Of a stretch of DNA of 64,000 nucleotides, positions 1 through 64,000 are shown in pieces. The notes beneath the pieces were generated by a model that saw only the letters and a list, made by a program, of their open reading frames with translations, had not been told where the DNA came from and made no database searches. This DNA comes from Antedon mediterranea. Lineage: Eukaryota; Animalia; Echinodermata. Location: positions 19,610,871 through 19,674,870 of the forward strand of contig NC_092676.1 in NCBI RefSeq assembly GCF_964355755.1, given 5' to 3'. Numbering within the stretch: position 1 is the first letter of the stretch; the number at the start of each line of letters is the position of its first letter. The position numbers were made by a program, and so were the translations under genes.

Positions 1-1841
1 TAGGTAGGCTATCTATCTGTCTGCACTTTTATTTTTAATGAAGTTTATATTGTTTACAGTTGAATCATTTTGTGTATTCAAGTAGTATGTCAATTTATGC
101 TAGCTTCTTCTATAAATTATGTAATATATATATATATATATTATTAATAATAATATATTATATATGTAAATAGTTTTAAAAAGTCTCCGAAATTGTGGGT
201 TGGGGGTACATTAAACTTTAACAATTTGTTTATTTGGCATTCAATTAAATAAATACTCGATGGAAAAACAATACACAATGAAAAAGTCCTCTTAATCATA
301 TACACCAAATGTTTTTCATAAAGTATATAAAAATGAATATTTTATGAAAAAGCTAAAAAAAAAACATTTTTGTTAGATAAATATTACAACCTGTATTGTT
401 ACAAACATGTGAATTTATAATAAAAAAAAAAAGGGTAGGTTTCAAATTATTTTTAAAAAGCGGGATTATGAGAGATTATGTTTCATTAAAAAGACAGACA
501 TATGTAGTCTGTCCATGGAATAATAATAATTACTCCATGGTCTTACTGGGTGTCTCTGGTAACACCATATTCAATAGTAAACAATAGACAATTGAGGGTT
601 AGACACATATTCAAATGCAGTTCAAGGAAACATGGATTGAATTGAATCCTAGAGAGAAAAAAAACATAATTTTGCTTTTTTCCAAATAAGGTTGTTTTAA
701 CGCTTTTCTCTCTGTCCGACCTTGTCTGGTATCTGTCACTAACATTGCGTCTGTCGGGAATTTAATTTCGTTTAATCTTTTCAATCACTTCATCTTCCTA
801 AAGTCTTTTATTCTATGATCCCTTTGTTTCAGTATTTTAACTTTCACTTTGTATGATTTATAATATAGTCACATATTGACTATACTTCACATTTATTTAA
901 ATAGATATATTTTTATTGTCTGAATCAAAATTTAAAATCTTTTTCACTTAAAGTTAAATAATAATTTAAAAACTTTCATTTGTGGCCCTTTAATATATTA
1001 CCTTGAACTATGGTGTTAGTATAAGTATAGGTTGTACTAAGGTAATTAAATTATTGTATATGTATTTGAAAGTCATCAATATGTATAGGCAAACTATTTT
1101 GACCTTTTGCTGGTGTCCTGACCTCAGTAATTGAGTGACCAATTAAATGTTTTACCTTGTGTGTTATTAAGCCACTGTGGCCTTTTTTTCTCTTGTAGAA
1201 CAAGGTTTTGGACTTGGCTCAAAACCCTTGATGACTGATGTGATTTTAAATGCTATACTATCCATGCTGTGGATAGACTACAACTTTTCATGAATATTCA
1301 TATAAATGGGAGGAGTTATCACATTGCTATGGGTCTATCTGAGACATTGATTTCAATAATTTAATTATTTTACTTTATATTTCAGATATGAACGAGTAAT
1401 TATGTAAATATTTACAGTTTTGCTGTGATAATATTCATAAATCATAATTGATTTTTTCATTTTTAAATTATAAATTTATATTCATAAAAGAAATAATATA
1501 TGTTTATAAATATTTATTATGAAAACATTTTATTTTGATACAATATAATTAATTATAGCAATGTACTACGTACGTATTATTATAACAAAGACACATGAGG
1601 GATTTTTGTACCATTTATAGTATTAACGTTGAACTTCCGTGTTTTAATCATACGAATAATATGACTGTAGTTAAACAATTCAATTCTTTGAAAATTTAGT
1701 ATGTTGAAGGCTTCTTACTTTTTAGGGGAATTTTGTCTTTAGTCATGTATTATGCAAAAGACCTGTCAATCTTCATAGTCACCGCCTACCCATGCTAGTC
1801 AGCCAACAAGAATGCCTTTTGTAATCAACTTCCTCTGCTTA

Positions 1842-1911
1842 ATTTGCATAATATATTCAAGGTCGTCTGCTCTATGAGGTCATGCATGTCACCTAGTGCT
1901 AGCTTATAAAA
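1842..1911 (+). promoter_or_regulatory. Candidate TATA promoter with octamer, NR5A/ERR site and nuclear-receptor half-site
   Basis: ATTTGCAT at 1842-1849, TCAAGGTCG at 1857-1865, TGAGGTCA at 1875-1882 and TATAAAA at 1905-1911, all within 70 bp and about 370 bp upstream of the ATG at 2285. Confidence 0.55.
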
Positions 1912-2284
1912 CTGCGGATGATAAGGTTTGACTACAAAGTAGCAAGGACGCATTGGTTATTGAACAGTGTGTAGTGTGCTCTCTCATAGATATCATCATT
2001 ATACCGGTGAACATAGATGACAGTTGATTGCAATAGGAGTCGTTGGCCTTTTAACACAATCAATACATATTGAGGGAGCTCTAGGCACACACTATCTTCT
2101 GAAGGCAAATAGGAAAAACCTAATAGGCATTTTATACATTGGTGGATCTTGACACTTTTGGAAAATCTTTCTGCAAATTATAATTGGTGGTGAACCTTGA
2201 TTTGTTGTGGAGGAGTTTGTTCGTAAGAGCAATTATTTTGTGAGTGGTCTTTTCAGGTCCACGGAGAACATTTAAAATAGCAGA

Positions 2285-2575
2285 ATGTCTGCAGCTACAG
2301 CCGAAAAGGGGCCTATTCACATGTCTGTGGTACAGTTTCACAGATCGTCTAAGTTAGAAAAACAACTAAGAGCGACGGAAATTTACAAAATTCATGGAAC
2401 ATGTCAATGTCCAAAAATCGACTCTAAAAGTACAATTCTGTACCGATTACTAACAGACACTTATTTTAACTCAAACTCTTGTTGTCGGAGCGGTTGTGGA
2501 TTTTGCTCATCCGCCGCAGAGAGTAAATTAAAACTTTTACTAGAAGAGTCAAAGAAACATCACCTTTTGCAATAA
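2285..2575 (+). CDS. 96-aa Cys/LxxLL-containing ORF resembling the N-terminus and NR boxes of NR0B (SHP/DAX1)
   Basis: True ATG with A at -3. GTCQCPKIDSKSTILYRLLT resembles SHP GACPCQGAASRPAILYALLS, and SKLKLLLEES resembles SHP SILKKILLEEP (recalled sequences). Ends at TAA 2573-2575 and is followed by a candidate donor CAA|GTAGGT at 2614. Confidence 0.55.
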   Translation: MSAATAEKGPIHMSVVQFHRSSKLEKQLRATEIYKIHGTCQCPKIDSKSTILYRLLTDTYFNSNSCCRSGCGFCSSAAESKLKLLLEESKKHHLLQ

Positions 2576-4809
2576 TTTATGGTACTTTCTTTTTAAAGCA
2601 GTCACTATGTCAAGTAGGTATAATAAATTATACATTTTTTTTTTATTCATTCATACAACCAAAATTAGAACATGGCGTTTTCTGTTTCTCACTTTAAGCC
2701 CATGACGTGTCACACTCGCTTTCCAGAGGCAAACATTATAAAACTATTTCTTAATTTGTAGGTACAGATACAGATCTTAAATGAGCTTGTAGTTTCCATA
2801 GCTAAAGCTTCTGTTCACTATTCCTCTACTTTAAATATCATTTTCTATTCCTATTTTGTTTGTTACAATTTTTATTTAGCAATTTCCTATAACATTTTGT
2901 ACATTAATTTTTTTGTGGACAATACAGCAGATTGTGAATGTTTTAGTTTAAGAAAAAAAACCGTTATTATTATATCCCTGACTTTGGTAATTAAATACTG
3001 TATTAACAACAATTATGAAACTCAATTTAAATTGCAAATTTCAAATCTCGCCTTCTTTTACATCATCAACAGAAACCTGTTGATTTTGATATTTTCCCAT
3101 TGATATTGTGATTGGAAAGTTCAGAAATAACATGAAAGAAAATTGTCTACAACAAGATTTAATGAATCAAAATATATGGCTTTGTTTAACAGTGAATGCT
3201 AGTTACACATACTATTAAATATACAATATGAACCATTAAATTTAATACTATAAATGCATATAAATATTTATGATCTGATGTATACCGTATTATTAATTTA
3301 TTTATTATTAAGATGTAAATTTTAGAAAACCATCTTATAAATCTGGCAGGATTCCACTGTAATACGTGACTGACTTTGCATAGACACTCTTTTATATAAC
3401 AGTAACACTTACTGTAGCTGTATAACGATATCTATTGTATATATGATTGTACAAATAAATACATTCTATTGTAAGTTATTCTCTAGAATATATACTGCAC
3501 TGTAATCCTGCCATTATCAGTACAATTAAAGTATTTAAAGAGATTTCCCATAAATAGATATCTCACTTATTCAATCCACAATAGTGGATTATATTATGGT
3601 GCTAATTCCTGGACAATACTTCAGTTTTGTTCCTGATTCCGGTTGGAAATTACTACAGACAAAGGCTCCAGCCTTCATCTGTGGAAGAATAGGAAGGGTG
3701 AATGTCCTCGCTAAAGCAGGGTCATAGCCCTATAGGCGGTAGCAGTAGGATCCAGATTCCCTAGCCTACAAAGCTCAATGTCACACCTCATTGACCAAGT
3801 TATTGTGCATTGGATAGCACGCTTTTAAATTAACTCGTCGCTTTCATTAATTAATGTTATAAAAATTGTTACTGTGTAATTTTCACTAAGCATCAATCCT
3901 GCAATTTTGTGTTGTATCTAGATGCGAGAATTTGAAAAAAAGTGCGGTTATGTAAAACAAGTTTTGCAAATTTATTTTCAAATATTAACGTATTTAGTTT
4001 AGATATCCGTGATGCGTTAATAAATTGTGTGGCCTTCATCATAAGAAATGCTGATCGATTTGTGCTGTATGTATAACGCCCGTTAATAACAAGGGCCTTG
4101 AACCAAACTCATTTAATGGCAGCAAGAATTAGTTTTCGCTTTTATGATTCTGTCAGCATAGTGATGGCAAGTTAATGTTGTTTTTACACGGCCTTGGTTA
4201 AATTACAGTCGGCCTTCAATTTGCTTTGTTGGGGGAAAATTGTTTGACAAAAATTTTGAATAAGAAGTTCAGTGATTGGATAAATTTTGTATATAGTACT
4301 AGTTATATAACTACTATTAATAACTAATGATGATGTTTTTAAATCAAGTTGATTTCATTTTTATTTCATCATCATATACCTGTATATATAATTATATCGA
4401 TTTAGAGTGAAAGGTGTAAATATTATTGTTTACTTAAAATAAATGATAGCTCAGTATCAATTTCAACTTTGAAATAGATTTGAATTTTATTTTCAGTATG
4501 ACAAATAGTGTATGGAAAAGTTTATATAACATAAAAATGATTGCAACTTTACAGTATCTGTTTCGGGGTACACACACTAAATACTTCATTAATGGTTTTT
4601 GTACACTATACTATTTCACTCACTACCATAAATGGTTTTTGTTTCAGCAACAATATTTCCACATGTCTATTTGCAGCACTCACTTGCAATTTCTAATACT
4701 AAAGTTATTGTTATCTTGTATATTCGATATACAGTTACTTTGTTATAAAATTACAATAATTATTTGGTATCTTTAACTAACCAATAAATGTATTACTTTT
4801 GTCTTATAG

Positions 4810-5048
4810 ATGTACCAGGCTTGGAAAATCCCCTGTTGGTTGAAAGATTGCAAAGCAGTGTTCAGCTTCATCTGAATGAATATGTAGCTGCCAAACATCC
4901 ATATGATCAGCTTCGCTTTGCAAGAATCCTCCTTAGTCTGCCACCGCTACGAAACATAAAAGCTCAAGTAGTTACGCAGTTGTTCTTCCGTGACATGATA
5001 GGCAACGTTGCTATGGAGGACTTGTTATCACAGATGTTACAAGGGTAG
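4810..5048 (+). CDS. NR0B: Terminal coding exon of an NR0B (DAX1/SHP)-like orphan nuclear receptor, LBD helices 9-12
   Basis: Acceptor ttatag at 4804-4809, phase 1. Encodes (D)VPGLENPLLVERLQ...RFARILLSLPPLR...QLFFRDMIGNVAMEDLLSQMLQG*. DVPGL, LFFRxxIG and the helix-12 pattern match NR0B best, and the intron lies at the FNP|DVPGL position of vertebrate NR0B genes. NR2E/NR2F identity is not fully excluded. Confidence 0.8.
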
Positions 5049-5298
5049 AAGAATATCAGCAGCATCAATTATCTGATGATGTTAACAGTCACTCTTTACT
5101 AGTTATCAGAACTTGTTGCAGATATTATATGAGTAAAAGATGGATACGATGTCTTCACGCTTTACTGGTGATCAGCATCAACAATCAGGTCACTCTTTAC
5201 TTGTTATCTTTCTTTTGCTGATGCTACAACATTAGAAGATGGAAGTGATGACTTTACTGGTGATTAACATCAACTATCTGGTGATGTCAACTGAGTAG

Positions 5299-5372
5299 AC
5301 ACATGGTCTTTGTGTCAACCAACCAAATACGAAGCCTTGATCTCTTGCTTGGTTGGCATAAAGACAATGTGT
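5299..5372 (+). other. Stem-loop in the presumed NR0B 3' UTR
   Basis: Arms 5299-5326 and 5345-5372 form a 28-bp stem with 2 G:U pairs and 2 mismatches around an 18-nt loop. Confidence 0.6.
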
Positions 5373-6171
5373 AATGTTTTATTACAGTCATTGATTTGTT
5401 TAAAATCTACATTGTTTAAATTATTTTATAATGTGTTATGTATGTTAAAAAATCTTGACTTGTTCTTAACTGAGAAATAATCCAATGGTGGATTCTCTTG
5501 TCCTGGTATTTTAACAGAAAAGGAAAATACTTTCCAACTTTAGGATTAATATTTATAAATGTACAAAGAAAGAATTGCTTGATTTACCTTTAACACCCTC
5601 CTTTGAGGATGCAAACAAAATTAAATAAAACAAATCTTGTGTTAAACCATTAAACAAGAGAAAAATTTTAGGTAAAAAAATCAGTTTTAATATTGATCGT
5701 TACTTTCTTGTTTTTGTACATAGCTATTACAAGATGAGTTCGAGTTGTATAAAAATAAAGTAAATATTTAATTGTTTGTTTATTTTATTTGTCTCTTATT
5801 GTTTTCTCTGCAGTAGAATTAAATTTGGAAAAATAGAAAACTGCATGAGATTTTTTAAGTCAAGCACCTTTGTTGAATGTTTACGTATAATTTGCTCCAA
5901 GAGAATTTTGCATGCTTTTTTAGAGTTTATTGTGTGATTTTGGGATATTCTAAGAGAGTAACATTTTATTATACATTTCCAATTAGTTCTGTGTTAATTT
6001 ATTATTATATAAAATGGGAAAATACAAATTGGTATCTGAAATGGATAACAAAGGTGAATAATAATACATCTATTTTTTGACTTGGAACACTTTGCAGATA
6101 TTGGCTTACTTAACTTGCTAAAGATTACAAGGGTTTATTTCGCATTAAAATTATGTATGTGAATAATATAA

Positions 6172-6176
<5 letters not shown>

Positions 6177-6209
<33 letters not shown>
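6177..6209. repeat. (TA)n microsatellite
   Basis: Perfect TA run; shorter or similar runs at about 125-141 and 13929-13956. Confidence 0.95.
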
Positions 6210-6212
<3 letters not shown>

Positions 6213-9200
6213 GTATAACAACAAAACCAGAACTATTATTTTATACCCAATGTGATCTGACCCAAAAAATACATGTATTTTTAATCAATGAAAGGGGTTA
6301 CAATTTAAATCTTAATATTAAAGCTAGTAGATAAATATGATATTGTATTACTGTATTTAATTTATTATTTGTATAGAAGTGTTTGTTCTTCTACTGACTA
6401 TATTGTTGTGGAATAAACTTCACCAGCACTGAAATATGTAAAACCTACTGAAATACGTATGATGGATAAAAGTTTTTAAGCTAGAATTATTTGAAAAATG
6501 TCACAATAAATGTCGATTAAAAAAGCAATTTTGTTGAAGACCTATAACTATGCTTACGTACTTCAGGTGTAAGGTAGTCTTACATTGTCGTCTAGCAGAA
6601 AAACTCATTAATAATAAATAAAAATGTCATAATTATATGTTTATTCACTTCCAAACAATTTAATACTTGCAAATTAACATTTTAAAAATATTACAGATCT
6701 TAATTTGATCGATACACAAATTTTTGTGAATCAACCAATCGTTTGATATATACAATTCTAATTTTATTTTTCTGAATTTAGACAAAATTGTGAATTTGTA
6801 ACCATATCAAAATCAATTTAAAAGGTTACTGCTAAACTAAGCAATCTGTGAATAATTTGGTGGAGGTGAAACAAACTTTTGATATTGTTTGTTCACAAAC
6901 CAATATTTTCAATGCCAACAAGCTCTAAAATTAGCCAAAATCAATTGTAATTAATCCACTGAGCCCTAGTTTGTTTATTTGCCTTTGACTTACAAATTGC
7001 AGTCATTAAAAAATGAAACTATAGGATTGTAGCCGAAATACGGTAATCATTTTAGTGTCCATTGTAAAATCCATACAGTTGGCTTAAAAGTGCTTAATAA
7101 AAAACTGGTTTTACCTGATTTGTATCGATTACTATAATAAATTCACCTTTAAATATTATTCCATCATTCCACTACAATTGTTTCTTAACTGTTTAAACGT
7201 TGCTTTACTAAATTTAAACTCATCTGAAATCACAAGTGACAGAAAACCTTTGGTAAAAGGGCAATTTCTGGAAAACAATCCAGTACAGTTGAAATATTTA
7301 AAAAAAGAATTTTGTCTGAATGGTATTCAGCATAATTAAATTGTGTAAATCTTTTGAGTGCTTAATAAAGGTAAACTAAGGTTTAGAACATTATCAATGT
7401 GTAATTACAAATACAAAGTAATATTCAGAAACACTTTCAAAGAATACATGTATCCTGATCATAATGTAACATTTATTTTTTAATCTTTCAAATCGTTTTA
7501 TTAAGTGAATCCCTTTATAATTTATTTTTAAAGTACTCTTTTAAACTTAAAGACTTTTCGTTACAATCAAGAAATGACCGTGCATAATAACAATCATAAT
7601 CTATTGATTGACAAATTATGCGAAAACGAAGAGTGTTTTTAGTGTGAATGTCGACTGAATTCAATCTAAGATTCATTTTAATCGATTTTGATCTGTTTGA
7701 CGAATGTTATTATTTTTTTAAAGTCTTTAAGTTTAAATGAGTACTCTATTGCTATTGACAGCTGTTCTGTTTTTGTTGTGTGTGTTATATTTATATTAAG
7801 CAAAACTAGCTTGGTGTGTCGTTTTATTTCTGTGCAGTTAATTTAATCCGTAGGTATACCCGTCTTGTTTATTGTGTTACTATACTTTGAGAGTTGTGAA
7901 ATGCGTAGGCGAACTGTAAAAAAAGTTGTATAAAGTATTGGCTGGCCCAGATCAAGATTTGGGTGATTTATTCTGTGCATTATATAATATAGAAAAATTG
8001 AGAATCTTATTTCGTGAGTAAATGAGATGAGAGAAAAAATACATATTAAAGTTGTATAGAACATCTTTTATTTGAGAGAAATAAACAAATCATAGACACA
8101 AAAGTGTACTTGTTCTAGAAATTTATTTTCAAAGTTTGCGTCAAAGGTGATGTTGATGATTCGTAACGTACTGTACTACAATAACGACTGACTTGGACGT
8201 TGTCAAAATCACCGGGCGATTTATTTTGTTGCACTATTTAATAATGGAACGATCCATTTGATGATCTACCATAAGTAGAATGAAACTAGAAAACTCAGAT
8301 CTTGTTATCCGATTTCTAGATATTCTAGAGACACTTTTGTTCCCGGAAGTTGTCCTCTAATAGTGGTTCTACTGTATTATGTAATATTAACGCATAGTAC
8401 AAATATATATTTTGGTTTACCAGATCTTGGTTTCACCAGAATAGACTAGACTGATTACCGGTTACAGTAAGTCTAGGCCTACATCAATCGAATATAAACC
8501 ATTCTTCTTAATAATAGACCAATAGATATATAGATACAGCACCCTAATCAGATCAATTAAGTATCTCATCCATGAGACAGAAAATGATCCATAAAAATCA
8601 TAATTGCGGTTCTGGGTAATGACAATTTACATCACTAAACATCATACACGGTTCACTCATGGAGGTATCTCAATGGTCCACTGCAACACATGCGGTCTCC
8701 GTAGAAACATTATATTTAACATTACTCTAACAGTGGACAGTAACATGATTAATCAATGTACGGTAACACCAAGAGGTCCACGAAACTGTATACCAACAAA
8801 TACATGGCCATAGGTTCGTGTATTATTAAATAATACACGAACATATGATGTGACAACGGTCACGCGACGTCACACGACACGTCACTTGCCGTTAATGTCC
8901 AACGCTACACCTAACCACGTGTTTCATAATGGCATCATGCCAGTGTGTAATCAAAATAGGAACACTATAAAAGACAAGGCTAAAAACGTTTAATCAGTTT
9001 CTATAATTTAATAATTAGCATTGAGCATGCCATTAAATCAAAATATGATGTGAATCTACAGATACGCTTACAGTAGTATTTAAAATTATTTAACAATCGT
9101 TGTATTGCCAAACCAGTGTTATTTTATTCCTGAAATAATTTTCTAGTTAATCGACCACCTGTACGAATATTTCCTTACATCATTTGCATAATATGCTTGT

Positions 9201-11674
9201 ACGCTTTTCTTAAATCATTTGCATAATTAGCACACTTGAGTGCATTCCTGGCGTAACTTCACACGTAACCAATTCCTTCCCAGTACGGTACATTACGGTA
9301 CACATTCTCTTGAAAGATTGTGGAAAAATAAAAGTATAACCATGGTAGGCCTATAACCATCTTTTGCTGCTTCACATAGATTCGTTAGCAACGTATTGCA
9401 CCAGGTAACAGCCTACATCTTTTGTTTACAAAGATAATTCGATGTTACTTAATGAAATGTACTACCGGTAACTTTGTCAATGTTGTCATCGGAGCTTATG
9501 GTAAGTTAATATTATACTAACGTAGGACACGTACATTGTGTAGGTGAAGGTCGGCGTAAAGTAACTTAATGTTCCTTGCATTATGCTTTTACCAATATGT
9601 GTTATTGTTTTGTAAATATTAAGCTACCGTATCACCCATGCCAAGTATATTTTTTGAGATCCAGTTATATTTTCAAGATTGGTTAACTTAAATAAACTTC
9701 CTGCATGTTTTCCTATTTTATTTTGTTTTTATTATTACAAGCTACGCGATTTTACGCTTACGTGGCTCGTCTGTGTTAATTGGCATTTAGGCCTACCGTT
9801 AATGGCAACAAAGACATGTGAATACGATCGGACTACCAATTTCAGAAATCAGATTATTACAATTATCATTGGGAAATATACAAGATACAGTGGCAGCAGC
9901 AGATGAGAAGTTATTCCAAAATGATCTTGATTTTCCTCTACCATGTCATTTCTGAAAAGATACCATGTAAGAACAAAATACACCATAGTAGTATCTTTTT
10001 AATAAACTGAATTAACTTTGGTAAAAGTTATTTGTAAAGTTAAAAGTTATTTGGAGAAAGTGAAAATGACGAATTGCGAATGACTGCTCCAAAAGTAGTG
10101 TTATACTGTACTATTTAAAATTAAAACTACAAATACCAATTTTATATATCGGTTAAGTCTTTAAAGTTTTTAATTAATACTACAGTAGGCCTAACCATGA
10201 AATAATAGAATATAGTATTCGGAGGCCCTTAGCTTTTCCTTGACAGCGTTGCATCATTGGTCTGTATCTGCTAACAATCCTTCTGCTAGAGTTGAGTCCC
10301 TAAACCTCTCTCCAATTCTATCCTCTGTCCGTTTCAATTTCCACCATTCTCATTTATTCCTAATGTCTAAATAGAATTTTAACAATAGTTGTACTATTTG
10401 ATGCATTTGTAATAATTGTTGTAATTAATGAAAATATAAAATGTATAAATAAATATTATTTATGTATTATACTGAATACTGTTATGCTTTATTTGTCCAT
10501 TACCATAAAAAAAATAACAATAGAAATTCTTCTTAAACATTAGCAAATGTTAGTACAATAAAACAGATAAATATAGATATAAACAAAAATTTATGCACAC
10601 ACATTATCGCACAAAAGTTTTAAAATGTGGTTAAATACCATAAAAATGTATAAAACGCTTAAAAAGGAAACATTGATAAAAAGTTTCATTTATATACCGG
10701 CAGTCTTAGTTACAATACAGTAATTATTAATGGTGACGTGAATTAATAGTAATAATAATTATTGATGGCAGTTACTTAATTATTATAATTATTTTAGATA
10801 TTTCAGTAACTTCGACACATGTTCAGGTTTATGATCCTCACCTCTGTAAAATCATTGTTATTGTTATATTTTGGTCATTTCAAAAAGGAAAATACATATA
10901 GAGTTTGAGAAAATGATGAATATTAAATGAGCATATTGGTTTTTTTCTTTTCATTGCCGGCGTGTTGACAAAGTTATCACATAAACAATCTGGCTGACAA
11001 ATTCCATTTATAGAGACAAAAAACATTTATGTAATGTTCTATTTATTTTCTCTATTATTACTAATGATACATACAAATGCACATCGGAACATTATGCATT
11101 AATCCGAAGCTGAACAACGAGGCCGGGTCGCAGTATGGCCTTGCTGTGGCCTATATAATGTATTTATTCATAATGATAACATTTATTATGCAAGGCATAT
11201 GGAAAGTTGGGATAGGCGCAGATTAAACCCACTTGCGGTTAGCGTATGATGGTGCTATACAAAGAAATAACACAGTTTAATTTATTCCGTTTTCTATATA
11301 AAAAATAACCTTGTCTTTACATAAGTAACCTTGAAAATAGGTGACCCGCTTCTTATATTGTTCCATAACCCATTGGTTTTATAGCATGAATGTGATTTAT
11401 CAGTCATGAATGCTCTAGCGTTGATAGGACGCGCGCGTACCCTTTAGGCATGCTCAGTTGAATGATGAACCGATCGTAATTTTAATGTAACAAGACAAAT
11501 GCGACAGTTGGATGTTTATAAAAAGTTACAGCTTTTGGATCTCGATGAAGCTTTTATTGTTAGACATAAGGTCAATCTGGATTGATATAAGAGAAACATT
11601 AATAAAAATATCATTATTTACTTATGAATGACAGTACCTTAATAAAGTATACAAATCCTCGCTTAGGCTACATT

Positions 11675-12081
11675 CTGTCGTTGCTGTTGTTTGTGTTGTT
11701 TTTGTTGCTGCAGTTGTAGCTGCTGTTGTTGCTGGTGTTTTTGGTTGCTGTTGGTGTTGTGGTTGCTGTTGCTTTGTGGCTGCTTCTGTTATTGCTGCTG
11801 CTGTTTTGTTGCTGTTGCTAGTGTTGCTGTTGCTGTTATTATTGCTACCGTTGTTGTTGTTGAATGCTGCTGCTTCTGCTGTTGTTCCTGATGCTGCTGT
11901 TATTGTTTCTGCTGCTGCTGTTTTCCTTCTGCTGCTGTTGCTGTTGCTGTTTATGCTATTGTTGCTGCTGCTGCCGCTGCTGTTGTTTTTGCTGATGTTG
12001 CTGCTACGCTTGTTATGGCTGATGCTGATGCTGATGCTGCTGTTATTGTTGATATAATTGTTGATGTTGATGTTGCTGATA
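11675..12081. repeat. Compound trinucleotide microsatellite (GCT/GTT/GAT)n
   Basis: About 400 bp of degenerate TGC/TGT/TGA triplets; this explains the overlapping low-complexity ORFs. Confidence 0.95.
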
Positions 12082-13922
12082 TAACACACTTAGGCCTGTT
12101 CATTCGAATTTCGATATTCTCCGTTCCACTGCTTTAGCCATCTTCTACCTTCAATCTCAGTGACATCAGTTTAGCCATGAACTTCTCAACATCACTGCGC
12201 CAGAATGTTAGTTTAACCAATATTTTTCATATCTCATTATTGACAATAATTCTTTATATATTTTCGCGAGTCTCCGTTTAAACTTCAATAGAGGAAACAC
12301 ATACGGATCGATAATGATATATGTAATGTGTCTATAAAGCAACGTAGCCTTGGCTTGCCATAAAGGATGTGTTTTTTATTTCCTCTTTCCGGCTTTGCTA
12401 ATGAAAATAAAGAGTTTCATAAAAGTAATAACTTTCACCTTCTGTTAGAAGATGATGCCGTCGTTTAATAATTTCTTATGAAAAAAATATGTTCCTTCAA
12501 ATATTGTACCATATTGTTATAATATTAATAATTTAGTAATGATTTATTAGTTTGCAATTAATATTTACGAGTACTGGTATTTAAACATTTTTTTTTACCA
12601 ATTTAGGCCTACCTGAATTTGTTAAAATATGTTTTTTTTTTCGGTTTAATATCAATAATAATAATTCATTTCCGTCGTGAAATCATCGTCTTAAAACTCT
12701 CACGTCACGGTGACATCACACATAATGCCGATTTTTCAATTACGGTATTATCTGTCGAAATTGCGTTATCCCGCCATAGTCGCACATAACTGTAATGTAC
12801 ACATCCGTTTTTTCTAACAGAGTGGGTTTAACACTTTTGATTGGTCGGAGAAAGTACGCGCCGAGAACCAATAATGATGCTGATGCTTATTTTGTTTACA
12901 CAATGCAATACAATAAATATATTATAAAACTTAGCATTAGGTTTTAACCAAAATCCGGCTCAAAACTGATCAAGTAGGGTCGGGTAAAGTTCATTCGGTT
13001 TAAAGGCAATAATCGAACCTTATTTTGGAAATACATTTCTACATAATTGTTATGAAAACGTCTTTGGAATGAAAATTAACGAGTGATTTTTATAAATAAG
13101 CTAATTTTACGGCGCGAAGATATTTTAAGTTTTGTTATCATTGGCAGATATCTTATATTGATTAATCTGACTTCAGTCTATGTAGGCTACATCTTCGCTG
13201 GTGCTAAATAAACTTGGCTTCCATGTGTGTTTGTAACGAGCTGTATCTACTACGGTATCAATCTATTCTGCGTGGTTGACGCAAATGTCTATATTCTGTC
13301 GTATAAAGGTTTCCAAGTTGCTAGAATAACTTAAAGTGTGTATTTTCTCATTTCCGTTGTTTTTAAATTGCAGTAAACGGATTATATTAGGTAGAAAACA
13401 TGCAGAATTAATATCGAAAACGGTATTAGGATCAAAGGCATTGACCGACGAGATCCAGCAGGTATTCAAATTCGATCTACAAAGTGCTCGCAAGCAAAGT
13501 GATTCCGCTACGATGCAATCATAATTAACCATCTGCAAATTGGATTGCTTGATTAATACGCTGAATAATATAGTTCATTGGTCTTTATTGGTGTCAATTG
13601 CCTTATGATGTACCGTACTCACATTCTTTAGTATGGGGGGCATTATAAATTAATATGCATAACAATAAGATACAAATATCATCATATAATTTATTTTGCT
13701 AAAAATACTGTACTGTACGTAGGCCTAGGCCTATACATACATGATAATATAAAAATAAGTTAAAAAAAATAATAAATGATATAAAAAAGTAACAGTCGAG
13801 AGGATCTTTAAGAAATAATTCCATACAATTATGAGTAGGCCTATATATGGGAAAAAAGAAAAGAAATTAAAATTTATAGAGTACCGATATAATATATTTA
13901 AAAGGGATAGTTTTATTATCGT

Positions 13923-13961
<39 letters not shown>

Positions 13962-15805
13962 TTTAATTGTTTAACTCTGAGCAAATGAATGTCTCTGAAG
14001 ATAAATAAAATTATTCTGATTCTGATTCTGACACTATAATCATAGATGCTTTTTTAAGTGTTGATTTAATATCAGTTTAGGCCTAAATAGAACATATGCC
14101 CAATTGTTCGTTTACTATGCTTTATGTGAGGATCAACAACTTATCTGATTCTGAAGTCTTTCTATTTGCCCGTTTGATGTTGATTGCAGTTCTCAAAAAC
14201 TCTAAATAGAGATCTCTTATTGTTGTAACTTTATGATTAAGATTGATTATTAAATATATAATTTCAATCTATGCAGGCCTAATATAATATGCATCGTTCT
14301 ACGAAATCTAAGCTAAGCTTCTTCTGTCCTCTGTCCTATGTATGGAGGAAGTAATTGTACTTCTTGGAAGTACCAAGTACCTGGAATAATTTGTTAATAG
14401 TTCCCCAATAGTACCTGGAAGCATGAAGACGAACTCGATGTTTTTGCAAGTTTCGGGGACTTTATCGGAACTAAACTTTCACGTTGTTGTGGATTAACTT
14501 TATGTGGTTATGTCTCCGTACCATTTGATACCGTATTTACCGGATGTAATTAAAATTAATATTGTGTTCATGAAACATTTTGAAAAAGAAATTTGTATTG
14601 AAGTCCGTGGGATTATTTTATTCAAATTGTTTAATGTCTAGACGAAAGTTACGAAAGTTCATGGAGAAAATGTTTTTCCCCACCATGATCCACAGATGTG
14701 TACAAATCCCTTTCCAATGTGTCAAACAACTTGCCTTATTAACGTACATTAGCATTGTACTGATAGTCATACGGTTCGAACCGAATATGTTGTCTCTAAT
14801 TAAATCAAAGAAAAGAATCAAGTTTTTGGACTTTTTTCTGTTGTCTTGGTCAAATTGGTATTTTCATGGTGTATTTATAACGCTTTTTTTCTTGTTACAC
14901 CTGAGTTAAACAGCGCATATATAGATTATTTGTATTTTGCTTTATAAAAATTAAAAACCAGTAACCATGATTAACCATTATGTTAGTTAGTATTATATTT
15001 TACTCCTTCGATAGGCCTACACCCTTTATGTTTCCATTACTGTGTTTGGTTTCCGTTCCCGTGATGTCCTGTCTTGAGTTCACTTTCATAAGCTTATTTT
15101 CCTGTTGGTGTTTGTCTCTCTTTAATCAAATTATATTTTTTGGAAAAAAGATGTTAGGGTCATGTTTGGATGTTGGGACAATCAACAACTTTTTTTACAA
15201 TTTATTAATAAATGTTAATTAGATATTTTATGATGATGATAATAATAATTTTGTTTCTACCCATGTAGATTACTCAACATTACTCAAAACATTAGTTATT
15301 ACCTTGGTAACATCGTGGATATTTAAATTCATCGCTAATGTGGGTTTTCATTTTTTTAAATATAATATTTAGGTTAGCTTGATTACTTTCCTGGAACTCG
15401 AACAAATTGAAAAATAATTTGATAAATAGTTTTCGATTTCATTAGAATCTGTGCTGGTTTTCAAGTCACCTGATTAGTCACCTGATCTTAACAGTACAGG
15501 CGTACATATTTGTAGCTCAATTCTAAGAAAAAAATTACAAGACCTGTTTTAGCTTGTTCTGTTTTTACTGTTTCTGTAAATATTTGATTTCTGTCGTATT
15601 TTTCTTCAATAATCAAGGAAAGATATGAAAGGCCTACAAAACATTGAAGTAAATACTTTTAGGTCGATATGTAATATATATATTTAAAATGATGATGATA
15701 ATAATAACTAGGCCTACTATAAATCGGTCATAACGTCATTGTGTGTTATTTTGGGATTAAACATTTATTATGTTGGAGTGTATTTAATGTAACTAGTATA
15801 CCTAA

Positions 15806-15915
15806 AGCTTGGTTCCCACAAGGACGTAACGCAAAGGACATAAATAAGTGCATCATTGGATCATTCATCGCGTCGTGATTGGTCAAATTACTTACGTCAT
15901 AGTGTGAACCAAGCT
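15806..15915. mobile_element. Deleted copy of the AGCTTGGTTCCCAC MITE family (PIF/Harbinger-like)
   Basis: Ends agcttggttcccac...gtgtgaaccaagct, flanked by TAA/TTA; shares sequence with the copies at 44967 and 53961. Confidence 0.7.
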
Positions 15916-16781
15916 TTAATAAAAAAAAAGTGCTGAAATATTAAACGTGTTTTTAGTTTTACATACAAATAATGCCTAGCAACAAATTGAGGCTGGAATT
16001 AATTTCAAAATTGAAGATCTCGGCAAAAATGTACTGGTTCTTTTCAAAGTAAAAAAGTAGGCTAATAGATCAATTTAATATTTGTATTTGATGGATGGCA
16101 GGACCAGTGACAAACTGACCGTAATTATAATCATACATTTAAAATAATAAACAGAGATGTTCATGATATGAAGCCTTGAAAAATGTGAAATTCTTTTATA
16201 TGATACACATCAAGCGTGCGCGAACACACTTTCACCGGAAAAGAGTGATCGACTGCCGCAATTAATATAGTTTACTTAAAAGTGCGAGTATTCTCCCGCC
16301 TATCAATCTGTAAAACTGACTCATCACATCATTATTGCGTTCATAATTCAGGACAATAACTGTATGGAAGGGTCGCTTGTCGGTGGTTTATCAATCTCTC
16401 TTGTAGCAATTGATTTCGATATTCTATTCTCCATAGTGTACTGCAATTGACAGATGATAACATGTGTATATCGAAATCAATTTATATGTCAGCATCAATC
16501 AAGTGAAGTATCTGGATAGTAACATCATAGATACCCTAGATAGCAATAATGAAAAAGAAGCCCTATCTGGAATGAACTTGAAATAGGCCTATATCTCATT
16601 GTGCCCATCCCATTATGATCTAGGCATATGATAGTTGGAAGTATCTTCCCACCCAACAAATGATTTACCTAATTTTTTGAAATAGGTAGCCCGGGAGGTA
16701 ACCAGGTCACCCGAATGGTAAAACTGCAAAAATTGATGTCGTGAGGGGGAATGCGATAAGGACATTATACGATCTAATCAT

Positions 16782-17138
16782 ATTCAATTCAATTCAAAAA
16801 ACATTTATTGACCAAAAATATTATATCATAACTTTAACAATGGTTGGCATATAATATATATAGTCGAGAGACTACAAAAGGCCCGATGGGCCTGTCGCTG
16901 TAGTCCCTCTTTACATTATACAAATAATAATACAACACTTAAGCTAATCTTAATTATCCGTTACGTACATTATATAAAAAAAAAAGAATACAGTATCTTA
17001 ATTAATTAGGTTACCATCTGAGGTATAGGCCTACTTTAATAAAAGATATTCTTTAATGAACCTTTTTCAACTTTGCCATTCTTATGCACCATGCTTGGAA
17101 TTTTATTACAGAAATAATTCCAAAGTTTAGGTCCATAT
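16782..17138 (-). mobile_element. Degenerate 3' end of an L2/CR1-group LINE
   Basis: Minus strand encodes YGPKLWNY near 17115-17138; stem-loop at about 16866-16909; (TTGAA)n tail at about 16782-16797. Confidence 0.55.
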
Positions 17139-19003
17139 TGCGATGGTTTTAATCAGGAAAGAATCACTCGTCCCTGGTTTTAATACGAATATGACGGTGA
17201 CGGTGGTTATACGATTAGAAGCTTTGAGACGACACCGGTGGATATGCATGCAACAAACTCGGTTTTATTAGGACGGCGGTGACGATAACGGTATCCGGCT
17301 ATTAAACAACAAATAGGTCTATTTGTAATTCTGTTCATGTATCTTTCTGTAAACATTACTGCAAAAGAAAACCACAATAAAAAAAAAACGCTGTGTACGT
17401 GTACTTGTGCACGTAATATCGGCCATTGTGTCGAGCAGGTTAATTTTCTTTTTTTTAGAACATGAATGTTTTTTTACGTTGCAGACTGGTTTAAATCTGT
17501 TGAAAACGTGAAGTGCGGGACAACCTAGGTCTAGATAATATGTTATTGGGCTGTTGACAATTTAGGTTGAAATATGATCCAGAAAAGGGGGAAATAAGTG
17601 AGACTCCTTACCCATACGTCGTTTGGAGGCTAATCGTCCATGACATAATTAGGGTTAGTGTGCCTATTGGCTCCATTAGACGCATTGATAAACGCATAAA
17701 AGCAGTGTCTATATAATTTTGACCGCGATTTTAATGTAGAATTTTGCGTTAAAATGTAATACATTTTATACAGCCTGAACGCGACGAAGCATGACGCAAG
17801 GACTCGTAAAATTATATAAAAACATATATCTTTTAATGATATCCCAAATAACATTTAAAAAGAAATTGCCTTAATTACCGGGGAAGACAACTTGGTGGAT
17901 GTTCTGCATTAAAAAAAACACTACACGTCACGATGTAGGCCTATTTAAACAAGTTAAATATCTTCTCGGCGTACCATCCATTATTATTTGCCTCCGACAG
18001 AACAGAACTGCTTTTTAACCAAGAAGACACATTTATGAGTGTCCTGTATTTTTTTAATAAACACTTCGTACCGCATGTTATGTTGTCACCTGACGTATCA
18101 TCTTTATTTTTATTTATTTTATTCAGTTGTCAACCAACAGCGATGAAACCGCCACTAACAGGTTGAATCAAATCTATTATTATTTGCATCTACTGAACAG
18201 AATGCATTTTTACTGTACCTGTATAAAACATTGGTGTCACACGGTGGTTGTAACAAAAGGAAATTCCATTCATTCAACAGTTTTTATGTATTTTGTAGGT
18301 TTGTATTAGAAATGTTTTTAAAATAGTCTACCCATTAAATACCGTCATGCATATCTATCTGTATAATCATTCTATTCATGAGACCGGATACGGCGTTCAA
18401 ACAGATTCGATATTATTTAGCCCATAGTAGCAGGGAGTTGTAAAATAATTATTTTAAAACTCCCTGATAGTAGCATGTGATAAACTGATTTTGAAAACAC
18501 TTTTTTTATGTTCTTATACAAAATTCCATATTTTATTTTGTTATAATTTATAAATAAATACTTTTATATTAAGATATTTGATTTTTAGTTTCTTTAAAAG
18601 AATATACACTATTCGCCATCGGTTTCATTAACAAAAACTTTCTTCCCGGTTGTACAGTAGAACCGTAATTCTATACATACAAGCTACATTCATTCATCGT
18701 TTGGATTTCATTGTCATATAATGGGCCAATAGAGAGGAAACCATTTTGTTTTATACAGAGATTGATATTTTTACTTCATAAATATCGTGTTAGTGCATGA
18801 GATATAAAACTCAAGTGTCATTTGGGCTATATATGAATTTTGTTTTTTTTCTGTAACATTTTAAATATTATCTTTCAGCCTCAAATCGGTTTGTTGGTTC
18901 TTGTTTTTTTTACGTAGCACACGGGGATGTTCATTAAAAATGCATTATACAGAAATGTTTAAGCCTAAAGTTCTCCTGTGATACTTAACTGTGGAAGGTT
19001 TCA

Positions 19004-19005
<2 letters not shown>

Positions 19006-19036
<31 letters not shown>
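19006..19036. repeat. (GATT)n microsatellite
   Basis: Run of GATT units. Confidence 0.9.
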
Positions 19037-21420
19037 CTTTCATTAAGAAATTATTTAGATAGAATGTGTTTAATAGCTGACTTCGTTCAAAACCAAATGA
19101 CGAGTGAAAGGCATTTGATTACTGAACATTTTAATTATAAAACATTAATGAACGCTGCAATAACGTACGATTCCATCTGCACACACATTTACGCACGATT
19201 AAAAATGTCATAATTACTGTAATCGGGTTTGATTGATTTAAGTAAAATGTTTTGACTAAATTATGTGTTTTACCTTGCTTAACGTCAATCAAGGTCAAGT
19301 GATGAATACATATTCAAGGAATCTTCATAACAGAATTCTTGAATCGTCTGCCAAGTTAATAATTAGCCAATCAGAATCGCGCAAGGCAACATTCGGGCAC
19401 ACTTTCATTTGTAAACAACATGTACTACAAAAGTTGGCAATTGTTACAACCTTGCAAGTAGCCTTGCGAATACAGATACATAATGACATCTCCCAATGAT
19501 ACTACATAACCTTGAGAGTGGCAACCTGTCCTTTGATGAAGGTAACCTCGATGCACCTAGGCCTATGCCATTTTTTAAAACAAATGAATTCTGAGTCACA
19601 AGGCCTTGCATAGCGACCCTCATTCCCGTGGCCTTAATTAATTGTACGCATAATGGGACACTCTACATAATGTATTGATGATAAACTGCATTATGTAAGT
19701 TATTTTAATTACATTGTTTTCAACTCATTGCTGTGTAGTTTCTAAAATCGATCTTTGTCGTGATGCGATGTACAAGCGATGATTACGTCACATTTCAATG
19801 ACACAAACATCATCAATGCTAACGAATTTCATGGAAACGAACGATTATGGAATTACAATACCACTATTGTATGATCACTAAACCACGTTTTGTTATTATA
19901 AAATATGTTTTTATGGTTTTCGATTTGTCATTCTGAAAATAGTTATTGATGTCTGTTATATTACTTATAAGTTTTAAAATGGCAATGACCTTTGTGTATC
20001 TGGTATATTATATTTTGGTGAGGAATTACAGTAGGCCTATGATATACTTGTATGTGCATCATTTCTGCTGCAAATATATATCGTGTATTCAATATTAAAA
20101 AATACGGTATATATACGGTTTAAAGTACGAGCCTACGTGTTCATATTTTCTCTGTTTTTTTAAATGCGTAGTTTTGACAAAACTTTAGAATTGATATTTT
20201 ATTCCACCTTTTTAAAGTACGATCCTACGTGTTCATATTTTTTGATTGTGTGACAACTTATTCCAGCCTAAGTTCTTGTTAATTTGTCTTATCGTGTTTT
20301 AAATTGTAGGCCTAGTTTACTACTCTCAACTAATTTACTAATAGCATCACATTTCCTTATACAAACAACATATCGTGTTGTCCAAACTTTTGGAGCAATT
20401 GTAGTCGGATATCAATGACTCGTGTTAACAGTTCGTACAGTTATACTGTATTTCAGGATTTCCTACTATAGTATTTTATTATACTAATAATACCACCTCT
20501 TTTATTATAAAAACGCACATATGGAGTATGAATATTAATATTGGACTGGTTTGAAGCATCGGCTTTTACATTATATTCCGATCCTGAATAGTTTGTCAAT
20601 ACACGATAAAATACAAATGGCGCGAAAGAGAACCCGGTGTTCGTGGCGTCTAACCTACTTCGTGTCAGTATTGCTTGTTAATGTTATTTGAACAACGTTG
20701 ACTCTTATTGGCCGACAGAAATTAACTGAAAACTTAATGAAACGTTGAGGGCACATACCCGCATAGCTTGACCGGCGGACGACTGGAATACTACTAAGAG
20801 ATAGAAGTATTGATGAGCTCATTTTCGTTTTTGTTAATTGTCTTTTCAAGGTTAAAAGTTTTCTTTTATAGGTTGTTAACCTGATCACTATGATTTTCCG
20901 TATTTGTGGCAGTCGAATAAAAAAAACGTGTAAGAGTTGATTGGTACTGAGAATAATTATGTATTTGTATTCAAGAAAAAGCGGATGCTTGACTTTTAGT
21001 TGTTACTATCATAATGTTTTGTTGATGGAATGTTGCCACATTTTTTTTAAAGTTATTGCTTTCTCTTTCAATACTCCTCATTGTCACGTGTCAATGGATC
21101 ATTCAAAATGTTCGGCCATGTTATGTAATTATCACTCTACTGTCTAGAATTCTGGGTTTTCTATATTATTACAGTTCAATAACCAAACGTCAAATCGGAT
21201 AATGCATTTTATGAATGTTATTACGGATGTGGCGATTGAACAACTGACACATTGAAGCGTCACTGTTCATTGTTGTACTGTATAGTATTTATTAGAAACT
21301 CAGCTTTCCTTGAAGAGATTAATAAATAAATAATATCAAGCTTTGTTGTATAACAATAATGGTGTGTAGGTCTACGTTATAGACAGTGTTTCGGTGCAAA
21401 TAAGTAGACTTATGGTGACA

Positions 21421-21563
21421 AGCTCAGTCTACACAATCAAACTTTATGTGACACAAAACATACGGACATGATGATGTCATATCACTGCCATATGTGGGCA
21501 TATCACTACCATATTGGGGCACTTTTTTTATTGCCAAACTAGTTAAATAACGTAGACAGAGCT
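21421..21563. mobile_element. Short MITE with AGCTCWGTCTAC terminal inverted repeats
   Basis: agctcagtctac...gtagacagagct, with TAA on the right flank and an internal short duplication (catatcactRccatat). Confidence 0.6.
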
Positions 21564-22589
21564 TAAGTTATGTTCGCTAACTACGCGGTTTTGATTGTAT
21601 TCCACTTGGTTTAGTTTTGACTGTTACTTTCAATTCCACCTTGTACCATATTATTATACTTAAGACGGGTATATAACTATTTCAACTTTCATTTACTTTC
21701 AAGTAAAGCACAGGATTGGCTGTTTTTAGTTTTTCTCTGTTTTTTTTGTGTGTTGTGACATACATAGTGGAGAAATCATCAAGACATTTATTAACAATGG
21801 AATAGGACTTTAAACATAGATTAAACTAGCCTAGTTACTCAACCTTTTTTATATCAAATGTTTTGTTTTTTTGTTGATTTGCTGTTACTAACATTAATTA
21901 GTTTAGGCTCAAATTGTTCATAGTTTGGTACAATATTTTAGTGTTTCTTGAAACCATATCGGATCCATCCATCCATCAACACACTTGTTCGTACTAAAAA
22001 AAGCTATGGCAACGCAATATATGATGTATTTGATTATATAATATTTTATCATTATATTGATAGTTGCGTTTCTCTTTTCTTATTAATAAATTCTTTAAAG
22101 TATAAGAACGACCTTGACGAATGCCTTTTTGTCAAGTAATTTTAATATATTTACTTATTATACAGGTATATGTATTTTCATTTATCATATGTTCACACAT
22201 TGTAATTGGTGTATTGTAGTATACTGTACATCCCTATCTGTTTTTCTATAGGTAACCTTGACGACTTTAAAAAGAATAATGCACGAGTCCTCGAACTTGT
22301 GGATGGCTCGAACGGTGAATAAACCTGCTATTAACCTAGCTTAGCAATGACCATGAACGGTCAAGGTTGGTCTTTGGCGCTCCATAGTGACCCTTTCAAG
22401 GATATAAACTTTCAACTAATGATCTTTCGCTGCACTTTGGTGACATTCTAGAAGATGGATTTAGATTTATGATAATAATAATCAATTATGCATAAAATTG
22501 ATTATTGGTCAAGACGTCAACGTCCAATTCGTTGGCCTCGACTTTCTCATCATTGCTACTCTCCTCTTTTCGTTACCTCCTACCTTGCC

Positions 22590-22800
22590 GTTTCCACCAT
22601 ATCATCATCATATCATCATCATCACCATCTTTCCATTCAGGTCCTCCTCTTCAGTCGCCATTGTTCATCATCATTATCATCATCGTCGTCGTCATTCATC
22701 ATCGTTATTAATTATTACACCATAGACAATGATTAACACGTCATCACCTTTACGTCGTCATCACCACCGTTCATCATACTTGTTTCCATTATCATTCCAT
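22590..22800. repeat. Degenerate (CAT/CGT)n low-complexity tract
   Basis: CAT/CGT triplets giving poly-His/Ser/Ile ORFs in all three frames. Confidence 0.85.
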
Positions 22801-25800
22801 CCATTCAAATCATCTAAACCAGTATCAACTCTTCTCGAAGGTTGAGACATGCAGGCCCCATGAAACGTCCTGAGAGAGAACCAATACTAACAATTAGATT
22901 AATTATTTTGTTCTTACATCCAAACAATCAATACCTCGGTAACGAAATAAGAATTCCACGCCTAATATATCCTATTTTCACATTATCTAATCCTAATAGT
23001 TTCTATATGGAGGGTGACGATGAAAAGATCACCAAAATCGATTATAATGGAATTACTATAATCATTTGATCAGTTCATGATTGACCTTATGATATTTAAA
23101 TATCTTTTAAGATGTACCCCTCCCCCCCCCCCCGCAAGAAAATGAAGATTTAATTAAATGAGATTTTTAAATGGGTTATTTTGTTTTTTTCGATTGAATT
23201 TTTCTTTCAAAGTGGGTAACTATTATGTGCCATTAAAATGGCATATTCATACAAAAAAAAATTATTTTTTCAGGGGAAATATATCTTTAAAATGTTACCT
23301 GAGCAAACATATCTATATTAATTATAAAGATATCATGACCTCTTTCAAACTCTGTATTTTAATTTACAAGAATTTAATTTACAAGAATAGATTATCATAC
23401 TTATTATTATTACAAAAAATATATATTTCTCATTAGGTGAGCATTTGGTTTGTCCTATTTCTAATAAATTTCCAGTCGTACACTCTCTTGTTCCAAATAT
23501 TAAATCCAAATTCTTATCTCAGCCTACTTGACTTGATATTCTCAAGAGCCGTACCAAACTGACCAATGTACTTTAATCCTTTTGCACATCCTGGTTCTCG
23601 TACTACAAGGTAAAAATGATTAAAATTGTCCTTTTTAAAATTCATTTTACAAATTATGACAAAAGGATGTTTGCAGTCCGTTATAACAGCAACTATGGAC
23701 AAATGAATAATAATACTATAATAATAATAGTAAATGAATGTTTCGATTCTCCATGCAAAAACTAATTAAGTAGCAATATACCATAATTGTGTAAAAATTG
23801 GTTCCGCAAAATTAAAAGACGTATTTTTATTTTACTTGTTTTCGTTTCATTAAATAAATGTTTATACTGTACTACAATGTTAACAATAATTTAAAAGCTT
23901 TCAAGGTTTATGAAATAAATGTATCGTCAGATTATATAATTTTTGCAATAAAAAAAACCTTCGACTGTTTCATCAAATAAACGATATTTGTAACAATGTC
24001 CTCCACATCTAATTTGATACATCAAGGATTATCTTATCTCAGAAAGCACTTCTTCTTCGGTACTTCAATGCCATCTACAAGGTGTACAACACTAATTGAA
24101 CTTGACCTTGAGATACCAAGGGAGTGGCAATGTACCGCATGAGATAACATTGAGATCAATGCTAATCAATAATGATCAATGCTGTCATTACGTGTTAAAG
24201 GTCATGCGCTAATGAAAGATGTAAAAAAAACAATTAATGAAATTGTGTATAACCTTGCTGATAAGAATTGTGAATTTTACTTCTGTTTCAATTTCTAAAC
24301 GTAACCCGGGCGACGAAGTCTTAACTTTCGCAAATATGATGTTGACAAAACAAATTTGTATAAATAAACCCATATGCATAAGCGAAACTATAAAATCCAC
24401 ATACAAATGAACAAACTAAGAATAAATAAATGCTGAAATAACTCAACACTAAAATAAAACAACGAAGAATGAAAAACACAATCTTCTGCATTGTTAGACC
24501 TATGTAGTGTAGGAGGCCTACAGTTTTGTAAACAAGTATTATAATAATGTTATATTTGGGGCGTGCAAATGCCATAAATATTTTCTTATTTATCTGAACT
24601 ACATCTAATTGAGTTATACAAAAATTAACAAAACTTTTAAAATACTATTACTACAACAATACAATTAACTTTTCCATTTAAAAATAAAATATTAAAAACA
24701 ACAGAAACAAAGAAGCATGCGTCGACGCTTTTAGGTAATTAAATATTACAAACTTTTTATCAAGTTCAATATATCAGACCTCATGGTATTTTAGGCAAAT
24801 TATTAAATAACTTGATCTAAGTAATCATAACATAATCCCGAGAATGATTTGCTGATATCGCGAGTTACAGAAGACATGACTCACACTTTTACATTAAAAA
24901 GGCTCATTCAAAGATTTGTGATTCTTGTTGAATGGAAACAACACATTTACGTCTTGAACATGTGTAGAATTTACGCTATTTACGTTTTTTAAGTATTGAT
25001 AAGAGATCAAGAAAAGTTTCCCGGTATTACTACCTATTAATTATTATTTTATTTTTGATGTGATACAGCGAGTTGAATGTCTACAGCAGTTTGTAAGTTC
25101 GATCATGCGTGAAGCGGTCCTATTACACAATGTCACATTTTATCATTGGTTCAAAGTGTTATATTATTTGCATAAAGTTTTATCGCAAAAAAATATTTTA
25201 ATAATGTTAAAAGTGTAATGCGTGTTTATCATTCATAAAACTTACCAAAGGTTAACAGCCATGTGTTAAAAACCAATTGTTATTCAAACATAACCAGCAT
25301 AACTATTTGTTTAGAAAGTAATTTCACAACCCTTAATAAATTGATCTTCATTCCATTTAAAGTTCATTATAAATACATTGTTTTTCATTTGTTTTGCTGG
25401 ATTACAAACACTTCAAGATACTTCGGTAACACTAGATTGTATAGTATTATCAAGGCCTGGCCTTGGCTTGTATTACTGAATTTGAAAACCATTAGTCGTT
25501 TGAGGTCCTTTGGTCGGGGTGTCCTCCATAGAGAATGAGTGTCCTCGTAGAGCTATCCTTTAACTAAAGGTCTATAATGCATTATATAATTTTGTGTTAA
25601 TGAATCGGAGGACAAGAAGAGAAGATAATACATGTTCCCATGAAACTTTATTTTTTAATTGTGAATTGCAATATTATTTTTTGACGTTACTTTACAAAAT
25701 ACAATGAAATCTTAAATGTAAAGAAGCGTCGCTGTGAAACTGTAGGCCTAACAAACCAATAAGAAATATAGTGAAAGCAGTCCTTATAAGAACATACTTA

Positions 25801-27187
25801 TTGCTGTATATTTACATTTTATTAAGCTATGGGTGGCGTGCTCCCTTAAATTCATTTTTATAAAATACTTTGGGCTCAATTATGTTTTTATTGAAAACAT
25901 CCGGCTATATTTATTTCCTATGATTATCTTGAAGGTTATAGTTCCGGAAAACCTCGCAAAAATTAATTTCTAGACAAAACACCTTGATATTGATATTATC
26001 AAGATAATAACTAGGCCTATGGCTGAAGTATTAGGCTACAATTTCAGTTAATTTGTGTTGATACTCATGGGTTTTATTTTCCCGATGTTCAAAATGTTTA
26101 CCTTTAGGCTATTAAAAAATATTATATTATAACAGTATTTAATTTAATGTTATTAAAATAATACAGCAAATTTTAAATTAAACCTTAACAAACATTGAAA
26201 ATGTCATTGTACCATAATCTTCAAATAATAACAAATAAAGAATTGTTTGGACAATATTTTTAATTACGGGAGAAGAATTGTTTCCTCTCCTTGGTAAAAT
26301 TTGATAGGTATAATTCTTCATTGACATAATGGTTTAGAATAGGATCTATTTTATTACATAAAGAAATGACAGCGCTATTACTGTATGTTTTATTTAGTCT
26401 TAAAATATTAGAAAAACATTTTAACTAGGTCTAAGTGACTTTATTTTTATGTCTTTAATTAAAGTCTAGTAGGATGCCAAATTTAAGTAAGTGTCATAAG
26501 GTCTTCTGACAAGTGTGCCTTTTAATAGTCTACGCGCACGATTCCTAACCTCAGCATCACCAAACCCCACCAAGTTCGCGTGCAGAAAGTGTCTTGGTAC
26601 CCAGCACATCTTCAAGGCTGCAACGGCGGGAAGTCGACTGATCAATTAATTTATGTCGGTATCGTTCAGACGCCGACCAGGTATTTTACCGGTAATAATA
26701 GGTAGTTATCGTTGCATGGCAAATATTGAACCTGGCCTTGAATATCAGCAAGCTACTACCAAGCATGCCGTTATTTCTTGCAGTAAGGATTGGAGATATT
26801 TCTCTGTGGGCCTAATCGTTGCAAATAAAACCAGGTTAATCTATTGAGGACTGTTAATAGGCTTCAAGGTCACAACCCTTTGGGAAAAGTGCTTTCACTG
26901 AACAACATATTAAGACATAATTAGCTCGTATAATATTATAGTAGTAGGCCTAAATAATAAGGTAGAATATCATTATTACTTATCTGAATTTGAATTCTAA
27001 ATCTAAAATATATTATTTATTAATAAAAAAAAACGAACATTTGTATGGTACTCTAATTTTCTTACCTATTTCAAACTTAAAATGTTTTATTTGTTGTTTG
27101 TAAAATGTTTCAGCTGCGCCCCATTTTAAATCTGAAAAAGAGCCGACTATGACTACTATATCTTATAATATACTATAATATAGGAAG

Positions 27188-27726
27188 TATACAAGATACA
27201 AGATACAAGAAGATACAAGAAAACTTTATTCATCCCAACTTGGGAAATTGTGTTGCTGTCTAATAACAATGCCGTATTTAAAAGAGAAATGATAGGCCTA
27301 ATACATAAGTGTGATAATAATAATAATAACAATAAAAGTGTATCGTAATAAATTTCCCTATCTTTGATACCTTTCATTATAGTCTTGTATGCCCCTTGGG
27401 AGGAAGGAGAGACGATGGCGTTCAGTGGATCCCCGTGGCGGCCTCAGTCTACCACTACGTTCCATAAGGCAGTCGGCAATGTCCGAGTTAAGGGGATGAC
27501 TAACATCATTCCATATCACTCTAAACATATTGCGCAACCGTTCATGATAGACCGAGTCCACCACGGGTAATTCACATCCAACTATCCTCCCTGCCCTCCT
27601 CACCAACCTGTCTATTTTATCCCTATCAACCTTACCAACATTCCCACCCCAACCCAACAGACAATATCCCCAAACAGAACTAATCACTGACAAATAAAAC
27701 ATCCTAAGGATGTGGCTATCAACATT
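27188..27726 (-). mobile_element. 5'-truncated Rex1/Babar (CR1-group) LINE: ORF2 C-terminus, 3' UTR and tandem-repeat tail
   Basis: Minus-strand ORF (NVDSHILRM)FYLSVISSVWGYCLLGWGG...DVSHPL...SGRLR...TERHRLSFLPRGI is typical of the post-RT C-terminal region of this clade; followed by GGGATGAATAAAG and a (CTTGTAT)n tail. Confidence 0.85.
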
Positions 27727-28146
27727 TATTTTAATATTTTTTTTTTATATTTCGTCAACACCGTTGGTTTAATTTAGCTCGTCAAACATTAAATGGGCCT
27801 ATTAAATTGTTTAGATTAACTTATTTATTTGGTAACATACATGATAGTTATGTTTATTGATTGTAAAAGATTTGTAAAAATTGTTATGATTGAATTTGAC
27901 TTGTTTTTTTAGTTTAAAACTATAGAGGACGTACTTTAAATGGTGTAGAATTATAGAAAAATAAATACAAGTGTGTTTACAAAATAAAACAACACAAAAA
28001 TATCATGAGAATATGCTATTTACTAATATAAATGGAAAAAAAAAATGAAAAAATGGAGACTTATAGTAAAAAACAAACAAACAGTAAATAATAGACCTAA
28101 GCCTAGGCCTAGTAGGCCTAGTTTAAATAATTTGTTTGTTTGTTAT

Positions 28147-28208
28147 CTATAGGGGGCGTACTGTCTCTTTTTTTAATTGACTCATGGGATATCCAAAATG
28201 GCAGCCTC
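28147..28208 (+). promoter_or_regulatory. Candidate DDX10 core promoter
   Basis: TAGGGGGCG, a pyrimidine tract GTCTCTTTTTTT (TCT/TOP-like), TGACTCA and a YY1-like CAAAATGGCAGC overlapping the ATG. Confidence 0.35.
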
Positions 28209-28359
28209 CAGTAATTATAAACATGATGGTGGAAAGAAAGGAAAGAAGTATAAAGCTAAATTTAGCAAAAACCGAACACCTGATATACAGCATAAACGAA
28301 AACAAAAATGGCAACTGGATGAAGAAGAAATTGCTTTGCTGAAATCAAAATATGACAGC
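28198..28359 (+). CDS. DDX10: DDX10 exon 1
   Basis: ATG 28198, Lys-rich N-terminus ending [18 protein letters not shown]; donor gtatgt; 162 nt, phase 0. Confidence 0.88.
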
Positions 28360-31300
28360 GTATGTGTATTTATGTAAAAACGTGTGTAGGAGGCCTCCTC
28401 TAGCTAGCCTGATAGGCTAGCTAGGCCTAGCTCTAGGTAGGCTCTAGGATAGGCCTAGCTAGCTAGGCCTAGAGAGTAGGCCTACTACTAGGCTAGCCAG
28501 GCCCTCTATAGACTATAGAGGCCTAACTAGGCCCGCCTACCTTATCCAGCGTAGCTAGGCCATGCTAGGCTAAGTTAGACTAGGCTAGCCGCTCTACTAC
28601 TACTAGTAGTAGGCCTAGCTAGGCCCTCTAGCTAGGTAGTTATTAGGGCGCTAGTTCCGTTTCGCACCTGTCATTTATTTCGACTCAAAATTTGTTTAGT
28701 AACTTTATCGTGAGTACCACACCTTAGAATTAGGCCTCAAAAATACTTTTACGAAGGAGATCACACAAAAAGTAACAAATAAATCCTTTAAATTGATGAA
28801 TTTACAGACGTGTTTCTCGCACATCTGTTCGTGAATTTCGCATACGCCATGTTCAATGTTGTTGTGTCTATGGAGCGCCAAAAAAGCAATAATAATAGAG
28901 GGACGAAAACTCAATATAATGCGTATATTTAATGCATTTATTGGTGAAAATTACGTTCAATTTTAATATATTTTGTCAATGTCAATGCAACAAAAATGTT
29001 ACTGTTGATACTGTACATGGTTTTCGCAGTTTTCGTTAACCTTACTGTACTGTACTCTTAGTCTTAGAGGCCTAGGCTAGGTAGTGATGCTGATTTAGGC
29101 CTAGAGTTTTGTTGCATTGAAATTGACAAAATATATTAAAATTGAACGTAATTTTCACAAAAAAAGGCATTAAATATACGCATTATATTGAGTTTTCAGC
29201 TCTCTATTATGATTGCTCTTTTGGCGCTCCATAGAAACAACAACATTGAACGCGAAATTCACGAACCGATTGCGAGAAACACGTCTGTAAATTCATCAAT
29301 TTAAAGGATTTATTTGTTACTTTTTGTGTGATCTTCTTCGTAAAAGTATTTTTGAGGCCTAATTCTAAGGTGTGGTACTCACGATAAAGTTACTAAACAA
29401 ATTTTGAGTTGAAATAAATGACAGGTGCGAAACGGAACTAGCGCCGTTATTAGGGTAGCCTAGCTAGCTAGGCATAGGCCTATCCTATTTACACAGTAGA
29501 TGGAAAGTAGGATTAAGCTAGAGAGGCCTCGGCGCATACTAAAATGGGTGCTAACTAATGCACTTTCGCACCACAATCTCTCGAGCTTACCCAATTTAAA
29601 AATATTCACCTGCTGAGCCTGAGTGGTGGTGATGGTGAGTGACCGCGAAGTCTTTAAATGCCCATTGAAACTGCAGTATTGCCAAAAATGCTGTAAGGTA
29701 GTAACGCCGAGGCCTCTAAATAGTCCCCAGAAATAAGCAGTAGATACTACTAATGCACTTGTCAATTGTATGACCCACTATACGACCCCCGGGAGAAATG
29801 CGTCATTTGTCCGATGTGCGTCATACTTTTGAATACCATGACGCACCCGTGCGTCAAAAAGGTGACTTACCTTTAGGTAACCATGACGCACCCATTTTGA
29901 CGCACTGTGACCATGTTGTTTATGATATGGTGGGTGGTAAAGTGACGGACATTGACACACCTTGTTCATTGATGTGACGTACCATCTAGGTTTTTTGACG
30001 CACCCCTGCGTCAGTAATTATTTGTAAATGACGCACCCATGACGCACCTCTCCCGGGGGTTGTATAGTGAGTCATACAATTGACAAGTGCATAAGGCCTA
30101 GTCTACTACTGTACTTGTAGGATATTATACTTTAGTTTATAATATTAATAATTAGTTTGGACAATTACAACTGATGATGCTAATGCAGTGATGGATTTAA
30201 TAGTAAATTAATTAAATTTTAAAAATAATTATATTGTTTTTTGGCTAAACAAATTCTCTGTTTCTAAGAAATTATAAATACTACTTTACAACTTATATAT
30301 ACTAGGCCATCTAATTTGTTAATATAATAATTAATAGCTATGGTATAATAATTTTAGTTATATCATGTATCATGTGACCAAGTGTAGATTAAATATTTTC
30401 GACTGTTGAGCAAATTAATATTAAAGCAGATAGTAATATCGAACATTTATAAAGTGCTCTTTGCCGGAGTCTCACGGTGCAACATGAAAAGAATATACTA
30501 TTGAAATAGGTGAGTTTTTGGGAGCGATTTGAATTGAAAAGGGGATGGAGTGTAACAGAGAAAATGGTAAATTTAGACAAAAATAATATTTACTATTTGT
30601 CGATAAATGATGTCAACTTGTAGAGTGCGCCATCTGTAACTTCTATACAAAATATAAAACTCGAGCGCTGCCATTCATGAAGTAGTCAAGCGTCCTTCAA
30701 CATTGGAAGACTGAAGAGACAGAAAAAAATTGAATAAAAACTTTAATACTTTAGAACTGCAAAATGTTAAAATGTAAACAAAAAACAACTATTCTTTGCA
30801 TTTAAATAAGTTTAGTTTCAGCATTGATACACTAGAAAAATGACTAAAAGGCCTGCAGTTTTATTCAATTCAATTCAAATTTATTCACCTCCCTTAGGAG
30901 AAACATATTAAAACTGTACAGCAAAATAGGACACATCAAAATGAAAATTCACATGAATCAAAATATTAAAATGGTTTAACAAGTTAAATAAAGTGTCAAA
31001 CTCTCAAAGCAATACTACTGAAGAATAGTCTTTTGTAATGTAAATTGTCGTGTCTAAATTCAATCGATCTAGGCCTACTGTAGCTAGGCATACTTAATCA
31101 TGCATATTGGGTAATAAATAAAATATTGCTATGAAAAAATCTATATTGTTTGGCTTAATAAAAAAAATAACTTTAAATTTACCATTTGTTTTTTTAATTA
31201 ATTTTAATAATAAATTCAATAAATTTTCCATGTGTTAATACCCTTCGGTTAACGTTTTTCATTAAGCTAATTTTCAGAAATAAGGTTTTTAATTTTTCGT

Positions 31301-34300
31301 AATGCTTGCGCACATGCAGATGGATTTGTTTACAAAGTGGGCGGAGCTTGCATGTTGCATGTTGGGAAATAGCATTAAAGTTAACGAGTACGTGCTACTG
31401 CGAAAGCTCCCGAATATCTCCAGAGCACCTCAAGCTATATTTGAACGTGCCCCTCAGCTAATAAAGATGGTACATATCTGTGCCATCTAAAATGTTTTAG
31501 TTACTATTGTAAAGGAATTGGTTTTTCTGTCCAAATGTATTTTAGTAATGGTAGTTTTTATTATTGCTTGAAGTTAGCCTACCTTACCATCTTTGCAAGT
31601 ATAGTGTTTTTAGTCGGATACTATATTTAGTCCAATATACAATAACTTAATGAACAAAGAATAAAAAACTTAACCTCAAAAAGTATTTTGCAAATCTATT
31701 TTGACCTTGGCAATATGATTTAATAAACAATTGGCCTTGGACCTATTTCCCCTGATAATTTTAATCTACCTACGCATTGATATCTCCATGGGTTTTAGAC
31801 AATTCTCAAAATGTTCTCCTGTATTTATGTTAATATTAATATATAAATTACAATTGGTTAAAACAATGAGCAATCATATCAATGTGTAACAACTGATCAA
31901 AAATATGTACACTCATTATTATGTAATTAGGAAATTTTGATACAATGTGACCATACCGTATACGGCAGTTTTTGCATCAAGGAGATAGATAGGTCATAAA
32001 GCTTTAAACCGACGCTACACCATAAAGAAAGTTCTCTGGTTACGAATATGCTCAAACTGCGTCACAAATAATTTCTGCCCATCTTGAAAACACACCAATC
32101 ATCTTTTTTTAAATCTGAAAATGAATTCATTGTTTCTCATAGCAAAAGATTTGACTAATTGTTAAATAAAAAACAATAATATATTTTGAATTGTTTCGCT
32201 TCTAGGTAACGCCCACCAATAAGGTTACAATCTCTGAAGATCTTCACCAGCTTTTTGTTATAAATTTGTATTATTATTTTTTTATTCATTTATTATTTAC
32301 TAAAAATGTCCTTGTAATTCTTGATTTTAAACCTAGAAAAAGTAAACATTGAATGGTAAAATCACCTATATTATATTGTATAAGTTCGGTTATTTGAATT
32401 TCTAGTATACTGATCATACTGCTGATGATTTTTAATCTATATAAAATATTTTGATTTTTTTGCAGTTTGATGCAGCAAATGTGGAAACCTTTGATGATTT
32501 TCCTATCTGTCAAAGAACCAAGGCTGGTTTGCTCAAATCCAACTTCATCTCTCCAACTGATATACAGAAGGCAACGATCGGCCTAGGACTGCAAAGCTTT
32601 GATATTCTTGGAGCTGCTAAGACTGGTTCAGGAAAAACTCTCGCATTTCTAATACCAGTATGAATTATTTTGTTTTTTAGCAGAAAGTAAATTGACAATG
32701 TTGAAAATAAAATTACAGGAAAAACTCTGGAAACTTATACCATTATGAATTTTTATCTTGTTTTTTACCAGAAAGTAAATTGACAATTTTGAAAATAAAA
32801 TTACAGGAAAACTCTGGAATTCTTGTACCATTATGAATTTTCATTTTGTTAGTATAAAGTAGTGGTATACAGTAAAACCCCTATTAAATCGATATTGTTG
32901 TGGTAACAAGTGTGTTCCCTGAATAAGGATTTGCTGTAGTGTTATATATACTGTCCATAGTTCGTATGTGGCCCTGAATAGGGGTCCCAAAGCAGGGGTT
33001 TTACTGTATATATATATTTTGTTGTATAAATTTCTTTTGTAGTGCTTTTTTCAAAAGTCTGATTTATTTATGTTACTTGGTTTTCTGTTTTTATAGTATT
33101 TTATTAACATTTTTTTAGCTTCTAGAATGCCTTTACAGAAACAGGTTCTCAGCTGCAGACGGGCTCGGTGCTTTGGTGATTTCTCCGACACGTGAGCTGG
33201 CGTATCAGACATTTGAAGTTCTTTCCAAAATTGGCACACAGCACGATTTCTCAGCAGGACTTGTGATTGGTGGAAAGGTAAGGCATTTGTTTAAGCCACA
33301 TTTTATTTTCCATATCGACAAGAAATCAACAATTTATTTCTTATGACATTAGGTAAAATATTTCAGTTTAAAATTTCAGCAGTGGTTGGGTAAGTGAAAG
33401 TCAAAATAAGATTTCAGTAAAAATAAAAAAATGTGGTTACCTTATGGACCTAAAATCCCACAAAGGAATTGAGTGAGGAAGATTGTTTTCCCAGAGGGCC
33501 CAGTTATGATGAGTGGCTGTGTGTGACAGTGGCATAAGTAAACTGTGTGCACATGAGCTAGATGTGTACACTGAACCTATGGTTTATAGTCCTTATCCGA
33601 GAAGACTTGTTCTACCACAAGAGCCATGGAGCGAGTGAGCCTTGTTATGGTTCAACTGTCTTAACCGCTCGGCTACTCACTCGCTTGATAGCTCCTATTC
33701 TTCCAACTTTTATATGTAATGTTTAAGGTACTGTATTTTCTTAAGTGATCATATTACAGTTTTAGTAGCCGTTGTCACGATTTGAACCTAGTACTTGCGG
33801 TCTTTAGGCTAGCATATAAATATTTGTCAATCAATTTATACATGACCTAATATTCACACCAATTTCCATGAATTATTCAGAATAAAATGATCTTGTAATA
33901 CACAGTTCATAATGTGTATTGCCTAATATTATACGAGTTCAACTTAAGGCCAATATGACCGTAATCCTCCAATCTGAATTGCCCTTCACTATTATCATAT
34001 AAACAATATTAAACTGCTTTAAATTGTCAATTCAATGCGTCACATAATGTTTTATGCCCTTGGCCTATGAATTTCACCCTAGTAGCTGTTGTTTAGCTGT
34101 TGCGGCATGCTTGTTTTTCTAATAATGTTCCCTCAATTGGTTGAGTTCAATGCTGTATTGTTTGTATGTACTACTTCCTTTATTTAGTGAGTACATTACA
34201 AATGTTTTATCTATTTTAGTTCTGCTTGTTACAGTAGATGAAACAAACATTCTTTTACCAAATGTGCTTAAAATCTTGATGTACTGGCTACAGTATATCT

Positions 34301-37300
34301 TATAGAATGTACTAAAGTATATGTTCCAGTGGTCAAATTTATCAAAAATGCTTAGAAAAACTATCATTTTACTTTTTTTTAATTCATTGGTTTTACTCAA
34401 GTTTAACAAAAATTTAATAAAAATAGAATATATTCATGTGTTTTTTCCCTTAAATCTTAGTTTTAATTATATAAAATAGTTTGTTTCACTTGGTATTTTA
34501 CTGCAGTAATACACTGATAAAACTATACATCAAATACATCTTTTGTTTAAATTTAATGTTACTTCTATTTAATATAGTATACTCTATGGTATCACGTAAA
34601 TGAATGAATTCGCTTATTTTGGGCAATTTTCCTAAATATGATAAAGTATAAAGAATAAATAATAAAATAATAATAACGTATACTCAATGATATCAAGTAA
34701 ATAATACTTGTTTAGACTTGAGAGCAGTAAAAGTAGTTAATTCAAGTACATTTTAATTTCTAGTTGGATAAATTGTAAATCTATTTGTTAAAACATAAGA
34801 TTACAGTGCAGCTTAAACACGAAAGGCTATATTTTTTGCGAAACATCTTTTAATGCTCCCCACCTTGACACGGTTTATCTGTTAAGAGTTGACCTCGTAT
34901 TTCGCTTGTAATGTCCTAAGTTTATTAAAATTTATTAATTTATATCTCATCTGATTCATGTATATTCATATTTAAAGTATTTAAGAATTTATTGGATTTT
35001 ATTTATAAGGGTATTAGATCCGAAGGATAACGTTTTATAAATACCATATTTTTAAAAAGGGTCAAAATTTAATCATAATAATTTGAAAGCTTATTAAATT
35101 ATAGGATGTTGTAATGACTATTAATTATAATATTACTTTAATAGAATTATTCAAAATACAAGCATAGATTTTGTATTCAGTTTATAGGATAACTAAAATA
35201 CATTTGAAATACATTTTTTTCCTTAAATCCATTCTTACTAGTGTTTGTGATACACCATGTGTTTGCAAAAAAAGAATTAGGTTGACTAAGTCTCAATGTT
35301 TAGGTTGTTGTGCATTGTTTTCTAACTAAAATAAAAAGAACTCACTGGCTTGATAAATAAATCACTAGTTAACTGACAATTAGCTAGCATAGAACTTTAG
35401 CTGAACTCTATTAAAGCTGTTAAAACAGTGTAATTTTTTAGGTAAAATTTGGTACTTCTTTCAAATGTTAGAAATGTTCAACTTAATAATATGACCTTGA
35501 TGAAATGACCTTGAGAGAAAAGAGAAAACCCCTTGACAAATGGAAAAGATTTATGTATGAGCATTAACTTTACCAAAAAAAAATGTTTTTCCGCACCTGT
35601 ACCTTTACAACATTCTGTTAAAAACTATGATCAGATTTAAACGTTTTTGAAGATTATATGTCATGAAGACCTTGAATGCTTGGCCCTTGAGTCCCTGCGG
35701 CAGATTAAGCTGCTAACTACGATTAACTAGCTTGCCAATTCTAACATAGGCATTATGAATTACAGCTACTTAGATGTGACTTTTATCGTTGCTTGATTAA
35801 AACCAGAACAAATCATCGCAATGATCAGTTTCGTTCTTTGTCAAAAGCAGGTCAACGGATCTAACGATGTCTAAAATATTCTACTTAATATTCGGATCCC
35901 TCGAAACGTAAAATGTCAACTGACGATTTAGCCGTCAATGTGTAAATACACTGTGACGTTTTGTTCTTGGTTGATGACAGGAGGATGTGTTTTTTTATTA
36001 TTGTGTTAATGGGAGGAATCAGTTGAGTGCTGGAAAAGTGATATTTATTTATTTTTATTTTCCCATCCAACAGTAAACTCAAGGTTCACCACTTACAGTC
36101 AGAATAACCAATTTATTGAAATATTACAAATGTATGTTATATTCATGATTTAAAACAATTTATTTCAAGATTCGTTCGTTAAACTGTACATTGTCCTGTC
36201 ACCATTTCTATGTGCAAGCCTTCTCTCATGAAGTTATCCCAAGATGTACTGCTCTCAGTTAGTAATATCCAACTGTTTTTGCATTAGAACATTTTAACCA
36301 GGCCAGGAATTTGGCAGAGGTTTCCTTTTTTTTTCTGCAAATAGGGGAAGCGTAATCAACTGAAGAAAAGATGTTAGGCCTGCGTAGCTGGTCTCTAGTT
36401 TGTAAAGGGCATCATTTCAGGAAAAAGTGGGTTCTGTCAAACCCTACGACCACCCCCCCCCCCCCCTTCTCGCTGGTCATTTGTTTTATTATAAACTATT
36501 AAAATCTTTATTTAACAAAATGTTTTGTAAGACCATATTCCCCCATATATAATATATAATATAATACTTAGGGCGATATTTATAATGTCTTGTAAAAAGT
36601 TCAAATTTAAGCCTTTTGTTTTTCAGATATGACACATCCATCGTAGTGGCTTGATCACTGATAATGTGTTTGACTAAATTGACTAATTTCTTTTTTCTAT
36701 TTTCCTTAATTTGGGCAATTTTAGCAAAGACAGCTGCGATTCAGATTTTTTTTGTTTTGGATAATGACCATCAATATGTCTAGTCACAAATTTATTTTCA
36801 TTTCTTGTAATTTTCGACTGTTTGAGGTTTTTGTCTAGACCGCCCCTATTTTTAACTTGATGTACTGGTTATATTCACACTTTATTTAATATTGGGCTTG
36901 TGATTTTGTGAATTAATTAATTAAACTTTTTCTTTAAACTTTTTTTCTCACTTCCTGCAAATAAATATGGTAGTACTGTACATGTATTATACCCTTTACG
37001 TTTGTCCTCTTGTTGTGTTTGTGTTGTCCTGTAGCGTAATTGTGTAATTTTTTTTACAAATAATAAATATATTTTTTATTTTATTACTACAACTTGTCTG
37101 ATCTTAAGTTAAGATTAAAATTTAAGTATTGTTTATTTGTATTTGACACAAGTATTAGTTAATTTTGTACTGGTAAAAACCAGGCTTAAAGCTCTATATT
37201 GAGCTTATTTGGTGTTTTCCAGGCTTTGCATCTTTTATTTAATACTTTGAATTGAATTAATCTGTATAAATAACAAGTTTGATGCATTGTAAAATAAAAA

Positions 37301-40300
37301 CGAACGATCGAAAACAAAAAAAACACAATTTGTTTCTATTTTTTTCTACTGGTTGCAATACAAAAAACATCCAAAGTCTGCAAATGGCATTTCGCATACT
37401 TAAAATTCCGGAGAAAAGTTTAACAAAGCAAATTTTAAACATGAGAGCGTTCTCTATTTCGGTGTGCCCGTCTCTTAAAAATTTCTGCATATAAAAAGTA
37501 CGCCCTCATATTCACTTGGCGGGCATTTAAAATCTCTTTTTCCTATGAAATAAAACCGCTTCAGGTCCAGTTTACATATCTGACTTGTGTGCACATTAAA
37601 GAACCTGCTGCATATTTCGTCCATTGTGGCTCTATAGAGAACTTATTCCAAATTTTCCTAAAGGAGAATCAACAATATCGAAAAAAACGAAACAAAACAA
37701 ATACCTCCATTCCTAAAAACTGTGTTAATTATTAAACTGTAGAGATTGTATTAAATAGAAAATTGATGTTCACTGTTGGCAAGATGCCTATGGATAAGTT
37801 ATACAAACAATGAAACAACCTTGTCAATATATTAAATTTCTAATAATCTCACTCTTTCACGGTCTTGATTGACTCAACACAGCAATAAAAACACCAAAAC
37901 CCCTATACAGTAACTATTTACTGATAGAAGTAAAAGATATATAATATAGCATTACAGCAGATTGTCAGGGTCTTGTTTCCTGATTTGGCACTCTTCCTTG
38001 ATTCCACATGCTTTCCGCTGTGGATCGTGGCTTTGCAAATCTCGTGGGCTAAGTTTACTGTCTGACCAGAGGGCCATGTGCAAACATGAGTTATGAGAAA
38101 CTAGCTTTATCTCACAATCCATCACATTATATTTTAAAATGAATGACCTTGCATGTATTATGATATTTCCTGTAGAACAGAATGATGTACTTCTACAGTA
38201 TGTATAAACAATGTCCATTTATTATATAATAATGAAGATGTTATAATCATGTGTAATGCTAGGTTTCTGTACATTTTCAATAATGTTTACCCAGTAAGCG
38301 AGTGAAATGATGTGTACATTTTTAGTTTTAAAAAGGCCACATACATGTTTTAAATTAGTTGCGTTTTAACTAACTGTTTTTGCGACCTTATATGGTTACG
38401 GTAAATAGAGGATGCATTGTAGTATGTAAAGCGTATTATTTTATTTAAAAATTGATTCCTTGCTTTTAATTTTGGTATATGAAGTAGGAATCCTGGAACT
38501 CTTTGCTAAAAAGTAATGTTTTTTTTAATGGGGTATTTCTTTTCATGAATTGTTATTCCACCAAGAGAAGGTGTTTCTAAAGGTAGAATCCTAATGAATG
38601 TAGGCCTCTCTGAATAGAGTTTGAACAAAAGAGCTATTTCTGAATTTTTATAATATGTTTTGTTTATATAAACATCACAGAATAAATTATAATATAAACT
38701 GCCCGGTATACTGAAATTTAATTTGAAAGATAAATATGAGGAAATTTATAAATGAGAAAATGTTGCTTTACATTTAATAACCATCAGTTATTTATAAATG
38801 GAAAAAAAAAAGGTTTTTTTCTGTTGATAGTGTACCAGTGTTTATAGAAATTCATATCTGTCTATGAAGGGGTTTCCAATTTAATTTCACTTGAATATTA
38901 ATTCGGTTACAATTTAAAATATTGTTAACATTGTAATCAAACAATTTTGCTAAAAAGCTATTAAATTGAAATGTATATTGTTAATTTAATGTCATATGTG
39001 AAAAATAACATTAGCCAGTAGGCTAGGATTTATATTGAATCCACAAAGTGTAAACTAACATTTAGACAATCAAAAGCGAGAATCTTGGGTAGCCTTGAAA
39101 TGTTATTGGAAAGTACAGGGATTGTCTCTTGATAATGTAAAGGCAAGATATAAGTGGATTATATCTATAGATGTAATTGGATGTAGATCAACCTGAGATA
39201 TGTAATTTCAAAAGATGCAAAACCACAATGTACCTTGTAACACTAACATATTACACGTAGTGGTCGATATGTTTTACTTTCGAATTTGAATGTCCGGGTT
39301 CAAATACGATAGAAATGGATTATATTTCTAGACAATTTAATTAGGTATGACTCAACCTACCAGACAAAATTACTAATACAATACAACAAATTAATAACAG
39401 AGTATATATTATGACAATGGAGTGGAGTTGTGGCTTGGTGGTTACGATGCTTGGCTACCAATCCAAGGGTCCTGGGTTCATGTTAGGATTTCTTAATGAA
39501 AAATTACAACTCCATTACCAAAGATTTTGTTTATGTAGAGCATTTTTGTGTATATGTTTGTCTTGTGAACAGGAGTGAATGAATTGCTTATTGAAATTTA
39601 ATTTGTCATTTTACCATGATAAAAAATGTTGCAAACGGGTGCTTTCTTCAACCTTCAGGATCTGGGTCCAAATCAATACAATGCTATTGCTTAACTTTTA
39701 AAGTGGAAATATAACCACACCAACGCCTCGGGTTCCCAATAGTATAGATTGATGTAGTATGGTTCTGCCATTCCAGAAATGTGCCACTTTCACTGGTCCA
39801 ATGGGGGAAAAATATGTATTTTAAAGCAATTTAAAGTGCATATTTTAAGCATTATTTTAGCAAAGCATGACATTTTAATTGGTAATAATGTCCAACCCAA
39901 CGCCTCGAGCCAGACTCACAATAGATATACTATGTTAAATAATAAAGCTCAATGTATGATATTAGTTGATTTTCAGTTTACAGACTTATGTTTTCTAGGT
40001 TAAAAAACCTATAATGTTAATACCATTGATTTCTGCATTCCATTTTCCATGCATCTTTTCTCTTTTTGTCGCCATGCTTGTCTTGTCAAAAGCCAGCTTC
40101 TGTCAGCCACCATATGCCCTTTAAATCATTTCACAAAATATAATGCCCTATTTTCATCATGTCATTTAAAAAAAATGTCAACACAGTTTCTAAATCAAAA
40201 ATCAATCGTTAAACAAAGAAGAAAAAACATATTTCATTCATCATTGTCTGGCCCATTCAATTTGATTATTCTTGAACAAATTTTGTCTCTTGAGATTTTG

Positions 40301-43300
40301 AGTTTTGGGTAACTGCACTAAAGGCTTAACCTTGGATAGAAGTACTGAATTCAGAAAATATGATAGTAGGTGACACAGACAACAATTGAAACAGGTGTCT
40401 TTATAGTAGTAAGATGCTTTAAAGCATGTAATAATATACATAATGTTTTAGCTATGATAGCGTGCGGCACTGTATTAGTTTGATCTTTTGGTAATAGGGT
40501 AGAAGTTCGAATCAGAAGACTTCCATTTTATATACATTTTTGTCACAAAAAAAATGTTCTTGACAGAAAATGTTATTCTTCTTTAGATAAAAGAAACAAT
40601 TTTTTTACTGCACTCAACATTTTGTGAATGATGATATATGATATAATGATATATCTACTTTTTTAGCTTATTCATTAACTAATTTGCTGTGCATTTGAAT
40701 TTTGTAAGACTTCAGAGTTTGGAGTTTATCAGGCTAATTTGGAATCTTGGCTACTTTTGCACAAAACTGTTATGTGGTGACGTTATAGTTCTTTGTGGAT
40801 GTGAAAACAAAGGCAAACTGTGACTATTTCTTAAACATGTATTCAATTAACAATCATGCACACTCGCAATTCTTATCTCAGTTTTTTCTTCAACATTTTA
40901 CTGTAACTTTACATTAATGCAAGGTTTAATTAACTTTTTTGATAAACTTTTTCTTTAAAAAGTGAAAGTTCATTGAACCAGGTCGTCCACATCCTTCTGT
41001 CTCATACAGTCTGTAGGTCATTAACCTTTGTAAATTGTCATGAACCATATCTGACCTGCTATATAACTATCTTTCCTTCCAGTATGCTACATAGATTACC
41101 TAATAAACTATTATTGTAGTATTGTTCAAGTTTGGGAAAACCTTGTAAAAGCTTGGGGAAGTTTCTGTTTTGTTTTTCTATAGTGCCTGGTACTGTATCT
41201 AGTACTTTTAAGAAGAGTTCAAGGAAGCTTACAATAGAAACTAAATTATTATACTATTTTTAGTTGAATAGTCATTAAACTTTATTTCAATGGAGCAGGA
41301 TGTTTTATTGATGCTACAATGATTTTTTCTCTTGTTCATCCCACCCATCATAATCGGGATTTACAACGAAATACGGGCATATCGCCCGGTATGGATCGTT
41401 TCTCATGCATAGTATTACATAAAATACTTTTAATCTATTTTGTTGTAGATTCAAAATATAACAATTCTGCATTTTTTGTTTGTTTTATTGATTTCCACAC
41501 ATTAGTAATAAGAATAACTATATTACTATAAACATCATACATTTAAGATTGATGTGTGGCTGATTGGAAAATAAATTTGAAGAACTTTAAGGCTTACCAA
41601 CCAGAAAAAGATACATAATCTATAATGACGAGTAAAGATGTACATTTAGTATGGTCAATTTAATAATAAGTTTAAAAAAAATACCATGTGTGTACGTGTA
41701 TATCTATCAACTTTAGCAATCAGTACAATTTAAATCATTAAATAGGCCTACACAAAAAAAACGAAGCACGAAAAAAAGAAATAAAACTAATAAAAAAAAT
41801 TAAATAAGTCTACTAAAAGCGTCATACCCAAAATGTGATGCACTCAGGCAGTCAGATTATGCTGAGTCACTCAAATAATGATTATTTTCATAGTTTGCCC
41901 TCATCATCGTGGTCACAGAAGATCACGTTTATGCCTCTAGAACTATCTTCAGTGACATAAGATTACAAAAGGGTGCGGTAGCACATAATTCCACTTCTTG
42001 ATTAGAAACAACGAAGAAATGTCCTCATCTTAAAAATGTCCTCATTTCAATGACATAGCCCTCGACTCCAAGGCAATAACCTTTGTAATTTGTCGGTTTT
42101 TTTCACCTTGCTTTTAATTTTCAAAAGCAAAAGGTCATTTGAAATGTATTTCTGTGAAAAAAAGAAGCAAATTACATTTATCTCTATGACCTTTAAACTA
42201 TGGTAATTACTAATTTTTAATATAGCCTTGTCTTAGATTACCAAAAAGCCTTCCATTAGTACCTTTATAACCCTGCAAGGTTTCTTATGTTATCAAGTTT
42301 TTATGTTTTTTCATTTCCATACTGCATATTGTCCTTCAAGATGTTTAGAAATCTCTCATGAAGGCATTATACCTTTCTGAAAGTTATATACATTGTATGT
42401 AAACAATATTTTAGTAGAATTGCTGATCAGAATCATATCAGAGTTAAGCAACTGATATAAATGCTTCTGCGTGTCCTAAAATCTGATGTAAATCAGATAT
42501 TTCTCGGTCAACCGATTGAAGCACTGTTTTTATTAACTCTGATAAATGAAAGAGCGTGTAAACATTAAAAATTGTCTGATATTTTATTTGATAAAGTTGA
42601 CGATTGTGGCCGTAAACAAAGGATACTGTGCATTATAATAAAGATAACTCGCACACATCTGATATTTAGTTAAGCCTTATAAAACAGTCTCGTCGAAATG
42701 TCCTACGGTAACTACATTTGGCAGTTTTTATTGACCACACGGTAGACTGTTTCACTGCATTTGTATAGCTTGTCACGGATTGTAAGTTGTAACTACAATT
42801 GACAAATCAAATGGACCAACGTATCAGCAAATGGCCGAATAACATTATCAATGTTGTAATTTGATGTTTAAATCCATAGTTCATATCCTATGAAATCCCG
42901 AGGGAGAATCCGATGAACCCATGATAATGATTCATATTATCCTATCAGTTTTGGGAATATAAATGGAACATAAAAAAAATTTGCAGATTCATAGTTTTCT
43001 TTTAAAATGTTACCTTTGGATACTACACACAGAAACTGCACATGTGCAACTTTTTATATTTCTGTGGCTCAGTAACAAAATACATTTATTGAGTGTGAAC
43101 AAGAGCACTACTGATCCTGAAGATAATTATAATGTTGGACTGTGATTTCACAAAGAAAAGAAAAACAGATTTTGTTTCCCTTTTTAGTTCCAAAATGTTA
43201 AAAAGACACGTTTGTTGAAGTCTTTTTGATCGGTGAAAAATAGAATTGTGGTTGTTTTATGTTATGAAACTTTAAAAACTTCATAAATTGTGCACTGCAA

Positions 43301-46300
43301 TGCTTATTTACTGTACAAAGTAAAAATAAATGTTAAAAAGACATGTTTTGTTGAAGTATTTTTGATTAGTGAAAAAATGAATTGAAACTAAATTAAATAC
43401 ATAAACATATTTACTATTATTTACTGTTCAAAGTAAAAATAATTAAATTTGTGCTTCAGTATTGAAGAGTTTGAAATCTCAGCTTAATTAACTAATAGTT
43501 TACAATGAAGTCCATTCATACAGTATTGTGTATTGTGTCTAAAAAAAGGTTTAATGAGTGATATTGTGTACATAATGTAAGCAAGAGATATATTTATGAA
43601 TGTTCTGTTTCTTAACGAAGGTCATACATTTCTGTAAATTACGCTCTTAATAATTTGTGTTTTAATCACCTATCGACTTAGTATTCATAAAGTTCAACCT
43701 AATATAGACATAATAGTCAGCCAATCAATATAAAAAATTGTATAGTGTTAATCATTTTAATTCGCACATCTCTAAGCACATCCGATTAATTGAATAAGTA
43801 TGACTTATGACAATATAATATAATAGTATTACTTTATATCACTTTTTTAGCTTTGTATTTTATTTAAGTGTCATTTTTGTTCTTTGTGTTTTTTTTATTA
43901 AAGTTGTACATTTTTTCAAGCTTTGCCTTTGTTGTACGTCCTCCATCTTAATATTGTATTTTTGTGAATATGATATGGAAATAAAGATTGATTGTTTGAA
44001 ATATGTGTATATACTTACATAAACTATGTTTCTTAAAGGACCACTTCCATCCAGATACATTCCTTATTGCCAATATTGACTGATATAAATTTGAAGTGTG
44101 GAAGTGTTTAGGTAGAAGAGTTGGTCAAGAAAGTACCTGTCTGTGGAAGTGTTTAGGCGGCAGAGTTTGGAAAAGAAAGTACCTGTCTGTGGAAGTGTTT
44201 TAGGTGAAATAGTTTATAAAAGAAGTACTGTCTGTGAAAGTGTTTAGATGACATACAATAGTTGCTTTAACAGAAGTACAGCACCTGTATGTGGAATTGT
44301 TTAGGTGGAAAAGTGTGTAGTGGAATTGCTCTTTGTTGAAGTGTTTAGGTGGGAGAGTTGGTATGGAAGTACTGTGCCTGGAAGTGTTTAGGTGGAATAG
44401 TTTATAAAAGAAGTACTGTCTGTGGAAGTGTTTAGGTGGAAAAGTGTATATTGGAAGTGCTGTTTGTTGAAGTGTTTAGGTAGAAAAGTGTGTAGTGGAA
44501 GTTCTGTCTGTGAAAGTGTTTAGTTGGAAAAGTGTGTAGTGAAAGTGCTGTCTCTGGAAGTGTTTAGGTAGAAAAGTGTGTAGTGGAAGTACTGTTTGTC
44601 GAAGTGTTTAGGTGGAAAAATGTATAGTGGAAGTACTGTCTGTGGAAGTGTTTAGGTAGAAAAGTGTGTAGTGGAAGTACTGTTTGTCGAAGTGTTTAGG
44701 TAGAAAAGTGTGTAGTGGAAGTACTGTTTGTCGAAGTGTTTAGGTGGAAAAATGTATAGTGGAAGTACTGTCTGTGGAAGTGTTTAGGTAGAAAAGTGTG
44801 TAGTGAAAGTGCTGTCTCTGGAAATGTTAAGTTGGGAGAGTTTGTTATGACAGTACTATGTTTGAAAGTGTTTAGACAGAAGTTTAGATGGAAATCTGTG
44901 TACAGTATTTGAAGTGTAGCACATTACAGTTTTGAAGGGAAATTTTTATTTCTTTATTACCAATAAAGCGTGGTTCCCACTAGCGACGCAACACAAGAAC
45001 GTAACGCAACGCAAGTGAATTAACCAATTACAAGCGATGGCTTATTTGCTTATGATTGCTAACTGTCTATAACTTCGCTTGTCATTGGTTAAAACGCTTG
45101 CGTTGCGTTTACGTCCTTGCGTTACGTTCTAGTGGGAACCAAGCTTAACCAGTATGAGATAGAAATATCATGTCAATGGCATCTGAAATTCTACAAATCT
45201 ACAAAGATGTTGTTGAGCTGACTCTACCTTTGCAAAATCAACAAATTTGTATCAAGCTAGGTACTGTAAAAAAATTACTAGGGTTGCTTGGCCATCATTT
45301 TTCTTAGTCTCTTAGTCATTTCATCCCATGAGCTTAAGATTGCTAACCTTTTGTTAAAGGTAATATTCTCAAAGGGGACGTTTTTACACAAATGTACATT
45401 ATATGAGTAAACGGTCAATGTGACTTTGCATCATTTGTCAGCCACTGCAACATGAATAATGTTTTTAGTTTTTTGTTAAGTTATCCAAAAATAGAAACAA
45501 AGTTCAAATAGCACACAAGTGGAACATATTTCAAACCGTTTTACATAGAGGGAACTATAACTGTGACCATGACTAATGAGAATTTCTTAATAAATCTGAT
45601 AATTAATTTCACCTAAGAGGTTATGTTTTGATCCCTGGTTTTTGTGTGTGTGTTTCTAAAATTGTTTTTTGAAAGGTTTGGTTTTCCACACAAAACAATT
45701 CATTGGTTTTTGGTTATTATCTAGGATCTTATAAACATGAATACAAAAACTATACTATAATACCAATATCAAGAATTCAATTCAATTCAAAAGACAATTT
45801 ATTTTCGTCCAACAGACAATAGATAAAAAAACAGTAATGACAGATTGGGTATATTGATAAAAAAGAATGACACTATGTTGATACCACTGTATTGATAAAC
45901 AGTAGTGAGTATATATTAATAGGTATGACTTTTTGTTTCTTATAGGATCTTCAGTCGGAGGCCGACAGAATCTGCCAGACCAACATAATAGTGTGTACCC
46001 CTGGAAGGCTACTACAGCATATGGATGAAACCCCAAATTTTGATTGTTCAAATTTAAAAGTCCTTGGTAAGACCAATTACTGCATTGTTGAAGTAGTTAT
46101 TTTCCAAAACAATTATTCATTTGAACAGCAGAATTCCACTGATATATGGTAACGTTGACAGGGAATGGATTCTACTAATCAAACCATCAGTTTTATGATT
46201 GTCATGTGACTAACATTGACCAATCAAATGCCAACATGTTATATAATCTATAATATTTAAGAGATTCTAGGAAAAATATAATGCGCACATACTCAGCCAA

Positions 46301-49300
46301 TCAAAATGTAGAGTATATTGTTTATGAGGTATATTTTCATAAAATTTTAGTCATAATTCAACATTAACAATAAATTACCCACATGCATTTATTACAGATA
46401 AAACACTTGTTTTATACAAGTGTACCAGAACATTTTGCAGAAAGTTGTGCATTCATTCATGGAATGAATATATTAATTTGTATGTTTACTTTAAAAATCA
46501 GCAAATTATTTTAAAGGTTTTTTGGTAACTTTTAGAGCATATACATTATAAGAATATGTTTTTAATTAAATAATCAATTAAAAGTAGTATTGTAGTCTCA
46601 ATATAATATAATCAAAATACTGTACAAATTCATATAGATTTACTTTGTTTACAACATAAAATTCGTAATGAATGAAATTAGTTTCCCTCATTTGTGCCCT
46701 TGTATTCGATGCTTGATAACAATGAAATTTGTCTTAATTACTACTTTCTTTATCGCTACAGATATTTATAATTATAAAGCTTTTGTCATTTCAGTTCTCG
46801 ATGAGGCTGATCGAATTCTTGACCTTGGATTTGAGAAAACCATGAATGCAATTATAGAGAACATACCTAACGAACGACAGACAATGTTGTTCTCAGCCAC
46901 ACAAACTAAGTACGAGTTGCCTAATTGCACGAAAATAATTTGTTTCTTAATTCAGGATCAAAATAATATACATAGCTACGCTCGCGCTAAGGTCAAATTT
47001 TCGTTCGCCAAAGTGGCGAAAGGTTTTGAAAAACATTAGCCAAATTGAAAATCCTTTAGCCAAATTTAAAAAACCATAAAAATTCGCAAAAATGTTTATT
47101 AAATAAATAATGCATGTATTTGTTTGTTATTTTACTTCTTTTACATTTATATTATTATTAGGTATCCCAATGAAGCTGATTTTCGTTACCGCGATTTTAA
47201 CACGTTCGTGAAATTTCAAAAAGTGACGTGTCTTTGAAGTTAAAAATATACTATTTCTTATGTACCCATGAGAATAAAAATTATATGCCTGGAAAGATCT
47301 TGTTTAAGGGATTATTTTTATATATTTTTAATCTATGTTTATTAAATATTTTAATAGAAAACGCGAGTTAAAAATGAGGTACAAAAGCCGGCGAGCCGAA
47401 ATCTGCGCGCTAAAAATAACTTTGGAAAACACCTACCCATTTTCGCACCCGATCGCACGAGGTCCTTAATAGGTGGTGGAGTAATTTTTGTTGCATGTTA
47501 TCAGGCTTTAAATACTCTTTATTTTGATATGGAAATCGGTTATTATTATTATGTACATCCGCCTCATATGTCAATTTTAACGATAAAAATTCAATTTTTG
47601 AGTCTTTCTCATTATCAAAATCTGGCTAATTTAGTATTGAATTAAAGCTAATTTATATTTCTGTTTGATAAACCACATCGTTTTATTTGACTTTGCGTGG
47701 ACCTGGTGCGAAGAAACCAACAAGACCAACCACTGAAAAAAATAATCCCTACCATAAATATCAGTGTTTACCATTTTCCTTACGGGGGATTCAGTTCTCC
47801 GCTTATTACTAAATTACCGTCGCCCAGGCAATGTGCATGGTATGCATGTATTAGCGCGTTAATTAATGATTGGATAACCCCCGCAGTGGACTGTTCCATT
47901 TTCTGAACTAGTCTTCGCCGCACACGAGGCATGTCGAAAAATGTCGCCTCTCATCATAGAATATTTGCTTCGAAACGTCAACTTTACCGATTTATTAAAT
48001 TATTTAATAAGTGGAATATTTATCAATCTATTATATAAAACAAGTACGTTAGGAAGAAATGTACCGCAGAAATTTAAGAAGCTTTGAATTTGCTATGCAG
48101 CGGCCGTAACCCATTCTATGGGCCGAAACGCGCTTTGGCCAGGGTTGCCGTTGTAGTATACGTTGTTTCTTAGCTATTCAATTTAAAGCGCAACTTTCGG
48201 TTAGAATAATCAAAATGGAAATAAAATTAAACATGTTAACATTATACTATTGAGGTAAATACTTTGTTAAATTTAAAATTCCCCTTTTTAAATAACAGAA
48301 CAGCCTCGTTTACGGAAGTATTCGTCCACATGTTTCTGTTTACATTTTCTTCTTGAAGTTCATTTTCTACGTCGAAGAATAGGGACTTCCCCTTTATTCG
48401 CTCATCATCACGTCGACGACGACCGGCCACGAACCAATCACATTAACTGTGTGTCATTAAAACGTCATCGAGGCACGCTCTGCGCATGTTTAAACAGAAC
48501 TAAAAAAATGAACACGGCGATCGTGACGTCGTCACATAAAATGCTGTGGTGGTAAAAAGTGTACCCGAGTCAGAAAGTACTGAAGTGTGGCGAATTCTCG
48601 CTCCCATAGAAGTCACGCCGACCAGGCTAGGCCTAGGCTTTGAAATGTATTTTCGCCAATTTGGCGAACGAGGCAATAATTATTTTCGCCAAATGGAGAC
48701 TCCAGTCGCCATTGGCGAATTGGCGAGCGGTTAGCGCGAGCGTAGCATAGCATATCAAATGATTTTATGAATTAAGGATTTTAAATAATACATTCTTGCA
48801 TTTCATGTTTAAAAATGGAGAAAAGAGAAATATCTGTAATGTGTTTGCATAGAACATAGTTAAAGCTGATTTGAATCAAATCCCAGTTACAACTGAATAG
48901 TGCCTGTGTTATCCGTTGACTCTCTAAACCTTTTAACTAATATCTCATACTTAAATAATAATCTGTTACATTAATTTTTTTATATTTGTAGATCTGTACG
49001 TGATCTTGCCAGGCTTAGCTTGACAGACCCAAAGTTTATTTCAGTGCATCATCACCATGAATTCAGCACTCCAGTACAGTTAGAACAGGTATGCCATTCA
49101 AATTTTATGACAAAATCAAGAACATGTGGTAATCTGTCTTTCCTTTCTTATTTTCTTTGCTTCAGACTGTTGGTGCCAAACATCATATCTCCTCCTCTGT
49201 ATACAGGCTTTCGCACAGTTTGAGAGACTTGAGATTGTCCATTCACTTTGATTCAGACTGTTTGTGCCCAACATCGTAAACCTTCTCCTCTGTATACAGC

Positions 49301-52300
49301 CTTTCGCACACAGTTTGTGAGACTTGAGATGGCACATTTCCTTTGTTTCAGACTGTTTGTGCCCAAAATCGAAAACCTTCTCCTCTGTGTACAGGCTTCT
49401 GCACATAGTTTGTTAGAATTGAGATGACTCATTTTCTTTGCTTCAGACTTTTGTTACCCAATATCATAAACCTTCTCCTCTGTGTACAGGCTTCTGCACA
49501 CAGCTTGAGAAACTTAAGATGGCCCATTCTCTTTGTTTCAGACTGGTGGTGCCCAATATCATATCACCACCTCTGTGTACAGACTTCTGCACACAGCTTG
49601 TGATACTTGAGATGTTTGTTTCAGAGTGTTGGTGCCCAACATCATAAACCTTCTCCTCTGTATAGGCTTCTGCACATAGTTTGTGCGACTTGAGATGGCT
49701 CATTCTCTTTGCTTCATTCAAACTTTTGTTGCCCAACGTCATAAACCTTCTCTGAGCACAGGTTTTTAATTTGAATTTGACATGAAATTGTCCTTTCTCC
49801 TTCTGGTTGTTAATTCCCAACATCACGAATCCCCCTGTTTAGGAATCTGTATACAGCTATCTGCCAATTATTTCATTGCTTCTTGTTTTCCTCAATCCTA
49901 TCTCTACTTGTCCTTCACAAAGGATAAAACCATTTTTATGTTCCTTCTCAATATGAGGAAGGACATGTACAGGATGCTAATGACGTTAATAAGGACAAAT
50001 GATAATTGTTGCAATGCTGATTATGTTGTAGGGTTTCAGTAATTAGTCCTCTCGGATGTTGTTCCCATTGGGATGCGACACAATAATATCAAAACACAGA
50101 GTGCATAAATACGGCCTTGCTCATTACTAGTGAAGTTGCTGTCTTAAAATGGGAATTGTGGCTTTCTTTATGCAAGACGCAACGCTGCAAATTGTGTTTA
50201 CAGTAACCTTTTTGGTGCAGAAGGTGTTGCGTTGCCATGAAGTAGGCTATCTAGTGGGAACCATGTTTAAGGGATTGGCTGTGTTAAAATCATATTTCTT
50301 TTATGTCATTGTAAGGTGTTCCTCTTTATGTAGGTGTAACATTTATTTAAGGGTTCTCTTTTATGAATTCTTCTGAGAGTTGAAGGGAGCTGGGTGTGTT
50401 TTTCTATAATAATATTTAGTAAACTATTTGAGTTCCAACAGTGTCACATTATATCTGTTTATTGTTTCATTTGACTGATCATGTGAAAGAATGTATACAT
50501 TTATTCATTCATTACATACAATTTCATAATTAAACATCTATTTATAGATATTCAGGGTCACATTTAGTAGTGTGAAGAAGCACCTTTTCACATGATGATT
50601 GAGAGAACGGCATAGTGCTCAGTAAAATTGCAAAGTTGAAAAAACAAAATCATTGGAATACTTTACTTCCACTTCGTAGCAGTAAAAATGATTACATAAT
50701 TGTTAGTAAGGTTATATAACTAGAGAATCTAAATGATGATTTATTCATGGTGAGATTCTTCATTAATTCTATGCTATCTCCATATTCCAATATACTATTC
50801 TACCATTGAATATATATTCATCAATTACAATCTGTTCAATATCGAGCGTAAACTAAGTTGTTCGTGGGTGCCATGTAGCCTTTTTGTCTCTCAAACCAAG
50901 GCTAGAAATAAAGACGCAATATTAACATTGATGTTTAAATAGAAGTCTTAATATACTCGGAGTTGAACGTCCTACTACTTGAGTAACATTACTCTGAACT
51001 TAGCCTTTAATAGTTCATGGACACCGCAGTGATCAATAATAACTTTGCTTCTATCCAATAATAAACCATGTGCAACAATTACTTTATACGACCTTGATTG
51101 TAAGACATTTAATAAATGACTGATAACATTGTTAAATACTCGCTTGAGCAATATGTTCATTTTTTTTGCATTTCATTCTCGTGTAGATTCCACTATGGAG
51201 AAAGATTGAAAATTTTGAATAAAACTATTCAGATTTTGTTTTCATAAATTATGCTATTAAACTAAAGTGTTGTTTTGAGTGTAGGAAATTTTTACCATAT
51301 TTGGTTCGAATTTTTTAACATCATCAGTCAAATTAACAAGCACTTTTTATAGAAGTACCTCTGGAACACCCATATTATGGGGATACTATGTTTTAACACT
51401 GTAGCTAAACTCTATTCAGGGGACACCCCTATTAAGGGAAAACTTTCCTTGGAAACAGACTAGAGGGAAATATGTTTTAATACTACGTCTTAACTCTATT
51501 CAGGGGACACACCTATTAAGGGAAAACTTTCCTTGGAAACGGACGAGAGGCAAAATATGTTTTAATACTACGGCTAAACTCTATTCAGAGGACAACTCTA
51601 TTCAGAGGACACCTCTATTAAGAGAAAACTTTCCTGGAAAACAGACGAGAATCAAAATATGTTTTAATACTACCGCTAAACTCTATTCAGGGGACAACCT
51701 ATTAAGGGAAAACTTTCCTGGAAAACAGACGAGAATCAGAATATGTTTTAATACTACGGCTAAACTCTATTCAGGGGACACCCCTATTAAGGAAAAACTT
51801 TCCTTGGAAACGGACGAGAGGCAAAATATGTTTTGATACTACGGCTAAACTCTATTCAGGGGACACCCCTATTAAGAGAAAACTTTCCTGAAAAACAGAC
51901 GAGAATCAAAATATGTTTTAATACTACGGCTAAACTCTATTCAGAGGACACACCTATTAAGGGAAAACTCTCCTGGGAAACAGACGAAAATCAAAATATG
52001 TTTTAATACTACGGCTAAACTCTATTCAGAGGACACCCCTATTAAGGGAAAAATTTCCTGGGAAACAGACGAGAATCAAAATATGTTTTAATACTACGGC
52101 TAAACTCTATTCAGAGGACACACCTATTAAGGGAAAACTTTCCTGGGAAACAGACGAGAATCAAAATATGTTTTAATACTACGGCTAAACTCTATTCAGA
52201 GGACACCCCTATTATTAGGGAAAACTTTCCTTGGAAACGGACGAGAATCAAAATATGTTTTAATACTACGGCTAAACTCTATTCAGAGGACACCCCTATT

Positions 52301-55300
52301 AGGGAAAACTTTCCTTGGAAACGGACGAGAATCAAAATATGTTTTAATACTACGGCTAAACTCTATTCAGGGGACATCCTATTTAGGGAAAACTTTCCTG
52401 GAAAACAGACGAGAATCAAAATATGTTTTAATACTACGGCTAAACTCTATTCAGGGGACACACCTATTAAGGGAAAACTTTCCTGGAAAACAGACGAGAA
52501 TCAAAATATGTTTTGGGTCGTCCCCTTGATAGGGGTTCTACTATATGTACGCATCCTGGTATTTATTCTCGTACAAGATACGTATTATAATAGAGTATGC
52601 AGAGTTGTATTCACCACTTATTATCCATTGGTATGTTTGAATTTGTAAGCAGAGCAAAAAAATTCAAAAAGTTAGGTTTCCAAAATTTGCATATGAAAGT
52701 AGTTGTTTATTCAAACAATGTTTACATTTTCATCACTAACTAAAAACAGAGAATGAGTGAGATTACATCATTGCTTTTAAATTGATCACGATCTTGTAAA
52801 CATGTTCGTCAATGAACGAATCCATAGTAAGTTGAGGATGAGTTCAACAACAGATGCGGATTAGGAGACAATCATGCGTGTACAAAGCGCTTAATTAGTC
52901 GTCTTCCGGTAATCGTAAGAGTACAAAAACATCAAGATTAATACTTACTTCCTGACAACAAATTAATCCTTTTTTTAAAAAAGCATTTAAAACCGAAAAA
53001 AATATATATTTATCATCTTGAAATTTTGAATGTTAACTTATTGCTTAAATTTAAATTTCATAAAAGAATGTAAAAAAATAAAAAAATATTCCTACACCTG
53101 TGCTTTTCCTCAGCCTTATATTATTATAATTGAGAAATACAAGGCTCAGAATTCGATAATGTAATAATAAAATAATTAAATGAATAAATAATAACGTAAA
53201 TTAATGACCTAGTCGACTGAGTAATATACGTATAATGGAGCCAATTGTAATACTTGATGTCAATATGATGACACTTCATATTCTAATTTTATCAGGGAAA
53301 CAATTTCTACTTATTTTTTTTACCAGAGTTTTTTTTTCCAATGAAATTTGTTGATTATTGAAATGTAATCTGTATAACCTTCGATCATAATCTAATAATC
53401 CAAAAAGTATAAGGCCTATTTAGTTGTACGCGATGTCAACATATATTAAAGATTATAGAGTGTTCTCAAAATGTGTGAAACGTGTATTTGTATCTACAAT
53501 TGCTACTCTATCATTGCCAAATTCTGTGATAAAGTGTCACATGTGAGACCAGCAACATTTACAAAACTTGTTTTTTCTTAGCAAGATAATGTTAAAACAT
53601 TAAAGCTGATAAAATACATTTAAAATACAAATAAAGTACAGACAGTACTAATAAAAATTACATTTAAAGTACTTTGAAAAAATATATATAAAAAAATATT
53701 ATAAATTGATTGACTATATATGACACTGATGAAGGGCTAGTGTTGCCCGAAAACTCTGCTAATTTTTCTGGCTGTTTTACTTTATCATTTGATCTAGCTT
53801 TTTGCTTATTTTATTTTGTAGTATCTCCATTGAGATCCAGTCACTGATACCCATAGCATTGTCATTTTGCCTTTAAATTTATAAAATACTATATATATTT
53901 AAATTAATTGTAAAAACATTTTGCGCCCAGCACCATTAAAGCTTGGGGTGTCTTATATTAAGCTTGGTTCCCACTAGAACGTAACGCAAGGACGTAAACG
54001 CAACGCAAGCGTTTTAACCAATGACAAGCAAAGTTATAGACAGTTAGCAATCACAGGCGAATAAGCCATCGCTTGTGATTGGTCAATTCACTTGCGTTGC
54101 GTTACGTCCTTGTGTTGCGTCGTTAGTGGAAACCACGCTTACAAATCCTTACATGTGAATAATTTCTATGACCGGTTATTGACATGATATTATAATTTTT
54201 AATGATACAAAAGTATGTTTATTGAATCTCAAAGACCAATACAATGAACAGCCTGCGTTTAAAAGCCTATTTATATATTTGAAATAAAAATGAATGCAAT
54301 TTCCTACCTACAGCCATAGGCTGATATAAATAGCGTTATAAGAAATTAACAAAGGAAAATGATCTTTGCAGTTGCTACTAGTGAATAGATTAGTATTTCA
54401 AAATATATATGTAGTTGGTTGAATAATTGGTATATTATGTTTTCTGAGAAACATCTTTCAATGAATGAATGAAAATATTTTCTCCATTTTGTATTAAATG
54501 CCTACTGTTAGTAAACTAAATATTATTTAAATTCAAATAAATAGCTGTTTCCATTTGAATCGAAAAAGTCCAAGACTCGTGCAAACATTTTTCACTCAGA
54601 TTTTAGCAGTAGGAGCAGATACAGTTGGGTTTTCCCATCATGCAATATTCTGGCCAACTGTATTGCATCAATTTCAACTTGAGTTGTTGAGATGTTATGT
54701 TGTATGTCACATGATTCAAAATCAACCAATCAAATGACAGGAAGGTGTATTTGAATTTTTCACTTCTATTAAACTGTTCCTGAACTTGGTAAACTTTGTA
54801 TTGGAAAATCATGCATTTTAAAGATTTTTATGTAAACTTTTAGACATTATATTTTAAACATGTGGTTATGTGGTAAATGCTGTCTGGATATCTTAGTGAA
54901 ATAATCCCTGTCAAAATTTGTTACATTTTTTATAAGCTCAATCGGATATTCAGTTTCATGACCTTAAAAAATGTTCCTCTATCCTCCTTGTGACTAGGAC
55001 AATGAACGACATGACTTTGCTGGAAAATGAATTCAATTTCCTGCAATTTAAGCAAAATTATAAATGTGGTTTATCATAATATCTCTATGGATTTATCAAC
55101 AGTGAATAAATTATGTTTTGTCTTTCGTTTAATGGTAGTTAGTTTAATTTAGAGGAAATACAAACTATATTGTATACTGATGTGATTAGATTAAAGATGG
55201 CTATTAAAGATAAGTGAAAATTACAGTAAGTATACGTTTATTCATGATAAGTTACAATAAAGCTGATATCAATATGCTAAAGCTATACAGTACAAAATAA

Positions 55301-58300
55301 TAAAATATTCCATTTTAATGTCCACAATATTAAAATATAATAGTTAATTATATATCAACCGTAATAGTAATAGTAAATAAATAACGATTATTTTATTTAC
55401 CTGACGTTTCGCCAACTATCAGTTGGCTTTCTCAAAGTGTAGTGACACGTAACTATATTAGTTATTCACATTGACTGAAAATTAAAGGGGACAAAATATC
55501 TATATACAGTACCTGAAAAAAAAAAACCTGTAATTTGAATTATAAATAAATAATAAAGGAATTTATAAACAGACAAAGTTTATACTACTTCTAATCTTTC
55601 AAGGCCACACATATGGTCACTTTTTTCGGTTGTTTTAACAGATAGAGAGTAGAGGGCAGTATTGTATATTTCTTGTCAGTTGCTTTAATGTTTTTTAAGG
55701 ATAATTGTTAATTTTTGCTTAAAATAATAAGGTTTAAATACCACATTTTTGTTTCAATACAATGCTTATTTGACACTTATTGCCGCTTATTCTGCGTTAG
55801 GCTTGTTTTAATGCCGTTCAGTTTGATGTTTCTCGTGCATGTAGTTTGGTTTTGAATTTAGGCTATAGCATATACAAAGGTGTTTACATTGAGAAACCGA
55901 TTTTTCTATAGAAACAAAAACATAAGAAATTAACTTAAATAAGAAAATGGCGCTTAGTGAAAGATACTAGGGAGCTATCGATTTACGACAACCAATGACC
56001 TTCCTAGATCAGATCAATCGATATGTCGTCGGTCGTCGCCTGGACTTCATTCGTTCGTTGTCCCATGACCTAGGTGGTTGTAGAGGCGTAGCAGACGAGA
56101 TACAGTAGTACTCATCATAACACGACACTCACTCACGCCTGGACCTACAAACCCATCAAACCTGTGTCAAGGTTAGGAGCTAAGCCTAGGACCAATGTAC
56201 CAATATCTTTGCAAGCCCACAATGAATAAACATGACGTAGTTTGGTCATCGGTTTTTGCAAATTGAAAGCTCCATATTAGCAAGCTTTTGTTTTCGAACA
56301 TTAGAAAGAAGGATACGGTAATTTATACAAAGATTCCTTTATGTAGGCGTTTAAGCGCTGTATACAGTACATCGTTACGTTCATTAACGGGACTGTTTTG
56401 GTCGATTGGACGTGTGTCCTTGGTCGATCATCTTTAGTGAAAGCTTGTTATTGGCATTTGGCAAAAGTGGCACAGCAATTTACAGTTCTGCAAAAACATG
56501 TGCATTCATTGACTGTGATGTCAAGCTACAGGTTCAAACATAAGCCCTATGTAAAAACACATCAGCAATGGCTGAAAACATAGTATAAACAGATTATCAG
56601 AGATTTGGCATTGTATGAAAAATGCTTGTTTTTCTCATCCTGAAGGAAATGATGTAGATAATATGGTTTAATGCATGCCAATTTTTTTTCCCTTATGACT
56701 TAAATGATTTGTTGAATATCCATTTACAAATACCTTTTTTTTTTACTTTGCACATCGCATAATTATCTGATTGGCAACAATATAGTATAATATCTTTTCC
56801 TTATGCGATTGTTATGTTAGAGTTTTCTATATAGGCTACTACAACCACTTGAACTTGCCAACTATTTTTCCAGATCTTAATGTATTTTAATGAGGAGAAT
56901 TTGTTTAGTTTAGTAAAGTAAGTTTAGAAACGTTTGATTGCTTTACAGATATTATGCATACTCTATGGAGATTTTTCTGCTTATTTCTTTTACTTATTGA
57001 GATTGTAATTTATAAAACAGCTTCTGCCACATATATTCCTTGCCACACAACTGAGTCTTTTTGAAGTTTGTAAGTAATATCCTCGCAGATGCTGTAAGAA
57101 ATCTGTTGAGAATGATACTACCACCACCAGCTGCTACCACCTATATCCTTCACTGCTCATCTGCATCTCTTTACACTTTGTCAGTAACCTTTCACAGATG
57201 ATGTTAGAAATCTGTTGAGAATGATACCACCAGCATCACACTACCATGAGGTCCATGGGTGATTGTTTTTTGTATAGTTGTGTATATAGAGAGTTTTTTT
57301 ATATGTTTGTATATATGATTACGAAATAAAGAATAACATGAATGAATGTTGAGTGGATAGTCCAGACTTTCTTGACTTGAATGCAATCAATATTTTATCT
57401 TTTTTATCTTTTCAGAGCTATATTGTTTGTGAGTTGGATCAGAAGTTTGATCTCTTGTACTCTTTTATCAGAAGCAACACTAAATCTAAGATTCTTGTTT
57501 TCATGGCCAGCTGTAAACAGGTACAGTATGCTTCTTTTGACAAAATGTGTTTTGAAACCAATTTCCTTAAGTGTATAAATGTGAATGTAAATGTGGTGGA
57601 ATAACCTGTGTTTTGCAGCCTATAACTGAGCTGAATTGCGCACATGACCCTTCGTGTCAACTCATGATGCCACCAAACGGCGCTCATTCGTGTATTTGTC
57701 AAGGCAAAAAAACCTTTACTTATCGTTCATCTAAAAGCTGGAATGAACTTCCAAATGAATTAAAAATTAACTTTAAAGATTTTTCAATAACTTCATTCCA
57801 AAATGCAATTAGTACTCAATATTTTTAACTGAATTTTTTGTTTTCTAAAATTGATTACTATTTTTAATGTATATTTCAATTACTCTTTGTCTTTATTTTA
57901 TTATGTTATATTTTCAATTACTGTACCACCTTTGAAATCTGTGCACTAGTACTGAAAGTGCCTACAGAATAAAGAAAGAATAAATAAATAAATAAATATC
58001 TTGTAAATAATTATTTTCTGCTCAATTTTATAATTGTTTTTGATATATAAAATGTATTCTATTACTGTAGCTGTATGTTAGGTAAAACCTGATTAAATAG
58101 TTTTCATTTTCTTGTCAGTAGAAATGAGTGTCTAATAATTACTTAAATTGTGCGACCGTGCCAAATGGAAGCTTAGTTGATCGGTTTGGGTTTTTTTTAA
58201 CATTGTTAAATCTTCAAATTGCTAAATCAACATGGAACTGAATCTATCTCACCTCATGGGTATACATGGTTTGCCACAAGAGTGTTGTATTTAGGGTTAT

Positions 58301-61300
58301 GTCTTCGTTTTGATGACACAGACAAGTTCAGTCCATCTTCACATTTTTTTCTTCACGTAACTGACATTATGTATAATACCATCAGTGCCATTTGTTATAT
58401 GAGATTTGAAAAAAAACACAATTTAAAGGACAAAATAATAAAATAAATTTAAATTAATTTTTGTCTTTGTCATTGGTAAATTTTAAGTTTCTTGGTCAAG
58501 GCTAAGCACTTTGAAATGTAACTAAAAATAAGTACACATATTTCCTAAAAACATAAAGAAGAAATAATAATTTTAAAATATTTTAGGATAAATTGAATTT
58601 CCTATAATTTAACTGTTTGCGTTTGGTCATTATTGTTTGGCCCTGAAAATTCAAAACTATAGATTGAACAAGGCCAACAGCCTTAAGTCGCGTGCTAAAA
58701 TGCATAGTGATACCGGACAGACAGACAGACCGACCGACCGACCGACATAGTGAACTATAGAGTCGCGTCCACGCGACTAAAAACAAAATTTGATGTCAAT
58801 GTCTAAAACCCATTGTCCTTAATACTTTGCTCGTTTGGTTCCCAAAATTACATCTTGATTCGACTTTGCTATGACCTTGTCTGACTTAGTGCATTGAAGT
58901 TTACAGTAATATCATAGGAAATTTCCAAAGAATACATATTTTTATTGTTGTTTATATTATCCCAAAAGATAAAATGAAAGAAAGAATTAAAAGAAGTTAA
59001 ATATCTTGCAATCAATATTAACAAATCATAAAGCAAATTAAATTAATCTTAATATTTGATCATCATCATTAGAAATTAATAATGTTCAATTTGGAAATTC
59101 CTGTTATTTTATTAATATACTACCACAGGTACGATACCATTTTTCCATCACCTTCTGTTTCCCTAGACATACTGATGAAAAGGATGCAGATAGTTTTTAC
59201 TCAATTAAATAGTGGCTTTTTGATATTAAATTTAAAACAAATTTTTACGAAAAATATTACTCATATTGATCATTTTGTCTGCAGTTTAACCTTAATAAAA
59301 ACTACTTTGTCGTATTATATTTTTTGTTATCTTTGACAATGTGCAAATCTTACACATCCTGAATCCCTGACCCAGTCTATAGTTATTTCTGAGTTATCTA
59401 CTCGGTAAACGTTATCCTTACAAATTGATCAGAAACTGGAACTTGCCGCGACGTTTTCTTATCCAAGCACGCCCCACAGCGCATCCTGTCATGCCGACCT
59501 CGAACTGCGCAAAATCATCGGAAAGATAAAAGGTAATACTCAATGATACGAACTGAACTGTGATGATTGGACATGTGATGTAAAGGTCGTGAAGTGTAGT
59601 GGTCAAGGTAAATCACGTGTTACGTAAATTATGATGAACACGTGTTTGTGAGCTTGTCTTATTTCCTTTTGGCTTCTATAGTAATTTATCAAACATCAAA
59701 TAACAATTCTAATGCAGATGTAAAACAAGAAATTGTCATAAAAATACTGGAAGAGGACAAATTAGCTGATTGATAGAGATGACATGATATTGTTTTAGTT
59801 CTAACAAATAGAAGTTATTTTCAGCATTTGAATCACCAGGACATAAGTCTTAAAAAAGTTTTTTTCAACATAACTTTCAAAGACAAATTATTTATTAATA
59901 GTGAGTTTACAGGATAATAAACTCTCATAACGACATTTTCTTGTTCATATACCTATCACTACAGTAATCATAAGTCTGGTATGGCTCAGATTATCATATA
60001 TGGTAAATTTCTTTTTAAGATAACAATAAGATTTTCATTAAAAAAATAATTTATAATAATATTGAATAATAAAAAAATAATTATTTAGTAATTTATTTTT
60101 TTAGAATTGTAAAAAAAACAATATTTATAAACTCATTGTGACGACACAAAGATGAGCAAATTGTATATATTATGAATTTTGTCATCTAACCAGATGTTTC
60201 TGGGTTAATCCCATTGTCTATATATAGACGTCTAGCCGTCCCTTGCCATTTAAGAATTATACCTTGTGACGTAAAACATGTTATATAAATGAGAAAACTA
60301 GAGTGAGTGTTAGCATTTCAATTAACTGCAAATCTTTGTGGTTTGTTAATATATCACAATTGCATTTGTAAGCTCTGACCTGTTTTTCTTTCTTCGTCAT
60401 CTGTCATGTTTCAGATATTTATTGTTGTATTTTATTTATAATAAATCACTAATGGCGCCTGTCTATTTTAAAACAAAGAATCGATCATTTCTTTCTTCTT
60501 GCCAGCAGAAATGGGTCCACACACAAAAAATACAAAAAAAGAACCAATCTTAAAAATGGTATTATCAAAGATCACAATTAATTTCTGTCTATCATAATGT
60601 TCTTAAACCAGTTTTCGTTGAACAGTTATAATAATATAATAATATTTATTGGTTACTCTCCTTTAAAAAGGTCATAGTCATACAGTAGTTACAATATATA
60701 TTCGTGTTGTGTCCGTTGGATATTGTACTCCGCCAACAGAGCAAACAGAATTTCTATGTTTTTTCTTAAAACAAATGATAATAAATGATACTTGACTTGA
60801 CTTGACTTGATACCTAAACTGATTTTTAAGAAAACTGTTTTTTCTTTTAGGATTTTGCAAATAGAAACTTGCCAACTCCATTATTACTCATTAATATTTT
60901 AGTTTTGAATAACATCTAAATATAAATTTATAATTTTGTTGTGAATTTTTTTTATTATACCTTATTCCATATTCAATTTTCTCATTTTTGTTATTTAATA
61001 GGTGAAATACATTTTTGATGTTTTTTGTATGCTTCAACCGGGAATTTCAGTGATGGCGTTATACGGAACACTTCATCAAATGCGACGAATGGCAGTGTAC
61101 AGCGAGTTTTGTAAACGTGAACATGCAGTTTTGTTTGCTACAGACATCGCTGCAAGAGGTCTTGGTATGTATAAAATACTAGTGTACGCTGATTGAAGAT
61201 GGATTTTATAAAAAATATCTCCAAAATAAATAGAGCAAGCCACCAGATTCAATATTTCAAACTTTATTTGTTCATCTTCAGGAAAGAATAATGTTAGCTA

Positions 61301-63959
61301 CCGAGAATGATGGACAATCAATTGACCAATCAAAATTTTCCCTATTGCAAAATCTTTAAATAGGGTTTGATTAAAAAGAAATACCCCTCATTTGTTTCAT
61401 GGTGATGAGTCCCCTTAATAGAGGTGTCTTTATAATCAATTTTATGGGTTCAAAACAAGGGGTTCTACTTTTTTGCTCCTATCCTAAATAATAAGTAAAA
61501 GAACATTTGTGCATGCCGAATTGCTTAGCTCATGCCCATACTGAATTTGGAGGAACTATCATAAGATATTCTAGTATGCATATGTTGATGTAAATGTTAT
61601 ACAGCCTCAAAGTGCAAGCTAAGTTCAGCTCGCATAGAGAAGATTCCAATAATTTGGTTGAGTAATTACTTGTATCTTTGCTTGTACCATTAACAATTTG
61701 ATTAGGTTCACTCAAAGTTTATACACTGATAATTTATTTTATAGATATAATACTGGTATTGTAACCAGCAACACGTATTATGTAAAATGATAAATGCTAT
61801 TTTTATTTATAAAATAGGTCAACAAAATAATTTGCTGGTATCTCCAAGCCCCAAGTCTTCAATTGGGCACTGTCATGCAAACAACAGATACAAAAATATT
61901 AAAGAATTCCCTCTAAAAATCCTTTTAGTTTCTGTTTACAAGTTTGCTTGAGCATAAAACTGTATTACAACCCCTATTAAGGGGATGTCTTTGATACCCA
62001 AATGTGTTCCTTTCTGATAGGGGTATGTCTCCTGCCGACAGACTATTTCTCCTTAAATTCTTTTCACAAGAAAGTGACCCAAATGAGGAGTGCTAATGTA
62101 TCTCCATATAATTATATAAAAAGTGTGCTAATTTCTAATCATTTCTGTTTCATATTAACAGAGAAAATGTGTTTCATTAAAAAAAAATAAAACTCTGAAT
62201 TTTGCTGCCACATTTTTACTGTACTCAACTGTCTTCCACACACAGACTTCCCAGCTGTCAACTGGGTAATGCAACTGGATTGTCCAGAAGATGCAGACAC
62301 ATACATCCATCGGGCAGGAAGAACTGCAAGATATGAGAAAAATGGCGAATCGCTGCTTGTGTTATTACCATCTGAGGAGAAAGAAATGCTTCGACAACTT
62401 GTTGAGAAAAAGATTCCAATTCAAAAAATAAGGTATACCATATTTTTCCATTTTGTAAAGAGGCTTTTTAGCACATATTATTATTATACATTAGAATTTG
62501 TAAATCTATTGAATGAGATAAATTTTCATGACTATTAATATCTCCAGCCATTGAACTAAAATACTAAGACATTGTCGTACATTAACCTAACAAATTCAAT
62601 TTAGTTTTCTTACGGCCTAATCACAGTGAAACTATTTTCATTGTGAGACTTTGTTTTAGTACTGGTACTGGTACTGGTTCAAATAACCGTCTCACAGAGA
62701 CATCTGGTAGCCATTGACTTAAAGTTGGCATTTGGATGTGTATAGTAGGGTGAGTTTAGTTCAAGTGAAACGCAATTCAACGCAGTAATAATAATGTTAT
62801 AATGAAGGTATAAGGAGTATATTAAAATACTGTCATCGTGGTTTTTAATTAAAACAATAGTACATTTTACATTATAGGACAAATCCAAAAAAACAGCAGT
62901 CAGTTCAGAAGTTGTTGCAGTCGTTATGTGCTGAGGACTTTGTACTAAAACAGGAGGCTCAGCGTTGCTTTATTTCTTACATTAAGTCTGTCTACCTGAT
63001 GAAAAACAAGCAGGTTTTCAACGTCCAATCACTGCCATTGGAAGCATTTTCATAGTAAGAAGTAGTAACTGTATTGTTAAAAATATATAGTAAAATTGTT
63101 GGGAGACAAACTCCAATTCACATTGTGCATGATGCTGACAACATTTGAATGCAAAGCAATCTAGTACAGGTTCTACTGTGATATGATAACCAGGCTTATA
63201 TGCCAATAAAGGTCTGAACATTTTTATGGGCCTAATTATATGTGTTTACGACCTCCTCTACATAGTGATTCTTGGGGTGAACACATTTTATTAACAGTGC
63301 TTGGGAAAAAAAGAACTATAAAATGGAAACATTTATGTTATAAATGCACCATTGTATCTAATTAAACTTTGTCAATGTATTGTACTAATTTATTTTAAGA
63401 AAGATGAAGATGACCTATGATTAGTAATACAAATTGTTCATAAATTGATTTCAGTTCTTTAGGCCTAGCTGTACAACCAAGAGTGAGGTTCCTAAAAAGG
63501 GCAGAAAAGAGGAAAAAGGAACAGCAAATGTCAAAAAGCAGTGTACCACCAACAGTATCATCAGATCCAAAGGTTCTAAGAATCCGTAAACTTCTTCTGG
63601 ATGAGGGAAGCGTCGAGACAGGTGTGCCACCGTCAAGTCAGGAGGAAGGTGATGATACTACTTTACAAGAATCAGATGACGATTATGGTGAAGAAATTCG
63701 TAAATTTAACCTAAAAGCCAGCAGAGATGCTGAAAATGAACCGACAGCTGATGATGAGAATGGTGAAGATTCAAATCAAAATGAAGAGGAAAGTGATGAG
63801 GAAAATGATGGTACCAAAGATGTACCTACAACAGAGGGGAATGAAAATGAACGTATAAGTTTTGAAGCAAAAACCTTTGAATCTAGTGATGAGGAAGATG
63901 AAGATAATTTGTTTACTGTAAAACAAAAAGACGTTTTTGGGACTAAAACTTATGAGGAG
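28198..63959 (+). CDS. DDX10: ATP-dependent RNA helicase DDX10 (Dbp4); 11 coding exons in the window, gene continues beyond the right edge
   Basis: Phase-consistent GT-AG exons join to give [73 protein letters not shown] and DDX10-type [18 protein letters not shown] and [13 protein letters not shown]. Confidence 0.96.
28385..28640. repeat. TAGGCCTA/GCTAG low-complexity tract
   Basis: Dense palindromic TAGGCCTA/TAGCTA words at the start of DDX10 intron 1; also at about 28095-28122, 29060-29105 and 29450-29530. Confidence 0.85.
28647..29445. mobile_element. Foldback non-autonomous DNA transposon with about 345-bp TIRs and an 8-bp TSD (Merlin- or MULE-like)
   Basis: Arms about 28647-28995 and 29107-29445 are near-perfect reverse complements starting GGCGCTAGTTCCGTTTCGCACC; GTTATTAG duplicated at 28639-28646 and 29446-29453. 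Confidence 0.9.
29754..30091. mobile_element. MITE with about 50-bp TIRs and a TAA target duplication
   Basis: TGCACTTGTCAATTGTATGACYCACTATACRACCCCCGGGAGA at both ends; TAA at 29751-29753 and 30092-30094; repeated internal TGACGCAC/TGCGTCA motifs. Confidence 0.88.
32466..32657 (+). CDS. DDX10: DDX10 exon 2 (Q motif, motif I)
   Basis: ttgcag|TTT...CCA|gtatga; [14 protein letters not shown]...PTDIQK...[16 protein letters not shown]; 192 nt. Confidence 0.97.
32629..32850 (+). repeat. About 87-bp tandem repeat (2.5 copies) spanning the exon 2 donor
   Basis: caggaaaa(a)ctct...acca(g/t)tatgaatt units start at 32629, 32716 and 32804. Confidence 0.85.
32870..33006. mobile_element. Tc1/mariner (pogo/Tigger-like) MITE
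   Basis: TIR CAGTAAAACCCCT...AGGGGTTTTACTG flanked by TA on both sides. Confidence 0.8.
33119..33277 (+). CDS. DDX10: DDX10 exon 3 (motif Ia, GG)
   Basis: ttttag|CTT...AAG|gtaagg; [53 protein letters not shown]; 159 nt; not in the ORF track. Confidence 0.97.
33497..33684 (-). mobile_element. tRNA-headed SINE remnant with a Deu/Nin-like core
   Basis: Minus strand has A-box TAGCCGAGCGGTTAAGAC followed by GTCTTCTCGGATAAGGACTATAAACC; a related core fragment (GCACATTAAAGAACC) lies on + at about 37535-37620. Confidence 0.6.
39419..39480 (+). mobile_element. tRNA-derived SINE head
   Basis: A-box TGGCTTGGTGGTTA and B-box-like CCTGGGTTCA; the 3' half of a tRNA is missing, so it is not a tRNA gene. 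Confidence 0.55.
43193..43442 (+). repeat. Local tandem duplication, about 137-bp period
   Basis: aaatgttaaaaagacaYgtttgttgaagt...tgaaaaa and tatttactgtWcaaagtaaaaataa each occur twice. Confidence 0.75.
44093..44880. repeat. Minisatellite, about 44-bp unit, about 17 copies
   Basis: Unit GAAGTGTTTAGGTAGAAAAGTGTGTAGTGGAAGTACTGTTTGTC, with more diverged edge copies. Confidence 0.95.
44967..45145. mobile_element. PIF/Harbinger-like MITE (179 bp) with TAA TSD
   Basis: TIR AGCKTGGTTCCCACTAG; TAA at 44964-44966 and 45146-45148; near-identical inverted copy at 53961-54139. Confidence 0.9.
45946..46066 (+). CDS. DDX10: DDX10 exon 4 (motif Ib)
   Basis: ttatag|GAT...CTT G|gtaaga; [40 protein letters not shown]; 121 nt. 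Confidence 0.97.
46795..46909 (+). CDS. DDX10: DDX10 exon 5 (DEAD and SAT motifs)
   Basis: tttcag|TT CTC GAT GAG GCT GAT...ACT AA|gtacga; 115 nt. Confidence 0.97.
46976..48745. mobile_element. About 1.77-kb non-autonomous DNA transposon with 15-bp TIRs and an apparent 5-bp TSD
   Basis: TIR CTACGCTCGCGCTAA / TTAGCGCGAGCGTAG; CATAG at 46971-46975 and 48746-48750; subterminal TTCGCCA/TGGCGAA motifs; no transposase ORF. Confidence 0.82.
48992..49088 (+). CDS. DDX10: DDX10 exon 6
   Basis: ttgtag|A TCT GTA CGT...GAA CAG|gtatgc; [32 protein letters not shown]; 97 nt. Confidence 0.96.
49150..49765. repeat. Minisatellite, about 95-bp unit, about 6.5 copies
   Basis: Recurring ttcagactgtt...gcccaacatc...aaaccttctcctctgt...gcttctgcaca...acttgagatg. 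Confidence 0.92.
51348..52545. repeat. About 85-bp tandem array (about 13 copies) enclosed by pogo/Tigger-like MITE ends
   Basis: Unit AATATGTTTTAATACTACGGCTAAACTCTATTCAGGGGACACCCCTATTAAGGGAAAACTTTCCTGGAAAACAGACGAGAATCAA; outer ends tatagaagtacctct and aggggttctactata match 12/15 as inverted repeats. Confidence 0.92.
53722..53860 (+). mobile_element. Penelope-like terminal repeat remnant with a minimal hammerhead ribozyme-like motif
   Basis: CTGATGA (53726-53732), stem GGGC/GCCC, GAAA (53749-53752), then ACTCTG. Confidence 0.55.
53961..54139. mobile_element. PIF/Harbinger-like MITE, inverted copy of 44967-45145
   Basis: Reverse complement of the 44967 element over its full length with few substitutions. 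Confidence 0.9.
55400..55438 (-). other. Penelope-type minimal hammerhead-like motif with a variant core
   Basis: Minus strand CTTTGAGAAA-GCCAAC-TGATA-GTTGGC-GAAACGTC-AGG. Confidence 0.5.
55969..56275. mobile_element. Diverged Harbinger-like MITE
   Basis: Imperfect TIRs of about 30 bp: ggagctatcgatttacgacaaccaatgacc and ggtcatcggtttttgcaaattgaaagctcc. Confidence 0.6.
57416..57520 (+). CDS. DDX10: DDX10 exon 7 (motif IV)
   Basis: tttcag|AGC TAT...AAA CAG|gtacag; [35 protein letters not shown]; 105 nt. Confidence 0.97.
57640..57998 (+). mobile_element. 3' end of an L2/CR1-group LINE
   Basis: Encodes [21 protein letters not shown], a typical ORF2 C-terminus, followed by an AT-rich UTR and (AAAT)n tail. 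Confidence 0.7.
58667..58783 (-). mobile_element. HINE/DINE-1-like non-autonomous Helentron
   Basis: Minus strand: TTTTT, subTIR AGTCGCGTG, partial IR ACGCGACT, (GTCG)n(GTCT)n microsatellite, second subTIR CACGCGACT, hairpin AAGGCTGTTGGCCTT, TT. Confidence 0.85.
61002..61164 (+). CDS. DDX10: DDX10 exon 8 (motifs IVa and V)
   Basis: taatag|GTG AAA...CTT G|gtatgt; VKYIFDVFC...[11 protein letters not shown]...[12 protein letters not shown]; 163 nt. Confidence 0.97.
62246..62432 (+). CDS. DDX10: DDX10 exon 9 (motif VI)
   Basis: acacag|AC TTC CCA...ATA AG|gtatac; (D)[31 protein letters not shown]...; 187 nt. Confidence 0.97.
62878..63054 (+). CDS. DDX10: DDX10 exon 10 (C-terminal extension domain)
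   Basis: ttatag|G ACA AAT CCA...TCA TA|gtaaga; [58 protein letters not shown]; 177 nt; not in the ORF track. Confidence 0.95.
63455..63959 (+). CDS. DDX10: DDX10 exon 11 (SLGL..PRVRFL plus acidic low-complexity region)
   Basis: tttcag|T TCT TTA GGC CTA GCT GTA CAA CCA AGA GTG AGG TTC...GAG GAG|gtacag; 505 nt open, Asp/Glu-rich. Confidence 0.92.
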
Positions 63960-64000
63960 GTACAGTACAATACAAATGTTTTCTTTAATTGCTTTATAAA

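Follow-up and report, generated by a model that had tools for sequence, protein, structure and literature searches.

The window studied here (the whole stretch of 64,000 nucleotides of Antedon mediterranea DNA) contains a short open reading frame with two LxxLL motifs, upstream of an exon that resembles the end of an NR0B receptor gene. This raises the question whether the frame encodes a protein in its own right, a part of the receptor, or the remains of a damaged first exon. An earlier note on this DNA had described a closed 96-aa ORF with two LxxLL boxes, Cys clusters and a TATA promoter. All of these were found in place: the ORF occupies 2285–2575, its LxxLL boxes lie at residues 52–56 and 82–86, the Cys motifs CQC and CCRSGCGFC are present, and a TATA box precedes it. 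Starting at an alternative in-frame ATG at 2321, the product would be 84 aa long. Two LxxLL motifs alone are weak evidence and no rarity: of the 47 ATG ORFs in the window with 60 aa or more, 2 carry at least two. What bears the case is RNA together with conservation.

The transcript and its host gene

Five runs cover the region, none of them recorded as RNA, and four of these (X1, X2, X3, and X5) were compared over 1850–5400. X2, X3, and X5 come from one sample, and X2 (share 0.99) may be the source of the window; X1 differs from the three in both sample and study. In X1, a single contig of 2020 nt begins at 1953, reaches 2613 and resumes at 4810, skipping 2196 nt bounded by GT..AG. X1 was taken as RNA because it has this GT..AG-spliced contig; the assignment is a guess. 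The RNA support for the transcript is this one run, in the form of assembled contigs only. The joint 2613→4810 is not listed in X2, X3, and X5, whose contigs span the intron. The earlier note had predicted both transcription of 1935–2613 and a splice from 2613 to 4810, and the X1 contig, which covers 1953–2613, displays both. The resulting features are as follows.

1953–2613, plus strand: internal first exon, transcribed part (letters 1–661 of X1 contig 1; start position approximate)
2017–2073, plus strand: upstream ORF of 18 codons in the 5′ leader (from the sequence)
2285–2575, plus strand: ORF of the 96-aa NR-box microprotein (ATG 2285, TAA 2575; compared with relatives)
2523–2528, plus strand: candidate phase-1 donor GTAAAT (from the sequence; no joint listed)
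2607–2613, plus strand: ATG put in frame with the LBD exon by the splice (possible 81-aa second ORF; probably chance)
2614–4809, plus strand: intron, GT..AG, 2196 nt (joint 2613→4810 in run X1)
4810–5048, plus strand: NR0B terminal exon, coding part, LBD C-terminus (Pfam; identity to XP_071956321.1)
5049–6167, plus strand: shared 3′ UTR (observed to 5400; end inferred from the size of the X1 contig; ATTAAA at 6144)

The stop codon of the microprotein lies 38 nt upstream of the 2613|2614 junction, as had been noted before. A stop within about 50 nt of the last junction spares an mRNA from junction-dependent NMD. The stop of the microprotein mRNA is placed where such decay would be escaped, and since it precedes the 2613→4810 splice, the LBD exon becomes 3′ UTR in this mRNA. 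If the X1 contig is collinear throughout, it would terminate near 6167, about 20 nt past the ATTAAA at 6144. The contig is unbroken through 4810, with no loose end from the canonical exon 1. This hints that the microprotein mRNA is dominant in the X1 library, a hint given no weight since contigs lose rare variants. No substitution or indel is listed within 2285–2575 in any of the four runs (two samples). The last exon has one listed variant in its coding part, at position 5039, and this is synonymous.

The earlier assignment of the downstream exon to an NR0B-type gene held. Exon 4810–5048 matches the C-terminus of a nuclear-receptor LBD (Pfam PF00104, E 3.6e-6) and is 100% identical to residues 198–276 of P0007 (XP_071956321.1, NR0B1-like, from Antedon mediterranea). 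The best PDB matches of P0007 are DAX1 (3f5c, 1e-32) and SHP (4nuf, 6e-27); the host gene has an LBD nearest, among solved structures, to these two receptors, and no DBD. The exon is intact and is 96% identical to the NR0B of Anneissia japonica and 65% to those of two sea cucumbers, and on this ground it appears still to be coding in another transcript. Exon 4810–5048 has a double role: it codes in full-length NR0B and is 3′ UTR in the microprotein mRNA.

Residues 1–197 of P0007 comprise its own NR box and LBD helices 3–8. They found no credible match in the 64-kb window (the sole other match, E 2.4, contains a stop), so the H3–H8 exon of NR0B apparently falls outside it. The earlier note had seen no exon for helices 4–8 between 2575 and 4810, and the whole window gave no credible match to one. 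These residues are distinct from the 96-aa frame, which is therefore not NR0B exon 1. The Anneissia protein P0006 tracks full-length NR0B up to ILFNP and then departs from it, and this point of divergence fits a phase-1 intron where 4810 begins. The canonical exon 1 would lie more than 4.8 kb to the left, which would place the 96-codon ORF within an NR0B intron. The ORF is likely a second first exon inside this intron rather than a broken exon 1.

Relatives and conserved motifs

Protein searches yielded P0001 (1 of 77 candidates) and P0015–P0017 (3 of 44 candidates), and a cluster look-up added P0018–P0020 to the family. A profile search of 1.84 billion representatives returned five matches, namely three proteins already found, P0021, and the plant protein P0022. 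The last (E 4e-9) was dropped as a false match summed from eight repeat stretches. The relatives total eight (P0001, P0015–P0021) in five clusters, all of them unnamed or ‘hypothetical’ proteins, and we would guess that they are echinoderm in origin. The exact 96-aa protein of the window is absent from the protein collection searched.

A nine-sequence alignment (A5) has 30 invariant columns, including C40, C42, P43, I51–T57, S80–K83, L85–E87, and K90. Both LxxLL boxes are kept in all nine sequences, and all eight relatives terminate 4–9 residues past box 2; the conservation of frame, boxes and stop position implied by the earlier note is thus seen across the five clusters. The only relative with DNA is P0001; its frame lies on L001, a genomic contig (1 of 189 candidate stretches), and a stop codon is visible after it. 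This contig ends 13 nt past the stop, and no relative is tied to an NR0B locus. The long N-terminus given for P0001 was set aside as a gene-call artefact in which two stops are read as W, and that of P0021 is probably an artefact too. A dN/dS-type check, also raised before, was made on 31 box codons of the window and L001, which are alignable cores whose choice favors conservation: 14 are unchanged, 14 have a synonymous difference and 3 a non-synonymous one. The differences at codon positions 1, 2, and 3 number 6, 2, and 11. As far as this pair of sequences goes, the codon changes show selection on the protein. No relative fused to an LBD was found among proteins of 169–2000 aa (weak evidence) or among the 1.84 billion representatives.

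2312–2326, plus strand: PIHMS, opposite the relatives’ CtBP-type motif PLNL[S/A/V]; degenerate (alignment A5)
2402–2455, plus strand: CxCP and NR box 1, residues 40–57, LYRLL (hhalign to the NR0B N-terminal box; predicted helix 48–57)
2519–2557, plus strand: NR box 2, residues 79–91, LKLLL (invariant residues in 9 of 9 sequences; predicted helix 81–94)

Box 1 was aligned with the N-terminal boxes of four echinoderm NR0Bs by hhalign with a probability of 86% (E 4.8e-6, 26 columns). Between L001 and a sea-cucumber NR0B, 16 of 28 residues are identical, the CxCP spacing and SK.SILY included. Box 2 found no match in the profile of the four echinoderm NR0Bs (hhalign). The likeness of both boxes to those of SHP, proposed in the earlier note, stands for box 1 as a match to the NR0B N-terminal box; box 2 is similar in composition to SILKKILLEE of human SHP, as given in part of PMC13012086, but one residue shorter. 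A further near-box, SKLEKQL, turned out to be no NR box; by eye it corresponds to the relatives’ basic segment SK[TSL]KAK, the MAFFT registers being shifted here. When the nine sequences were submitted to AlphaFold, the protein was predicted at low confidence (mean pLDDT 54.7) to be mostly disordered, and the only helices of at least four residues were 48–57 and 81–94, i.e., the two boxes.

Neither the ORF nor any of the eight aligned members matched the LBD family PF00104, and the ORF had no zinc-finger DBD match in Pfam or PDB. The searches of these two collections gave only weak chance matches for the ORF and none for the family profile. Rfam had no match to positions 1–7000 of the window, and none of 144 candidate stretches from viral contigs was related to the microprotein. 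Because an LBD is absent, the 96-aa protein is, on the evidence of these comparisons, placed outside the NR0B family. The term microProtein denotes a small protein that works only by interaction and is kin to a portion of a larger regulator. The family has these properties, with core frames of 96–141 aa and a box 1 related to NR0B.

The CtBP-type motif and the promoter cassette described below do not figure in the earlier note. PLNL[S/A/V] is found near the N-terminus of all eight relatives, a finding that is new here for the family. The window's PIHMS aligns with it in alignment A5 and is placed otherwise in A3. PIHMS fails the PxDLS-like pattern, and the relatives pass it; for this reason CtBP recruitment seems likelier for the family than for the window's own copy. 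The P[I/L/M]DLS-type motif is absent from the echinoderm full-length NR0Bs P0002–P0012. PLNLS is described as the CtBP-binding motif of ZNF750, Senseless and Hairless in the relevant parts of PMC4173152 and PMC6777938.

Promoter elements, proposed mechanism and alternatives

Upstream of the ORF, four elements stand in the same order in the window and in L001.

1842–1849, plus strand: octamer-type motif ATTTGCAT, first element of the cassette (also at L001:282, same order)
1857–1865, plus strand: TCAAGGTCG element (CCAAGGTTG at L001:299)
1877–1882, plus strand: AGGTCA nuclear-receptor half-site (also at L001:330)
1905–1911, plus strand: TATA box TATAAAA (TATAACA at L001:353; the X1 contig starts at 1953)

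We take ATTTGCAT at 1842–1849 to be a POU-type octamer site, and TCAAGGTCG at 1857–1865 is presumably an NR5A/ERR-type extended half-site. The order ATTTGCAT, YCAAGGTYG, AGGTCA, TATA is found at a single place in the window and at a single place in L001, and of the window's 261 TATAA[AC] sites, 1 is preceded by all three elements within 100 nt, for a pattern that was picked after inspection of both sequences. When the two upstream regions are aligned locally, the best result (1834–1874 in the window) falls on the cassette; the likeness is modest, with 3 of the 154 control segments scoring equally high. The conservation of the cassette is suggestive. A global alignment of the two promoters put the TATA boxes out of register.

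As the best explanation of the whole, we consider it probable that a spliced intronic transcript gives rise to an NR-box corepressor microprotein with neither DBD nor LBD. The TATA-containing region, likely in an NR0B intron, would drive the spliced transcript that carries the conserved 96-codon frame, and translation of this frame would yield a mostly disordered peptide. Its two LxxLL helices are predicted to fill the coactivator groove (AF-2) of other nuclear receptors and to dampen them, SHP being reported to act through LxxLL-like motifs on AF-2 (PMC3346990, in part). The peptide would outcompete coactivators on NR5A/ERR-type receptors; competitive inhibition of nuclear receptors was already the earlier note's suggestion. 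Since LxxLL boxes serve coactivators too, we infer the sign of the effect. Relatives with PLNL[S/A/V] would also recruit CtBP, and in the crinoid, PIHMS may be a site that has weakened or been lost.

Full-length NR0B would be made from an upstream promoter and an exon 1 left of the window, so that one locus may give two different repressors with a common last exon. The peptide may have arisen via duplication of the NR0B N-terminal module of CxC and NR box. The promoter elements TCAAGGTYG and AGGTCA could close an SHP-like negative-feedback loop. Feedback loops of SHP with LRH-1 and ERR are covered in a section of PMC3346990, and binding of the Dax1 promoter by Nr5a2 and Esrrb in a section of PMC5423462. 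A wider proposal is put forward tentatively, as possible but somewhat doubtful: the echinoderm NR0B locus may be a two-protein repressor cassette, whose second product, next to the DBD-less receptor, would be a nuclear-receptor derivative stripped of DBD and LBD alike. This CtBP/NR-groove adaptor of about 100 aa would have its own NR-responsive intronic promoter, be conserved but absent from the annotations searched, and represent a freestanding form of the CtBP plus NR-box module that is fused to the LBD in spiralian NR0Bs.

Other readings of the same data were weighed. The peptide might target NR0B itself or act as a decoy, binding the NR0B LBD or titrating CtBP and so relieving repression. 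It shares its locus with NR0B, its box 1 resembles NR0B's own box, the CtBP motif of the crinoid copy is degenerate, and LxxLL/AF-2 dimerization of DAX1 and SHP has been reported (PMC3346990, in part). We nevertheless hold this unlikely, since a repressor-recruiting motif kept beside the boxes in all eight relatives is a better fit to a repressor adaptor, and the NR elements in the promoter suit feedback repression. Quite unlikely, too, is an independent NR-coregulator gene, not derived from NR0B, which borrowed the last exon of NR0B as its 3′ UTR in this lineage only. The match to NR0B extends over only 26 columns, nothing in echinoderm NR0Bs corresponds to box 2 or to the PLNL motif, and the relatives are not placed on any locus; yet the match takes in the CxCP spacing and SK.SILY at the 16/28 identity given above, and it lies in the very gene that encloses the ORF.

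It is very unlikely that the product is a mini-receptor containing an LBD, whether by a fusion of about 158 aa via donor 2523, by a +1 shift into the frame that is open from 2544 on, or as a C-terminal LBD fragment of 81 aa that re-initiates at ATG 2607. The phase-1 donor at 2523 named in the earlier note does exist, and the codons around it are identical in L001; once the RNA is spliced, the open stretch of the LBD frame starts at 2544 and includes the ATG at 2607. The fusion of about 160 aa that was predicted from this donor is not seen: no joint from it is listed in the four runs (as contigs, from which rare variants may drop out), and 2613→4810 is the only joint listed. Of 726 donor-like sites, 106 are preceded by an in-frame ATG and 146 by 23 open codons, so the ATG at 2607 and the frameshift were discounted as what chance could give. 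The failure to find a fused relative (weak evidence for the 169–2000-aa proteins) and the common stop position of the relatives also speak against a receptor-like product.

A pseudogenized or mis-assembled NR0B exon 1, which the earlier note had allowed for and which the partial likeness to the NR0B N-terminus might suggest, is hardly credible. The named full-length NR0B has a different, intact exon 1; none of the four runs, from two samples, lists a change of frame or stop; codon changes are synonymous in 14 cases and non-synonymous in 3; and the stop position is kept across five clusters. The locus holds a putative NR-box microprotein whose frame is real, conserved and missing from annotation, and which probably lies within NR0B; a spliced intronic transcript encoding a corepressor remains our preferred account of it.

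Comparison with known systems

SHP (NR0B2), DAX1 (NR0B1) and the single invertebrate NR0B resemble the 96-aa protein in having an N-terminal CxC plus ILYxLL box and no DBD; the arrangement CxC..ILYxxL is given for vertebrate DAX1 and SHP in Dataset S9 of PMC13012086 (in part). The predicted mode of action, repression via AF-2 grooves, and the NR elements in the promoter are likewise shared. The 96-aa protein differs from NR0B in its lack of an LBD, its length of 96 aa, and its own promoter and exon. The N-terminal repeat domain of DAX1, with several Cys plus NR-box units in tandem, is again similar to it. DAX1A retains most of the LBD. This second product of an NR0B locus (NR0B1A) uses an intronic exon 2-alpha, according to part of PMC5021503. 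In DAX1A the last exon is exchanged and exon 1 retained, whereas for the microprotein it is the first exon that is exchanged, and the product has no coding sequence in common with the host receptor.

RIP140 (NRIP1) and LCoR are far larger than the 96-aa protein. Like the eight relatives, they combine LxxLL boxes with a PxDLS-type CtBP motif, whereas in the window's protein that motif is degenerate. Homology to them was not detected in Pfam, PDB or the profile search of 1.84 billion representatives (four family members and one repeat-driven plant match). By analogy, the 96-aa protein likely works like both NR0B and RIP140/LCoR, the latter two being reported to repress via LxxLL and PxDLS (PMC1693901, in part). 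The NR0Bs of Crassostrea, Mizuhopecten, Owenia and Macrostomum have long N-termini in which P[I/L/M]DLS comes before an LxxLL-like box (from the sequence to about 320 residues, in the part of PMC13012086 concerned). What sets these spiralian receptors apart from the relatives’ microproteins is fusion of the motifs to the LBD and a different motif order; with the order changed, they are a lead and not a proof of descent.

The locus also recalls microProteins, as a small interaction-only protein kin to a larger regulator, and CDKN2A INK4a/ARF, as two first exons joined to one downstream exon. In CDKN2A, two first exons are spliced to one downstream exon and give unrelated products; here, unlike there, the common exon is non-coding in the second transcript. 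The literature searched, which included few subscription journals and left supplements of echinoderm genome papers outside its scope, held no report of an NR-box microprotein in NR0B and no nuclear-receptor example from animals of a microProtein or shared-exon locus. Purifying selection appears to maintain the microprotein in several lineages, yet no record found gives it a name. For crinoid NR0B there is a practical side as well: any RNA-seq count, probe or knock-down directed at its last exon would confound two different products. In textbooks the minimal nuclear receptors are SHP and DAX1, which are without a DBD and still have an LBD; this locus appears to go further, to a protein made of NR boxes only. 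It would offer a natural test of whether the NR boxes of NR0B function without the LBD, which bears on the evolution of the DAX1 repeat domain.

Basic segment and LBD frame of the spliced transcript

The 96-aa protein with two LxxLL boxes carries, near its start, a segment like the SK[TSL]KAK of its relatives.

2345-2374 (residues 21-30): basic segment SKLEKQL

Like its counterpart in the relatives, the segment echoes the SKLK at the start of box 2, the second LxxLL box. It may be a repeat within the protein, or it may serve as a nuclear-localisation signal.

When 2544-2613 was joined to the last NR0B exon (4810-5048), the LBD frame was open from 2544. An ATG at 2607 lies in this frame of the spliced RNA, giving a possible second ORF of 81 aa, whose occurrence is compatible with chance.

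Relative's promoter, intron and shared 3' UTR

In L001, the genomic contig encoding the relative P0001, three NR5A/ERR-like sites were located around the promoter, at 159, 299 and 360. The leader of L001 from TATA to ATG is about 790 nt, twice that of the window.

Within the intron, short contigs from run X1, taken as RNA by guess, lie between 3250 and 4748 and are not spliced; they may be pre-mRNA, DNA or a separate transcript. The shared 3' UTR holds a repeat.

5088-5282: two imperfect copies of ~100 nt, 72% alike

Other features of the 64-kb window

Besides the coding sequence of the NR0B locus, only one protein gene was recognised, a DEAD-box helicase that is presumably DDX10-like. The window also holds repeats.

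46638-63998, + strand: DEAD-box helicase exons (PF00270 at 46638-47036, PF00271 at 62191-62535)
28628-29467: inverted pair
44097-44881: tandem repeat array
49147-49761: tandem repeat array
51387-52514: tandem repeat array
44966-45146 and 53957-54141: two copies of a palindromic, MITE-like element of ~185 nt

Comparison with other NR0B proteins

Anneissia japonica has, beside a full-length NR0B model, a second one (P0006, XP_033121285.1) that comprises exon 1 only; the longest contig is of equal length for both models. This model appears to run on into the intron, and is possibly a haplotype duplicate. Among the spiralian NR0Bs of Dataset S9N in PMC13012086, PxDLS-type CtBP motifs are present in the N-termini.
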